A stretch of 64,000 nt of DNA from an uncultured Gammaproteobacteria bacterium. GTDB taxonomy: Bacteria > Pseudomonadota > Gammaproteobacteria > Chromatiales > Chromatiaceae. The notes beneath the pieces were generated by a model. It saw nothing but the letters and a program-made list of their open reading frames with translations, was not told the DNA's origin and did no database searches. Where the stretch lies: positions 85,789 through 149,788 of the forward strand of contig CAVORB010000020.1 in the NCBI GenBank assembly GCA_963698495.1, given 5' to 3'. This document shows positions 1 to 64,000 of the stretch, piece after piece (position 1 is the stretch's first letter; every line of letters starts with the position of its first letter). Made by a program: the position numbers and the translations under genes.

Positions 1-192
1 CAACTCCATTGGAGATCGCACACGGTAGCCCCGGCCGCGAACGGACTCGATTTCCAGGCCCAGTCCCTGCCCGGCCTTGTGGACGGCCTTCCACACCGCC
101 GCGCGGCTGATCCCGAGCGCGGCCGCCAGGTCCTCGCCGGAATGAAACTTCCCGTCGGCGAGCCTGCGCACGATCTTGAGCTGGGTTTCCAC
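1..192 (-). CDS. birA: Biotin ligase/repressor BirA, N-terminal HTH part (gene continues beyond window start)
   Basis: Minus-strand translation from GTG at 192: VETQLKIVRRLADGKFHSGEDLAAALGISRAAVWKAVHKAGQGLGLEIESVRGRGYRV. It matches the BirA N-terminal pattern L..LA.G.FHSGE.L...LG.SRAA..K....G...V.G.GY. It starts 23 nt downstream of the stop of the upstream peptidase gene. Confidence 0.65.
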   Translation of the reverse strand, partial: METQLKIVRRLADGKFHSGEDLAAALGISRAAVWKAVHKAGQGLGLEIESVRGRGYRVRSPMEL

Positions 193-214
193 GGAAGCGC
201 CCGGGCCCTCGACT

Positions 215-2035
215 TCAGACCGCCGAACCCAACCAGGCGGCGCGGCGGCGAGCCGCGTGGTCCGGGGCGTCGGCGAGGATGCTCAGCTCGCAGGTGTCGG
301 CGGGCGCGGGTTGGGGACGCGCGCGAAACTGCATCAGCTCGTCGCGCCGGAACGCATGGACCTCCGTCTCCGCTCCCTCCTCGACGCGGGCGACGAGCGT
401 GTCCAGATTGTCCCGGGTGACGCGGATACCATCGAGCGCCACCAGGGTGTCCCCGGCTGCCAGCCCGGCCTTTTCCGCGGGGCTCCCGCTCAGCACCACG
501 CCAATGACAGGCTCCACCCCGGTGGGCAGAAAGCGGACGCCAAGCGTCGGCTTCGCAGCTTCTGGTTTGAGCTCACCGACCACCCCGCCGAGATCCTTGG
601 GGTCCCGCATCGCGCGCATGCGCAACCCGACGCCGAATGGGGCAAGCAGCGGGGCCAGATCCAGGTCCACGGTCGAGTCCAGGGTCAGGGCGAAAAACCC
701 ATCCAGATCGAGCCCCGTCACCCGTGCCGCCAGAGCCTCCACGCCGCGCTCCGCAACTCCTAAGCCCGGCCGGCCGTGATGCTCCCACAGGGCGCGCATG
801 ACGTCATCCAGGGATTTGGCCCCTTCGGTCTGCAAACGGATCGTGAGGTCGAGCGCCAGGGCCACCAACGCCCCCTTGCCGTAATAGCTGACGATGGCGT
901 TCGGTGCGTTCTCGTCCTGCTTGTAGAACTTGGTCCAGGCATCGAAGCTGGACTCGGCGACCGTCTGGATCAGCCGGCCGGGATTGCGCATGACCCGCGT
1001 GACGGTCTGGGCAAGGAGCTCCAGGTAGCCTTGCTCGTCGATGCAGCCGCTGCGCACCAGGGCCAGCTCGTCGTAGTAGGAGGTGATGCCCTCGAACGCC
1101 CACAACAGCCGGGTGTGGACCTCATGCGCAAGGCCGTTGTCCATGAAGACCGCCGGACGGATGCGCTTGACGTTCCACAGGTGGAAATACTCGTGGCTGC
1201 AGAGCCCGAGGAAGCGCCGATAGCCGTCGCTCGGCCTGTCCATACCCGCCTCCGGCAGCTCGTTGCGGCTGCAGAGCAGGCTGGTGGAGTGGCCATGCTC
1301 TAGGCCGCCGTAGCCGTCGCCGGTGGCGGTGGTGAGGAAGAGGTACCGGTCGACGGGCAGCTCGCCGAACAGGCTGGCGTGAGTCTCGCAGATCCGGGCA
1401 AGGTCCTGCTGGAGCCGGGCCTCGTCTGCCCGGTGGCGTCCGGTGATGGCCATGCGGTGCGGCACGCCTCGCACCTCGAAGGGAATCAGGGTGAAGCGGC
1501 CCATCTCCACCGGATGGTCGATCAGGTCCTGGTAGTCATCGGCACGGTAGGCACCGAACCCCCAGGGCTCGGCATCCAGCCGCTGCAGGCTGGTGGCCAG
1601 CCGCCAGTCCGCGTAGGCATCGCCATCTGGCCGTTCGATCTCCACCCTGCAGGGCACGGCATCCATGCCGTCTATGCGCAGGAAGAGGCTGGGACCGTTG
1701 AAGTAGCCGTGGGTGGTATCCAGGTGCGCGGCGCGCACGCTCAGCTCCCAGGCGTAGATCCGGCAGCGGACCCTGATCGGCTGACCGCGATGGGCCAATC
1801 GCCAAGTGTGCTTGTCCAGCTTCGCCAGGGCCAGACTGCCCGCGGCATCCTGCGCCTCGATCGCGACGATGTTGCGGGCGAAATCCCGAATCATGTAGCT
1901 GCCCGGAATCCAGGCCGGCATGGACAGGATCATCTCCCCCTCGGGCGGGCGCGCGATGGAGAGATCCACGGTGAACAGGTGCGCCTCGGGAGAGGTCGGA
2001 CGGACGCGATAGGTCAGGTCATAGCTGGCGGTCAT
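215..2035 (-). CDS. M61 family glycyl aminopeptidase with C-terminal PDZ domain
   Basis: Intact 606-aa ORF with zinc motif HEYFHLWNVKRIRP (HExxH). The C-terminal PDZ-like segment reads GVVLSGSPAEKAGLAAGDTLVALDG. Confidence 0.85.
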   Translation of the reverse strand: MTASYDLTYRVRPTSPEAHLFTVDLSIARPPEGEMILSMPAWIPGSYMIRDFARNIVAIEAQDAAGSLALAKLDKHTWRLAHRGQPIRVRCRIYAWELSVRAAHLDTTHGYFNGPSLFLRIDGMDAVPCRVEIERPDGDAYADWRLATSLQRLDAEPWGFGAYRADDYQDLIDHPVEMGRFTLIPFEVRGVPHRMAITGRHRADEARLQQDLARICETHASLFGELPVDRYLFLTTATGDGYGGLEHGHSTSLLCSRNELPEAGMDRPSDGYRRFLGLCSHEYFHLWNVKRIRPAVFMDNGLAHEVHTRLLWAFEGITSYYDELALVRSGCIDEQGYLELLAQTVTRVMRNPGRLIQTVAESSFDAWTKFYKQDENAPNAIVSYYGKGALVALALDLTIRLQTEGAKSLDDVMRALWEHHGRPGLGVAERGVEALAARVTGLDLDGFFALTLDSTVDLDLAPLLAPFGVGLRMRAMRDPKDLGGVVGELKPEAAKPTLGVRFLPTGVEPVIGVVLSGSPAEKAGLAAGDTLVALDGIRVTRDNLDTLVARVEEGAETEVHAFRRDELMQFRARPQPAPADTCELSILADAPDHAARRRAAWLGSAV

Positions 2036-2175
2036 GTCGATGCGGCGAGTCGGTCCTGTCGGATAGGAGGCGGAAGGGGTGAAGGGACCCTTAACGGTAG
2101 CTTAGCGCGGCCCGATTGGCGAGAGTCTGGCGGCCCAAGGTTAGATGTCGGCACACGAGAACAAGAGGAGGCCTA

Positions 2176-2189
2176 TTGACAATTATCAA
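2176..2189 (+). promoter_or_regulatory. FNR/CRP-type box TTGAC-AATT-ATCAA upstream of the psrA-like gene
   Basis: Matches 9 of 10 positions of the FNR consensus TTGAT-N4-ATCAA. It lies ~150 nt upstream of the ATG at 2337 in the divergent intergenic region. Confidence 0.35.
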
Positions 2190-2336
2190 CGACTCTGGAC
2201 ACCCGAATGGGATATCGCTTTAGGCCGCAGAGTAGCTCTCTGCCCGCCCGAACGATGCTGTAACCAGGGCAACCGATTACAAGTAAGGTCCCGGTCGCCG
2301 TAACACCGGGGCAGCATCAACCACCGGAGGATCTCG

Positions 2337-5128
2337 ATGGCCTGGACCTTCCCACGCCTGTCTCGCCGTGCGTTTCTGAAAACCACCGGCTACGGCACCG
2401 CCTCCCTCGGTCTTCTCTACTCCAGCAGGCGGCATGATCGGCAAGGCCGTCGCCAAGGACGAGGAGCGCGAGGACGTCTCTTACAGCATCTGCAACTTCT
2501 GCTCGTCGCTGTGCAACCTGCGGGTCACCACCCGCACCAAGGACGGCGAGAAGCGCATCGTCAAGCTCGACGGCAACCCCAACTCGACGCTGAACCGCGG
2601 CAAGATCTGCGCCCGCGGCCAGGCGGGGCTGCGCCAGACCTACGATACCGACCGCATCAAGACGCCCCTGATCCGGGTGGAGGGCACGCAAGCGCGGCGA
2701 GTACGCCTTCCGCTCCGCCACCTGGGAGGAGGCCTAGGACTACATCGCCCGAAAGAGCAAGGCGGCCAAGATCAAGCCCTGGGAATGGACCATGGTGGGC
2801 GGCTGGACCTCCTGCGTCTTCTACATGAACTGGGCGGTGCCCTTCGCCATGGCCAACGAGGTGCCCAACATCGTCGCCTCGCCCATGCAGCACTGCGTGA
2901 CCACCGGCCACCTGGGCACCGACATGGTCACCGGCAATTTCAACATCCACGACGAGATCCTGCCGGACTTCGACAACGCCAAGTACATCCTGTTCGTGGC
3001 CAACAACGCCTCCATCGGCGCGGTGTCCACCTGCCGCATGGTGCGCTTCGCCCAGGGCCGCAAGAACGGCGCCAAGGTGGTGGCGCTCGACCCGCGCTGC
3101 TCCGAGACCGCCGCCAAGGCGGACGAATGGATGCAGATCCGCCCGGGCACCGACCTGGCCTTCATGCTCGCCATGATGAAGATCATGATGGACGAGGGCC
3201 TCTACGACGCCCAGTTCCTCAAGCGCCATACCAACATGCCCTTCCTGGTCCACAAGGACGACCAGGGCGAGTGGCAGCCGGTCACCGATCCCGAAGGCCG
3301 GCCGCTGGTGGTCGATGGAAGGCACCACCGAGGTTCACGTGCTGGAGAAATTCACCAACGACAACCTGCAACGGCATCGTGGCCGGGCGCGCCTTCTGCC
3401 CGGACTCAAGCGTGCCCGAGCCTCTCGAGGTCGAGGGCCGAGCGGTGCAAGACCGTGTTCGAGGCCCAGCTCGAGGAGCTCGCCGACGTACACGCCGGAG
3501 TGGGCGGCGGAGATCACCGGCGTGCCCGCCGAGACCATCGCCCGCATCTCCCGCGAGTTCGGCACCATCCGCCCGGCCATCGTGGATCCGGGCTGGCACG
3601 GGGCCCGCTACGGCAACGTCATGATGCTGCGCCGCGTGCAGGCCATGGTGCAGGCGCTGACCGGCGGCATCGACACGGAAGGCGGCTGGATGAACTGCGC
3701 GGCGAGCTGCATCACAAGGCCGCGCACATGTACAAGGCCGTACGACGAAGGGCACGAGATCGGCGCGCCCACTGGCCAACCTGGCCGGCATGCACTTCGC
3801 CAAGATGGTGATCAACGCGGTCTCCAAGGGCGAGAACTTCTCCCACGGCAGGCCGGCTGGACCTGGGCCTACAGCGCCCAGGAGAAGGAGGCCGGCCAGC
3901 TTCAACGTGGCGCTGCCGGTGATGACCGACGCGGGGATGCGGGAGTCGGTGGAGGGCAAGGTCCAGATTCGAAGGGCGAGCCCTACCTCACCCGCGCCTT
4001 CATCATCAACGCCGCGAACCCGGTGCGCCACTACTACCCGGACACCTACTGGAAGGAGATCCTGAGCCACGACAACGTGGACCTGGTGGTCATGGTGGAG
4101 GTGCTGCCGTCGGACACGGCGCCTTACGCCGACGTGATCCTGCCCAACACCACCTACCTGGAGCGCGACGAGCCCACGCTCTACGGCAATGGCGTCAACC
4201 AGGACCTGGCGCTGACCACCCGCTATGCCGCGATCGACTCCGCTGTACGACACCGAGGAGACGGCGGACATCCTGCTCAAGATGACGGAGATCATCAGCG
4301 GCAACACCGACAAGTTCCTGGAATGGGTCGAGAAGCTCACCGGGCTCAAGGCCGAGCCGGTCAAGGCGGCTTATGCGGAGACCCGAAAGACCCACGAAAA
4401 GGGGTCCTTCGCCGCCGCCTGCCGCGGGGTCTCCTTCGCCCAGACGGCCGAGCGCCTGGGGACCACGCCGGAGCATATCGACCAGGTCCTGCGCGAGAAG
4501 GGCGTCTATCACGAAGAGGACAAGCAGCGACATCCTCGAGCACCATGCCATGCCGCGCAAGATGCCGGTGCCGACCGACAGCGGGCGGGTGGAGTTCTTC
4601 AGCGGCCTGATGCGATCGCTGCGCGACAGCGGCCACACGGAGCCCAACTTCAGCGTGCTGGCGACCTGGATCGCCCCCGAATACCGGGAGGGCAAGGCCG
4701 TACGACCGAGCCCTTGGCGGAGGACGAGTTCTACTTCACCTACGGCAAGACGCCCACCGTCTCCCACGGCTCCACCAACAGCAACAATCCGGTGCTGGCG
4801 GCCATCAACCAGTTCAAGGACGACATCTACAAGGGGGTTTGGATCCACCCGGACCGGGCCGGCAGCTGGGCATCGGCCAAGGCGACCGGATCCGACGCTG
4901 ACCAACATCAAATCCGGCCAGGCGACGCACCGGCCGCGCCTACGTCACGCGACTGGTGCAGCGCGGACACCCTGTTCATCTACTCCTCCTTCGGGGTGGA
5001 GAACAAGGCGCTGTCCCGCACCCAGGGCGACGGCACCGCCACCAACAAGCTGATCCCCTATCAGGTCGAGCCCGTGGTGGCCGGATTCACGTTCCCAGGA
5101 ATTCACCATCAAGGTGGCCCGCGCCTAA
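2337..5128 (+). pseudogene. Tat-exported molybdopterin (bis-MGD) oxidoreductase catalytic subunit, PsrA/PhsA-like, disrupted by many frameshifts and a TAG
   Basis: Tat signal SRRAFLKTTGYGTASLG and FS0 cluster motif CNFCSSLC (CxxCxxxC). Long conserved-looking segments (e.g. MVGGWTSCVFYMNWAVPFAMANEVPNIVASP..., YTPEWAAEITGVPAETIARISREFG..., AFIINAANPVRHYYPDTYWKEILSHDNVDLVVMVEVLPSDTAPYADVILPNTTYLERDEP...) are spread over all three forward frames. I count about 18 frame switches. An in-frame TAG lies at 2735-2737. Confidence 0.85.
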
Positions 5129-5148
5129 GGTAAGAGGAGCATGAGCCC

Positions 5149-5769
5149 ATGACTAACTACGCAATGGTTATCGACCTCAACACCTGCGTCGGCTGCAACG
5201 CCTGCATGGCCGCCTGCGCGATGGAGAACCAGACCCCGGTGTGGGACAACAAGAAGTGGCGCACCTACGTACACGACAAGGAGATCGGCGTCGGGCGACG
5301 ACGTGCATCGCCGTTTCTTCCCGCGCCTGTGCAATCACTGCGACAACCCGCCCTGCATGAGCGTCTGTCCCACCGGCGCGACCTACAAGAAGGCCAACGG
5401 CATCGTCATGGTGGACGAGGACCTCTGCATGGGCTGCCGCGCCTGCGCCATGGCCTGCCCCTATGACGCCCGGGTGGAGGTGACCTACTGCGGACGTCAG
5501 AGCAGGGCAAGGAGTTCTTCGGCCGCGACTACCGCCGCACCAGCCCCAGCGTGGACAAGTGCACCTTCTGCGACCACCGGGTCGAGCAGGGCCTGAAGCC
5601 CGCCTGCGTGGAGACCTGCGTGGGCTCGTCGCGCATGTTCGGCGACCTGGACGATCCCGAGGACCCGGTCGCCCAGATGGTGGCCAGCGGGGTGGCCCGG
5701 CCGCTGATGCCGCATCTCGGCACCCGGCCCAACGTCTATTACATCGACGACCTGAAGCGGAGGGGCTGA
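5149..5769 (+). pseudogene. 4Fe-4S ferredoxin-type electron-transfer subunit (PsrB/DmsB-like), frameshifted
   Basis: SD AAGAGGAG then ATG. Cys clusters [37 protein letters not shown] and CTFCDHR...CVETC sit in three segments: frame 1, then 2 (about 5290), then 1 (about 5490). Confidence 0.85.
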
Positions 5770-5783
5770 GATGGACGTCAACC

Positions 5784-6737
5784 ATGACCTACTCGACCCA
5801 GGACCTCTGGACCTGGTGGCTCGCCATCTACCTCTACACCGGCGGGCTCGGCGCCGCGACCCTGGCGGTCACCTTCCTCACCGACATGTACCTCAAGCCG
5901 CATCCGCAACCTGGTGCTCTGGGGCGCGGGCGCCGGCGTCGTCCTGCTGTCGCCTCGGCTCGCTCATGCTGTTCGGGCATCTGCTCGATCACTTCGCGGT
6001 GATTCACGTGCTGAACCCGCTGGCCATGTTCACCCAGCCGACCGCATGGATCGCCTGGGGCACCCAGTTCATCCTCTGGATGATGGTGTGGGGGGTGCTC
6101 TACGCCCTGCCCTACGCCTGCGTGACGCCCCTGTTCCAAAAGCTCCCGCTGGTCAGCAGCATCCTGGGCTCGGGCCACCTGGTGAAGCTCTGCGCAGCTG
6201 ATCGAGCGATACCGCAGAGGTCATCGGCTGGCTCGCGGTGGTCAACGGCGTCGGCGTCGCCGTCTACACCGGCCTGCTGCTGCAGTCCTTCCCCGCCGTG
6301 GCCCTGTGGGCGAATCCGGGCGTGCCTCTGCTGTTCACGGTGTCGGCCTTCTCCACCGCCATGGCGTTCCTGCTGTTGCTCATGTACACCTGTCATCAAG
6401 GACGCGGCGGACGAGCACATCCGCGGTGCTCTACGAGCGCATCGACCTGGTGCTGATCTCCGCCGAGCTGGTGATCATCTTCTCCTTCTTCTTCTACCTG
6501 CAGCGTGGGTCGGAGTCCGCCATGCGCTCCTGGGAGCTGCTGTTCACCGACCTCGGCTGGCTGATCGGCTTCATCGGCTTCGGCCTCGTCGTGCCCTTCT
6601 TCCTGGAGCTCAAGGGCGTGATCAAGGGCTGGACAAGCCACGCACCGATCATTGCCGCGTCGGTCTTCGTGCTGACCGGCGGCTATCTGCTGCGGCACTA
6701 CTTCATGTACGCGGGGGTTTACGCCTACCCCTGGTAG
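5784..6737 (+). pseudogene. NrfD/PsrC-type integral membrane quinol-interacting subunit, frameshifted
   Basis: Hydrophobic NrfD-like segments lie in different frames: MTYSTQDLWTWWLAIYLYTGGLGAATLAV, AWGTQFILWMMVWGVLYALPY, VVNGVGVAVYTGLLLQSFPAVALWANPGVPLLF, LLRHYFMYAGVYAYPW. At least 4 switches. Confidence 0.8.
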
Positions 6738-7058
6738 AGGCCGAACAGAACAACGAGAGCGAGGAGGCGGCGACGAAGGAGAGGCGCGCGAGCGTCTCTC
6801 CTTCTCTGACAACGCCTCAGGCCGGAGGCGCAGCATCGGCCCGGCATTTCCCCGCCCGGCGCGAGCCCGGCTTCCGCTCGTCAACTCTGGCTGCCCAGCG
6901 CATCGATCGGCGAAGTGCACCTGCATCGTCGCCCCCCGTCGGGTCCGCGTCCGGCTCGAAAGCGGTTCCGCGGCTCCGGTCGTCAATCGTGCCGTTCATC
7001 GACGCCCATACCAAGACCAGGCCGCGACCCTTGTCCCGGTCCGGCACCAATCCATATC

Positions 7059-7204
7059 TCCTGCCAATTTGACAGTTATTGCACGCCGACATAAGAGTCG
7101 GATTATTAACTGAATGATGGCGCTCATGCCCGATCACTCTTCCGCGCTAATGTCATATTGGCATGAATTCGATCACCGAATAACGCATTCCTGCCAATTT
7201 GGCA
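7059..7204. promoter_or_regulatory. AT-rich intergenic region with repeated TGCCAAT motifs (candidate operator) upstream of the second operon
   Basis: 16-mer TCCTGCCAATTTGrCA occurs at 7059-7074 and 7189-7204. An inverted core ATTGGCA lies at 7157-7163. A palindrome TTGCA-N5-TGCAA lies at 7228-7242. Confidence 0.25.
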
Positions 7205-7485
7205 TCAGAACGATTGAGCCTAAGTGTTTGCAAAACATGCAAAATTAGTTGACCCAGGACAATGAACACCGGCGGTCCAGGGTGATGTAATGATCCCCGG
7301 CCGCCGGACTCGGGCCGGCTCCAAATAGCCCGGAAACAGAGAATCATAAATCGGGCTTTATTCACCTTGCTTTCGCAGGAACCTGCTCGCGACGGCGCGT
7401 CTTACCCCGCCAGAGAAAGCGTATCGCCCGCCAAGCCAGGTGCGCATCGCATCGACCACAGACCCACCAAAAAGAGGATCGTCAG

Positions 7486-7824
7486 ATGTTGACAAGAATG
7501 CGGGCCGTTTTCGGCAAGCGGTTCTCCCTCCGACGAAAGGCCGGCGAGCGCCAGCCCCCATCGGCGCAGGCGGTTTCTCAGGCAAGGCGGGGATTCTTCA
7601 CGAAGGCCGCGGTCGGGGCGGTTTCGCTCTCCGGAACCGCCGGTCTGGCCAAGGTCGTCGTGGACTCGGTTCCCGAACCCGGATCTGCAAGCGACCTCTA
7701 CCGAGAAGGACCATCTCGCCGGCGAACAGGAGCTGACCGAGCGGGAGTATGTCCTGATGTCCTACAAGCGAAAAGGAGGACATGGTGCAGCAGCTCGTCG
7801 ACAGCTACTCACGAGAAGGGCTGA
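7486..7824 (+). pseudogene. Small Tat-signal protein, first gene of the second operon, apparently frameshifted
   Basis: Twin-arginine motif SQARRGFFTKAAVGAVSLSG. The plausible continuation [22 protein letters not shown] lies in another frame after about 7710. Confidence 0.4.
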
Positions 7825-7974
7825 AAGGCGCCGAGCGTCCTCGGATCCGGGTCCGCTGCGCGGGCGCACGACACTGGATGCGCGGCCATCGGGTTGGCGC
7901 CGTCCAATCCTGCCCCAGCCGTCGATCACCCGCTGCCAGTTTTCTCGATCGATCAATGGATCTAGGGGTCATCC

Positions 7975-9011
7975 ATGCCAAACGAAGACACCAAAGCAAA
8001 GAGGTACCACCGGCACGACCAGCCGCGACTTTCTGCGCAAGGCGGGCACCTATAGCGTGGCCTCGCTCGTCGGGGGCGAGCGATGCTGATGTCGGTCCCG
8101 AAGCAGGCCAAGGCGACGGCGAACGTCACCTGGGCCGAGGAGTTCCAGAAAAACTACCGTCTCATGACCGACGAGGAGAAGCAGGAGGCTATCGAGCGGC
8201 TGGAGAAGCGCTACTCGGAGGAATTCGGGAAGAAGGTCACGGTCGACGGCTCGCCGGCGATCGACGGCGTCCTGTTCGGCTACGCGCTCAACATCCAGAA
8301 ATGCATCGGCTGCCGGCGCTGCGTCAAGGCCTGCGTCGCCGAGAACAATCAGTCCCGCGGCGAGAAGCAGCAGATCGAATGGATTCGTGTACTGCGCATG
8401 GAAAAGGGTCAGTTCTCGGAAGAGGACAGGGACAACAACGGTTATCCGCGAGGACTACGGCGTACAGGTCGGCGGCAACTCCTACAAGCCCGCCGGCGTC
8501 GTCCTCGAGGGTCAGCATTACTACGAGGCCGGACAAGGTCCCGGAGAAGGACGCCTTCTATTTCCCGATGCAGTGCATGCAGTGCGAAAAGCCGCCCTGC
8601 GTCAAGGTCTGCCCGGTCCGCACGACCTACCGCGATCCGGACGGGATCGTCGTCATCGATTACAACTGGTGCATCGGCTGCCGCATGTGCATCGGCGCCT
8701 GCCCCTACTGGGCACGACGCTTCAACTGGGGCGAGCCGGATCTCCCGCGGAGGAGATGAATCCGCAACACCCACTACCTGGGCAACCGCCCGCGCATGAA
8801 GGGGGTGGTCGAGAAGTGCACCTTCTGCATCCAGCGCACCAGAAAGGGCCGCTGGACCGGCTGCGTCGAGGTCTGTCCGGTCGGGGCGCGAAAGCTGGGC
8901 AACCTGCTGGACCCGGACAGCGACATCCGCAAGGTGCTGGCGACCAAGAAGGTCTTCCGTCTGCGCGCGGACCTGAATACCTATCCGAAGTTCTTCTACT
9001 TCATGGACTAA
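7975..9011 (+). pseudogene. Tat-exported 4Fe-4S subunit (NrfC/DmsB family), frameshifted
   Basis: Tat motif [17 protein letters not shown]. Clusters [37 protein letters not shown] and CTFCIQR...CVEVCP are distributed over at least 5 frame segments. Confidence 0.8.
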
Positions 9012-9023
9012 GGGGAAGCATCC

Positions 9024-10285
9024 GTGAAACGCTTTATCCAATTTGTCATCGATTTCCTGCGCGCCGGTTTCACCGGAGGCGCCCTGTTCTGGGCCTGGAT
9101 GCTGTTCCTGTCCTTCTTCATCATGCTCTGGGGCTATGGCGAGTACGTGCAGATCCGTGACGGCATGATCGTCACCAACCTCAACGATCAGGTCAGTTGG
9201 GGCATGTATCTGGCCAGCTTCGTGTTCATGGTCGGCGTGGCCGCGGCGGCGGTGACCGTCGTGTTTCCCGGCCTATGTCTACAAGCACAAGGAGTTGCAT
9301 CAGATCGTCGTGCTCGGCGAGATGCTGGCCATCGCCGCGGTGATCATGTGCCTGCTCTTCGTTATCGCCCACATGGGCCGACCGGACCGGCTCTGGCACA
9401 TCTTTCCGGTCATCGGGATCTACAACTGGCCCCATTCGGTGCTGACCTGGGATGTGCTGGTCCTCAGCGGTTATCTGCTGCTCAACGTCGTCGGGGGCTT
9501 CTACTACCTGTACAAGAAATACTCCGACGAGCCGGTGAACAAGGCGTTCTATCTGCCGATCGTCTACATCGCGATCGTCTGGGCCCTGAGCATCCACACG
9601 GTCACGGCCTTCCTGATCAACACCATGCCGGCCAGGCCCATGTGGTTCCACTCGATGATGCCGATCAAGTTCATCACGACCGCCTTCGCGGCCGGTCCCT
9701 CGCTGATCATCATCGTGTTCCTGCTGGTTCGCCGCTTCACGCCGTTGAAGATCGCGGACGAGGCCTTCCACATGCTGTCCCAGATCGTCACCTGGTGCCT
9801 CGGCATCGCGCTGTTTCTCACCATGTCGGAGATCGTCACCGAGCTCTATCCCGAGCACCGAGCATTCGATGGGGCTGCAATACCTGATGTTCGGTCATCA
9901 TGGGCTCAACGCGTTGGTGCCCTTCTTCTGGACCGCCATGGCGTTGATGATCGGCTCCTTCATCTTGCTGCTGATACCCAAGGTCAGAAAGAACCTCGTG
10001 ATTCTGCCCTTCATCTGCATCGGCTACCTTCGTGGGGATCTGGATCGAGAAGGGGCTGGGCCTGATGCTCCCGGGCGTCATCCCGACTCCCGTCGGCGAG
10101 TTCGCCGAATACACGCCCGAGCGCGATCGAGCTCATGATCATCATCGGGGTCTGGGCGATCGGGTTCTTCGTGCTGACCGTGCTTGATAAAGGGCGCGGT
10201 CGGCGTCCTGCTCGGCGACGTTCGCTACCAGGAAAAGGTAGACGCCCGTACCCAAGGCGAGCAGGCCAGCGTGACGGCTGCTTGA
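9024..10285 (+). pseudogene. Large NrfD-family membrane subunit (ActC/DsrP/HmcC-like), frameshifted
   Basis: Hydrophobic segments lie in different frames: MKRFIQFVIDFLRAGFTGGALFWAWMLF..., HQIVVLGEMLAIAAVIMCLLFVIAHMGRPDRLWHIFP..., GLQYLMFGHHGLNALVPFFWTAM..., ELMIIIGVWAIGFFVLTVL. The reconstructed stop is at 10283-10285. Confidence 0.8.
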
Positions 10286-10361
10286 GCGTGGCCATTGTGG
10301 ACCGATCTCGGCGACGGCACCGCGCCGCGGTGACTCCAACGAATTCGGGAGACGAAAGACG

Positions 10362-11190
10362 ATGACTAGCTATCGAGTGTTCAAGGACCGGTGACGGGCC
10401 TGTGTCTACTGGCGGTGGCGTCCTATGGCCCGGTCCAAGGCGGCAACGGCCGAAGCCGGCGAAGAGTGCTTCGAGAGCCGGGAAGGACTGGACTCAGGTG
10501 CAGCAGCGAGAGATCGAGCCCGGCGTGATCGAACGTGAAGTGCTCGCCGACCACCGGCGGCGTCCTGCTTTGGGGCGATCCCTTCGACGGGACCATCCCC
10601 ATGGGCGACATGCCGGTCGAGGCGGACTACTCCCACGAGGAGGCGGTGGTGAAGCCCCGCGAGCCGCAGCTCGACCGCAACAAGCTGCTGACCATCTGCT
10701 CCATGGCCTGCCACAACGGCGAGTACGTTCCATATCCGGAGAACAAGTTGCCTCGCCCGCTCGAAGATGCATCAGGACGTGGTTCCGGATTCCATGAACC
10801 TGAAGCATGGCAAGGGGGCGATCTGGTGCCTGGACTGCCATCATCGCGGCGGAGCGTACCAAGCTGATGGACCATTTCGGCAACGAGATCAGCTTCAACC
10901 AACCCCAGAACGATGTGCGGCAAATGCCACGGCGACGTCTATCCGGGGCTGGCGCGATGGTATCCACGGCAAGCGCATCGGTATGTGGGCAAGCGGGCGG
11001 AAAGAAGCGCTGGTGGGTCTGCACCGAGTGCCACAATCCCCACGACGTGGAGCAAGGCGAGCGGCATTCCGGATTCGCGCAGCTTCATCCCGAGCCCGCG
11101 CCGATGCTGCCGAAGGGCATGACCAACGCCGATCACGAACGCGTCCACGGCCACGGCCAATCCCATGGCGGGGATGCGCACCAATGGACG
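10362..11190 (+). pseudogene. Tetraheme c-type cytochrome, frameshifted (boundaries approximate)
   Basis: Four CxxCH motifs: CSMACH 10697-10714 (frame 2), CLDCH 10827-10841 (frame 0), CGKCH 10916-10930 (frame 2), CTECH 11020-11034 (frame 1). Confidence 0.7.
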
Positions 11191-11943
11191 AGCTCTGTGC
11201 AGGTCGACAAAGGAAGATGCCCGGCGCGAGGAGCATTCGAGACCATCTGGGAAAACGTCAGATCAATGCGGTGTTTGCGGATGTCGCCGCCGCCTACGAC
11301 ACGGCAAACGACTTCGCCAGCCTGGGGGTATTGAAGGGGCTACGCCGCCGCTTCATCGCGACCATCGATGTCGAGCCTGGCCAACGAGTCCTCGACGTCT
11401 GCGCCGGGACGAATGTCGTCGGCATTGAGCTGCTGAAGAAGCAGCCCGGACTCAAGGTGTACGCGGTGGACCGCAGCGACGCCATGCAGAGAGTCGGCAA
11501 GGACCGGGCCTCGCGGCAGGGCTTCGAGATCAAGGGACACATCTGCGACGTGCACCGAGCTGCCGTTCCCGGACAACCACTTCGACGTCGTGACCCTGCA
11601 GTACGCCACGCGGCACCTGCGTGTCATCGACGTCTTCTCGGAGATCAATCGCGTTCTCAAGCCCGGCGGCCACTTCCACCATTTCGATATGCTGCGCCCG
11701 GCGAACAAGCTCATCGAGAACGCCTACTGTCTCTACCTGAAGGCTTGCCTCAAGGTGATCTCCTGGGGTATCCGCTCCGGGCCCGAGGCGTTGGCCTGCC
11801 GCGACTACTTCGTAGACGCCATCCGTCTTTTTTACTCTACGGAGGAGCTTTCCCGCCTGCTCCAAGAGCTCGGTTTCGCGGATGTCATGGGTCGGCCGTT
11901 GCTCGGCGGCACGGTTGCCATCCACAAGGCGTGCAAGGTGTAG
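11184..11943 (+). pseudogene. UbiE/COQ5-like class I SAM-dependent methyltransferase with one frameshift near 11556
   Basis: N-terminal part VFADVAAAYDTANDFASLGVLKGLRR...VLDVCAGTN (SAM motif I) is in one frame. ELPFPDNHFDVVTLQYATRHL...LKPGGHFHHFD continues in the ORF 11590-11943 frame. Confidence 0.75.
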
Positions 11944-12029
11944 TCGGGCTTCGGCCGGGTCGGCTGCGCCCGGAGACTGATCCGCGGGAAATCAACCTTC
12001 ACCCGGCTCTACCAGGGGGAGTACAAACA

Positions 12030-12356
12030 ATGACGACTCACAAGATACTGATCACGGCTGCCGGCATGATCGGCGCCACATGGCTGTCCGGTCCGGTGCA
12101 AGCCCTCGATGCAGCGAGCCTCTATATCGAGCGGACCTGCATCGCCTGCCATGGTCCCGAAGGCCGGGTGCCTGCCATGGACGAGTATCCCAAGCTTGCG
12201 GGACAGGGAACGGACTACCTGTTGGCCCAAATGAAGGACATCAGGAGCGGCGTGCGCAGCAATGCGCACTCGGTGGCGATGAAGAACGTGATGCACCTGT
12301 CCAGCGACGAGGAGTTGGCCGCAATCGCGGCATGGCTCGCAGCTCTGCCCGAATAG
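12030..12356 (+). CDS. Monoheme class I cytochrome c (c-552/c4-half-like), signal peptide
   Basis: Intact ORF with heme motif CIACHG and YPKLAGQGTDYLLAQMKDIRSG. It is a paralogue of 13411-13743. Confidence 0.85.
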   Translation: MTTHKILITAAGMIGATWLSGPVQALDAASLYIERTCIACHGPEGRVPAMDEYPKLAGQGTDYLLAQMKDIRSGVRSNAHSVAMKNVMHLSSDEELAAIAAWLAALPE

Positions 12357-12413
12357 GCGTTGCGCGCGGTGGTGGTCGCGGCGGGGTGGACCTTCGGGAC
12401 TTTCGGCCGATGC

Positions 12414-12872
12414 TCAGCCGCGCCAGACGGAGTCGGTCAAGTCGGCGATCTGCGCGTAGTAAGCGTCCCGGTCCAGGCCGAGCACACCTGAACCGAAGAG
12501 CTCCGCATCCGCCGCGGTTGCGATATCGCCGTAGTTGATCAATACGGACTGGTACAGGATCAGCGCCGGCAGCGCCTCGGGCCGGTCCTTGAAGTGTAGA
12601 TGCAGCGAGATGACGTATCCGTCCGCCGGGTCGTCGGAATTGGCTTCGGTCTTGGCGAACAGGCCAGGCTCGATGCCTTCCGATACGAACCTGATCTCGA
12701 CCGGATACCGGATGCATCGTCTGTCCTCGAGGATGCGCAGCACGGTGGGAAAGTCGATGACGGGACCGTACCGGGCGCGGATGTCCGCGGCCTTCTCGAT
12801 CGCATGTTTGGACACGGCGCTGTGGATGACCTTTCCAACGCGCTTCTTAGGCTTTGTTGGTGTTTGTTCCAT
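12414..12872 (-). CDS. Hypothetical protein (basic N-terminus)
   Basis: Open frame with coding-like composition and no family recognised. Start chosen at ATG MEQTPTKPKK; the longer ORF extends to 12935. Confidence 0.45.
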   Translation of the reverse strand: MEQTPTKPKKRVGKVIHSAVSKHAIEKAADIRARYGPVIDFPTVLRILEDRRCIRYPVEIRFVSEGIEPGLFAKTEANSDDPADGYVISLHLHFKDRPEALPALILYQSVLINYGDIATAADAELFGSGVLGLDRDAYYAQIADLTDSVWRG

Positions 12873-13001
12873 TGCATTGACGCCTATTGTCTGTACGCGG
12901 GCTTGCGGATTCGGATTCTGTGGGGGCCAGCTCAAATGCAGACGGCTGCATCATAACCGACTTCGACCCGAAGTCCGGATCGTGTCCGGCAGAGGATCTC
13001 C

Positions 13002-13373
13002 ATGCCCGATTACCAACTGAAGTTCTCCGAGGATGAAGATGCGGAAGCCCGCCAGCGCACCCTCGATGAGCTCCGCGCTTTCGTCGCCGCGATGGATGGC
13101 CGCCCCCTCGCGATCGTTACGCTGAACGCGGAGCAGAGCCAACTGTGGGATCAGGAGGGCGACGTCGATTACCAGGACGCATACGGGCGGCAGATCGTAG
13201 AACAGGTCTCCGACGGCGAGACCGAGACCCTGGTCATCCGCAATTGCGACGGGTTCCCGGTGGCGCTGGCGGCAACGGAAGCCGGCGCCGGCTGGCAGGG
13301 CATCGGCGTCGACAGGCGGCTGCGTTTCGAGATTGCAGCCATGCTGCAGAACGACGAGACCGAGCTTGAATAG
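13002..13373 (+). CDS. Hypothetical acidic protein
   Basis: 123-aa ORF with SD AGAGGA and ATG. Very acidic; no family recognised. Confidence 0.5.
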   Translation: MPDYQLKFSEDEDAEARQRTLDELRAFVAAMDGRPLAIVTLNAEQSQLWDQEGDVDYQDAYGRQIVEQVSDGETETLVIRNCDGFPVALAATEAGAGWQGIGVDRRLRFEIAAMLQNDETELE

Positions 13374-13410
13374 CGCAACCCAACGAACCAAGATCCGGGA
13401 GACCACCGAG

Positions 13411-13743
13411 ATGAACGAACCGAGATTGTCCGCGCTTCTGATTTGCACTCTCCTCACCGCCGGAGGCGCCTCGGCCGCTTCCGCCCAGGACGCCGCGCCG
13501 GATGGAGCGCAGCTCTACCAGACCAAGGCCTGCATGTCGTGCCACGGCCCAGACGGCCGCACGCCGATACTGCCGATCTATCCCAAGATCGCCGGACAGA
13601 AGGCGGGCTACCTCTACAATCAGATGCGCGACATCAAAAGCGGCGCCCGTAACAACGGCCAATCGATCGTCATGCTCGGCATCATGGCCGGCGTCAACGA
13701 GGACGAGATGCAGGCGCTCGCCGATTGGCTCGCCTCACAATAA
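13411..13743 (+). CDS. Monoheme class I cytochrome c, signal peptide
   Basis: MNEPRLSALLICTLLTAGGASAASA signal, heme motif CMSCHG and YPKIAGQKAGYLYNQMRDIKSG. Confidence 0.85.
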   Translation: MNEPRLSALLICTLLTAGGASAASAQDAAPDGAQLYQTKACMSCHGPDGRTPILPIYPKIAGQKAGYLYNQMRDIKSGARNNGQSIVMLGIMAGVNEDEMQALADWLASQ

Positions 13744-13892
13744 CGTTTGCGACGCAGTGGACGAGCCATCTGCAGCGGCGCGAGCTTTGAGTCAGGGGCC
13801 ACTTTCCAGACTTCGCCCCGGCGCCGGGACCAGGACACGAGCCGATCCAACCGCCGGCGTCAGCGCGCCTTCCTGAAGCGAGCCGGAGCCTG

Positions 13893-14447
13893 ATGACGCG
13901 GCACACAATAGCGAAGCGGGCATCCCCGGACCGGGAATCAGAGCAACTGCGAATCCTTGCCGCACTGCTCGCCCACCCCGCGGAGGACGCCCTCGACGCC
14001 CTGCGCGACCTGCTCCCGCGGGCGCCATGGCTCGCGGAGTGCATTGTGGAGCTCGAGGGGCTCACGCTCGAGCGCTGGCAGGGGGAGCACACGCGTCTGT
14101 TCATCAATGGGTGGCCCGCAACCGCGTGCCCGCCCTTCGAGTCCGCCTACCGCCAGGGGCAGATGGGCGGCACGAGCGCGGCGGCGTTGGCGAGCCTCTA
14201 CCGCCGCGCCGGGCTCCAGGCAAACGAAGCGCCGCCGGACTATCTCGGAACCATGTTGGAGTGCGCCGCATGGCTCGCCGAGCAGGAGGACAGCGGGGGC
14301 TTGCTCAGGGAGCTCGAAGACGACCATCTCAGCCGCTGGGTGCCTCGCTTCGCCCGTGATCTCCGGGACCGCAGCGAGCTGCTGCTCTACCGCGCCCTGG
14401 GCGGGCAGATCGCACGCAGCTTCCCCGGGACCGAGGGTCATGACTGA
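13893..14447 (+). CDS. TorD/DmsD/NarJ-family redox-enzyme maturation chaperone
   Basis: Intact 184-aa ORF with SD GGAG. Family-typical HTRLFINGWPATACPPFESAY and DYLGTMLECAAWL. Confidence 0.75.
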   Translation: MTRHTIAKRASPDRESEQLRILAALLAHPAEDALDALRDLLPRAPWLAECIVELEGLTLERWQGEHTRLFINGWPATACPPFESAYRQGQMGGTSAAALASLYRRAGLQANEAPPDYLGTMLECAAWLAEQEDSGGLLRELEDDHLSRWVPRFARDLRDRSELLLYRALGGQIARSFPGTEGHD

Positions 14448-15003
14448 CCGCGACTGGAGGATCTGTCCCCCGGCGCTCGCCGACGACGAGGCCCTGGGTC
14501 GCGCCGTCGTCGGGACACACCGGGCCGTCCTGCGCGACCAGCTGTCGGGCGACCCCATGTTGAACGCGGCGCTCGGCGTCCAGCTCCGGGCACTGCGCAG
14601 GATCGAGGGCTGGCGGGTGCTGCTGCTGCTCACCCCCTGGATGCTCGCCCGCCTGCTGTTTCCGGACGATAGGCCGCCGCTGGAGATTCCACGTGGCTGG
14701 TCCGCCAACGAGCGCCAGGGTAGCGACTACCTGGTGCTCGGCCCGCGTCTGGACTTCGTGCTGCTCGGACAGCCGCAGCAGGCACATCTGAACTACGACC
14801 CTGCCCTCGGGCACTATTTGGTACAGCCGATCTGCCTCGATCTGGCGCCCTACCGGGATGCGGCGGCCGTTTTCGAGGCATGGAATCAGGTCATCCGCAC
14901 CCGCGACGAAAACATGGAGAAGGCCAAGCGCGATTGCCCGCTGCAGAAGGAGATCTCCCGGCGCGAGCTGTTCCGCCGCATCAAGCCACCCAACAGCACC
15001 TGA
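14440..15003 (+). CDS. HybE-like [NiFe]-hydrogenase-type Tat proofreading/assembly chaperone
   Basis: The ATG overlaps the upstream stop by 8 nt. WRVLLLLTPWMLARLLFP and GHYLVQPICLDL parallel E. coli HybE WTGCVITPWMLSAVIFPG and SQYLSCSLMSPL. Confidence 0.65.
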   Translation: MTDRDWRICPPALADDEALGRAVVGTHRAVLRDQLSGDPMLNAALGVQLRALRRIEGWRVLLLLTPWMLARLLFPDDRPPLEIPRGWSANERQGSDYLVLGPRLDFVLLGQPQQAHLNYDPALGHYLVQPICLDLAPYRDAAAVFEAWNQVIRTRDENMEKAKRDCPLQKEISRRELFRRIKPPNST

Positions 15004-15063
15004 AACCGGTCGCGGCGAGGTCTCGCTTGAGCGTGCGGGACACCAGTTCAACGCGCGTAGGTT

Positions 15064-15594
15064 ATGCTTCAATCATCCACTCGCATTGCTCGAGAGACCG
15101 TGATCCCTCGCGCTGGAGGTCTTCCCGCCGTGACAACCAAACCCATCTCTATCGCCATGCTGCTCGCGTTCGCCATTCCCGCCGCGTGGGGCTCGCCCGA
15201 TTGGGGCTACCCGCAAGGGCCCAGCTACTTTCACTCCTACCAGTACACGATGCCTCTCTACGGGCCACCCGCGGCTTATGCCGGCCAACCCAGTCAACAA
15301 CAATCCGCCGGAGGAGCCTGGTCCTACGGCGTCAACAGCCGCGAGGTGCCGGGCGGCTACCTGATCGAGCTTGCGCTCCGCGGGATCGCGCCCAGCGAGA
15401 TCCGGATGCATGTCCGAGACGGCGCGCTGGTGTTCGAACGCAGCCAGACCTCCGGTGGCTCGGGACAGGGTAGCTTCAGCTTCGGAAGCTTCTTCTGGAC
15501 CCTGCCCCTCCCCGCGGATGCGGACGTTTCCCGAGCGGAAGGCCGCGCGGACCAGAACGGCATTCAACTGTTCATCCCGAAGAAGGGAAGCTGA
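15064..15594 (+). CDS. Exported protein with Tyr/Pro/Gly-rich N-region and C-terminal Hsp20/alpha-crystallin-like domain
   Basis: Signal-like KPISIAMLLAFAIPAAWG. ACD-like GGYLIELALRGIAPSEIRMHVRDGALVFE...LPLPADADVSRAEGRADQNGIQLFIPKK. The true start may be GTG about 15130. Confidence 0.55.
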   Translation: MLQSSTRIARETVIPRAGGLPAVTTKPISIAMLLAFAIPAAWGSPDWGYPQGPSYFHSYQYTMPLYGPPAAYAGQPSQQQSAGGAWSYGVNSREVPGGYLIELALRGIAPSEIRMHVRDGALVFERSQTSGGSGQGSFSFGSFFWTLPLPADADVSRAEGRADQNGIQLFIPKKGS

Positions 15595-15642
15595 CCCCAA
15601 ACGAGGCGCCGGAAGACCCGGTTCGCCGCCGGTCTCGGAGCA

Positions 15643-17874
15643 ATGAGTCGCGTCGAGTACCCCGGATCGAGCCAGGGCGCGCACGCGGAGCGCCTCTCGG
15701 GTTCGATCGAGCGGGTCACCTTCCACAGCCCGGAGAGCGGCTTCTGCGTGCTGCGCGTGAAGGTGCGCGGCCAGCGCGACCTGGTGACCGTGGTCGGCTC
15801 AGCGGCCAGCGTGACCGCCGGCGAATACGTCGACTGTGACGGCTCATGGGTGAATGACCGGCAGCATGGGCTGCAATTCAAGGCCCTGGCCCTGCGCGTC
15901 GTCCCCCCCAGCACCCTGGAGGGAATCGAGAAGTACCTGGGCTCGGGCATGGTCAAGGGCATCGGCCCCCACTTCGCCCGCAAGCTGGTGCGCGCCTTCG
16001 GCGAGCGGGTCTTCGACGTCATCGAGGACCATCCGGACCGCCTGCAGGAGCTCGACGGCATCGGACCCAAGCGCAGGGACCGGGTGACCAAGGCGTGGGC
16101 GGAGCAGAAGGTGATCCGCGAGATCATGGTCTTCCTGCAGTCCCACGGCGTCGGCACCGCCCGCGCCGTGCGCATCTTCAAGACCTATGGCGACGCGGCG
16201 ATCGAGAAGGTGCGGGAGAACCCCTACCGGCTCGCCCTGGACATCCACGGAATCGGCTTCAAGACCGCGGACGCCATTGCGCAGAGGCTCGGCATCCCGC
16301 GGGACTCCCTGATCCGGGCTCGCGCCGGGGTGCGCCATGCGCTGCAGGAGATCGCCGGCGACGGGCACTGCGCGGCTCACCGCGAGAATCTGGTCGAGAC
16401 GGCGATCAAGCTGCTCGCGATCCCGCGGCCCGTGATCGAGCAGGCGGTGGCGGGTGAGCTCACGGAGGAGACCCTGGTCGAGGAAGAGATCGATGGCGTC
16501 CCCGCCCTGCTACTGACCCCATTGCAGCGGGCGGAGCGGGGCGTGGCCCTGAGCATTGCCCGCCTGCAGCGGAGCCCGCCGAACTGGGGTCACATCGAAG
16601 CGGACGCCGCGCTCGCCTGGGTCGAGGGGGCGTCCGGACTCGAGCTATCCGGCTCCCAGCGCGCGGCGGTGACGAGCGCCGTCAACGCCAAGGTGACCCT
16701 GATGACCGGCGGTCCCGGCGTGGGCAAGACGACGGTCGTCAACAGCATCCTGCGCATCCTGCGCGCGAAAGGGGCTTCGGTGCTCCTGTGCGCGCCGACC
16801 GGGCGCGCCGCCAAGCGATTGTCCGAGTCCACCGGGGTGGAGGCCAAGACGGTACACCGTCTGCTGGAATTCGATCCCCAGATCATGGGCTTCAAGCGGG
16901 ACCAGTACTCACCCCTCGACGCGGACCTGGTGGTGGTGGACGAGGTCTCCATGGTCGACGTCGCCCTGATGAACCAGCTCCTGCGGGCGGTCCCCGACCA
17001 TGCGGCCATCCTGCTGGTTGGGGACGTGGACCAGCTACCCTCGGTGGGACCCGGTGCCGTGCTGAAGGACCTGATCGACTCCGGAATGGTACCCACGGTG
17101 CGTCTGACCGAGATCTTCCGCCAGGCGGCCAGCTCGCGGATCATCGTCAACGCGCACCGGATCAATCGGGGCTTGATGCCCGAGCGTCCAACCGGACAGG
17201 ATTCCGAGAGCGACTTCTACCTGATCCCGTGCGACACGCCGGCGCTGATCCATGAGCGCCTGATAACGGTCGTCACCGAACGCATTCCCCGGCGCTTCGG
17301 GCTCGACCCGATCAACGACATCCAGGTATTGACCCCAATGAATCGAGGCGGACTCGGGGCCCGTTCCCTGAACATCGAGCTGCAGGAACGGCTCAATCCG
17401 GACGGCCAGCCGCGCATCACACGCTTCGGCTGGACCTACGCCCCGCGGGACAAGGTGATGCAGACCGTCAACAATTACGACAAGGAGGTCTTCAACGGCG
17501 ACATCGGCCGCATCGCCCGCATCGAAGAGGAGGAGGGGCTGGTCGTCGTCGACTACGACGGCCGTCAGGTCGAGTACGAGACCGGCGAGCTGGACGAGCT
17601 CTCCCTCGCCTACGCCACGACGATCCACAAGAGCCAGGGATCCGAGTATCCTGCGGTGGTGATCCCGCTCTCGACGCAGCACTACACGCTATTGGAGCGC
17701 AACCTGCTGTACACGGCCGTAACCAGGGGCCGAAGACTGGTCGTTCTCGCCGCCGAGAACAGGGCCCTGGGGATGGCGGTGAAACGCACGGGATCGGTGC
17801 GCCGACTGACCAGACTGCGTCAGCGTGTTCAGGAGGCCTTCGAGGAGCAGATACGCGAGGCGCCGAAGCCTTGA
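15643..17874 (+). CDS. recD2: RecD2-type SF1B ATP-dependent DNA helicase
   Basis: Intact 743-aa ORF with Walker [34 protein letters not shown] and C-terminal [13 protein letters not shown]. Confidence 0.9.
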
Positions 17875-17943
17875 CGTAGGATTCGGTGCCGTATCCACGC
17901 GACCTGAAGCCAGACCGCAAAAAGACGCTGATTTACGGCCGTC

Positions 17944-18067
17944 CTGGCCAAAATCAGCACGCCAGCCAAGAAGCGTGGTTCTTGGATCGCTTCGTTTTCG
18001 AACGCTTGCGCGCCTGAACATGGCGTCACATCCCTGTGCCGCCGCAAGCGCTGAATCGATCAGCGCT
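17944..18067. repeat. Dispersed intergenic repeat, copy A (core 124 nt; weaker similarity spans 17918-18082)
   Basis: About 90% identical, without gaps, to 58561-58684. Ends in hairpin AGCGCTGA-ATCGA-TCAGCGCT (18047-18067). Confidence 0.85.
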
Positions 18068-18069
18068 GC

Positions 18070-18828
18070 CTAACGCCCATCCCGGGAAAAACGAACCTTC
18101 CGGGACACCGCATAGATCGCCTTGAAAAACAGCGCCGCAGCGGTAAACAGTAGGGCCACACTGATAATGACCGCGATGATGATGATCGCCTTCCCCTCTC
18201 TTTCTCCAATGCTCGCCAGGGCGTCTCGCGTGACGTTTTCGGATTGAAACAGGAACTCCTCCAGCCTTTGATTGAATTCGTCTTCCCGCTCCTCTATTTC
18301 CGCGACCAGCCTTTCGGCTTCGCTGGATTTTCCGGCCGCGAACAAATCAAACAGATTATCGGCACGCGTAACGTATATGGCATACTCCTCCTGTATCGAG
18401 CTGAGGGATCTTTCAATGTCAGCAAGTGCAGCTGCCAGGTGCTCATCAGAAGCCCGCTGGCGGGCTTCGACGCTCATGCTCGATGCGCCCTTGATTTCTG
18501 CATTTACCTTGACGGCGATATCCTTGAATCTGGTTCTCGCCTCGTTCAGAAGCCTCAGATTATTTTTATCGTCCTGTTGCCCACGCGCAGCGATCTCTGC
18601 ATAGCGCAAGCCCCGTTCGAACCAGTACGTCTGCTCCAATTTGTGCACGGTGATCCGGGTTATCATTTCCGTGATCGGGATCTCCTGCTCGACGACCTCT
18701 TTGAGCTCATCATTGAGTTGAAAAAGGAAATAGATACTCGCTATGCCTGATCCCAGCAAAACAAAAAACAATACCCCGGTCAGCCAAAATACGTTTTCTT
18801 TGTGTTTGGCCGTCTTGGATTGAGTCAT
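18070..18828 (-). CDS. Two-TM membrane protein with periplasmic helical-bundle (MCP-sensor-like) region and no output domain
   Basis: 252-aa ORF from ATG MTQSKTAKHK. N-terminal TM VFWLTGVLFFVLLGSGIASIYFLF and C-terminal TM AIIIIAVIISVALLFTAAALFF. GC is clearly below the window average. Confidence 0.55.
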   Translation of the reverse strand: MTQSKTAKHKENVFWLTGVLFFVLLGSGIASIYFLFQLNDELKEVVEQEIPITEMITRITVHKLEQTYWFERGLRYAEIAARGQQDDKNNLRLLNEARTRFKDIAVKVNAEIKGASSMSVEARQRASDEHLAAALADIERSLSSIQEEYAIYVTRADNLFDLFAAGKSSEAERLVAEIEEREDEFNQRLEEFLFQSENVTRDALASIGEREGKAIIIIAVIISVALLFTAAALFFKAIYAVSRKVRFSRDGR

Positions 18829-19445
18829 GACAGTTTCTACTCCACGAGGCGCGGTGGGTCGCAAAGGCTGGGAAAACAGTCTACCCGGCACGGATTGCCC
18901 CGGGAACTGACGGTCCAAACCTCGGACATTCTCTCATGCGGCGCAAGGGATGGGGACTTCCCGCGCACACGAGACGCAGTCAGTCTTGCAAACCACCACC
19001 GGCAGGCTATTCTTCGACGGATGGCTAGACCCCTTCGTATCTTGCCGGGAGGCTTTGCCACGCCACCTCGCGCTGGGATCGGCACGAGGCCGTCTAGCCC
19101 GAGCGGGGCTTTCATCCGTAGGTTCGCTGGGCTCGCCAAGCCGCTGAAACGACCGCGCGGGATTCCTCAAGCGCAGCGCCCACCGTTGGCCAAGCCACTT
19201 CCCCGCTTCGAGCATGCCTGCCCGAGCCGCCGCGCACACGCTGGCCCGGGCCTTTTTCACCGGCGTTTACACCTGCAGGAGATCGCGGATCATCTCCGTG
19301 TGCATGGCTCGACGGTCAGCCACCCCATCCTCCGCTGGCCGGAAACCAGAGGACACCGGCCCTCCGAGCCGCTGACCAGGCGACACGACAGAGCGCTTGA
19401 TCGCAACACTTCACTTCGTTCTCGCTTGAGGAGAGGAGATCAACG

Positions 19446-19889
19446 ATGAGCTTTTGGTCATGGGACCCGTCCCTATCCGTAGGAATTGAGATCATCGATC
19501 GCCAGCACCAGAGAATCGTGGATTACATCAATGACCTTCATTCGGCGCACCTCGAAAAGGATCAAGGTAAGGTATCCGAGGTGCTGGCCGGGCTGCGCGA
19601 TTACACCCAGACTCATTTCACATTTGAAGAGGATCTGATGGAGAGCTCCGGCTATCCTTTGTCTGAAACACATAAAACGGTCCACGACTCCTTTGTTGCT
19701 CATCTGGATAAGCTCGTTGAACAGCACGAGAACGGAAAAGACGTTAGCCGCAAGCTGATGTCGATGCTGCAAGTCTGGTTAACGAACCATATCAAGAATG
19801 ATGACAAAGACTATTCGAGCATTGTAAAGGAGATGCTCGGCCAGCATGAGGGATGGTTCAGACGGACCGCAAACCGGTTTTTCAGCTAG
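19446..19889 (+). CDS. Bacteriohemerythrin
   Basis: WDPSLSVGIEIIDRQHQRIVDYINDL, HFTFEEDLM, HKTVHDSF and WLTNHIKNDDKDY carry the hemerythrin His/Asp ligand pattern. Low GC. Confidence 0.85.
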   Translation: MSFWSWDPSLSVGIEIIDRQHQRIVDYINDLHSAHLEKDQGKVSEVLAGLRDYTQTHFTFEEDLMESSGYPLSETHKTVHDSFVAHLDKLVEQHENGKDVSRKLMSMLQVWLTNHIKNDDKDYSSIVKEMLGQHEGWFRRTANRFFS

Positions 19890-20030
19890 CTTCAGGCAGC
19901 CGGTACAGTCAACAGGTCAAGGGACAGCATCCACACTCGCGCGGCTTCGGGCACAGCGTCCCTCTCAACACTGCCCGGGGCTACGGTCACGGAGGCCGGA
20001 ACCTCTGCCTACCTCGCGGAGGGATCGGCC

Positions 20031-20363
20031 ATGACCAATCGAGACGTCGTCGAGGCGTACCTTCGGTGCTTCTGCGGGGGCGACGTCGACGGCATGGCCC
20101 CCTTGCTCGCAACCGACCTGAGCTTTACCGGAACCCTCCATTTCTATCGCTCAGCCGCGGAGTATCTGGATGATCTCCGGCGTGACCCGCCTGAACCATC
20201 CGTATGCAGGTTCGTAAGCGTGACCAAGAGCCCGGATTCCGTGGCCGTTTTCTACGAGTACGAGAAGGCGGACCGAACGATGCGGATCGCCCAGCTGTTC
20301 ACGCTCGAATCTCGGCGAATCAAGCGCATCCTGTTGGTGTTCGATGGCAGAGGCTTCGACTAA
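20031..20363 (+). CDS. NTF2/SnoaL-like fold protein
   Basis: 110-aa ORF. The N-terminus NRDVVEAYLRCFCGGDVDGMAPLLATDLSFTG is typical of SnoaL-like proteins. Confidence 0.55.
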   Translation: MTNRDVVEAYLRCFCGGDVDGMAPLLATDLSFTGTLHFYRSAAEYLDDLRRDPPEPSVCRFVSVTKSPDSVAVFYEYEKADRTMRIAQLFTLESRRIKRILLVFDGRGFD

Positions 20364-20550
20364 CATGAGCGGGCGCGGAGGTCGCTGACCCTGCCTCATC
20401 CCGTCGGACATCGGCGCGAGCGACCCCCCGCCTGGTTTCGGCTGATCCTGCTGCCGCTCACGGATCACCTACCGACCTCAGACGCGGCATCTGGACGAAC
20501 GCTTGTCATCACCAACGCGCCAGTCCAGCGCGAAGAACCCGGGAACAGCG

Positions 20551-22017
20551 ATGAAATACCAAGACCTGCGCGACTTCATCGGCCAGCTGGAGCAACGGGG
20601 CGAGCTCAAGCGCGTCCCGGTCGTGGTCGACCCCTACCTGGAGATCACCGAGATCTGCGACCGCACCCTGCGGGCAGGCGGTCCGGCACTGCTGTTCGAG
20701 CGGCCGAAAGGGTCGGACATCCCCCTCCTGGCGAACCTGTTCGGTACCCCCAAACGGGTTGCCCTCGGGATGGGGGAGGAATCGGTGGAGGCCCTGCGCG
20801 AGGTCGGCAAGCTGCTCGCCTTTCTCAAGGAACCGGACCCGCCGCGCGGCATGAAGGAGGCGTGGCGAACCCTCCCGATCTTCAAGAAGGTGCTGGACAT
20901 GGCCCCCAAGGTCCGGCGTAGCGCGCCGTGCCAGGAGGAAGAAATACCCCGCGAAGAGGTGGATCTCTCGCGGCTGCCGATACAGACCTGCTGGCCTGGA
21001 GATGCTGGCCCGCTGATCACCTGGGGCCTGGTCGTCACCCGCGGACCCGAGAAGCCGCGCCAGAACCTCGGCATCTATCGCATGCAGGTGATCGGGCGCA
21101 ACCGGGTCATCATGCGCTGGCTCGCCCACCGCGGCGGTGCGCTCGACTTCCGGGACTGGCAGCGCGCACGCCCGGGGGAACCCTTCCCCATAGCGGTCGC
21201 GCTCGGGGCCGACCCGGCCACCATCCTGGGTGCGGTCACGCCGGTTCCGGACAGCCTGTCGGAGTACGCCTTCGCCGGCCTGCTTCGGGGCAGCCGCACC
21301 GAGCTGGCGGCCTGCCGGGGATCGGACCTGCAGGTGCCGGCGAGCGCGGAGCTGGTGCTGGAGGGCCACATCCAATCCGACGACACCGCGCCCGAGGGTC
21401 CTTTCGGAGACCATACCGGCTATTACAACGAGGTCGACACCTTCCCGGTCTTCACCATCGAGCGCATCACCCACCGCCGCGACCCCATCTACCACAGCAC
21501 CTACACCGGCCGTCCGCCGGACGAGCCCGCCATTCTGGGCGTGGCTTTGAACGAGGTCTTCGTGCCCATCCTGCAGAAACAGTTCCCTGAGATCCTGGAC
21601 TTCTACCTGCCGCCGGAGGGCTGTTCTTACCGGCTCGCCGTGGTCAGCATGCGAAAGCAGTACCCTGGCCACGCCAAGCGGGTGATGATGGGGGTGTGGT
21701 CCTTTTTGCGGCAGTTCATGTACACCAAGTTCGTGATCGTGGTGGACGAGGACGTGAACACCCGCGACTGGAAGGACGTGATCTGGGCCATGACCACGCG
21801 CATGGACCCGGCGCGGGACACGGTGCTGGTGGAGAACACGCCGATCGACTATCTGGACTTCGCCTCCCCCGTGTCGGGGCTCGGCTCGAAGATCGGGCTC
21901 GACGCCACCAACAAGTGGCCGGGAGAGACGCAGCGGGAATGGGGCCGCCCGATCCGCATGGACGAGGAGGTCAAGGCGCGGGTGGACACGCTCTGGGCGC
22001 GGCTGGAAATCGACTGA
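20551..22017 (+). CDS. ubiD: 4-hydroxy-3-polyprenylbenzoate decarboxylase UbiD
   Basis: [22 protein letters not shown]..., [17 protein letters not shown] and [11 protein letters not shown]. Intact. Confidence 0.9.
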
Positions 22018-22074
22018 GGCGAAAAGACGCACGGCCCAATACGGCGGGCCGCACGCCCAAAACCTCCGCGACCG

Positions 22075-22347
22075 CTAGCGGAAACGCCGAGCCGGGCGTT
22101 CAGCTCGCGGGCGAGCCTCGTTGACCGTGAGCTTGCGTCCTTGCACCGGTTGGTCGTTCAGCGATTTGATCGCCTCTTCCGCGTCCGCGTTGTCCGGCAT
22201 GTCCACGAACCCGAACCCCTTGGACTGGCCCGAGAACTTGTCCTTGACGACCTCGGCACTGGTCAGCTCGCCGAACTCGGAGAACATCTCCTGCAGGTCG
22301 TCATCGGTGACACTGTAAGGCAGGTTACCTACGTAGATCCTCATCAC
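22075..22347 (-). CDS. RRM-domain RNA-binding protein
   Basis: RNP2 IYVGNL and RNP1 KGFGFVDM, with an Arg-rich tail. Confidence 0.85.
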   Translation of the reverse strand: MMRIYVGNLPYSVTDDDLQEMFSEFGELTSAEVVKDKFSGQSKGFGFVDMPDNADAEEAIKSLNDQPVQGRKLTVNEARPRAERPARRFR

Positions 22348-22763
22348 TCACTCTCGTACAGGTGTGCATTGATCGAGCCCGCGCCCTCGCACGACCAACG
22401 CACAAGTCGGACGATGGCGAACGGCATTCGCGTGCCGTGTTCGGTGGCGGTTCAGCGCGACTGAACAGGAGAACGGACCGGGAAAGACCGACTTACGCCG
22501 CGATGGCGCCGCTGGGCGTGCCCGGAGAACAAGGGATCATCGGGAAGGGACCAAGGGAGAAACCGCCGACATGCACCGACCGGGGGACGGGGCAAACTGA
22601 GCGATCAGATTCCGCGGACAGGCCCCGGATGGGCTCCAGAGCGGGGGTTGTAGACGTCACTTTCCTTGCGTGGCGCGGGACCCTGGCATTCGATCGGCTG
22701 TAGCCTGCATCGAAAGCTAGTGTATGCGCGCGCCCTCGTCAACCTGGCGGGACAGGCACCGCA

Positions 22764-23999
22764 TCAGACTTCGCGGGTGCCGGAGACCCGGAACCCGGCT
22801 TGCTCCACCGCCCGCACCAGGTCGCCGGCATCGAGGCGGTCTCCCCGTACCCGCACCAGACCTGAAGCTAGATTGGGGGAGGCCTCATCCACCGCCTCCA
22901 GCCCTTCGAGGGATCTCTTCACGCTGGCCACGCAGTGCTGGCATGACATGCCCTCCACCTTCAGCGTCACGCCCTGCTCGTCCGCGGCGCGCGTTCGCCG
23001 CGCGTCCAGGGCCGCGGCCACGCGGCGCAACACCAGGTAAGTCAACAGGGCGGCGACCGCGATGGCCGACGGAGTGCCGATCCAATCCACGCCGTGCGGC
23101 TGCAGATCGTCGGTAGGCCGCACGCCGGACAGCAGGAAATCGAACAGCAAGCCCAGGGAGATACTCATGAACGCGACCGTGCCCAGGTACAGCGCCAGCA
23201 CCCGACCGCCTAATGTGCGGTAAACCGCCCCCAAGGTCGCCACGTTGGTGGCCGGTCCGGCCATGAGGAAGACCAGGGCCGTCCCCGCCGGCATGCCCGC
23301 GGCGATCAGCGAGGCGGCGATCGGCACGGACCCCGTTGTGCAGACGTAGAGCGGAATGGAGATGGCGAGCACCAGCAGCATCCCGGCGATGCCCTGGGTC
23401 CATGCCAGGCCGGCGAGATAATCCGTCGGCAGGACGACCGTGACAAAGGCAGCCGCCAGCACGCCCGCGATGATCCAGAGGTCGATGGCCGCCAGCAGAT
23501 CGAACAGGGCATAGCGCAGCACGGCGGCCAGGCCACCGGCCGGGGCCTGGTCCGAAGGTGCCTCGTCTACCTCGTCCGGGGACGGATCCGGCGCGGTGAA
23601 GCGGTTCACCAGCGCGCCGCCAATGAGCCCGGTGACGAACGCCGCAGCGAGCTTGAACAACGCGAAGGGCCAGCCGAGGAAAGACGCGCTGACCAGGATG
23701 GAGTCCACGCCGATCTGGGGCGTGCTGATCATGAAGGCGGTAGTGGCACCCTTTGAGGCCCCCTCCTTGCGCAGCCCCAGCGCCGTGGGAATGACACCGC
23801 AGGAGCACAGGGAAAGCGGAACGCCGATCAGCGAGGCCCGGGTAACACTCCGCATGTCGGGGCGGTTGAACCCGCGGCGCACGAGGCCCTTGGGCAGGTA
23901 GACGTGCAGGAGCCCGGCGATGAATAGGCCGAGCAGAAGAGACGGAGACAGGTCGATCATGACCTGCCACAGCTCACGCAGAAAACGCTCGACCATCAT
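22764..23999 (-). CDS. Permease (DUF318/SO_0444-like putative metal efflux) fused to a C-terminal heavy-metal-associated domain
   Basis: Multi-TM body. The C-terminal HMA domain reads VTLKVEGMSCQHCVASVKRSLEGL (CxxC). Confidence 0.8.
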   Translation of the reverse strand: MMVERFLRELWQVMIDLSPSLLLGLFIAGLLHVYLPKGLVRRGFNRPDMRSVTRASLIGVPLSLCSCGVIPTALGLRKEGASKGATTAFMISTPQIGVDSILVSASFLGWPFALFKLAAAFVTGLIGGALVNRFTAPDPSPDEVDEAPSDQAPAGGLAAVLRYALFDLLAAIDLWIIAGVLAAAFVTVVLPTDYLAGLAWTQGIAGMLLVLAISIPLYVCTTGSVPIAASLIAAGMPAGTALVFLMAGPATNVATLGAVYRTLGGRVLALYLGTVAFMSISLGLLFDFLLSGVRPTDDLQPHGVDWIGTPSAIAVAALLTYLVLRRVAAALDARRTRAADEQGVTLKVEGMSCQHCVASVKRSLEGLEAVDEASPNLASGLVRVRGDRLDAGDLVRAVEQAGFRVSGTREV

Positions 24000-24113
24000 T
24001 GCACCGTCCGATGCGCTGGTGGGAGCCGGACAGACGACGAACGAGGACGACTCACAATCGAGGCGCCACGCGGACCGTGGCGCCTCTTCGCGGCGGGGAG
24101 TCCGCCGCCACGA

Positions 24114-24341
24114 CTAGTCGATATTGCCCTTCTCGTGCTGGTCGTAGAGGAAGCCCCCGAGCGCCCCGACACCTGCTCCGATCAGCGCGCCCCGACCCGC
24201 ATTGGCGCTCAGCGACCCGACGAGCGCGCCGCCGGCAGCGCCCATCAAGGCAGCGCTCCCGGCACGCTCGCCGGTCGTCGTTCCGCAAGCGGCAAGACCG
24301 ATCGCAGCCACAAGGGCCAGGGGAATGGTGAATGCTCTCAT
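24114..24341 (-). CDS. Glycine-zipper (YMGG/OsmB-like) lipoprotein
   Basis: Lipobox LAAC and GAAGGALVGSLSANAGRGALIGAGVGALGG. Paralogue of 24428-24655. Confidence 0.7.
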   Translation of the reverse strand: MRAFTIPLALVAAIGLAACGTTTGERAGSAALMGAAGGALVGSLSANAGRGALIGAGVGALGGFLYDQHEKGNID

Positions 24342-24427
24342 GCCTGATACTCCGATTCGTTCGCTTCTAGATATTCTGGAAGAAGTTTACGGGACGCGGT
24401 TTGGCCGCGCTTGTGGCCCGTTTGCCG

Positions 24428-24655
24428 CTAGTACGTGTTGCCCTTTTCGTGCTGATCGTACAGGTAACCGCCCAGGGCGCCGGCGCCGGCGCCGATCAGC
24501 GCGCCCTTGCCGGCGTTGGCGCTCATCGAGCCGATGAGGGCGCCACCGGCAGCACCCATGGCAGCCCCGCTGGTGGTGCGGGATGTGGTCGTCGTCCCGC
24601 AACCCGTGGCGGCAACCGCCGCGATCAACACGAACGGAAAGAGAAGTTTTTTCAC
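24428..24655 (-). CDS. Glycine-zipper (YMGG/OsmB-like) lipoprotein
   Basis: Lipobox ATGC and GAAGGALIGSMSANAGKGALIGAGAGALGG. Same 75-aa length as its neighbour. Confidence 0.7.
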   Translation of the reverse strand: MKKLLFPFVLIAAVAATGCGTTTTSRTTSGAAMGAAGGALIGSMSANAGKGALIGAGAGALGGYLYDQHEKGNTY

Positions 24656-24736
24656 GGTGTTGGCTCCTTCCTGCCGTTCAGCAGGGCAGCAATTAGGGGA
24701 TTCACAATACTTTGACCGCTCGCGTGGCCAGATGTG

Positions 24737-25138
24737 TCAGCCCTTGCAGGGATATTTGTCTGCCAGCGACCGCACCAGACCGACGACCGGGCGCTCCTGC
24801 ATCAGCTTCTTGTCCTTGGCGTTCTTCTGCGCCCAGGCGACGAAGGCCGCTTGGCCATCGGCGACGGTGGCACCCTTCGGATAGCAGATCAGGCGCTTGA
24901 GGTTCTTGCGGTTCGAGATCTCGTCGTGGTACTGCACAGCTGCCTCAATGAAGGCGCGGCAGGCGAAGGACGCCGGGATGTACTCGGCCGCGTCGGGGGC
25001 AACGGAGCAGACCTGGTACAGGTCATCGGTGGTATCCAGATCGAGATCGTCGTCGTCCACGGCAACCACGGATTGGGCGTAAAAGGCCGTCGCGACCGCG
25101 GCACCAATCACCGCCTTGATGGAAGGTTTCATTCGCAT
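24737..25138 (-). CDS. Secreted Rap1a/Tai4-like (T6SS-immunity-family-like) protein
   Basis: Signal peptide. Spacing LYQVC...FACRAFIEAAV...ICYPKGATVADGQAAFVAWAQKN...VVGLVRSLADKYPC fits the Rap1a pattern C..C.G.I......C.P.g.t..q....v.w......a...v..al...yPC. Confidence 0.5.
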   Translation of the reverse strand: MRMKPSIKAVIGAAVATAFYAQSVVAVDDDDLDLDTTDDLYQVCSVAPDAAEYIPASFACRAFIEAAVQYHDEISNRKNLKRLICYPKGATVADGQAAFVAWAQKNAKDKKLMQERPVVGLVRSLADKYPCKG

Positions 25139-25313
25139 GTTCAGTTTCCTTGACCTTGTGGTGAAAACACCCCGAGCGGTGGCTTGGGGATCGGGATAAC
25201 GCAGCGGCCCCTTGCTGCCCGCTGACCCGAAAAAAAGGCCCGGACAGACTCTCAGGGACTGGCCCTCGCATTCTAGCGAATCTTTCAGCACTTGCAGCAT
25301 CGCGTTGTCGTTT

Positions 25314-26205
25314 TCAGTCCATGGCAAGGGCGTCGCGCAGCCCTCGTTCGAGATTCGGGAAGCGCAGTTGCACGCCAAGCTCGTCGACCAGCCTGCGGTT
25401 ACTCAACCGCCGGGACTCGCGCATATAGGACATCATGCCCGCCGAGAGCTGGCTGTCGGCGTCGTCGAGGGACAAAACCGGCGGACGCGGCAGACCCGCT
25501 CCATCGGCGACACGAAAGAAATAGTCAGTCATGGTGGTGGGGTTGCCGTCGCACACATTGTAGACGCGCCCCGCAACGCCATGTTCCATGGCGGCGACGC
25601 AGGCATCCGTCAGATCCTCGACATGGACGCGGTTCGAGTAGGGTGCCTCTTCCTCGCGCACCAGGGGCAGACCCTGGCGGATGCGCTCCAGCGGCAGACG
25701 CCCGGGGCCGTAAATGCCGGCGACGCGAAGGGTCACCAGTTCCGCCCCCGAACGCCGGCTCCATTGGCGAAGCACCTGCTCCGCGTCCCAACGCCGGCGC
25801 GCCCGGTCCGCTGTCGGTCTGGGCGGCCAGCTCTCGTCCACCCAGGCCCCTTCGCAGTCGCCGTAGACCCCGGTGGTGCTGATGTAAACGATACGGCGCG
25901 GGTGGCCATGGCGATCGAAGGCGGCAACCAGGCGGCGCGTGTGCAGGTCCTCGACGCCGCGCACGGGTGGCGGCGCAAAGTGGAATATCCGCGCACCGGC
26001 CAAAGGCAGGTCGGAAAGTGCGTTCACTCGCGAGGTTGCAGGCACGGGCCGGAACGCCGTCGCGCTCAAGGTCCGCCGCGCTCTCGGCACTGCGCACGAC
26101 GCCGAGAACAGTCCCGCCGCGCGCAAGATAGCAACGCGCGACGCGCGCACCGACATAGCCGCAGCCGACGATCAGGATTCTTGTCACTTCGCGGTCTCCT
26201 CGCAA
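25314..26205 (-). pseudogene. SDR-family NAD-dependent epimerase/dehydratase-like protein with a frameshift near 26050
   Basis: The Rossmann N-terminus ILIVGCGYVGARVA is in the ORF 25525-26205 frame. The remainder, IFHFAPPP...IVYISTTGVYGD...YNVCDG, is in the ORF 25314-26156 frame. Confidence 0.75.
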
Positions 26206-26395
26206 ATCGGGTGAGGGTCGCAGGAGAGGGACCGGTCACCGCTCGCGACGACGCGGACCGGAGAAACCTACGCCCGCCGGGGCTTTTCGACTCGACAAGC
26301 TTGTCGAACCGCCCGCAAGCTCCATATAAAGCCTCTAAGTTTAGGGGCCGATGCCCTCGACACTCGTTTGTCGGCCCATTACCTTAGGAAGCACC

Positions 26396-27427
26396 ATGAA
26401 GTTCACTGTCCGCACCGATCCAGGCGGCCATCAGTTCCAGGCGCAAGCCGGGGAAAAGCTGCTCGACGCCGCGCTGCGCCAAGGTATCGGCCTGCCCTAC
26501 GGATGCCGCAACGGCCGGTGCGGGTCCTGCTCGGCAACACTCTTGGAGGGCTCGGTGACCTACCCGAGCGGCAAGACGGAGGCGCTGGAGGGCCAACCCG
26601 CGGGCACCTGCCTGACGTGCCAGGCGGTCGCCGAGAGCGATCTCGTGGTGCGGGTCGCCGAGGTCGCGAACGTCACCGAGATCGAGGCGCGCATCCTGCC
26701 CTGCCGCGTCGCCAGCAAGGAGCAGCTGAGCCATGACGTGGTGCGGCTGCAGCTCAAGCTGCCGGATAACCAACGGCTCCACTTCTTCGCCGGCCAGTAC
26801 CTGGACTTCATCCTGCGCGACGGGCGCAAGCGCGCCTTCTCGATCGCCAACGCCCCCCACGACGACGACCACATCGAACTGCACGTGCGTCACGTCCCGG
26901 GAGGCGAGTTCACCGACTATGTGTTCGACAGCATGAAGGACCGCGCCATCCTGCGCATCCTGGCGCCACTGGGGACCTTCGTCCTGCACGAGGATTCCGA
27001 CCGTCCGATGATCTTCATGGGCGGCGGCACGGGCTTCGCCCCGATCAAGGGCATGGTCGAGCATGCCTTTCACACCGGAATCGAGCGCCCCATGCATCTC
27101 TACTGGGGGGTTCGATCGCGCCGCGACCTCTACCTGCCCGAGCTGCCCGAGCGCTGGGCGCGGGAGCACGCCAACTTCGACTTCACCCCCGTGCTGTCGG
27201 AGCCGGACGCGGACTGGGACGGCCGCGCGGGATTCGTCCACGAGGCGGTCGTCGCGGACCACCCCGATATGAGCGGCTTCGACGTCTACATGAGCGGACC
27301 GCCAGTCATGGTCGAGGCCGGGAGACTGGCATTCGAGGCCCGCGGGCTCAGCGTGGATCACATGTTCTCCGACGCCTTCGAATACGCCGCGGACAGCAAG
27401 CGGAAGCAGGAATCCGCCAGCCCCTGA
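26396..27427 (+). CDS. 2Fe-2S ferredoxin / FNR-like flavin reductase fusion (CDP-6-deoxy-delta-3,4-glucoseen reductase-like)
   Basis: CRNGRCGSCSA...C 2Fe-2S motif, FAD motif RAFSIAN and NAD motif MGGGTGFAP. Intact, with SD AGGAA. Confidence 0.85.
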   Translation: MKFTVRTDPGGHQFQAQAGEKLLDAALRQGIGLPYGCRNGRCGSCSATLLEGSVTYPSGKTEALEGQPAGTCLTCQAVAESDLVVRVAEVANVTEIEARILPCRVASKEQLSHDVVRLQLKLPDNQRLHFFAGQYLDFILRDGRKRAFSIANAPHDDDHIELHVRHVPGGEFTDYVFDSMKDRAILRILAPLGTFVLHEDSDRPMIFMGGGTGFAPIKGMVEHAFHTGIERPMHLYWGVRSRRDLYLPELPERWAREHANFDFTPVLSEPDADWDGRAGFVHEAVVADHPDMSGFDVYMSGPPVMVEAGRLAFEARGLSVDHMFSDAFEYAADSKRKQESASP

Positions 27428-27463
27428 CCACTCGACCTCAGCCGTAGCGCGATGTGGCGGAAC

Positions 27464-28972
27464 CTAGCGGACCCCGGCGACCGGACGCATCTGGGTGTCG
27501 CAGGAACCCCCGACCTTCGCCGTCTTCAGACTCCCCCCGCCCCGGCACTGCTCACCCCGATCCTGGATGCGGCAGGTGAGCTCCAGCGGCTTGCCCGCGT
27601 TCAGCCAGCTCGGCGTCTTGCGATAGCGACCGACCGTACCGAGCCGGCAACCGCCGGGAATGCCGTAAGCACGGCAACCGGAGGCATTGCGCAGCGAGAC
27701 CTTGCGCGCGTCCACCGTGAAGCCCGGGTAGTTGTCCTCGATCCGAATCACATCGCGATCCTCGTCCTCGCGGAACAGGAACTGCTGAAACCTGTACCCG
27801 CCGGAGGTCTTGTCCCCGACCTTGATCCGGGTATCCGCGATCAGGGCGAAGTCCCCGCCCTTGCTCGCGACGGCGCCCGACATGTACTCCACCCGGTTGT
27901 GGTCGGGGAAGCACTTGCCCATTGCCGGGGCGTGATAGTAGTGGCGGAGGCTCTGCAAGTCTCCCATTCCGTTGCCGGGGAAAAGCTCCCGCAGCTCGGC
28001 ATCGCTACCGAACAGGATGCGCTCCACATCGCCCACGTTCTGCCCGTACATGGCCTGGATCTTCGCGTAGTAGTCGTTTCCTGACAGGTCATCGCGCAGA
28101 TAGCAGGAAGTCAGTCCGGAGATCTGGGTCAGATACTCGTCCCAGATGTTGTACTGCGAGACCTTGGAGGAAACGCCCTGGAAATCCCCCGGGAAGCGGC
28201 AGCCCTGACCGCCCTGGCACTGGCCCCGCGCCCGGTTGCGGATCGACAGCGCGATGACGTTGCGCTCACAGGCGCCATAGGCGTTGCAGCCGCGATCGAG
28301 GTGCCCCTCGTAGAGCGCGGTCCGCATCGTATAGTCCAGGTGCTTGGCCTCGGCCAGGGTCTTGTCCGGCCACTTGCGCTTGTTGTCTTGGATGAACCCG
28401 TCCCAGGCCCGCGCCAGGGCGGCGCGCCGCCCGATCAGGCGACGGTTCGCGTCCTCGCAATCCTGCGAGTTGTGGAAGGCGCGGACGATCCGGTCCAGCT
28501 CGCTCTGCCCCTTGCCGCCACCGCCGCCCCTGCCCGGCGGGTCGAAGAAGGGCGCCTTCTCCAGCGCGTAGAAGGAGCGCACGTTGACGACATGGCGCAC
28601 GCCGCTGTCGCAGTGGTGATTGGGCACGGTCAGGGACTTGCGCCGCTCGAAGGTGCGCTTGAAGCGGTCCGTGTCCGCCCGCGTCGCCTTGCGCGAATCG
28701 ACCAGGATCTCAAAGCCCACGTAAGGCGTTCCGCTACTGTCGGTCAGGGGCCGGCCGTTGCGGATCACCAGGCAGGGAATGATGGAGGTGCCCTGTGCAA
28801 GGGTCCCGGCGGGCGACGACGCGCCCCTACGCGCGAAGCTATCGACCTCGTAATAGGGGATCTCCAGGTCGCCGTTGAAGCGGTAGAAGGTCATGGGCAG
28901 GGTCGCGGGAATGCCCGCCGCGGCCTCAGCCGAGATCATCAGAAGCGCGAGTAGCGCCAACGCCATTTTCAT
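27464..28972 (-). CDS. Secreted Cys-rich protein, possibly with a SleB-like cell-wall-hydrolase domain
   Basis: Signal peptide MKMALALLALLMISAEAAA. The central NVIALSIRNRA...FPGDFQGVSSKVSQYNIWDE resembles the Hydrolase_2 pattern. Weak call. Confidence 0.5.
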   Translation of the reverse strand: MKMALALLALLMISAEAAAGIPATLPMTFYRFNGDLEIPYYEVDSFARRGASSPAGTLAQGTSIIPCLVIRNGRPLTDSSGTPYVGFEILVDSRKATRADTDRFKRTFERRKSLTVPNHHCDSGVRHVVNVRSFYALEKAPFFDPPGRGGGGGKGQSELDRIVRAFHNSQDCEDANRRLIGRRAALARAWDGFIQDNKRKWPDKTLAEAKHLDYTMRTALYEGHLDRGCNAYGACERNVIALSIRNRARGQCQGGQGCRFPGDFQGVSSKVSQYNIWDEYLTQISGLTSCYLRDDLSGNDYYAKIQAMYGQNVGDVERILFGSDAELRELFPGNGMGDLQSLRHYYHAPAMGKCFPDHNRVEYMSGAVASKGGDFALIADTRIKVGDKTSGGYRFQQFLFREDEDRDVIRIEDNYPGFTVDARKVSLRNASGCRAYGIPGGCRLGTVGRYRKTPSWLNAGKPLELTCRIQDRGEQCRGGGSLKTAKVGGSCDTQMRPVAGVR

Positions 28973-29087
28973 GAACTGCTTCCCAATCGAGATTCGTGGA
29001 CACCGCCTGCGGCGGCTCGCTTGAGCCTAGCACGGGTTGGGGTCGAGTCTCACGCCCCACGACCGAGCGCAACGGCTCGACGGCGAT

Positions 29088-30576
29088 TCAGAAGCCACCG
29101 CCGGTTCGGAAGCCGCCACCCCCTCCTCGTCCGCCGCCGACGCGGCCACCGCCTCCTCCCCAACCGCCGCGGCCACGACCACGGCCCAGCCCACCGCCGA
29201 GGATGTCGCCGAGTCCGCCGAGATCGCCGACCCCGCCGCCCCACACGGTACCCCGCCCGAACCCACCCGAGCCGAAGGTCGGGTCGGAGCGCTGGGGCCG
29301 GTACTGCTGCTGTTCCTGGAGCACCTTCCACAGGGCGCGCCGGTCGAGCATGCCGTTGAGGAAGTTGCCGAGCATGAGCGCGATGACCGCGCCATCGCTG
29401 AAGGAAGACCCCGCCCGGTCGTAGTGGTGACGCTTGAACTCGGTCCGCACCGACTCGAGCTCGGTCAGCCGCGTGTGGTGCTGCGCCAGGGTGTCCTTGA
29501 GACCCTGCAGGCTCGCCTCCAGCATGCGGCCCTCGTCGTCGCGCTGCAGCATGCGACTGACGATCAGATCATCGTCCGGGAAGGGCGTCGCCAATGCCTC
29601 TCGCCGCAGCTCCATCAGGTCGTCGCGCTGGAGCTCCGCGGCGAGGTATTCCACCGCTCTGCGGGTATGCTCGTCGTCCCCGGAGGCAAGCGCCGCCTTC
29701 TGCGCCATCAGGGCCTGGTGCCCCGCCTCGGCGGCCTCGATGCGCTGATCGGTGGCGTCGAGCCTGCCCTGCTGGGCCTCCAGCTCGGCCTCGAGCGCAG
29801 GGATGCCGTCTGCCTCCCGCGCCGAGTTGTCCAGGTGCTTAAGCGCCTCGAACTCCGTTTCCGCCACCGCCTTGAGACCCTCCGCGTGCTCGCGCAGGCG
29901 CTCCGGGATCTCGTTCAGGCGGGCATAGTTGGCCCGCGCGTCGGCAAAATCGATCAGGCGCGCGACCTTGCCGTCGAGCCAGCGAACCAGACCGTTGGCC
30001 TCGTACGCCGGCAGCCCGATAGCTGCGCCGCCAGAGGTACATGAACAAGGGATCGCCGCGGTAGGACTCGCCCTTTCGCTCCTTCTCCTGCTCGCTGTTG
30101 GCGGCCTTCTCCGCGGCGTGCATCGCGGTGCGCTCGGCCTCCTGCGCCCGCTCGCGCTGCGCCTGATACGCCGGGTCGGCGTCGAGCCGCGACTGGGTGC
30201 GCGCCTCCGCCTCGTCCACCGCCTCGGCGGCACGGTCCACCACGTCGGCCTGGGCCGCGCGCTCCGTCTCCAGCACCTTACGTTCGTCCTCCGACGCCCG
30301 TATGCGCGCGGCGAGATCCTGCGCCGCGGCGTCCCGGCTCTTCAGGAGGGCGAGCACCTGCTGTTCCGCCTGATCGATGTGCTGCACCAGATCGCCGCCG
30401 GCGAGCAGATCCACCCGCACCCGGGCGAGCTCGCGGAAATCCTGGGCATCGGCCTTCTGTTGCTCGACCAGGGTCGAGCTGATCGCCGCGATGCGCTGCT
30501 CGACCGCGTCCAGCTTGGCGCGCTCCTCGGTGAGCGCCTGATCGATGGAGGCCAGGGTCTGTCGTCCCGAGATCAT
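29088..30576 (-). pseudogene. Long coiled-coil protein with Gly/Arg-rich C-terminal tail; one frameshift near 30012-30030
   Basis: The N-half (ORF 29839-30576) is credible up to GDPLFMYLW. The C-half (ORF 29088-30233) is credible from AYEANGLVRWLDGK and ends in GGGLGRGRGRGGWGGGGG...GGGF. Confidence 0.6.
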
Positions 30577-30586
30577 GTGAGCCTCC

Positions 30587-31519
30587 CTACCACTGGGTGA
30601 TGGCGCCGCCGGTGGTGCGCATCTCGTACTTGGGCACGAGGTAGCCGCGGTTCTTGTAGCCGAAGCGGTCGCGCTCGATGATGCCGTTGTCCTGCTTGTC
30701 GCGGCCCACCCGCTCGAAGGTCTCCTCGTCCACCCGCAGGCCCCACTTGGTCACCCGCTCGACCTTACCGGTCTCCTCGTTGGCGACAGGCACGGTGAGC
30801 GCCCTGCCGGTCGGATCGACGGCCTCGACGATGATGTAGTAGTTCCGCGCCCCGGTGTTGATGTCCGGCACGCGCCAGACGCCGCTCTTCTCGCCCGGCT
30901 GGTTGACGATGCGCAGGCTGTACTCCTGCTCCAGGGCGGTGCGCATGTCCTGCAGCGACGCCAGGGCCGCGCGGGCGGCGTCCGTGTCCTCCTCCCGCAG
31001 GGCCGCCCTGCCGGCGTTCAGCAGGCGCCCGGCGCTCACCTTGGCGTCTTCTGACTCCGCGATCTCCAGCACTTGGGCATGGGCGGACGCGAGATCGTCC
31101 GGCAGAGCGGCATCCGGGGCGACGAAGACGAAGTAGTTGACCGCCCAGGCGAGGATCAAGGCGCCGATTCCGCCCGCCACCCACTTGCCCCACTTGTCGC
31201 GGCTGACGTAGAGACGCGCGAGCCTGATGCCCAGCCCCTCCGGGGGCGACTTGTAGACGAAGCGGTCCTCCTTGAGCGCGGCCACGCCCTCGTCGAGGAT
31301 GTGATCCGAGACCTCGATGCCCTGGGCCTGATAGATCTTGCGCAACCGCTCCTTGAGGTCCTGCTCGCGGCCCGCGGCGTCGAGCTCGCGCTTGACCAGA
31401 CGCTCGCGCCGGCGCAGCGTGTCGACCACGTCCATGGCCATCATGACCTCGTCCAGCGGCTGCTTGCCGCCCGCCCCGGAGGTCTCCGGGGCGGCTGGCG
31501 CGGCGGCTTCCGCGCTCAT
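30587..31519 (-). CDS. Single-pass membrane protein of unknown function
   Basis: 310-aa intact ORF with TM WVAGGIGALILAWAVNYFVFV. Its start overlaps the upstream stop (ATGA). Confidence 0.6.
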   Translation of the reverse strand: MSAEAAAPAAPETSGAGGKQPLDEVMMAMDVVDTLRRRERLVKRELDAAGREQDLKERLRKIYQAQGIEVSDHILDEGVAALKEDRFVYKSPPEGLGIRLARLYVSRDKWGKWVAGGIGALILAWAVNYFVFVAPDAALPDDLASAHAQVLEIAESEDAKVSAGRLLNAGRAALREEDTDAARAALASLQDMRTALEQEYSLRIVNQPGEKSGVWRVPDINTGARNYYIIVEAVDPTGRALTVPVANEETGKVERVTKWGLRVDEETFERVGRDKQDNGIIERDRFGYKNRGYLVPKYEMRTTGGAITQW

Positions 31520-32694
31520 TCGGCGGCGGCCGCCAGGCCCTTGCCCTGCTCGGCGAGGCGGGCGAGCTTGCGCTTGCCGTCCTCGACCGCGTCGCGGATC
31601 TCCGCGGCGTTGACGGTGCTCTGCTTGCGCATCTCCTCGATGATCTCGTGGGACTTGGTCTGCCAGTTGACCACCGAGTCCACCAGCTTCTTGACCGCGT
31701 CGGCCCGCACCGTCGGCCCGTAGCCCGCTCTCACGGCCGCCTCCTGGACCTTGCCGCCGATGTCGGCGAGCACCTCCAGGGACTGGCTCACGCCCTCCTT
31801 CATCGCCTCCACCGTCTTGGTGCCCTCGTGCAGGCCAAACATGCCGGTGAAGGAGGCGGTGAGCGCGGTCAGCACCACCTCGTTGGTGCTGAAGAAGCTC
31901 ACCGCCTGTGCGTAGACCCGCTCCTTGGCGTTGGTGGTCTGCAGCAGGCGGGCCATGACCACCTCGGAGGTGTTGTAGCTGATGGTGAGGTTGTCCGACA
32001 GGTCCTTGGCGATCTGATAGCGCTTCTCCTCGCCCTGCAGGGCGCGCACCTTCTCGTCGCGGGCCATCTCCAGCTTGGCCCGTTCGGCCATCTCCTCTCC
32101 CTGATAGCCCTCCACCGTCTTCATCGCCGCGTCGACCGCCGCCTTGGCAGCGTCGAGCCGGCCCTCGGCGGTCTTCAGCACCTCGAGTGCCAGCACCTCG
32201 GACTGCTTGAGCGCCCCGCGGAAGTCCTGATAGGCCTCGAGGATCTTCTGCTCGCGCTGGATCTGGTCCTGGGTGGAGGCGGTGACGTCGAGATAGGTGT
32301 CCTTGATCTTGTCGAACCGGCTGGCGATGTCGCCGCGCGTGACCTTCATCCAGACGTTGCCCATGCGCTCGAAGGTGTCGATCCTGCCGTCCTCGACCTG
32401 GTCGACCATGGACTTGGCGTCGTCGCGGATGCTGTTGAAGGCGTCGGTGATCTCCTCGTAGCGCTCGCCGATCTCCATTGCCTGCACCTGCTCGCGCACC
32501 ACGTCGTTGAACAGCGAGGCCTGGTCGAGGGTGCGCGCGATGGCGGTGACGCGCCCCTCGTCGAGCTCCGAGATCTGATTGAGGAGCGCGATGATGGGCG
32601 CCTCCTGGTTCCCGCCCTCGGGAACGAGCCCGAGGTCGTGGAGCTGGTTCATCGCCTTGTCGAGGTACTGCATGGGGGTAGCAGGGGTGGTCAT
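31516..32694 (-). CDS. TelA-like (toxic-anion-resistance-family-like) coiled-coil protein
   Basis: Strong SD GGAGGA then ATG MTTPATPMQ. About 392 aa, all-helical, with segment order resembling TelA. Homology not verified. Confidence 0.5.
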   Translation of the reverse strand: MTTPATPMQYLDKAMNQLHDLGLVPEGGNQEAPIIALLNQISELDEGRVTAIARTLDQASLFNDVVREQVQAMEIGERYEEITDAFNSIRDDAKSMVDQVEDGRIDTFERMGNVWMKVTRGDIASRFDKIKDTYLDVTASTQDQIQREQKILEAYQDFRGALKQSEVLALEVLKTAEGRLDAAKAAVDAAMKTVEGYQGEEMAERAKLEMARDEKVRALQGEEKRYQIAKDLSDNLTISYNTSEVVMARLLQTTNAKERVYAQAVSFFSTNEVVLTALTASFTGMFGLHEGTKTVEAMKEGVSQSLEVLADIGGKVQEAAVRAGYGPTVRADAVKKLVDSVVNWQTKSHEIIEEMRKQSTVNAAEIRDAVEDGKRKLARLAEQGKGLAAAAE

Positions 32695-32820
32695 GGTTCC
32701 TCCAGGTAATTCTTCGGTTTCTTCGGGAGCGGTGCGCGGGGTTCTCTTCTTACCCGAAAAGCGGATCACCCGCCACCTCGACCGGCATGCCAGCCCGCGC
32801 CGTCCGAACAATGGGATCGG

Positions 32821-33108
32821 CTAGACCAGGCCGAAGATGACGAAGTGCAGCACCAACGGCGGCAACAGGGTGCGCAACAGCAGGGTGCGGAACCGACGCC
32901 CCCGGTTGCGGCGCCAATCGGCAAACAGGGCGGCGAAACCGAACTGCACCCACAGGAGGGACATGAGCAGCCAGAGCTCCTGCAGCTGTCTCGGCTCGCC
33001 GCCGAGCTTCCGGTACTCGTCGACAATCAGCCAGCTTGCAGCGCCCCAGGCGAGCGCAGCGGCCACCCAGGGGATATCCGGACCGATCGAGATTCTTCTC
33101 CACGACAT
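32821..33108 (-). CDS. Small membrane protein
   Basis: 95-aa ORF with 2-3 hydrophobic helices, immediately upstream of the TelA-like gene on the same strand. Confidence 0.4.
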   Translation of the reverse strand: MSWRRISIGPDIPWVAAALAWGAASWLIVDEYRKLGGEPRQLQELWLLMSLLWVQFGFAALFADWRRNRGRRFRTLLLRTLLPPLVLHFVIFGLV

Positions 33109-33148
33109 CAGGCGACCGGGAGCGAGGGGTGGGGGGGCCGCGCTCCCC

Positions 33149-34930
33149 TCACTCGGTTTGCACCGCGTCGGGCAGCACCGTCTTGGCCATGCGCTTGGCG
33201 AAGTAGTAGATCCGCTTCTGCTTCTCGATGATGTCGACCTCCAGGGTGTAAGCCGGGATGCGGTTCGGCTCCTCCGCCACCAGTCGCCGGGTTTCGTGCA
33301 ACGCGGCCGAGTCGGCGATGCGGTTGATCTCGGTCTTCATGCCCACCACCGCCTGCGCCGCCGTCTCGCTGCGCTGGGAGACGGCCTCGACCGCGGAGCG
33401 CACCGCGCTGGTGATCGCCGCCTGGAAGCCGTTCAGCACCTCCTGGGTGGGCGGGCTGACCTTGACCTCCTGATCGATCCGATCGTAGCCCAGGACCACC
33501 AGGTTGGTCTCGATGACGTCGCCGATGTTCTCCAGGTTGATCGCCGCCTCCATCAGGCGGAGAAACTCCTTCATCTCCTCTTCCGAGAGCTGCTGCTTGC
33601 TGATCTTACCCAGGTACTCGACGGTCGCGGCGTACAGGATATCGACCGCGTCGTCCATGCGTCTGACCTCCTCCAGCCCCTCCCTGTCGCCGGCGATGAT
33701 GGCCGGCATGATCCGTTCCAGCATCTGGTTCACCGTCTCGCCCATCTGTTGGATCTCCAGGCGCACCCTGTCCAAGGCAAAGGCCGGCGTCCCGAGCAGG
33801 GCGTCGTCCAGATATTTGGGGCGAACGATGACGCCCTCATCCTCCAGCGGCCGATCGGGTATCAAGCGCTCCACGAAGCGCGCGATGACCCCGGTGAACC
33901 AGATGAAGATGAGCGTGTTCGCGACGTTGAAAAAGGTGTGTGCGTTGGCGATCTGGCGCGGCGTTTCCGCCGCCAGGCGAGCGGCGCCGGACAGGTCCGG
34001 ATAAGTCGGAGAGATGGCGGTCACCGCCGCGGCGAGAACCCCGATCAGCGGCAGCCAGATGATCACCCCGGCCACGTTGAACATCAGATGGACGATGGCG
34101 GCCCTGACAGCCTCCCTCGGCTTGCCGATGACGGCGAGCAGCGCCGTGGCGCAGGTGCCGATATTCGAGCCGAAGGCAAGCGCGATGCCCGCCTGCAGAC
34201 TGATGAATCCCTGGGACGCCATCACGATGACGATGCCGGTGGTTGCCGAGGACGACTGGACGATGGCGGTGAAGGCCGCGGCGATCAGGACCCCGATGAT
34301 CGGGTTGTCCATGGTCTGCATCAGGTCGAGAAAGGGCTGATAGCTGCGCAGCGGCTGCATGGACTCGCCCATCACGTTCATGCCGAAAAAGATCAGGCCC
34401 AGCCCCATGAGCATCGCGCCGTACTTCTTGGTCTTCTCGTGCTTGGAGACAAACAGCATGCCGAAGCCGACGGCGATCATGAGCATGGCCGCCTTGGTGA
34501 CCTTGAAGGCGACGATCTGGGCCGTGATGGTCGTCCCGATGTTGGCCCCCATGATGACCCCAATGGACTGGGAGAGGGACATCAGCCCGGCGGTGATGAA
34601 GCCGACGACCAGGACCGTGGTCACGGAAGAGGACTGGATGACCGCCGTCACCAAGGCGCCGGTGGCGACGCCCATGTAGCGGTTGGTCGTCAGCCTGGCG
34701 AGGATGCTCTTCATACGCTCGCCGGCGACCGCCTTGAGGGCGTCGGCCATCATGTCCATCCCGTAGAGGAACAGGGCGAGACCGCCGAGGAGGCCCATGG
34801 TCATGACCCCCCAATCGATCTCGACGCCGGCGTCCCCGGCGGCAAGAACCGGCGCGGTGACGGCCCCGAGGCCGAGAGCGAGCAGGAACAGACGCACCAC
34901 GAGAGCGTCAGGAATCGGAAGCTTGGGCAT
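33149..34930 (-). CDS. Na/Pi cotransporter family protein with PhoU-like C-terminal domain
   Basis: 593-aa intact ORF. Duplicated GANIGTTITAQ / GSNIGTCATAL motifs and a helical C-terminal half. Confidence 0.9.
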   Translation of the reverse strand: MPKLPIPDALVVRLFLLALGLGAVTAPVLAAGDAGVEIDWGVMTMGLLGGLALFLYGMDMMADALKAVAGERMKSILARLTTNRYMGVATGALVTAVIQSSSVTTVLVVGFITAGLMSLSQSIGVIMGANIGTTITAQIVAFKVTKAAMLMIAVGFGMLFVSKHEKTKKYGAMLMGLGLIFFGMNVMGESMQPLRSYQPFLDLMQTMDNPIIGVLIAAAFTAIVQSSSATTGIVIVMASQGFISLQAGIALAFGSNIGTCATALLAVIGKPREAVRAAIVHLMFNVAGVIIWLPLIGVLAAAVTAISPTYPDLSGAARLAAETPRQIANAHTFFNVANTLIFIWFTGVIARFVERLIPDRPLEDEGVIVRPKYLDDALLGTPAFALDRVRLEIQQMGETVNQMLERIMPAIIAGDREGLEEVRRMDDAVDILYAATVEYLGKISKQQLSEEEMKEFLRLMEAAINLENIGDVIETNLVVLGYDRIDQEVKVSPPTQEVLNGFQAAITSAVRSAVEAVSQRSETAAQAVVGMKTEINRIADSAALHETRRLVAEEPNRIPAYTLEVDIIEKQKRIYYFAKRMAKTVLPDAVQTE

Positions 34931-35412
34931 TGAGGCTGGTCTCCCCCCAAAACAGCAACGGCCTTGAGCGGTTGCTTCGATCTTGAATCGGACCCGCCAA
35001 CGGTCGCCTACCGCGCTTTGTCCTTGGCCATTCAGCCGACCGCCTCACACCCCGAGGGAAGGGGTGGGAGCCGGCGGTTACTCGGTCGGAAGGTGGCGGT
35101 CCGTGAGCGGGCATGCAGGCCGGACATCCTATCCGGCCCAACCGGCGGTGGGGACACCGCAGCGACTTTCCTGTTCGGACCCCCACAACTGTATTCTTTT
35201 TCGCGTCTTGCGCCAGATCTGCCGGTATATTTTTCTCCGACGAAAGGCGCTCATGTCCCGCCCGCTCTCCAAGCGAGAATAAGCGAAACCGGGCGCGCGT
35301 GGGGTCGCGGCGGCATTCCCTCGCTTGCTCCCGGCGGTGATCACCCTTATCCGCGCGGACCGGACGCGTTCCTTGCGCTATCCTGAACAAATCTGCCCAT
35401 CGAAGAACCCAG

Positions 35413-35973
35413 GTGCCGATCATGCCGACCCGATTCCTGCCGTCCCTCCTACTATCCCTCCTTCTCGCGATCCCGGTCGGCGCCTTGGCGGAAGGTCAGC
35501 GCGTCCAGCTCCTCGGCCTGACCTCCCAGGTCCCGGCAAGCTGGGTGCCGGAGCAGGCCGCGAGCGATATGCGGCTACTCCAGTTCAAGATACCGGGCGC
35601 TGAGGGGTCCGAGGGTGCTGACTTCATCGTCTACTACTTCGGACCCAATCAAGGCGGCTCGGTGGAAGCCAACGTGGCGCGCTGGCAGTCGCAGTTCTCC
35701 AATCCGGACGGCAGCGAGGTGGAGCCGGTCGTCAGCACGCTGCAAGGCGTACAGCCGGCCACGCTGGTGGAGCTGGAGGGCAGCTACGCGCGCAGCGTCG
35801 GCATGGGGCAGGCCGTCGAGGCCCAACCGGCCCGCATGCTGCTGGCGGCGGTCGTGGAAACGGCCAAGGGCAACCTGTACCCGCAGCTGCACGGTCCCGC
35901 GGATCTGGTCAAGGCGCAACGCGCGGGTTTCGTCGCCTTTGTCGAAGGCTTGACCGCCGATCCGGCGCCCTGA
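35413..35973 (+). CDS. Secreted hypothetical protein
   Basis: Signal peptide LPSLLLSLLLAIPVGALA. The start may be ATG 35422. No family recognised. Confidence 0.55.
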   Translation: MPIMPTRFLPSLLLSLLLAIPVGALAEGQRVQLLGLTSQVPASWVPEQAASDMRLLQFKIPGAEGSEGADFIVYYFGPNQGGSVEANVARWQSQFSNPDGSEVEPVVSTLQGVQPATLVELEGSYARSVGMGQAVEAQPARMLLAAVVETAKGNLYPQLHGPADLVKAQRAGFVAFVEGLTADPAP

Positions 35974-35978
35974 AACGA

Positions 35979-36003
35979 AGAGGCCGGCACCCGGCCGGCC
36001 TCT
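35979..36003. terminator. Perfect 10-bp GC-rich hairpin between convergent genes
   Basis: AGAGGCCGGC-ACCCG-GCCGGCCTCT. There is no clear U-tract on the plus strand. Confidence 0.45.
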
Positions 36004-36081
36004 CTATCCCGCCCCCGGGCCGCAGCGTGGCTGCTCCCGGGTTTCTTGTCATCCGCTCATTCCGAGCGGCCGCATCCGTGC

Positions 36082-36567
36082 TTACTTGACCTCGATCTGG
36101 CGACGCGTGGTCTTGTGGGTCTTGGGCAGATGCACCTCGAGCATCCCGTCCTTGAACTCGGCCTTGGCCTTCTCGAGGTCCACGTCCTCCGGCATCCGGA
36201 TCGTGCGGCTGAAGCTGCCGGTCGCGATCTCAGAGCGGAAGTACTCGCCCTCCTCCGTCTTCTCCTCGCGCCTGCGCTCACCCTTGATGGTGAGCAATTG
36301 GCCGCTGAGGTCTACGTGGATGTCCTTTTTCTCCACGCCCGGGATCTCCGCCCGCACCAGGATCTCCTCCTCGCGGTCGATCACATCCACGCGCGGCGCG
36401 ACGAAATCCAGCCCTTGCTCAAGCTGGCTCCACTCGGGCCACATGTCGCGGAACGGACGCAGCCATCCGCGGTGGAACAGGGTGTCGAAAGCACGGTCCA
36501 TGTCGCCGAAGAGATCAATCTCACGACGCGGGACCGCCTCTACCATCTCGTTACGTTTCGTCTTCAT
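36082..36567 (-). CDS. Small heat-shock protein (Hsp20/IbpA family)
   Basis: ACD pattern ILVRAEIPGVEKKDIHVDLSGQLLTIKGER...FSRTIRMPEDVDLEKAKAEFKDGMLEVHLPK. Confidence 0.9.
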   Translation of the reverse strand: MKTKRNEMVEAVPRREIDLFGDMDRAFDTLFHRGWLRPFRDMWPEWSQLEQGLDFVAPRVDVIDREEEILVRAEIPGVEKKDIHVDLSGQLLTIKGERRREEKTEEGEYFRSEIATGSFSRTIRMPEDVDLEKAKAEFKDGMLEVHLPKTHKTTRRQIEVK

Positions 36568-36599
36568 GGCAGTCCTCCTGCTTGCTGGTTTCCTACCAT

Positions 36600-36631
36600 G
36601 AAGATAGTATCGGAGAGCCCGAATTTCAAGC
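36600..36631 (-). promoter_or_regulatory. Candidate sigma-32 promoter for the hsp20 gene
   Basis: An exact CTTGAAA lies on the minus strand (36630-36624). A CCGATACTAT-like -10 region follows, about 35-60 nt upstream of the ATG. Confidence 0.35.
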
Positions 36632-36654
36632 CTGAAACATACGTTTTAATCTTT

Positions 36655-37278
36655 TTATTTCATATAGTTATCGATAAAAAACGCTGATGAACCAGCGCCG
36701 TCCTCCCTCCCCGCCGAGACGCCCGAAGACGCGCCTCGAGACCGGGTGACGGAGGGGTTGCGGCGGCGGCTGACCGGATCGAAGCGCACCAGCCGCAGCC
36801 TCCAGCCGCGGTCCGATATGCTCAGGATCATGCACGACGGGCCGCCGAAGGTCCGCGCCCGACCGGCGGCTCCGGGGTTCAAGACCCAGGGCGTCCGCAC
36901 GCGATCCGCGACCAGCCGGTGGCTGTGCCCATAGATCACGGCACGGGCCCCGGGGAAGCGGCGTCGCAGGCGCTCGTGGCGGTCCCGCGCGGGAATCTGG
37001 TGACCGTGGATCACCGCCAGGGTGCCGCCCGGCAGGGCAAGCTCCTGCTGCTCGGGGAGCTCGCTCAGAAGCTGCCGCTCCTCCTCCGGCCATTTGCACG
37101 GCAGGTCGTTGTTGCCGGTGACGGCGAGTACCCGGCCCGACCTCGGCCGCAGCCGGGCCAGCACGGAGGCGTTGCCGATGTCACCGCCATGCACCGCGAG
37201 ATCGCAGTCCGCGACCAGGCCTTCCACCCGCTCATCCAGTTGCCCGTGAGTGTCCGCGAGGATGGCGACACGGATCAC
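36655..37278 (-). CDS. YfcE-like metallophosphoesterase
   Basis: VAILADTHG, HGGDIG, GNND and IYGHSH motifs with a GTG start. The C-terminal about 45 aa are low-complexity and run into AT-rich DNA, so the tail is doubtful. Confidence 0.75.
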   Translation of the reverse strand: MIRVAILADTHGQLDERVEGLVADCDLAVHGGDIGNASVLARLRPRSGRVLAVTGNNDLPCKWPEEERQLLSELPEQQELALPGGTLAVIHGHQIPARDRHERLRRRFPGARAVIYGHSHRLVADRVRTPWVLNPGAAGRARTFGGPSCMILSISDRGWRLRLVRFDPVSRRRNPSVTRSRGASSGVSAGREDGAGSSAFFIDNYMK

Positions 37279-37281
37279 GGC

Positions 37282-38280
37282 TCACTCGGTGGTCAGGACC
37301 AGCTTGCCCTGGGTATGGCCCTCCTCGATGCGCCGGTGGGCGGCCGCGGCCTCGGCGAGAGGGAAGGTCTCGGCGACCTCGATGCGAAGCTCGCCGCGGT
37401 CGATCCACTGCCCGCAGCGGCGCAGGATCTCGCCCTGATGAGCGCGGGCCCGCGGCAGATTGCGCAGCAGGGGGACGAGCATGAGCTCGAAGCCGATACG
37501 CAGGTTGCGCATACGTGCCTCCGTCCAATCGACGTCCGGTCCCGGCTCGAGGATGGTGACCAGGTCCCCGTAGTGGGCCATGGCCGGTATGGTGCGGCGC
37601 AGGACCTCCGGCCCGACGGTGTCCAGGGCGACGTCCACGCCCCTGCCCTCGGTCCAGTCCATGACCGCCTCCACCAGGTCCTCCTCGCGGTAGTTGATGA
37701 CGTATTCCGCGCCCAGCTCGTGGGCGAACTCGGCCTTCTCGGGCCCGCTGACGGTGGTGCAGACGCGAGCCCCGGCGAGCCTTGCGAGCTGAATCGCCAC
37801 GTGGCCGACACCGCCGGCGCCCGCGTGGACCAGTACCGTTCCACCCTCCGACAGACGGGCGCGGTCGTGCAGCGCCTCCCATGCGGTGATCAGCACCAGC
37901 GGGGCGGCCGCCGCATGCACGAAATCCAGACTGGCGGGCATGGGCTGGGCCACCGCCTCGTCCACCAGGGCGTACTGGGCATAGTTGCCCTCCGGTCCGC
38001 CAAGCCCCCCATGACAGAACCAGACCGCGTCACCCGGCTTGAAGCGCTTGACCTCATCACCGATCGCCTCGACCACGCCCGCGCCGTCGCAGCCCAGCAC
38101 CGCCGGCAGCCCGTCGGGCACGAATACCCCTCGGGTACGGATCTTGGTGTCGACCGGATTCACCCCCGCCGCCGCCAGCCGCACCAGCACCGCCGTCGGC
38201 TGGGTGAGCACCGGCATGGGCCGATCCACCAACTGCAACACCTCCGGGCCGCCGGTCTGGCGCATCTCGATTGCCTTCAT
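37282..38280 (-). CDS. Zinc-type alcohol dehydrogenase/quinone oxidoreductase family protein
   Basis: MKAIEMRQTGGPEVLQLV..., GVNPVDTKIR and VLVHAGAGGVGHVAIQLA. Intact. Confidence 0.85.
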   Translation of the reverse strand: MKAIEMRQTGGPEVLQLVDRPMPVLTQPTAVLVRLAAAGVNPVDTKIRTRGVFVPDGLPAVLGCDGAGVVEAIGDEVKRFKPGDAVWFCHGGLGGPEGNYAQYALVDEAVAQPMPASLDFVHAAAAPLVLITAWEALHDRARLSEGGTVLVHAGAGGVGHVAIQLARLAGARVCTTVSGPEKAEFAHELGAEYVINYREEDLVEAVMDWTEGRGVDVALDTVGPEVLRRTIPAMAHYGDLVTILEPGPDVDWTEARMRNLRIGFELMLVPLLRNLPRARAHQGEILRRCGQWIDRGELRIEVAETFPLAEAAAAHRRIEEGHTQGKLVLTTE

Positions 38281-38349
38281 CGCCTTGCCTCCGTCTCTCG
38301 CAGGGTTATGCTTTCGACTATCGCACCTCGATGATGGGGCCGCCCCGCG

Positions 38350-39012
38350 ATGCATGACAAGCCCGAAGACGACCCGGGACTGCTGTATGACGGTCCGGCG
38401 GACGCGCGCTGGAGCCTGATCCTGGCGCATGGCGCCGGTCAGGGCATGGACTCCCCGTTCATGGAGACGCTGGCCCAGGCTGCTGGCCGGGCGGGATTAC
38501 GGGTCGTGCGTTTCGAGTTTCCGTACATGACGCGGATGCGGCTGAGCGGACAGCGCCGCCCGCCGGATCGCGAGCCCGTTCTGCGCGCGCGCTGGAATGA
38601 GGTCATCGACCGTGTACTCGCTGACGGCATGGCGTCGGGGCGGCTTCTCATCGGCGGCAAGTCCATGGGCGGGCGCATGGCGAGCCTGATCGCGGACGAG
38701 CGGGAGGCGGGCGGGCTGATCTGCCTTGGCTACCCCTTTCATCCCCCGGGCAAGCCGGATCAGCTGCGCGTGGAGCACCTGACGGACCTGCGCACCCCTG
38801 CCCTCATCTGCCAGGGCACGCGCGACCCCTTCGGCAACCGGCAAGAGGTCGGCGGCTATCCGTTGAGCCAGCGCATCCGCCTGGCCTGGATCGAGGATGG
38901 AGAGCACAGCTTCAAGCCCCGCAAACAGTCCGGACGCACCTGGGAGCAGAACCTGGAGCAGGCGGCCGCAGAGATCGTGTCATTCGCCGCATCCCTGAAG
39001 ACGCGGGCCTGA
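38350..39012 (+). CDS. Alpha/beta hydrolase (KANL3/Tex30-like)
   Basis: LILAHGAGQGMDSPFM, nucleophile elbow GGKSMGG and a C-terminal DGEHSF. Confidence 0.8.
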   Translation: MHDKPEDDPGLLYDGPADARWSLILAHGAGQGMDSPFMETLAQAAGRAGLRVVRFEFPYMTRMRLSGQRRPPDREPVLRARWNEVIDRVLADGMASGRLLIGGKSMGGRMASLIADEREAGGLICLGYPFHPPGKPDQLRVEHLTDLRTPALICQGTRDPFGNRQEVGGYPLSQRIRLAWIEDGEHSFKPRKQSGRTWEQNLEQAAAEIVSFAASLKTRA

Positions 39013-39068
39013 CCGAGCCGAAACCGAAAAACCACAGCGACATAGACGAGCCTGGCGGAACGAGCATC

Positions 39069-39380
39069 ATGCAGATCGAGCACTGGGACCCGGCGCGCGA
39101 CGGCGCGCTCAGCGAGACGAACATGCGGCGCAAGCTGGAGGACCGCGGCTACCTGGTCCACAGGTACGTCTATCCCCCGGGCACCTACTTCCCCGATCAC
39201 GACCACGGGGTGGACAAGATCGACGGCGTGCTCTCGGGGCGGTTCCGGATGACCATGGGCGGCACCAGCGTGGTGCTGGAGGCGGGCGACCTGCTGGTCG
39301 TGCCCATGCACGTTTTCCACAGTGCGGAGGTGGTGGGCGACGAGCCGGTAGTGAGCCTGGACGCGGTCAGAGCGCCCTAA
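39069..39380 (+). CDS. Cupin-domain protein
   Basis: 103 aa with cupin-like motifs PGTYFPDHDHGVDKIDGVLSG and VPMHVFHSAE. Confidence 0.7.
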   Translation: MQIEHWDPARDGALSETNMRRKLEDRGYLVHRYVYPPGTYFPDHDHGVDKIDGVLSGRFRMTMGGTSVVLEAGDLLVVPMHVFHSAEVVGDEPVVSLDAVRAP

Positions 39381-39488
39381 CGACCGGGAACGCCGGCGCG
39401 TCTTTTCGATTTTCCTCGCGGTCTTTCGGGCGCAGAATTATCCGGACCCGCTCTCTGCGGCGGGCATCCTGTCCTCGGAGCTCATCCC

Positions 39489-41066
<1,578 letters not shown>

Positions 41067-41245
41067 CGCCGGGGCCCTGGATCGGGGACGCTCGGCCGGA
41101 GATCAGGGCCGGTCGGACCGCTCCCGGGTCCGGGACAGGATGTGCAGCCCGATGAGGCGCGCGACGACCACTGCCAGGTAGAGCTGGGCCGACAACGGCC
41201 GCCGCCAACCCGAAGCCGCGGGGCGCCACGCCTCGCAAGCCTCTC

Positions 41246-41626
41246 TCAGGGCTCGGGCTCGCCCTCGCCCTGCTCGTACTCGCTGGCGCGGCGCGCATCG
41301 CCGCGGACCCGGTGCACCGGATAGCGCCGCTCGTTGAGGGCGATCTTCTCCTCGGCGGCGGCGAGCAGATCGAGGTCCAGGCGTTCGGAGAGACGGATCA
41401 GGTAGATCAGGATGTCGGCCATCTCGCGGCCCACTTCCCGCTTCTTGCCGGCATCCAGGGAGGCGCTCTGCTCCTCGCTCAGCCACTGAAAGTGCTCCAG
41501 CAGCTCGCCGCACTCGCCCGCCAGGGCCATGGCGAGATTTTTCGGCGAATGGAACTGCTCCCAATCGCGCTCGCGCGCGAAGCGGAGCAGGCGCCGGTTC
41601 AGGTTGGAGAGGCTGTCCTCGGGCAT
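41246..41626 (-). CDS. MazG-like nucleotide pyrophosphohydrolase
   Basis: RDWEQFHSPKNLAMALAGECGELLEHFQW and EMADILIYLIRLSERLDLDL. Confidence 0.8.
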   Translation of the reverse strand: MPEDSLSNLNRRLLRFARERDWEQFHSPKNLAMALAGECGELLEHFQWLSEEQSASLDAGKKREVGREMADILIYLIRLSERLDLDLLAAAEEKIALNERRYPVHRVRGDARRASEYEQGEGEPEP

Positions 41627-41639
41627 GGTGCGGTGATCC

Positions 41640-43052
41640 TCATTGCACGGGCTCGGACGGGGGGCCGAGCCTTTCCCGAGCGCGGGCGACGGCTTCGCGC
41701 ACCTGGCGCGGGGCGGTGCCACCGAGGTGATCGCGGGCGGCTACCGAACCCTCCAGGGTGAGCACGCCGAACACGTCCTCACCGATGGCCGGCGAGAACC
41801 GCCTGAGCTCGTCCAGGGTCAGCTCGGCGAGGTCGCGGCCCTCCCGCACCCCGAGGGCGACCGCCTTGCCCACCATCTCGTGTGCGTCGCGGAAGGGAAC
41901 GCCCTTGCGCACCAGGTAGTCCGCGAGATCCGTGGCGGTGGCGAACCCCTGGCGGGCGGCGGCGCGCATGCGCCCGTGGTTGCAGGTGAGCCGCGCCATC
42001 ATCTCGGCGAAGACCTTGAGGGAGCCCTTGAGATTGTCGACGGTGTCGAACAGGGGCTCCTTGTCCTCCTGGTTGTCCTTGTTGTAGGCGAGAGGCTGGC
42101 CCTTCATCAGGGTCAGGAGGCCCATGAGATGCCCGAAGATGCGCCCGGTCTTGCCGCGCACCAGCTCCGGGACGTCGGGGTTCTTCTTCTGCGGCATGAT
42201 GGATGAGCCGGTGCAGAAGCCGTCGGACAGCTCGACGAAGCCGAACTGGGCGGAGGACCAGAGGATGAGCTCCTCGGAGAAGCGCGACAGGTGCATCATC
42301 AGGATCGCCGCGTCGGCGGTGAACTCGATCGCGAAGTCCCGATCCGAGACCGCGTCCAGGGAATTCTCAGCCGGGCGGTCGAAGCCCAGCAGCTCTGCGG
42401 TGTATTCGCGGTCGACGGGATAGGTCGTCCCCGCCAGCGCAGCGGCGCCGAGCGGCATGACGTTGACCCGCCGGCGGCAGTCGGCGAGCCGCTCCCGGTC
42501 GCGCTCCAGCATCTCGAACCAGGCCAGCATGTGATGGCCGAAGGTGACGGGCTGGGCGACCTGCAGATGGGTGAAGCCCGGGAGTATGGTCTCGGCCTCG
42601 CGCTCGGCCAGGTCGAGCAGGGCCGCTTGCAGGCGCGCGATCGCGGCGCGGATCGCATCGATCTCGTCGCGCAGGTACAGCCGCACGTCGGTGGCCACCT
42701 GGTCGTTGCGCGAGCGCCCGGTGTGGAGCTTCTTGCCGGCCTCGCCGATGTCCGCGGTCAGGGCCGACTCCAGGTTCATGTGCACGTCTTCGAGGGGAAT
42801 CGACCACTCGAAGTCGCCGGCCTCGATACGCTCGCGGATGCGGTTCAAGCCGGCGACGATGGCGTCGCGCTCGGCGTCGGTCAGGATGCCCTGCCGGGCG
42901 AGCATGGTCGCGTGGGCGATGGAGCCCTCGATGTCGTAGCGATAGAGCCGCCGATCGAACTCGACCGAGGCGGTGAAGGCCTCGACGAAGGCGTCCGTCG
43001 GCTCGTTGAAGCGCCCGGCCCAGGGCTTGGAGGAGGGGTTCTGCTCGTTCAT
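41640..43052 (-). CDS. argH: Argininosuccinate lyase
   Basis: [16 protein letters not shown] and [12 protein letters not shown] signature. Intact at 470 aa. Confidence 0.95.
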
Positions 43053-43127
43053 CGCGGCCTGCGGGAAGTGGTAAATTCCGGGGCGAAACCGGTGATAATG
43101 ATCGCCCGAGGGATTTTACACGCTTCG

Positions 43128-44216
43128 ATGTCCCCACCCATGGAGCATTTGGATACCTTGTTGCCGGAACCGCCGGCGGAGCCCGAGGGGTTCCTGCCGG
43201 ACTTCTGCCGCATCCCCATGGTGTTCGGGGTGATGCTGACGGCGCAGCTGATCGCGATCGTGCTCGCGCTGGCCTCGCCGAGCCCGGTGTCCGAGTTCTG
43301 GGAGCGTCTGGGGCTGCTGTCGCTCTACATCCAGCTGATCGCACTGACCGGGGCCAGCCTCCTGTGCCTGCTGCGACGGCCCCTGCGGCGGCTGGACGAC
43401 CGCTCGGCGGCGGTGGCCGCCTGGCTCCTGCTGCTGGCAGTCACGGCCCTGGTGAGCTGGGCGGCCTACGAGCTCCTGCCGGTCGGGGACGGCTCGCCCT
43501 TCCCGCCCGACGGTCTCTTGGGGTTCCTCGCCCGCGGCCTGGGCATTTGCGCCGTGGTCGGCGCCCTGCTCCTGCGCTACCTGTATCTGCACTACTTGTG
43601 GCGCCGACAGGTGGAGGCGGAGGCGGACGCCCGCTTCCAGAAGCTGCAGGCACGGATTCGCCCGCACTTCCTGTTCAACAGCCTCAACACCATCGCCAAT
43701 CTGATTCACAAGGACGCCGATCTCGCCGAGGAGCTGCTCCAGGACCTGGCCGATCTCTTCCGGGCGGCCCTCGGCAAGGACGGCCAGACGACAACGCTCG
43801 CCGAGGAGATCTCCCTCTCGCACCACTATCTGAACATCGAGAAGCAGCGCCTCGGGGAGCGCCTGCGGGTGGAGTGGGACGTCGACGAGCTCCCTGGCGA
43901 CGCCATGCTCCCGCCGCTGATCCTCCAGCCCTTGGTGGAGAACGCCGTGTATCACGGCATCCAGCCGTCGCGCGCGCCCGGCCTGATCAGCATCGGCGGT
44001 CGCTACCGTCGCGGCCAGGTGAACCTCTCCATCCGCAACACGCTGCCGGGCGATCCAGGGCGCGAGCGCCACTCGGGCGGCAACCGCGTGGCCCTCGAGA
44101 ACGTGCGCCAGCGGCTCGCGGCCATGTACCCCGGGGCGGGCCGCGTGGTCCAGGCGCGCGTCGAGGGCGACTACCAGGTGCGGCTCGTGTTTCCCTACCC
44201 CTGGAAAGAGCATTGA
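43128..44216 (+). CDS. algZ: LytS-family sensor histidine kinase (AlgZ/FimS-like)
   Basis: N-terminal TM helices, then IRPHFLFNSLNTIANLI and LQPLVENAVYHG. Divergent from argH, as in pseudomonads. Confidence 0.8.
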   Translation: MSPPMEHLDTLLPEPPAEPEGFLPDFCRIPMVFGVMLTAQLIAIVLALASPSPVSEFWERLGLLSLYIQLIALTGASLLCLLRRPLRRLDDRSAAVAAWLLLLAVTALVSWAAYELLPVGDGSPFPPDGLLGFLARGLGICAVVGALLLRYLYLHYLWRRQVEAEADARFQKLQARIRPHFLFNSLNTIANLIHKDADLAEELLQDLADLFRAALGKDGQTTTLAEEISLSHHYLNIEKQRLGERLRVEWDVDELPGDAMLPPLILQPLVENAVYHGIQPSRAPGLISIGGRYRRGQVNLSIRNTLPGDPGRERHSGGNRVALENVRQRLAAMYPGAGRVVQARVEGDYQVRLVFPYPWKEH

Positions 44217-44987
44217 GAATCCTGATCGCCGACGACGAGGCCCCGGCGCGGGAACGCCTGCGCAGATTGCTCATCAGAGCTGGGTTACGAGCAGGAGATC
44301 GCGGGGGAGGCGGCGGACGGCGAGGAGGCCCTGGCCGCCTGCGCCGCCGGCGAGATCGACCTGGTGCTGCTCGACATCCGAATGCCGGGCATGGACGGGC
44401 TGCAGACCGCGGGCCGCCTGGCGATGCTCGACCCGCCCCCGGCGGTGATCCTGGTCACGGCCTACGGCGAGTACGCCCTGCGCGCCTTCGAGCACCGAGT
44501 CGCCGACTACCTGGTCAAGCCGGTGCGCCGCGAGCGGCTGCAGGAGGCCTTGCGGCGGGTGCAGGTGCCGAGCCGGCCGCAGCGCGTCACCCTCGGCGCC
44601 CCGCTCGCCTCCGATCCCAATCGGCGCCGCCACTTCACGGCGCACTACCGGGGCGGGCTGCGGACCGTCCCCATCGAGGACGTGATCTATCTGCAGGCGG
44701 ACCAGAAATACGTCACCGTGCGGCATCGCGGGGGCAGCATCCTGGTCGACGAATCGCTGAAGGCCCTGGAGGACGAGCTCGGCGACCTGTTCGTTCGCAT
44801 CCACCGCAACGCCCTGGTGGCGCGGAGTTACCTGCTGGGGCTGGAGAAGGCGGCGGACGGCAGCAGCCTGGCGCGGCTTCGCGGCTGCGACGAGCGGCTC
44901 GCCATCAGCCGGCGCCACCTCACCGACGTCAGACGCTGGCTGCGGCAAGGGACGCTGGATTCACAAGGCTTGCGGAACCCTACCTGA
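44213..44987 (+). pseudogene. algR: LytTR-family response regulator (AlgR-like) with a frameshift near 44270-44276
   Basis: The TTG start overlaps the algZ stop (TTGA). RILIADDEAPARERLRRLL is in frame 2. ELGYEQEIAGEAADGEEAL...LLDIRMPGMDG...LytTR (IYLQADQKYVTVR) is in frame 0. Confidence 0.8.
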
Positions 44988-45061
44988 GCAAGAGAACCTT
45001 CAGATGCCTCGATCCGCCTCTCCTCCGGGCGGAAAGACGAGTGCAGCGCCAGACCAGGGCA

Positions 45062-47005
45062 CTACCAGGACCCGCCTCCCCCTCCTCCGCCCCCGCCCCC
45101 GGAAAACCCGCCGCCACCGGAGCTGCCGCCGCTCTTGGACGGCGCTGAGGAGGAAACGCCGCTGCTGGCCAAGCGGTTGATGTCGCGCCCGAGATGATCG
45201 AAGCTCCCCCCCTCGTACCACACAGGCATCGTCACCAGTCCGTCGAACCGGCTCGACCAAGCCGCGACCAAGCCGAACAGGGCGGCATAGGGCAGCGTGC
45301 GCTCGAAGTACTCGGGGTCCTCCTGCAGTAACAATCGGAGCCGGGGCTCCTCGGCCCGCTGCATGAATTTCCTGAATCCGAGCAGCTCGCTCTGCGTTCG
45401 CGCACCGAGCAGGGTGCGCCGGGGCATCTGCCAGGCGAACATCAGCAGGCCGATCACCAATAGGCTGGTGGGAACCAAGGGTTCGGCGAGGATCGCTCCC
45501 CAGCCCGGAAAGGAGAGGTCGAGCAGGGACGAGAAGACCGGCAGTACCTGGCTGAAAATCGCCGCTGCGACCACCGCTGGCAGCACAAGCCGCAATCCGC
45601 CGCCTCTGCCGGCACGAAAGACGCGGGACCCGGAAACGGCGACGATGACAACGAAGATCAGGGCGGCAACGGCGAGGAACCTGATTTCGGGCGCAAGGGA
45701 TGAGCGCCAGAACGCCAGCCCCAGAAACAGCGCCCCCAGAAAGGCCGCTCCCACCAGGTACTTGATGCGTACCGTCCTGGGATTCTCGGGGAACAGGCCA
45801 TGCTCCACGCCGCGTTCGTGAATGCGCGCCTTTGCCTGGTCGAGCCACCGCGTGCGCTCGGCAACGACCGAGGCGCTCTCCACGCTGCCGGGGGAGAAAC
45901 GGTCCCCGCGACAGAAGAAGCTCTCCAGCAGATAGCGCTTGTACGGCGGAAGCTCGCTCCAGTCCCGCCGCGGGCGGAGTCTCACCAGCACGACCCGGCC
46001 GCCCTTGATCAGTTTCGAGATGATCCCCTCCTCCTGGGGGTGCTCGACCTTGATCCAGCCGTCACGGGCGAGCTCGATGACGGTTCCGGTGAGGTCGGGG
46101 TCGTCCAGGGACTGATCGATCAGCAACCCGGCCTCGGCCGCCTCCAGGTCCCTCGGCGGCTGGTAGCGCACCACGACGGGACCGGTGGCGGGGTCGCGGC
46201 CGATTCGGTTCCAGTGCCTCCAGGCAAGGAAGAGCCCGAGCACCATCAGCGGCCAGGCCCAGAGGTGAGGAAGCGCCTGCCCGAAGGCCGCCGCGCCCGT
46301 CGGATGAGCGGTCGCGGGGATCGCGCCGACCGGAAAGCTGGCCTCAACCGTCACGCCCTCGTGCGGGGCGAGCGGTCCGGCCGTGACGGTGAAAACCCCC
46401 TCATCTGGATTCCACTCGGAGCGGCCCCTGCGATCGGTTGACCCCCAAGGCCCGGTGTAAAAGCCGCTCTGGAGGTCGGGATGGCCCTGCAATTCCTCGG
46501 GCAGCCGCAGCCGGACCTCGGCCGCCTGGATAGGAACGGCCCACCCGGTGCCGATCGCGTTCCAGCGGAAAGCGTCCCGCTCCCCCGCGGGAAGCAGAGC
46601 ATCCATTACCTGATAGCGGATCTCGTACCTATGCCGACCCGAGATGGTAAGGCCCGGATCACCGATGCGCAGCCGCAGCATCGGCCCCGCGTCGCCGTGC
46701 ACGGACTCCTCCGCCCATCGCGCCGCTTGGCGATCCTGCTCGATGCTGATTCCGCTGATGTTCAGCGTCCGCCGCCCGCCCCAGGGGGCGGGGACGGTCA
46801 TCGGGATGTCCCGGTAGATACCGTGGCGGTGGAGGTCGCCAAAATCGTAATCGATCCGCTCCTCGACCAGCAGCGAGCCGTCGGCACCCGCCACCAGCGA
46901 CGCGCGGTAGTCGCGGATCTCCTCACCCTGAACAAGAGTGGCGGTCCAGCCGAGAATCAAGAGGGCAAGCAGGCGCTTCCCCCGCCTGCCCAGGCCCGGC
47001 TTCAC
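45062..47005 (-). CDS. DUF2207-family membrane protein with poly-Gly C-terminal tail
   Basis: The GTG start overlaps the lemA stop (TAGTG). It has a signal/TM, an extracytoplasmic domain, three C-terminal TMs, and ends in GGSSGGGGFSGGGGGGGGGGSW. Confidence 0.8.
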   Translation of the reverse strand: MKPGLGRRGKRLLALLILGWTATLVQGEEIRDYRASLVAGADGSLLVEERIDYDFGDLHRHGIYRDIPMTVPAPWGGRRTLNISGISIEQDRQAARWAEESVHGDAGPMLRLRIGDPGLTISGRHRYEIRYQVMDALLPAGERDAFRWNAIGTGWAVPIQAAEVRLRLPEELQGHPDLQSGFYTGPWGSTDRRGRSEWNPDEGVFTVTAGPLAPHEGVTVEASFPVGAIPATAHPTGAAAFGQALPHLWAWPLMVLGLFLAWRHWNRIGRDPATGPVVVRYQPPRDLEAAEAGLLIDQSLDDPDLTGTVIELARDGWIKVEHPQEEGIISKLIKGGRVVLVRLRPRRDWSELPPYKRYLLESFFCRGDRFSPGSVESASVVAERTRWLDQAKARIHERGVEHGLFPENPRTVRIKYLVGAAFLGALFLGLAFWRSSLAPEIRFLAVAALIFVVIVAVSGSRVFRAGRGGGLRLVLPAVVAAAIFSQVLPVFSSLLDLSFPGWGAILAEPLVPTSLLVIGLLMFAWQMPRRTLLGARTQSELLGFRKFMQRAEEPRLRLLLQEDPEYFERTLPYAALFGLVAAWSSRFDGLVTMPVWYEGGSFDHLGRDINRLASSGVSSSAPSKSGGSSGGGGFSGGGGGGGGGGSW

Positions 47006-47556
47006 TAGAACTTCACCCGCGGCGCGGCGCGTTCTCCCGCGTCCTCCAGCTCGAAGTACTCCCGGGTCCCGAAGGAGAACAGCCGGGCAACCGCCATGTC
47101 GGGAAAGGAATCGACCCTGGTGTTGTAGTCGCGGATGACGGCGTTGTAGTAACGGCGCGCGTTCTGGATGGCATCCTCGATCTCGGAAAGCTGTGTCTTC
47201 AGCTCCAGGAAGTTGGCGCTGGCCTTGAGGTCCGGATAGGCCTCGGCGAGCGCGAAGATCTGCCGCAGCGCGGCGGTCAGGGACGATTCCGCTACTTCCT
47301 GCTCGTGGACGGTGGAGGCGTCGATCCCCAATTGCCGGGCCTCGACCACCCGCTCCAGGGTCTCTTTCTCGTGGGTTGCGTATCCCTTGACCGTCTCGAC
47401 CAGGTTGGGGATCAGGTTGTGGCGCCGCTTGAGCTGAACGTCGATGTCGGACCAGGAGGAATCGCCCTGTGCCCGCAGCGAGACGAAGCTGTTGTAGATG
47501 ACGATCGCCCAGAACAGGACGATGCCGAGGATACCCGCGATGATCCAACCTTCCAT
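47005..47556 (-). CDS. lemA: LemA family protein
   Basis: N-terminal TM, then QLKRRHNLIPNLVETVKGYATHEKETLERVVEAR and NARRYYNAVIRDYNTRVDSFP. Confidence 0.9.
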   Translation of the reverse strand: MEGWIIAGILGIVLFWAIVIYNSFVSLRAQGDSSWSDIDVQLKRRHNLIPNLVETVKGYATHEKETLERVVEARQLGIDASTVHEQEVAESSLTAALRQIFALAEAYPDLKASANFLELKTQLSEIEDAIQNARRYYNAVIRDYNTRVDSFPDMAVARLFSFGTREYFELEDAGERAAPRVKF

Positions 47557-47927
47557 TGCCTGCCTCCGCCTGTGATGGGAAGACGATCTTAGGCTGACCC
47601 GGTGCTGCAAAGCCGAGATCGCCCCGTGGTGCTCGTGCCGCAAGCCTGGCGGCAACCCGCGCAGGGCCGATCCTGATGACACCGGATTGCCACAGACTGG
47701 TCAAGGCGTTCCGTAGCACTTTGGGGAAACAGCCGCGAGATCCTTGGCCGCCGTGCTGCCCCGCACACCCCAGGCCTAAGATGCCCGGGTCGCCGTCACG
47801 CCATTTTCAGAATATGAAAAAATACCTTGCGTATTTTAGAATCTTCTAATATTGTGTGCCCCACGAGATCGCAAACAACAACGCTCTCGCTTGCTGTTCC
47901 CAACTAAATCCAATTCGGAGAATCTTA

Positions 47928-48287
47928 ATGAAAAAGCTCGCTACTGCTGCCGCTATCGCCGCTCTGCTCGGTGCTTCCGCTTCCGCTTCCGCCTTCTGGG
48001 GCGGTGGTCCTTGGGGTGGTGGTCCTGGTTACGGCTCCGGCGCCAACGACTGGTGGAATGACATGATGGGCGACGGGTACGGTGACTTCAATATGAGCAT
48101 GTCCGGCGGCGGACGTGGCTACGGCCGCGGCTACAACCGCTGGAACGACTACTACGGCTACGGTCCGTATGGCTACGGCGGCCCCTACGGCTACGGTGCT
48201 CCTTACGGCGGCGGCTACCCCTACGCGGCGCCCTACGGCGCTCCGGTCGCCCCGCCGGCTGCCCCGGCCCCTGCGGCCACCAAGTAA
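47928..48287 (+). CDS. Sulfur-globule-protein-like secreted Gly/Tyr-rich structural protein
   Basis: SD GGAG, Sec signal [22 protein letters not shown] and mature part [13 protein letters not shown]...[20 protein letters not shown]...[19 protein letters not shown]...[10 protein letters not shown]. It resembles the SgpA/SgpB type of Chromatiaceae as I recall them. Confidence 0.6.
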
Positions 48288-50165
48288 GGACTTCCTACAT
48301 ATCTAGACGCGGGCTCATGCACATGGAGGTGCATACTCGCGCAGGCTTCGCCAGGCGCATCTGATCGCACGATTGTTGCGCCGAAGCCTGGCCCCTCTGG
48401 CGTCGGGGGGAGGTTGTGAGCGGCAAGCAGTATCGCAGTAGCGAGCTCCTTCCTTCGACGCCACCCATCTCCCTCTTGCTACTTCGCGCATCTTCCAAGC
48501 AGCGAAAGGAGATGATGCTTTCATCCCATCAGCATCGCTGATCTCGCCGTTCCCCTAGACTTCCCCCAAGTCCCCGTGAGCTTCGCGGAGCGCCGTGCCT
48601 GTCGTAACGGGCGTGCGGCCCGTCGGCCATTGCCAGAACGCATTCAAAGGGCTCGCTCGATCTGTGCTCGAGCAGAAGCGGAGGTCGAAGACCAGCGAGC
48701 AGGGCACGGCATGCGCCTCCGTGGCCCGCATGCCGCCGTCTTGTTTTGTGACCCCGATCGCTCAAGCCTCAGCCGGGTAAGCACGTCCTTCCGGTTTCGT
48801 GGACGGGATCAATATTTCCCGACTCCGTTGCTGCCGATACTGAGGTGCGGGATGCCCCAGCCTCGTATGGCGTCCGCGAACCGAGAGACCGGTCATGTAC
48901 CCTCAGCTCGTCATCGCACTCTACGGTCAGTATCTCGCGGCCATGTATGCCGCCTCCCTATTCAATCCAGCCAACTACTTCCCGGATCTGTATCTCGTGC
49001 CAGCTTGTCCGCGGCCGCTCCCGGAACGCGCAAAGGTTCTGAGCTTGCAAAAACCGGATGCGGCACGCCCACTCGCTGCGCAGGATACCGCGCTCTCACT
49101 TGGGCGCGGGCGGGCAAAGTCAGGGTGTACCAAAGGCCGGAAGCCTGCGCCGGTGCCCGCCAGCAACCGCTCAGGCATCGAGCTTCGCCGTTAGCGGGTT
49201 AGAGATCTCCGGAAGACCCGCGACGTTGCCGCCACCGCGCTACTTGGCGAGCGGTGGTGGCGACGACCCTGAGACGCCGTCCGATGTGCCGGTTGGCGTG
49301 AGGGAGGGAGTCCAACGACTTGGTACGTAAACCCCGTGTCGGGGTTCGCAAGCTTGCCCCGACTTCCTGACTTGTTTGACCTGTACCGCCACTCTGTCCG
49401 CACACGCATCGGCCATGACCAGCCCTTCGGAGATACGCCGGGGACGTCCGGCGTCTCCCGATCGCTGACATTTGTCGAGACATCTAAAGCCGATCCGCCA
49501 TCTCAAAGGCCCCGCGCGTTTCAACGGCGACGCGGCGAGCTCGCCGGCGCGCGCGTCGAAGTCTCCGCACAGTATTCCTCTCGCAGTCGGAGCTATTCTG
49601 TAAGCCTTCCAACGGTAGGATCCCCACACTACGGCCAAGAGTGACGGTGTGGCGCACTCCCTGTACTCTCGGTCGGGCACCCGATGCGCCTACCCAACAA
49701 AACCTTTCAAAGCCGCGGGCTCCGAACCAGAGCCGCGGCCATTCTCCAGGCCTTCCCCGGCGGGGACGCTTCAGACTGCGCCCCCTTCTACGCTCCAGCA
49801 ACGAGACATCGAGCCGTCCGTCACAGGCGCCACGGCCCCATCGCCGAGGCGCCCGGTCGGGTCCTCCGTACCGGAGGTTCGCGGCCCTCGTTCGGCCCAC
49901 GGTAAGGCGGGAGGGGGCAGACAACTGTCGTCCATTGGCGACGATGTCCGGCTGCACGCCCCACGTTTTGGGAAGCGCGTCACAAGATCCGACGATTCTG
50001 ACGGCTTTCGCGCAGGTCAATGGGGTCCAACGGGCTGGCGGCTCGGGTAATTCGGCTTTGCGCTCCCCAACTCGACGATGACCGGGTTCCGGTCCGGGAT
50101 TTGCACAACGCAGGACAAAGCCACCCGACAATCAACAGCGCGAGGACCCGTTTGGGACTGCGACG

Positions 50166-50387
50166 ATGTTCGACTTGACTGAACTCGACAGCCTGATCGC
50201 CTATGAGGACCTCCAGCGCGCTGGCTACCCCCTAGAGGCTGAGGACGCCCTTGCTGCCTGGGCGCAGGGCGAGGTGTACAGACCCGCGCGGTACATGGAG
50301 TTGCCTGACAGCATCCGGCACAAGATTGCGATGGCGAATTGGCAAACGCTCCGGGGAGACGCGAGAGATGCGCATCCTGATCGTTGA
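50166..50387 (+). CDS. Small hypothetical protein
   Basis: 73-aa ATG ORF overlapping the next gene by 20 nt. No family recognised. Confidence 0.3.
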   Translation: MFDLTELDSLIAYEDLQRAGYPLEAEDALAAWAQGEVYRPARYMELPDSIRHKIAMANWQTLRGDARDAHPDR

Positions 50388-51426
50388 CGACTCCGCAGAA
50401 TTCCGCGCGCTGGTCGTTCGTTTCCTGCGCGATGGCGGATTCGACGACATTGCAGAGGAGGCCTCCGCCGAGGAGGCATTTGACCGTATCGGGCTGATGA
50501 ACCCGGATGGTAGCTTGCCGGCGCCCGTTGACCTGATCCTGCTGGACATCGATCTACCTGGCGCCAGTGGCATCGATGCCTGCCGCCGCATCAAGGGCGA
50601 TGAGCGCTTCCGCGACGTGCCGATCCTCATGGTGACGGCCAATACCGACATGGCGCTGCTTCAACAGTCGTTCGAAGCCGGCGCGAGCGACTACATCACC
50701 AAGCCGATTCGCCGCGGGGAACTGCTGGCGCGCCTGAAATCCGCGGGCCGGGTGAAACTGGAGTTGGAGCGGCGCAAGGCGAGAGAGCGCGAGATCCTCG
50801 GTGAGAAGCGACTACTTGAGCGCGCCAATCGGCAACTCGAACGCCTCGCAAGCGCAGATGCGCTCACCGGGGTTGCCAACCGACTCCGCTTCGAGGAGGT
50901 ATACAAGCGCGAATGGGCCCGAGCGCAGCGTACATGCAGTGCACTCTCACTCGCCCTGGTCGATATCGACGAGCTCAAGTCCTACAACGATACCTATGGT
51001 CACATACGCGGCGACGCCTGCCTGACGGCGGTGGCGCGAGTCTTGGAATCGACAGCACGGCGCGGCTCGGACCTTGTCGCCCGTTACGGAGGTGATGAGT
51101 TCGCCGTCATCCTGCCCGGCTTCGACGAGGACAGGGCGATGGATATGGCGCGGCGCTTGCACCGATCGGTAGCGCAGTTGCAGATCGAGCACGAGGCGTT
51201 AGCGGCCGCAGACTGCGTTACCGTTAGTATTGGCATTTCCACGACGACACCTTCCCCAAACCAAACGCCAACGAGTCTCATCGCTCAGGCCGACAAGGCA
51301 CTGTACCGGTCGAAAATGACCGGGAGAAACCGCGTGACGCATGCGCGGGACATCCTTCTGCACACCAGCACCCGCGTTCGACAGGAGATCGTGGCGGGCT
51401 GCACAGAAACGAGAACCTATGTCTGA
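50368..51426 (+). CDS. Response-regulator receiver / GGDEF diguanylate cyclase
   Basis: Canonical REC (ILIVDDS, LILLDIDLPG, ITKP). GGDEF motif RYGGDEFAVIL preceded by I-site RGSD. Confidence 0.9.
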   Translation: MRILIVDDSAEFRALVVRFLRDGGFDDIAEEASAEEAFDRIGLMNPDGSLPAPVDLILLDIDLPGASGIDACRRIKGDERFRDVPILMVTANTDMALLQQSFEAGASDYITKPIRRGELLARLKSAGRVKLELERRKAREREILGEKRLLERANRQLERLASADALTGVANRLRFEEVYKREWARAQRTCSALSLALVDIDELKSYNDTYGHIRGDACLTAVARVLESTARRGSDLVARYGGDEFAVILPGFDEDRAMDMARRLHRSVAQLQIEHEALAAADCVTVSIGISTTTPSPNQTPTSLIAQADKALYRSKMTGRNRVTHARDILLHTSTRVRQEIVAGCTETRTYV

Positions 51427-51752
51427 TGTGGATTCCAGCCCCGATTTACGCAAGCCTCCCTTATGCTTACATCCTGGTGGGGAGCGTCGCCGCCGTATCC
51501 GTCAACAATCTGCTCGCATGGATTTCGGGTGGCTTCTTGATCGCCGTCGGGTCCTTGATCTGGCTCACGCGCCGGAGCAATCGCGCGTAGAGTTGCGCGC
51601 CGTCGCATCGAGCGACACACGCCCTCTTGGGCGCCCGTCTGCGAACAAGGCTGAACCGGTACCTGCGGCAAAAATATCCTCCCGCGGAACACGGCCCCGT
51701 GCGCCCGCAGAGGATTGCTCTCCTGCTGGCCACCCCTGGCGCCACTCTTGCC

Positions 51753-53081
51753 TCAATACCCTTGAGCCGTTAAATCCAGGCGATCCGGATAAGCCGTTAT
51801 GCGCTCGACGCCGGTGCTGATGCGGCCGTCAGGGTAGAGCTCAAACCAACGGAAACCAGGCGTGCGCGGATCAAGCGCAAAGAGATCGCTGCGAGGCTTG
51901 AACTGGATGCAGGTGGACGGAGCGGCCAGAAGCAGTACGTCCCTGCGAAAGGCCCGATAGTCCTGATGCACATGGCCGAACACAATGCCGCGCACCTGCG
52001 GGTGGCGGTCGATGATGGCGAAGAACTCCGCCGCGTTGTCCAACGCCATACTGTCGAGCCAGGCACTGCCGACGCGCACGGGCTGGTGGTGCAGGCAGAT
52101 CAGTGTATGGGTCTGCCGCCGCGCACGGAGTGTTTCCTCCAGCTCGTCGAGCTGGTCCCGATGCAGGTGACCGCGTTCCGATCCGGGCACCGAGGAGTCG
52201 AGGAAGACGATGTTCCACCCGCCGCAGTCGACGGACGATGCGAAGCTGATGCCGCTGCCCCCAAGCGTGTCGGCGAGGATACGCAACCGGTCATGGTTTC
52301 CGAGCAGGCAACTACATGGGGTATCCAGATCGGCGATGCGCTGCTTGAGGTACTGGTAGCCCTCCCGGTGATCGTCATGGACCAGGTCCCCGGTCATGAC
52401 GATCCGGTCCACCGGCCAGAACCGCGCAAACACCAGGTCCAGCACCAACTCAAAGGTTTTGCGCGTATTCTGACCCAGGAGGCGGCCGCCAGGATCGGCG
52501 AACAGGTGCGTGTCGGTCAGTTGCAGCAGGCGCACGACCTCGGTCCCGAGGTCAGCCGAAGCCGGGCGGGCATGAGACCGTCCGCGATAGCCGGCGCGGA
52601 CGCCACCGGAACCCCTTGCGAGCCGCGCAGCAGGGATCAACTGATTTCCCGCAAGCGGGGCGCCCGCCGTCAGCGCCCTCTGAAATCTAGCAGGCGGACG
52701 CTTGCTGTCGACTTGGCGCTGCACCGCGATCGGAAGCGTCAGGAAACCGGCACTGTCTTTGGTCAGGTACTCATCCGGGGCCACTGCCGTTTCCCGGGAT
52801 GACAGGGCCCTGCCGCCCTCGTCCGAGAACATGATGGTCTTACAATTCGGGGAGACCCGTTGCAACATCCTGAGGATGTCCGATCCGGCCGCCCAGCTCA
52901 ATCGCGGCGCAACGATGGCGGCGTCGAAATGAAGCCTGGCCAGTCCCTCTGCCAGCGCGGTGGGGGTGTCGATCCCGACGATCTCAGCGTCGGGCATTTG
53001 ATCCTTGAGCACGAGTTCTACGAGTCGGCGGTCGGCGAGGGCCTCGTCAACGACCAGTATCTGGATTGGATCATGCGTCAT
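51753..53081 (-). CDS. Receiver-like domain fused to a CpdA-type cyclic-nucleotide phosphodiesterase (metallophosphoesterase)
   Basis: C-terminal half has LLQLTDTHLF, MTGDLVHDD, GNHD and GHVHQDY. The N-terminal REC-like fold has Ala where the phosphoacceptor Asp is expected (FDAAIVAPRLSW). Confidence 0.8.
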   Translation of the reverse strand: MTHDPIQILVVDEALADRRLVELVLKDQMPDAEIVGIDTPTALAEGLARLHFDAAIVAPRLSWAAGSDILRMLQRVSPNCKTIMFSDEGGRALSSRETAVAPDEYLTKDSAGFLTLPIAVQRQVDSKRPPARFQRALTAGAPLAGNQLIPAARLARGSGGVRAGYRGRSHARPASADLGTEVVRLLQLTDTHLFADPGGRLLGQNTRKTFELVLDLVFARFWPVDRIVMTGDLVHDDHREGYQYLKQRIADLDTPCSCLLGNHDRLRILADTLGGSGISFASSVDCGGWNIVFLDSSVPGSERGHLHRDQLDELEETLRARRQTHTLICLHHQPVRVGSAWLDSMALDNAAEFFAIIDRHPQVRGIVFGHVHQDYRAFRRDVLLLAAPSTCIQFKPRSDLFALDPRTPGFRWFELYPDGRISTGVERITAYPDRLDLTAQGY

Positions 53082-53827
53082 TGCACAGTGCCGCCACTAC
53101 CACTGCCAGCCTCCCCTTGGCGCATACATGAAGGACCCACCAATTGAAGGGAGAACAGAATTTGCCCCAAATACCCGAAAAACCCGGCCGTGAGAAAGTC
53201 CTATCCGTTGTCGCCTGGACGATCCGGTTTATCGCCCCGGCTGCCCAAAACGGTCGGGCAACGCTTTTCAGCATCAATGGATGATTTGCAATTCCGATGC
53301 CAGGTTTAAATATTCTTTATTTCAGATAGTTATGCGTTACCTCCCTTGCCATCCGCATGGAATATTGTCGGTTGCCAATGACGTTTTGTTCTCAGAGCGC
53401 CTTCCGGTTTGGCCAAGGGCTACGTTGCGGGGAGGAAGAGAATCCCGGGCGCGCAGTGAAGGCTGTGGAACTGATCGCAGGTCTTCGCGGACCTTGCCTG
53501 CAGAGGTCGCGGTTTGCTCAGGAAGGGAGATACGTCTGCCGGTCACCAAGACCAGCCCAGATCAGCAGAGGATTTCGAACGATGTTGGCGACAAGCCGAT
53601 CCCTATGGTCGGGCGTTGCGGAAACGAACACCATCTCCCATCCGTCCGGATGGTCTCCAACGGATCGGCGGGAAACGCTAACGGCCACCTCCGGGAGCCG
53701 CCGAGTCGAGTCGACCGCAAGGGCCTTCTCATCGTCCGTGTTCGAGGCCCGTCTCGACGGTGAGGTGTGCTACCTCATCGCCCGGAGTGAGCCTCGGAGA
53801 GACCCTCGAGATCGCCCGCACGACGAT

Positions 53828-55273
53828 TCAGGACTCCACCGTCAGAACCCGGATCAGGTCCGTCCCCCCCGCGGTCTGGGTGTGACCAGAGGTTGCGACC
53901 AGGATGTCGCCGGGGTGCACGAGATCCCGCGCCCTCGCCTTCTCGATGGCGAAGGCGAACTTGGCGTCGTCCGAGAGCCCGGCCTGGTAGAGGACGGGAA
54001 TCACGCCCCAGTTCATGGACAGGCGGCGTGCCACCTTGAGGGACGCGGTGACGGCCAGGATCGGGCATTCGGGACGGTGCTTGGAGATCAGCCGCGAGGT
54101 GAAGCCGGTCTCGGTCAGGCTGATGATGGCGGCGGCTCCGAGCTGATCGGCCATGCGCACTGCGGATTGACTGACCGACTCGGTGATCACGTTGGAGGGG
54201 TGCGGCAGGATGCGCTGCAGATACCCGTACTCGCGCAGAGAGGCCTCGGCGCGGATGGCCAGCTCGGCCATGGTCTTGACCGATTCCACCGGATAGGCGC
54301 CGGCCGCCGTCTCGCCCGAGAGCATGACCGCTGAGCTGCCGTCCAGGATGGCGTTGGCGACGTCGCTCGCCTCGGCGCGGGTGGGCTTGGGGTTGCGCTC
54401 CATGGAGGCCAGCATCTGGGTCGCCGTGATCGCGGGCTTGCCGTTGGTGACGGTGGTGCGGATGATTTTCTTCTGGGTGCTGGGGACGTCCGCCATCGGC
54501 AGCTCGACGCCGAGATCCCCCCTGGCCACCATGACCCCATCCGCGGCGAGGACGATGGACTCCAGGTTCTCCACCCCGGCGCGGTTCTCGATCTTGGCGA
54601 TGATGGGGATCTCGACCCCGCGCTCCAGCAGGATCTCCCGCATCCGGTTGACGTCGTCGGCGCTCTGCACGAAGGAGGCGGCGATGTACTCGACGTCGTT
54701 TTCGGCGGCGAAGGTCAGCTCACGCGCCACGTCTTCGCGGTTCTCCGGGTCCACCGCGGTGACCGACAGTCGCGTGTCCGGCAGGTTCACGCCCTTGTTC
54801 TCGCGTAGGGTGCCGCCGACGACCACCCGGCAGCGCACGGCACGCTCGCCCAGGGACTGTACCGTGAGCTCCATGGCCCCGTCATCCAGCAGGATGGTAT
54901 CCCCCGGGTTCACTTCCTGGGCCAGCCGCTGATAGGAGACCGAGACGCCGAGCGCGTCGCCCGGACGGTTGTCGGTATAGAGACTGAATGGCTCGCCGCA
55001 CACCAGCTCCACCGAACCCTCGGCGATGCGCCCCGTGCGGATCTCGATGCCGCGCGTGTCGATCATGATCGCGACCTGGACGCCGACCTGCTCCGCGGCA
55101 GCGCGGATACGCTCCAGGCGCTGCTTGTGCTCGCCGAAGGTGCCGTGGGAGAGGTTCAGGCGAGCCACGTTCATGCCGGCTTGCATCATGGCCGCCAGGG
55201 TTTCTGGCGAGTCCGACGCGGGACCGACGGTGGCGACGATCTTGGTCTTACGGATGCGGGCGCGTTGTGACAT
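53828..55273 (-). CDS. pyk: Pyruvate kinase
   Basis: KIVATVGPAS, NVARLNLSHG and MVARGDLGVE. Intact at 481 aa. Confidence 0.95.
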   Translation of the reverse strand: MSQRARIRKTKIVATVGPASDSPETLAAMMQAGMNVARLNLSHGTFGEHKQRLERIRAAAEQVGVQVAIMIDTRGIEIRTGRIAEGSVELVCGEPFSLYTDNRPGDALGVSVSYQRLAQEVNPGDTILLDDGAMELTVQSLGERAVRCRVVVGGTLRENKGVNLPDTRLSVTAVDPENREDVARELTFAAENDVEYIAASFVQSADDVNRMREILLERGVEIPIIAKIENRAGVENLESIVLAADGVMVARGDLGVELPMADVPSTQKKIIRTTVTNGKPAITATQMLASMERNPKPTRAEASDVANAILDGSSAVMLSGETAAGAYPVESVKTMAELAIRAEASLREYGYLQRILPHPSNVITESVSQSAVRMADQLGAAAIISLTETGFTSRLISKHRPECPILAVTASLKVARRLSMNWGVIPVLYQAGLSDDAKFAFAIEKARARDLVHPGDILVATSGHTQTAGGTDLIRVLTVES

Positions 55274-55640
55274 CGAGATTTAATTCCAAGTCAGGGGGGT
55301 GGGTCGGGTCCCGCGACCGGGGCGCCTCCGAGCTCAGCGCGACCCCGGTCGACAGCGAGCGCATCGAACCGCGCTGCACACCAGAGTACGGGGCGCCCTG
55401 AGCCCGCGCAAGCAAGCGTGGAATCCCATCCTAAATGACCTGAAAGATCCGAGGCACGCCGAATCCCCGCAAAGGCGACACCCTGCCCGAGGTAGCGCCT
55501 TCCGCATCGACGTTGCGACGAAACATTGCTTTACTTGGCGTCTGCCGCCGTGCGGGGGGAAGGCCAACCACCCCGGCGCCGCATCCGGGCCAGCGATCGT
55601 GAATGGCGGGCAAGCAGCGATCGAAGAAGATTCATCAGAC

Positions 55641-56634
55641 ATGCGTATCGTCGAGATCATCACGGACAAGGGCAACGCGGACACCCTCGCTGGCATCGCC
55701 GAGCATTTCGAGGCGAGCGACTTCTGGTCGTGCGGCGAAGACGAGGATGGCCGGCGGAGCTTCCGCATGCTGGTCCGCGACGAGTCCAGCCAGGGATTGG
55801 TGGACGCGCTGCAGACACTGCTGGGCGCCACCGAGGGGTACCGCATCATCATTCTACCGGTCGACGCGGCACTGCCCCGGCCCGACGAAGAGCAGGACGA
55901 GGAGAGCAGGCGACGCCGCGCGACCGCAGCCACGCGGGAAGAGCTCTACGACGAGATCGAGCGCGGCGCGAAGCTGGACAGCACCTTCCTGCTCTTGACC
56001 TTCCTCTCCACCGTGGTGGCCGCCATCGGACTCGTGGAGGACAGCGTCGCCGTGGTCGTGGGCGCCATGGTGATCGCCCCGCTGCTGGGTCCGAACATCG
56101 CCCTGGCCTTCGCCACCTCCCTCGGGGACCGCCGGCTCATGTGGCAAGCGCTCAGGACCAACCTGACCGGGCTGCTCCTTGCCTTCGGCCTGTCCCTGAT
56201 CATCGGGTTCATCTGGCCGGTCAACCTCGCCAGCCAAGAGATCATGGCACGCACCGACGTGGGTATGGACGGCGTCGCTCTTGCGTTGGCATCCGGCGCC
56301 GCGGCCGTGATTTCGCTCACCACGGGACTGTCCGCGACCCTGGTCGGCGTGATGGTGGCCGTCGCCCTGCTCCCGCCCACGGCGACGCTGGGCATGCTGA
56401 TCGGCAGCGGTCAGGTCGAGCTGGCGACGGGGGCGGCGCTCCTGTTGGCGGTCAACATCGTCTGCGTCCTGCTCGCCGCCAAGGTCGTGTTCCTGGTGAA
56501 GGGCGTCAAAGCCCCGGACCTGGATGGAACGCAACCGCGCCAAGCAGTCCATGACCGTCTACATCGCGTTGTGGACAATCCTGCTGCTGATCCTGATCGG
56601 GGTGATTCTGCTGCGCGGGTCCCTACTCGCGTGA
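55641..56634 (+). pseudogene. TIGR00341/DUF389 family membrane protein with a 3'-proximal frameshift near 56510
   Basis: The main frame is credible to FLVKGVK. The expected tail PRTWMERNRAKQSMTVYIALWTILLLILIGVILLRGSLLA-stop is in the next frame. The original frame reads through into Arg/Pro-rich sequence. Confidence 0.75.
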
Positions 56635-56652
56635 TGCAGCCGCGACGGGTCG

Positions 56653-58524
56653 TCAGGGTGAGTTATCGCGGTAGGTGCGCGGCGGCACGGGCTCGCCGAA
56701 GAGCACGGCGGTGTGGATCAGCAGACGTTCCACGGGACTCAGGCTCGCCCTTTCGGCGACGACCTTTCGCGCCATCTCCGGCTCGTCCGTGATGATGCCG
56801 TCCACGCCGATGGACATCATGCGCGACATCGACACCGGGTCGTTCACGGTCCACACGAACACCCGCTTGCCGGCGGTTCGGGCCTTGCGGACGAAACCCG
56901 GCGTGGCCATGCCCATGTTGACGGCCAGAAAATCGGCGTCGAGGCGGGTCAGGTCGCCCACCGCGGTGGCCGAGAGCAGTCCGATGGTCCAGTCCGGGCG
57001 CAGCGCGCGAATCTTCTGGATAGCCGGGTACTCGAGCGACATGACGGCGACCGCGGAGACCATGTCCGCCTCCTCGACGATCTCCACCACCCGCCGCTCC
57101 AAGTCCCTGTCGTAGCCGTAGTACTTGAGCTCGATGACGACCCTCGATCTGCCGCGCACGCTCTCGAGCACCTCGCGCAGCGTCGGCACGCGCTCGGCGG
57201 CGAAGGCGGGGTCGAACCAGCTCCCCACATCGATGGTGCCGATCTGGTCAAGCGTGCCATCCCAAACCTTGAGGTCGACCCCGGCCAGCTTCATGAAGTC
57301 GCTGTCGTGAATGACCACCACCTCGTCGTCGGCGGATTCCTGCACGTCGATCTCGACCCAGTCGGCACCGTCCTCGATCGCCTGACGGACCGAGGCCAAG
57401 GTGTTCTCGGGTGCCTTTCCCGCGGCGCCGCGGTGGGCGACGATGGTGATGTCGTCGCGTACCTCGACGCCTTGAACCAGCCAGGCGCCCGTCAGCGCAG
57501 AAATGACGGTAGCTGCGAGCAGGAGCATGGCCAGGCGCGGCGGGGTCCCTATCGCGCCGGGGATGCGAACGGAGGGAGGCCGCTGCGCACGCTCGGCGAC
57601 CTCGAAACCGGGCGCCATCCGCTCGGCCAAGACGACGGTGGCGAGGGCGAATGTCCCCAGGCTGAATGCGCTGACCAGCAGGTTCGCGACGAACCAGACG
57701 GCGGCCAGTCCGCCGAGGACGATCACCAGTATCGCCAGCGACTCGGAAAACAACGGGACGATCCAGCCACCCAGCCCCCGAAGAACGCCCAGCACCAGTG
57801 CGCTCATTACAAAGACGGCGAGCGCCCAGAGGGCGACGACCCGCAGGATCAAGCGTCGCCTGCCCGCCGTGAGACGCTCGCTCTCGCCGAACGAGCGCGC
57901 CGGGGACACGTCGAGGAACAGAACCAGCGGCAGTGCCAGCGACCACGCGATGAGCTTGCGCACGGCCAGCGTCAGCATCACGGCGAGCAGCAGGCCAATG
58001 ATCGCAGCCGCGATCCAGAGCTCCGATGGGCGCGTCTGGAGGTAATAGTTGATGTCGTAATCCGTGATCAGCAGCCATGCGACGGCGGCGCCGGCGAGCA
58101 GGAAGGGCGCGGCAAGCAGCAGCAGCCGCGCGACCAAGCGGACCGCGAACGCAAGGATGCGATGCGCGCGTCCGGCGGCGAATGCGAGGGCGCTGAGGAC
58201 GCGACTGCGCGGGCCCGAGGGAAGATTGGCGCCAATGGCCATCATCGAGGCCTGTTCGAGCGCCATGATGGCGATGAGCACCGCGGCAACCAAGATCAGG
58301 GATACCATCCCCAGCGGCGTCAGCACGAAGTAGGCGATATCCTGGTCCGCGAGCACGGCACGACCGGAGAGGCCGATCAGCAGGCGGATCAGTACGCCCG
58401 TCAGCGGCGCGAGCAGCAGCACGCCGAGAGCGGCGTAGGCGAGATGGATGAGGAAAAGCGGCCGCCAGGTCGCCGACAGGCACCCGAGCACGGCCTTCCA
58501 GACCTGAGCGACGCTGTGTTTCAT
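56653..58524 (-). CDS. Multi-TM protein with C-terminal glycerophosphodiester phosphodiesterase (GDPD) domain
   Basis: About 330 aa of TM helices, then IVAHRGAAGKAPENTL...WVEIDVQ...VVIHD. Confidence 0.85.
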   Translation of the reverse strand: MKHSVAQVWKAVLGCLSATWRPLFLIHLAYAALGVLLLAPLTGVLIRLLIGLSGRAVLADQDIAYFVLTPLGMVSLILVAAVLIAIMALEQASMMAIGANLPSGPRSRVLSALAFAAGRAHRILAFAVRLVARLLLLAAPFLLAGAAVAWLLITDYDINYYLQTRPSELWIAAAIIGLLLAVMLTLAVRKLIAWSLALPLVLFLDVSPARSFGESERLTAGRRRLILRVVALWALAVFVMSALVLGVLRGLGGWIVPLFSESLAILVIVLGGLAAVWFVANLLVSAFSLGTFALATVVLAERMAPGFEVAERAQRPPSVRIPGAIGTPPRLAMLLLAATVISALTGAWLVQGVEVRDDITIVAHRGAAGKAPENTLASVRQAIEDGADWVEIDVQESADDEVVVIHDSDFMKLAGVDLKVWDGTLDQIGTIDVGSWFDPAFAAERVPTLREVLESVRGRSRVVIELKYYGYDRDLERRVVEIVEEADMVSAVAVMSLEYPAIQKIRALRPDWTIGLLSATAVGDLTRLDADFLAVNMGMATPGFVRKARTAGKRVFVWTVNDPVSMSRMMSIGVDGIITDEPEMARKVVAERASLSPVERLLIHTAVLFGEPVPPRTYRDNSP

Positions 58525-58560
58525 GCCCCTCTCTTACAAAGACGGTGATCATTGGCCATT

Positions 58561-58684
58561 CTCGCCAAAATCAGCACGCCACCCCAGAAGCGTGGTTCTT
58601 GGATAGCTTCATTTTCAAATGCTTACGCGCTTGAACATGGCGTCACATCCCTGTGCCGCGGCAAGCGCTGAATGGATCAGCGCT
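58561..58684. repeat. Dispersed intergenic repeat, copy B (weaker similarity spans 58536-58700)
   Basis: About 90% identical to 17944-18067 in the same orientation. Hairpin AGCGCTGA-ATGGA-TCAGCGCT lies at 58664-58684. Confidence 0.85.
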
Positions 58685-58805
58685 TAGAATGCCCGTCCCC
58701 GCACGGGACCTTACGCGACGGATCTCGCAATTGCCAGGGAAGGACCTTGGCGGCGGCGCCGCGCCCCATCGACCTATCCAGCCGGCGACACCGCGCTGCT
58801 TCAGC

Positions 58806-60509
58806 TTACCGCTCGGGCAGACCGGCCTTTCTCAGCGCAGCCAGGATGTTCGCCAACGCTCGCGGATCCTTGAAAGGGAACGCAAACTCCAAGCGAGTGA
58901 TCGCCAGGTCGGGGCTCGCGACGATCAGCTCGGCGGCCTCCCATTCGGCCATATCTTCCATTCCGGCCCTGGCGAGGGCCGCCGCGTTCCACATGCGTGC
59001 CCGCAGGTAGCCCGGATTGACCGCGAGCACCCGTTGGAACGTAGACGCCGAGTCTTCGTACCTGTCTTGCACGAAGCGTATCTCGCCCAGGATTTCGAGA
59101 TAAGAGGCCGGCGGCCTGGGGTTCAGCCGCATCGCGCGCTCCAACGCCGACAGGGCCTTGCCGGGACGCCCCGCATAATTGAGGGTCCAGGCAAGCAAGG
59201 CATGAGCATCCGCGTAGTTGGGATCGACCTCGATCGCGCGTTCGGCGGCCGCAATGGCCTCTGCATGCCGGCCCTGGAACAGCCTGACTTGGCCCAGGAC
59301 GAAGTACGCCTGAGGTAGCGCGGGATCCATGCCCGTAGCCTGTTCCGCAAGGTCAGCGGCCAGTTCAAGGGACCGTGTGGGAGTGTCCGTCCAACCGTCG
59401 ATCGCTTCGCGGGAGTAGGTCAAGGCCAGCCCCGTGTAGGCCCGTGCGAAGGCCGGATCGAGCGTGATCGCTTGCTCGAAAAGATCTCTTGCAGACAGAT
59501 TCTGCGCCTCGGTGCGGCCCCCGTGTTCCTCGAGCCCGCGCAGATAAAGGTCGTAGGCAGCGACGCTCGCTGTCGGCCGGGTGGTGAGATACGCCTGTTC
59601 GGCGGGGGCGATCTCCACCTTGAGCGCGGCGATGACCGCCGCCGTGAGCCTGTCCTGTATGTCGAACACGTCGCTCAATGCCCCGGAGTAGCGTTCGCCC
59701 CAGACCGCCCGCTCGGACCCTGCCTCGATGAGCTGGACATTGATCCGCAGGGTGTTGTCGCGCCGCTGGACGCTGCCCACGACCAAGTAATTGACGTCCA
59801 GTTCGGCGGAGATCTGTCGTGGTTCCGTGTTTCCGTTCTGGTAGGCGAATGCCGTTCCCGGCGCAATGACCAACAGGCCCTGCACCTTCGAAAGGTCCGT
59901 AATCAGATCCGCCGTGATACCGTTGGCGAAATAGTTCTCGTCCGGGGCGGCGCCCAGGTTCGCGAATGGGGCGACGGCCACAGCGGGCTTGCCGGCAAAG
60001 GCTGCGGGCAACATGGGTTGAATCCAGTCCCGCTCCAGAGCGCTCCAGGCCGCGAGCAACAGGAGTAGGACGCCGAGGCTCCCGGCTAACCAGGCCACAC
60101 GCGGTCTCCGGTGCCGGCGCTTGGTCGCGCCGGACGGAATCGAGGCGGCCGCGGCCCGCTCGACCACCTCGTCGATATGCGTCACCTCGGCAATCAACCT
60201 ATAGCCGCTCTTGGGAACCGTCTCGATCACCCGCGGGTCGTGCGCGTCGTCCCCGAACACCCGCCGCAGCTTCGCGATCGCCTTGGTGACGGAATCCTCG
60301 GTGACGACCCTCCCCGGCCAGAGCTGCTCCTCCAATTCGGCACGGCTCACCACGCGCCCGGCGTGCTCGGCCAGGTACAGCAGCACCAGCATGACCTTGG
60401 CCTCAAGCCGCGCCTCGTCACCGCCGATCGTCACGCGGAGGCTTGCGGGCTCCACTCCGTAGTCAGCGACCCGGAACGGGGTTGTCTGGGTCAGCAACCG
60501 TTCGGTCAC
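58806..60509 (-). CDS. CadC/ToxR-type membrane-anchored winged-helix regulator with periplasmic TPR domain
   Basis: The OmpR/PhoB-type DNA-binding domain has LEAKVMLVLLYLAEHAGRVVSRAELEEQLW...ETVPKSGYRL. One TM (WLAGSLGVLLLLLAAW) and C-terminal TPR repeats. Confidence 0.8.
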   Translation of the reverse strand: MTERLLTQTTPFRVADYGVEPASLRVTIGGDEARLEAKVMLVLLYLAEHAGRVVSRAELEEQLWPGRVVTEDSVTKAIAKLRRVFGDDAHDPRVIETVPKSGYRLIAEVTHIDEVVERAAAASIPSGATKRRHRRPRVAWLAGSLGVLLLLLAAWSALERDWIQPMLPAAFAGKPAVAVAPFANLGAAPDENYFANGITADLITDLSKVQGLLVIAPGTAFAYQNGNTEPRQISAELDVNYLVVGSVQRRDNTLRINVQLIEAGSERAVWGERYSGALSDVFDIQDRLTAAVIAALKVEIAPAEQAYLTTRPTASVAAYDLYLRGLEEHGGRTEAQNLSARDLFEQAITLDPAFARAYTGLALTYSREAIDGWTDTPTRSLELAADLAEQATGMDPALPQAYFVLGQVRLFQGRHAEAIAAAERAIEVDPNYADAHALLAWTLNYAGRPGKALSALERAMRLNPRPPASYLEILGEIRFVQDRYEDSASTFQRVLAVNPGYLRARMWNAAALARAGMEDMAEWEAAELIVASPDLAITRLEFAFPFKDPRALANILAALRKAGLPER

Positions 60510-60745
60510 TGGTGCCGTTCCTCCTCACAGGATGAGGTGACTGATCGACACGACTTGAGCGCGTCGGGAAATCTTCGGGAAAACACCGCCGTTCCATCGG
60601 CACCCTTTTTGAGCATAGCGCTATCTTCTGAAGCGACAACGCCCGGAACCACCCGCTACGGCCGTTCCAGGACACGATGACCGGGGCGCAACGCGAGACA
60701 AGGTTGGCGCCCATCGCATCGGCACCAAGACCGGAGAAAAGAAAG

Positions 60746-61144
60746 ATGAAGCACCTCAACACCAGGATTCCCATCGCCGCATTGACACTCGCCGCAGCCA
60801 CGACCTTCGCGCAAGAGCCGCCGCGGTTCTACCAGGACACCTACCCCGCCCATGCCCTCAAGAGCAGGCTGGAGGCCGAGAGCGTGCTGGTGGGGGACGA
60901 GGCGAAGCTCGACGCCAAAACGCGCGAGCTCATCGCCCTGGCGGTCGCTGCCCAGATTCCCTGCGCCTATTGCGTCTACGTGCATGACAAGAAGGCGCGG
61001 GCGGAGGGCGCCAGCGAGGCCGAGGTGCGTGAGGCGGTGGCGACGTCCGCCCACGTGCGCCACTGGAGCACGGTACTCAACGGCATGGCCTACGACTTCG
61101 ACGCCTTCAAGATCGAAGTCGACGCCATGCCGTCTTCGAACTGA
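60746..61144 (+). CDS. Exported carboxymuconolactone decarboxylase/AhpD-like protein
   Basis: Signal peptide MKHLNTRIPIAALTLAAATTFA and AhpD-core CxxC (IPCAYCVYVH). Confidence 0.75.
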   Translation: MKHLNTRIPIAALTLAAATTFAQEPPRFYQDTYPAHALKSRLEAESVLVGDEAKLDAKTRELIALAVAAQIPCAYCVYVHDKKARAEGASEAEVREAVATSAHVRHWSTVLNGMAYDFDAFKIEVDAMPSSN

Positions 61145-61308
61145 GCGGGTGACTGACCGCCGGCCCATGTCGTCTCGACTTCTGCGGCCGCCGTCGTGCG
61201 GCCGACGAGACCTTGAACCCCGAGCGCCGGCCCGACGGCCACGGCGGTCAGTAACACCATCCCTCGCGGATAGATCGAACCCTGGAAACCGGGGTGGAGG
61301 ACGGAAAC

Positions 61309-61752
61309 ATGAACATGAGACCGCTGGCGATACTCTCGCTGCTGGCCCTGCCCTTGTTGGGAATCTCCTCGCCCGTCTCGTCGGAAGAGTCCGAAGATAC
61401 CTGGGAGAAGGTGGTCTTTCACCTGGATGAGACCGCCAACGCACGCTGGGCGCTGATGCTCGCGCGCTCGTACCTGGACGATAGTCCGAAGGCAAAGATC
61501 GTCATCGTCGCCTATGGCCCCGGAATCGACTTCCTGCTCGACGACGCAGCAGACAAACGCGGCAATCCCTATGACCACGCAGTTCTGACCCTTGCGGAAC
61601 GAGGGGTGGACTTTCGCGCCTGCGCGGCGACGCTCGAAGCGCGGAGCATCGCCAGGGAAGATCTGCTCGACGCCGTGACCATCGTGCCCTCCGGCATCTC
61701 CGAGATCGCCAGGCTCCAGTTGAAGGAGGGTTACGCGTACCTCAAGCCCTGA
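61309..61752 (+). CDS. Exported DsrE/DsrF-like (COG1416-type) protein
   Basis: SD GGAGGA and signal MNMRPLAILSLLALPLLG. KVVFHLDE...IVIVAYGPGIDFL...GVDFRACAATL...VPSGISEIARLQLKEGYAYLKP. Confidence 0.7.
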   Translation: MNMRPLAILSLLALPLLGISSPVSSEESEDTWEKVVFHLDETANARWALMLARSYLDDSPKAKIVIVAYGPGIDFLLDDAADKRGNPYDHAVLTLAERGVDFRACAATLEARSIAREDLLDAVTIVPSGISEIARLQLKEGYAYLKP

Positions 61753-61895
61753 CGGGTATGGCGGCGCGAGGAATCGGACCACGCCACCGCACGTATCTCG
61801 GCGACCCGTATCGGCGGTCCAGACCAAAAAGGTACCCGGCCCGCCAGGTAGCCTGAGCAAGAGGCAGGCTCATTGTTCTCACACGGAGGCCCCTG

Positions 61896-63033
61896 ATGCA
61901 GAAGACAAGCCGGCTCCTCGACAATCCGAGCCCAGCACCCTTCAACCTTCCCATCGGACGGCGGCGATTCACGCAATGGCTTGCCGCAAGCCTGCTCTTG
62001 GGCGGTCACCGGGCCCATGCCACCGCGCGAAAGGGCGCAGGGGAAGACGTGACACCAGCCAATCGGCTCAAGGTCGCGGCGATTCAGATGGCACCGAAGC
62101 TCGCCGATGTGGAGTCGAATCTGGCTCAGGCCGAGAACCTGATGCGGGAGGCAATTCGTCGAGGCGCGGAGTGGATCCTGTTGCCGGAGGCGTTCACCTC
62201 CGCGGCGGCCTTCCACGAGGACATGGTCAGGGCCGTCCGGCCGCTGGACGGTGCGCCCGCGCGGTTGCTGGAGGGCGTGGCACGGGAAGCGGGCGTGGTG
62301 GCGGGAGGGTCTTTCTTCGCCCGGGACGGGGATCACGTCTACAACAGTTTTCTGCTGGTGTTCCCCGATGGAACCAGGTACCGCCACGACAAGGACTACC
62401 CCACCTATTGGGAAACCTGCTACTCCGAGAAGGGATCGGACGACGGGGTGTTGAGCACGCCCGTCGGTCCGGTCGGGGTGGCCCTGTGCTGGGAGATGGT
62501 TCGCTCCGGCACGGCGGCGCGGTTGTCGGGCAAGGTACGGATGCTGCTCACCGGCTCGACCTGGTGGACCCTGCCGGACGACGCCAGCGCGGATCACCCG
62601 TTGCGCGCGGTGAATCTCAACATGCTCCGCGAATCCCCGCCGCGTCTTGCGCGGATGCTGGGGGTTCCTGTGGTACATGCCTCCCACGCCGGACCCTTCC
62701 AGGGCTTCGACAGCCCGGAGCTGCCGGACGTGCCCTACCGCTCGGTCTACCTCGGCGAAACCATGATCACGGATGCGACCGGAAAACTGCTCGCGCGCAT
62801 GGGTATGGGAGGACGGCGCGGGAGTGATCACGGCGGACATCGTCCTGCCCGCCGACCCCATGCCGTCGGAGGCGATTCCCGACCGGTTCTGGCTGCCGAA
62901 GCAGATGCCGCAGGAGTGGAAAGACGCCTGGGACCGGTGGTTCCCGCGGGGAGAGGACTATTATCGCACCGTGACCCTACCCTATCTCGAAACCGGTCAG
63001 CTCGAAGAATACGTACCGCCGTACCTTCGGTAG
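61896..63033 (+). pseudogene. Tat-signal carbon-nitrogen hydrolase (nitrilase superfamily) with a frameshift near 62805
   Basis: SD GGAGG and Tat motif GRRRFTQWLAASLLLGG. LKVAAIQM, ILLPEAF and VALCWEM (catalytic Cys). The C-terminus WEDGAGVITADIVLP...YVPPYLR is in ORF 62773-63033. Confidence 0.75.
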
Positions 63034-63101
63034 TCGGGGACGGACGCCAAGCTCTCGGGTGAGTCCGAAACTGCCGCCCGATGACATTCGGTCGCGTGGT
63101 T

Positions 63102-64000
63102 CTACAGGCCCAGTCGGGCGAGGATGGACTCCAATCGCTGCGTCTGGCGGACATCCGTCATCGGATAGGTCTGAAGCCAGTCCCGAATCGAGAATTGCGG
63201 GTCGATGGCTCGGATCTCCTGCGCCTCCCACTCAGCGCCATCCCGGTCACCGTCGTCGTCCAGCACGGCCGCGAGATAGACGCGCGCCTCGAGGTTCGCG
63301 GGATTGCGCGTGATCGCCTCGCGCAGATTGATCAGCGCCTGGTCAGAATCGCCGAGGAAAAAGTAGGCGCGGCCGAGCAATAGAAAGTAGAGGTAACCCG
63401 CCTCCGGATTGAGCCGCATTGCGCGGCGCAGCAGCGGGATCGAGGCGGATGGGTCACCGACGTAGGTCTCGATCCCTCCCTTGAGGGCGAACGCGTCGCC
63501 AAAGGAAGGCGCCAGAGCCAGGGCTTCGTCCAGATGCGCAAGGGCCTCGGCGTGGCGCCGCCGCTGTGCACTGACATAGCCGAGCACCCAGTGCGCCTCG
63601 GCCAGGTCCGGATCGATCTGTACCGCGGTCCGCGCCATTTCCTGAGCCCGGCCCAGGGATGCCTGGCCGTCCTCCGACCACTGATTGCGATAATCGGCCG
63701 CGTATGTCAACGCCAGACCGCCGTAAGCCCGGGCAAAGGCGGGGTCCAACTCGATGGCGCGCAGGAAAAGCCTCGTTGCCTGCGCGTTCTCCTGTTGCGT
63801 GCGCACCAGCAGCGCGGCCCGGGCGCGAAGGAACAGGTCGTATGCCTCGACGGAACGGCTGAAGCGGCGCGCGAGCCGCCGACGCTCGGCCTCGGTGATC
63901 TTGACCGAGAGCGTTTCCGCGAGCCGCGTCCCGATCTCGTCCTGGACCGCGAAAATATCCTCGAAGGGGCGGTCATAACGCTCGGCCCACAGCTGTCGCC
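63102..64000 (-). CDS. TPR-domain protein, paralogue of 58806-60509 (5' end beyond window)
   Basis: The frame stays open to the window edge. WAERYDRPFEDIFAVQDEIGTRLAE...SVEAYDLFLRAR...AIELDPAFARAYGGLALTY parallels the other protein's GERYSGALSDVFDIQDRLTAAV...AYDLYLRG...AITLDPAFARAYTGLALTY. Confidence 0.75.
   Translation of the reverse strand, partial: RQLWAERYDRPFEDIFAVQDEIGTRLAETLSVKITEAERRRLARRFSRSVEAYDLFLRARAALLVRTQQENAQATRLFLRAIELDPAFARAYGGLALTYAADYRNQWSEDGQASLGRAQEMARTAVQIDPDLAEAHWVLGYVSAQRRRHAEALAHLDEALALAPSFGDAFALKGGIETYVGDPSASIPLLRRAMRLNPEAGYLYFLLLGRAYFFLGDSDQALINLREAITRNPANLEARVYLAAVLDDDGDRDGAEWEAQEIRAIDPQFSIRDWLQTYPMTDVRQTQRLESILARLGL

Follow-up and report, generated by a model that had tools for sequence, protein, structure and literature searches.

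Does a cluster of respiratory genes that can only be read by changing frame encode dead enzymes, or are its frameshifts a product of consensus building? This question is raised by two operons in a 64,000-nt stretch of DNA from an uncultured Chromatiaceae-like bacterium, hereafter the window. Within the damaged stretch (2419..11559, + strand), all eight genes are broken in MAFFT alignments with several relatives. None of the eight has a continuous ORF, and the GC3 frame plot jumps between frames. A codon-usage HMM places 28 same-strand frame switches in 2300-11950 versus 15 in the other 54 kb, where each switch that was checked proved either spurious or the ordinary boundary between two genes. 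The plot and the HMM agree that the breakage of eight genes described in an earlier, sequence-only reading is real. That reading had bounded the damage at 2337-11943, whereas the lesions run from 2419 to 11559. Scanning the window for Rfam families and for tRNAs returned no matches.

The first operon has the gene order of PsrABC/PhsABC-type CISM systems (catalytic subunit, four-cluster FeS subunit, NrfD anchor), as seen from domain matches on fragments and orthologues. The psrA/phsA-like Mo-bisPGD catalytic subunit (2337..5128, +; previously placed with its end at 5133) carries a Tat signal with the twin-arginine motif RRAFLK at the N-terminus, and PF04879 and PF00384 match both its fragments and the intact orthologues of 922-924 aa. 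Its gene contains 19 insertions, 2 deletions (3854 and 4862) and a TAG at 2735-2737, which is the single nonsense codon in the block; these 21 indels are close to the 18 or so frame changes first traced there. Once the insertions are removed, the protein is 91% identical to that of L004 from end to end. The psrB-like four-cluster FeS subunit (5149..5769, +; PF13247) has three insertions (5293, 5490 and 5502) and a corrected product with 94% identity to the 205-aa L004 protein, and the psrC/NrfD-type membrane anchor (5771..6737, +; PF03916) has seven, with 97% identity to the 319-aa L004 protein after correction. The catalytic subunit does not reach the equivalog cut-off of any named enzyme searched (PhsA, TtrA, ArrA and others), with the best score being that for PhsA (268.7 bits versus 694), while the psrB-like subunit is a borderline match to NCBIfam DsrO (202 versus a cut-off of 200).

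The second operon opens with a small protein with a twin-arginine motif (7486..7824, +), which has an intact 110-aa orthologue in L003, gave no match in a family profile search, and has insertions at 7687 (3 nt), 7704, 7763 and 7810. It is followed by a Tat-signal 4Fe-4S protein of the DsrO/QrcC/HybA-like kind (7975..9011, +), with six insertions within 8001-8764 and one deletion at 8743; its L003 orthologue matches PF13247 and scores below the NCBIfam DsrO cut-off. The DsrP-like membrane protein of the NrfD family (9024..10285, +; PF03916), for which the L003 orthologue scores 270 bits against a DsrP cut-off of 350, has insertions at 9849, 10020, 10115 and 10182, and another lies just 5' of the gene at 9022. 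A multihaem c-type cytochrome (from approximately 10400 to 11187, +), identified by Cytochrome_C7 on the L003 orthologue and by its haem motifs, has about 8 insertions, including one of 6 nt at 11142. Four CxxCH motifs had been counted in this gene; three of them do stand in three different frames, while the fourth is CxxxCH. The last gene encodes a UbiE/MenG-like SAM methyltransferase (11184..11943, +; PF01209), in which five insertions (11186, 11201 [7 nt], 11230 [2 nt], 11257 [2 nt] and 11559) add 13 nt; the corrected protein of 248 aa is 96% identical to that of L003. Beyond it, the undamaged 12030..13743, with a class I cytochrome c (12030-12356), a 123-aa ORF (13002-13373) and a second cytochrome c (13411-13743), differs from L003 by 2 indels in total. 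The initial identification of a Psr-like CISM operon and an FeS/NrfD/cytochrome/UbiE-like operon is correct at the family level.

The lesions are nearly all of one kind. Alignment to up to ten relatives resolves 60 small insertions that are specific to the window, 57 of which shift the frame: 47 are of 1 nt, 8 of 2 nt and 2 of 3 nt, while the three longest measure 5, 6 and 7 nt, for a sum of 87 nt. They are divided between psrABC (29) and the second operon (31). By comparison, we find only three deletions, all of one nucleotide (3854, 4862 and 8743), giving a ratio of 60:3 (20:1). The tally of about 63 lesions exceeds the roughly 40 estimated at first, and the mixture of +1 and -1 shifts then described is almost entirely one of insertions. 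The error density in the block is about 0.7%, and the lesions cease in the poorly conserved spacer at 6740-7480 and again 3' of UbiE. In the 8.7 kb of flanking sequence that is directly comparable (1-2158 and 13925-20400 versus L003, L004 and L083), we observe no window-specific indels, in keeping with flanks that had been called intact; the rate of one lesion per 10 kb also proposed for the rest of the window was not reproduced there. Outside the block, a single indel candidate remains, near 30.0 kb.

In 31 of 42 cases, the inserted base is the alternative allele of an adjacent polymorphic site, versus 17.5 expected when positions are fixed and the base is randomised (P = 4.6e-6), leaving 11 of 42 single-base insertions without a match to a known allele. 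Relative to random insertions, the match is 20/24 versus 5.9 +/- 2.1 in psrABC (0 of 5000 simulations as high) and 11/17 versus 4.0 +/- 1.7 in the second operon (0 of 3000). The multi-nucleotide insertions include several tandem allele pairs: TT at 10380, which is the allele of L088, L090, L092 and L093, precedes the position at which L003 and L089 have AA, while GG stands ahead of AG at 11230 and CGTCCA ahead of CGGCCA at 11142. Duplication of a neighbouring base accounts for only 6 of 41 single-base insertions versus about 20 expected, which bears out the earlier remark that the junctions lie outside homopolymers, and homopolymer-type insertions are depleted in both operons (3 versus 12.1 expected in psrABC, 3 versus 8.4 in the second). 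In the first operon, insertion density is weakly correlated with local variability (rho 0.39, p 0.07). Corruption of the sequence in silico was also considered, but the allele-matching tests rule out random insertions.

These features bear directly on whether plain low coverage could have produced the block, with one or a few noisy reads of a single haplotype contributing random errors that were kept in the consensus. The block is about 9.1 kb long, which is a typical read length, its error density is of the order that poor polishing of a consensus leaves behind, and the cells that bear the region make up a sub-population; nanopore bins at low coverage are known to need polishing (PMC9262707). 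Random errors, however, would neither match the alleles of relatives nor create tandem allele pairs, and long-read indels favour homopolymers, whereas homopolymer-type insertions are depleted here. Furthermore, the right-hand 2.3 kb and the spacer at 6740-7480 are clean even though the same coverage is expected for them, and we thus regard this account as very unlikely. Real insertions tolerated by recoding, with both operons still expressed through programmed +1/+2 frameshifting, transcriptional slippage or RNA editing, would agree with the well-conserved peptides between lesions and with low dN/dS. Yet the insertion sites share no common motif (52 sites with at least 3 relatives aligned), with an information content of at most 0.28 bit anywhere and values above the 95th percentile of random sets solely at the inserted base and the next one. 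The orthologues also lack the insertions, sizes of 1, 2, 3, 5, 6 and 7 nt go beyond any one mechanism, and we know of no precedent for bacterial recoding at such density, leaving this possibility with next to no probability.

A more serious contender is that the block is a set of genuine pseudogenes, in which a strain that no longer needs both operons has accumulated real frameshifts that have yet to be deleted. The genomic setting is compatible with such dispensability. The whole damaged block, together with the clean 2.3 kb right-hand end, lies in a strain-variable island of 11.7 kb (2159..13924), with the short repeat GGCACAC at both edges. The conspecific L083 (GCA_942492265.1) does not have the island: the equivalent of window position 2158 is joined to that of 13925 with 45 bp between them, even though its RecD2 is identical to that of the window and both flanks are 98.5-98.9% identical. 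L004 lacks 6862-13928 and, with it, the second operon. Reads bearing the island would thus represent a sub-population, as the island is missing from L083. Decay is also favoured by the involvement of all eight genes, by one real-looking nonsense codon (the TAG at 2735) and by the amount of nonsynonymous change, which on the window lineage is 2-4 times that of L003, with 64 versus 20-23 changes at codon positions 1+2 of psrA.

The pattern of change argues otherwise. Bacterial pseudogenes display a deletional bias, whereas the 60:3 excess of insertions and the lack of any deletion longer than 1 nt are the opposite. The indels roughly equal the excess substitutions in number, unlike a natural mutation spectrum, and decay would not be expected to insert bases that match neighbouring alternative alleles (P = 5e-6) or to spare the intergenic spacer and the right end of the island. 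After frame correction, dN/dS is 0.17 for psrA, 0.09 for psrB and 0.06 for psrC, with dS equal to that of the L003-L004 pair and hence not raised; these values are far below 1 and speak against the long-standing decay that had been entertained. Among the window-specific substitutions, 79% are alleles present in other relatives, versus 63-64% of those specific to L003 or L004.

Decay finds no counterpart in related genomes either. L003 and L004, which are syntenic with the window at about 91% nucleotide identity, have continuous psrA (924 and 922 aa), psrB (205 aa) and psrC (319 aa) genes, and a genome scan recovers dozens of intact PsrA orthologues. None of the lesions is common to the window and sister genomes, with all 60 insertions being specific to the window. 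An apparent case for a gene broken in many genomes, based on a search with an intact PsrA fragment that gave only short or partial proteins, was rejected, as the matches proved to lie at the ends of contigs or on a further long-read contig prone to errors; a tblastn comparison with L001 proteins was likewise set aside, being too coarse and relying on a reference that is itself frameshifted. In favour of a consensus origin, similar damage to this cluster occurs in other long-read MAGs, namely L003 and L001.

An independent assembly offers a further view of the end of the second operon. A 2.9-kb Logan contig from ERR12037370 encodes two downstream proteins that are identical to those of the window (cytochrome c and the 123-aa ORF), has the same 86-nt spacer between UbiE and the identical cytochrome c, and matches the right-end gene coordinates of the window exactly. 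Its UbiE gene is intact at 747 nt (248 aa), which is the 760 nt of the window minus the 13 inserted, in a comparison by proteins and gene coordinates that spans 5 of the 60 insertions, with a contig that may be from another strain. Ten frame-corrected UbiE candidates gave no match in an exact look-up, an outcome that carries no information, since there is more than one way to resolve the 7-nt insertion near the N-terminus, and a second homology search for the UbiE protein of the Logan contig did not find it. In a search for a same-strain assembly, the M61 peptidase and the TorD-like protein had no exact record, and RecD2 pointed to L083, from which the island is missing. A metagenome scan with an intact 183-aa stretch of the NrfD-family protein returned no contig of the same population (best match 93% aa identity). 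With intact sisters, the 60:3 ratio, dN/dS of 0.06-0.17 and an intact UbiE, a dead island is unlikely; of the two explanations put forward in the sequence-only reading, the other, a locally very poor consensus owing to low coverage or a sub-population allele, is the one that these data favour, and it can be sharpened to two merged haplotypes.

On the comparative evidence assembled here, the frameshifts are in all likelihood long-read consensus errors from mixed haplotypes, and the organism itself does not carry these mutations. The population is heterogeneous for this region, as seen in the island absences of L083 and L004, and we infer that mixed reads plus a particular consensus step lie behind the pattern. 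During consensus building or polishing, two or more diverged versions of the cluster would have contributed reads to one backbone, with the second version supplied by a strain that co-occurs, by a related species or by a paralogue at a different genomic location. At differing sites, the consensus would often retain both alleles side by side rather than one, which would turn SNPs into 1-nt insertions and multi-base differences into tandem near-duplicates of 2-7 nt. At other sites, the minority allele would replace the true base, creating an excess of apparently nonsynonymous differences. Lesions are expected to stop in the spacer at 6740-7480 and after UbiE, as they do, if the conserved operons are the only places to which foreign reads align. 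To our knowledge, no documented consensus tool gives exactly this both-alleles pattern. It is highly improbable that the insertions are physically present through an undescribed process, in which repeated abortive recombination or repair with a diverged homologous copy would leave both parental alleles in tandem at mismatch sites; such a process would amount to rapid inactivation of a dispensable respiratory island.

With merged haplotypes as the preferred reading, the organism most likely carries unbroken genes for a predicted Psr/Phs-like molybdoenzyme exported by the Tat route (subunits A, B and C) and for an FeS/NrfD/multihaem cytochrome/UbiE-like module. It would very probably have two working respiratory operons, and a pseudogene annotation of both would make its anaerobic or sulfur metabolism look poorer than it is. 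Some genuine relaxed selection may also be at work, given the raised nonsynonymous change, the TAG codon and an island that is dispensable in a conspecific strain. As almost certainly a product of consensus error, the frameshift block is biologically ordinary but technically instructive. It shows a read-free fingerprint by which mixed-haplotype error may be told from decay: only insertions, outside homopolymers, with the inserted base being a neighbouring alternative allele, and confined to conserved genes of an island that varies between strains. Where long-read metagenome bins yield pseudogene counts or are said to contain decaying islands, such tests should be used as a screen.

ORFs broken by indels in long-read (meta)genome assemblies are the target of IDEEL scoring and proovframe (PMC9262707; bioRxiv 10.1101/2021.08.23.457338). 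The window resembles them in that its genes are split by 1-2 nt indels while those of relatives are full-length, on a long contig (0.2-1 Mb) from an uncultured organism. Typical long-read errors, however, are homopolymer-associated, often deletions and contig-wide, whereas those of the window are non-homopolymer insertions that carry alternative alleles and are confined to 9.1 kb. In collapsed assemblies, consensus and polishing errors arise at heterozygous or strain-variable sites. The window shares with these the strain-variable region and, on our reading, the collapse of two diverged templates into one consensus with errors where they differ, but departs from them in the tandem both-alleles outcome, which we infer from comparative data alone. 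The many frameshifts and the dispensability of the linked genes in a sister strain recall pseudogene-rich regions, such as those of Mycobacterium leprae and recently host-restricted symbionts. In real decay, however, indels are biased towards deletions, some of them larger, dN/dS rises and lesions are shared within lineages, and the window has none of these traits. Finally, the encoded proteins are like PsrABC/PhsABC in that a Mo-bisPGD subunit with a Tat signal is combined with a four-cluster FeS subunit and NrfD, and like DsrOP/HybAB-type systems in pairing FeS and NrfD proteins, with a multihaem cytochrome in addition. They differ from both in scoring under the equivalog cut-offs (PhsA 269 versus 694, DsrP 270 versus 350), with the exception of the borderline DsrO match, and from the classical systems in having a UbiE-like methyltransferase close the second operon.

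The window is GC-rich (~66%) and carries two operons on the plus strand between 2337 and 11943. The first, psrABC, encodes a Tat-signal molybdopterin oxidoreductase (PF04879 and PF00384), a four-cluster FeS protein (PF13247) and an NrfD-type membrane anchor (PF03916), and is a predicted Psr/Phs-like complex iron-sulfur molybdoenzyme, with no named-enzyme model reaching its curated cut-off (PhsA scores 269 bits, its cut-off being 694). The second (7486-11943) is an unusual gene combination. A small twin-arginine protein is encoded together with FeS and NrfD proteins that resemble DsrO/QrcC/HybA and DsrP, respectively, a multihaem cytochrome containing three CxxCH motifs plus a single CxxxCH, and a methyltransferase of the UbiE/MenG-like (quinone) type. 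Loci related to this operon number at least 323 in a metagenome scan; within the closest Chromatiaceae genomes, among the matches listed, it adjoins psrABC only in L003, a nanopore-style MAG with ~91% nucleotide identity that is syntenic with window positions 1-13361.

None of the eight genes forms a continuous ORF, and the GC3 frame plot jumps from frame to frame across all of them. In an alignment with up to ten relatives, we resolve 60 window-specific insertion events (47 of 1 nt, eight of 2 nt, two of 3 nt, and single events of 5, 6 and 7 nt). The frame is shifted by 57 of them. Three 1-nt deletions and one TAG codon (2735-2737) add to the lesions, which run from 2419 to 11559 and include 11 within 3300-4000. 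The frameshift-saturated block described in the sequence-only reading is thus borne out more strongly than was stated, whereas the reported mix of +1 and -1 shifts gives way to lesions that are nearly all insertions. Nor do we reproduce a background of about one lesion per 10 kb elsewhere: compared with L003, L004 (a SPAdes-style MAG, ~91% identical) and the conspecific L083 (GCA_942492265.1), the flanks at 1-2158 and 13925-20400 contain no window-specific indels. A codon-usage HMM places 28 same-strand frame switches in 2300-11950 versus 15 in the other 54 kb, and every outside switch that we examined falls at an ordinary gene boundary or is a false alarm, as at an intact CN-hydrolase gene and at the separate TorD-like and HybE-like genes.

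Three other features lie outside the block. On the minus strand at 29088-30576, two long ORFs (29088-30233 and 29839-30576) overlap by ~400 nt, the HMM changes frame near 30019, and neither ORF has a Pfam match; judged from sequence, this pair could be the sole frameshift outside the block. Close to where the TorD-like gene (13893-14447) meets the HybE-like gene (about 14437-15003), a T present in L004 at 14427 is missing from both the window and L083, which changes just the last few C-terminal residues and the gene overlap; the missing base is probably real because the two assemblies have it in common. Finally, a non-coding 147-bp direct repeat (17921-18067 and 58538-58684; 88% identical, 40 kb apart) is conserved in L083 and L004 and matches no Rfam family or tRNA; it may represent an intergenic element present in more than one copy, or a small RNA that has escaped annotation.

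The insertions in the block carry a distinctive fingerprint, in that the inserted base is mostly the alternative allele of the adjoining alignment column. This holds for 20 of the 24 single-base insertions in psrABC (random expectation 5.9 ± 2.1; 0/5000 simulations reached 20) and, with an independent set of relatives, for 11 of 17 in the second operon (4.0 ± 1.7; 0/3000 reached 11). When positions are fixed and the base alone is randomised, 31/42 match across both operons against 17.5 expected (P = 4.6e-6). The both-alleles pattern is plainer still in longer insertions. At 10380, the window reads TT+CA, where four relatives have TT and two have AA; at 11230, it reads GG+AG, with GG in three relatives and AG in L003; and at 11142, CGTCCA+CGGCCA represents two variants of one hexamer, each like a different group of relatives. 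Homopolymer-extending insertions are rarer than expected (3 vs 12.1 in psrABC and 3 vs 8.4 in the second operon), and we consider plain low-coverage error an improbable source of the block. Recoding has a negligible probability, programmed frameshifting being ruled out because insertion sites share no common sequence motif, insertion lengths are mixed and the orthologues are unshifted.

In all likelihood, the block is instead a mixed-haplotype consensus artefact. Reads of a second, diverged copy of the conserved operons would have been pulled onto the backbone while the consensus was built or polished, a mechanism that we partly infer; that copy could be a paralogue or come from another strain or from a related species sharing the sample. 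Where the copies differ, the consensus would either keep both alleles, yielding insertions, or take the foreign allele, yielding excess substitutions. Of the two explanations offered from the sequence alone, the allele-matching insertions favour a poor consensus or sub-population allele, while the indel spectrum and dN/dS speak against a dead island.

The block lies within a strain-variable island, whose dispensability is one ground for genuine decay, a reading that we judge unlikely. Both flanks in L083 are 98.5-98.9% identical to the window and RecD2 is identical, whereas 2159-13924 (11.7 kb) is wholly absent and replaced by 45 bp. The short repeat GGCACAC occurs at both edges (junctions 2150-2158 and 13908-13916), which suggests that short direct repeats mediated a deletion or an insertion. 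L004, a 91%-identical species, has psrABC but lacks 6862-13928, including the second operon. Damage is confined to the conserved parts of the island: the poorly conserved spacer (6740-7480) and right end (11560-13924) are free of it, and identity to relatives falls from 80-89% in the operons to ~73% in the right end, about the level of neighbouring chromosomal genes.

Decay would also accommodate the raised dN of the window lineage, with 64 additional changes at the first two codon positions of psrA versus 20-23 in its sisters, and the TAG that stands in the psrA-like gene where a Trp codon is conserved (TGG in L004). This TAG is the only stop-creating substitution among the lesions, and as a substitution it has no direct account in the both-alleles model; it alone of the lesions may be genuine. 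However, 79% of window-specific substitutions are already known as alleles in more distant relatives, compared with 63-64% of L003- or L004-specific changes, an excess that random decay would not give. Bacterial pseudogenes show a deletional bias, the opposite of the 20:1 insertion excess and lack of any deletion longer than 1 nt seen here.

The frame-corrected dN/dS proposed in the sequence-only reading also argues against decay. With inserted columns removed before protein alignment, psrA, psrB and psrC align end to end with L004 (91%, 94% and 97% identity), with dN/dS of 0.17, 0.09 and 0.06 versus 0.16 for both flanking genes, and dS (0.28, 0.41 and 0.26) is the same as between L003 and L004. 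The same lesions were also sought in sister genomes: among the 80 related loci from our genome scan, L003 and L004 have intact psrA (924 and 922 aa), psrB (205 aa) and psrC (319 aa). An independent Logan contig (2946 bp, run ERR12037370), corresponding to window positions 11023-13968, encodes two proteins identical to the window's, cytochrome c (12030-12356) and a 123-aa ORF (13002-13373), with the same gene spacing, and directly upstream an intact UbiE gene (248 aa, 747 nt); the window copy is 760 nt, 13 nt of which are inserted.

The finding is genuine as a feature of the sequence record but very probably not of the organism, and its main value is as a diagnostic for such artefacts without reads. 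We observe milder damage to the same cluster in two other long-read assemblies of relatives. Four 1-nt insertions particular to L003 (L003 14685-19100; window-equivalent 8876, 9303, 9995 and 11091) fuse or split the FeS, NrfD and cytochrome/UbiE ORFs of the second operon, and two of the four are of the both-alleles type. The psrA and psrC genes are split in L001 (10001-14186). To judge from these sequences, metagenomic consensus sequences of the cluster seem liable to error. Low-coverage nanopore bins are known to keep indels that break up gene calls (PMC9262707).
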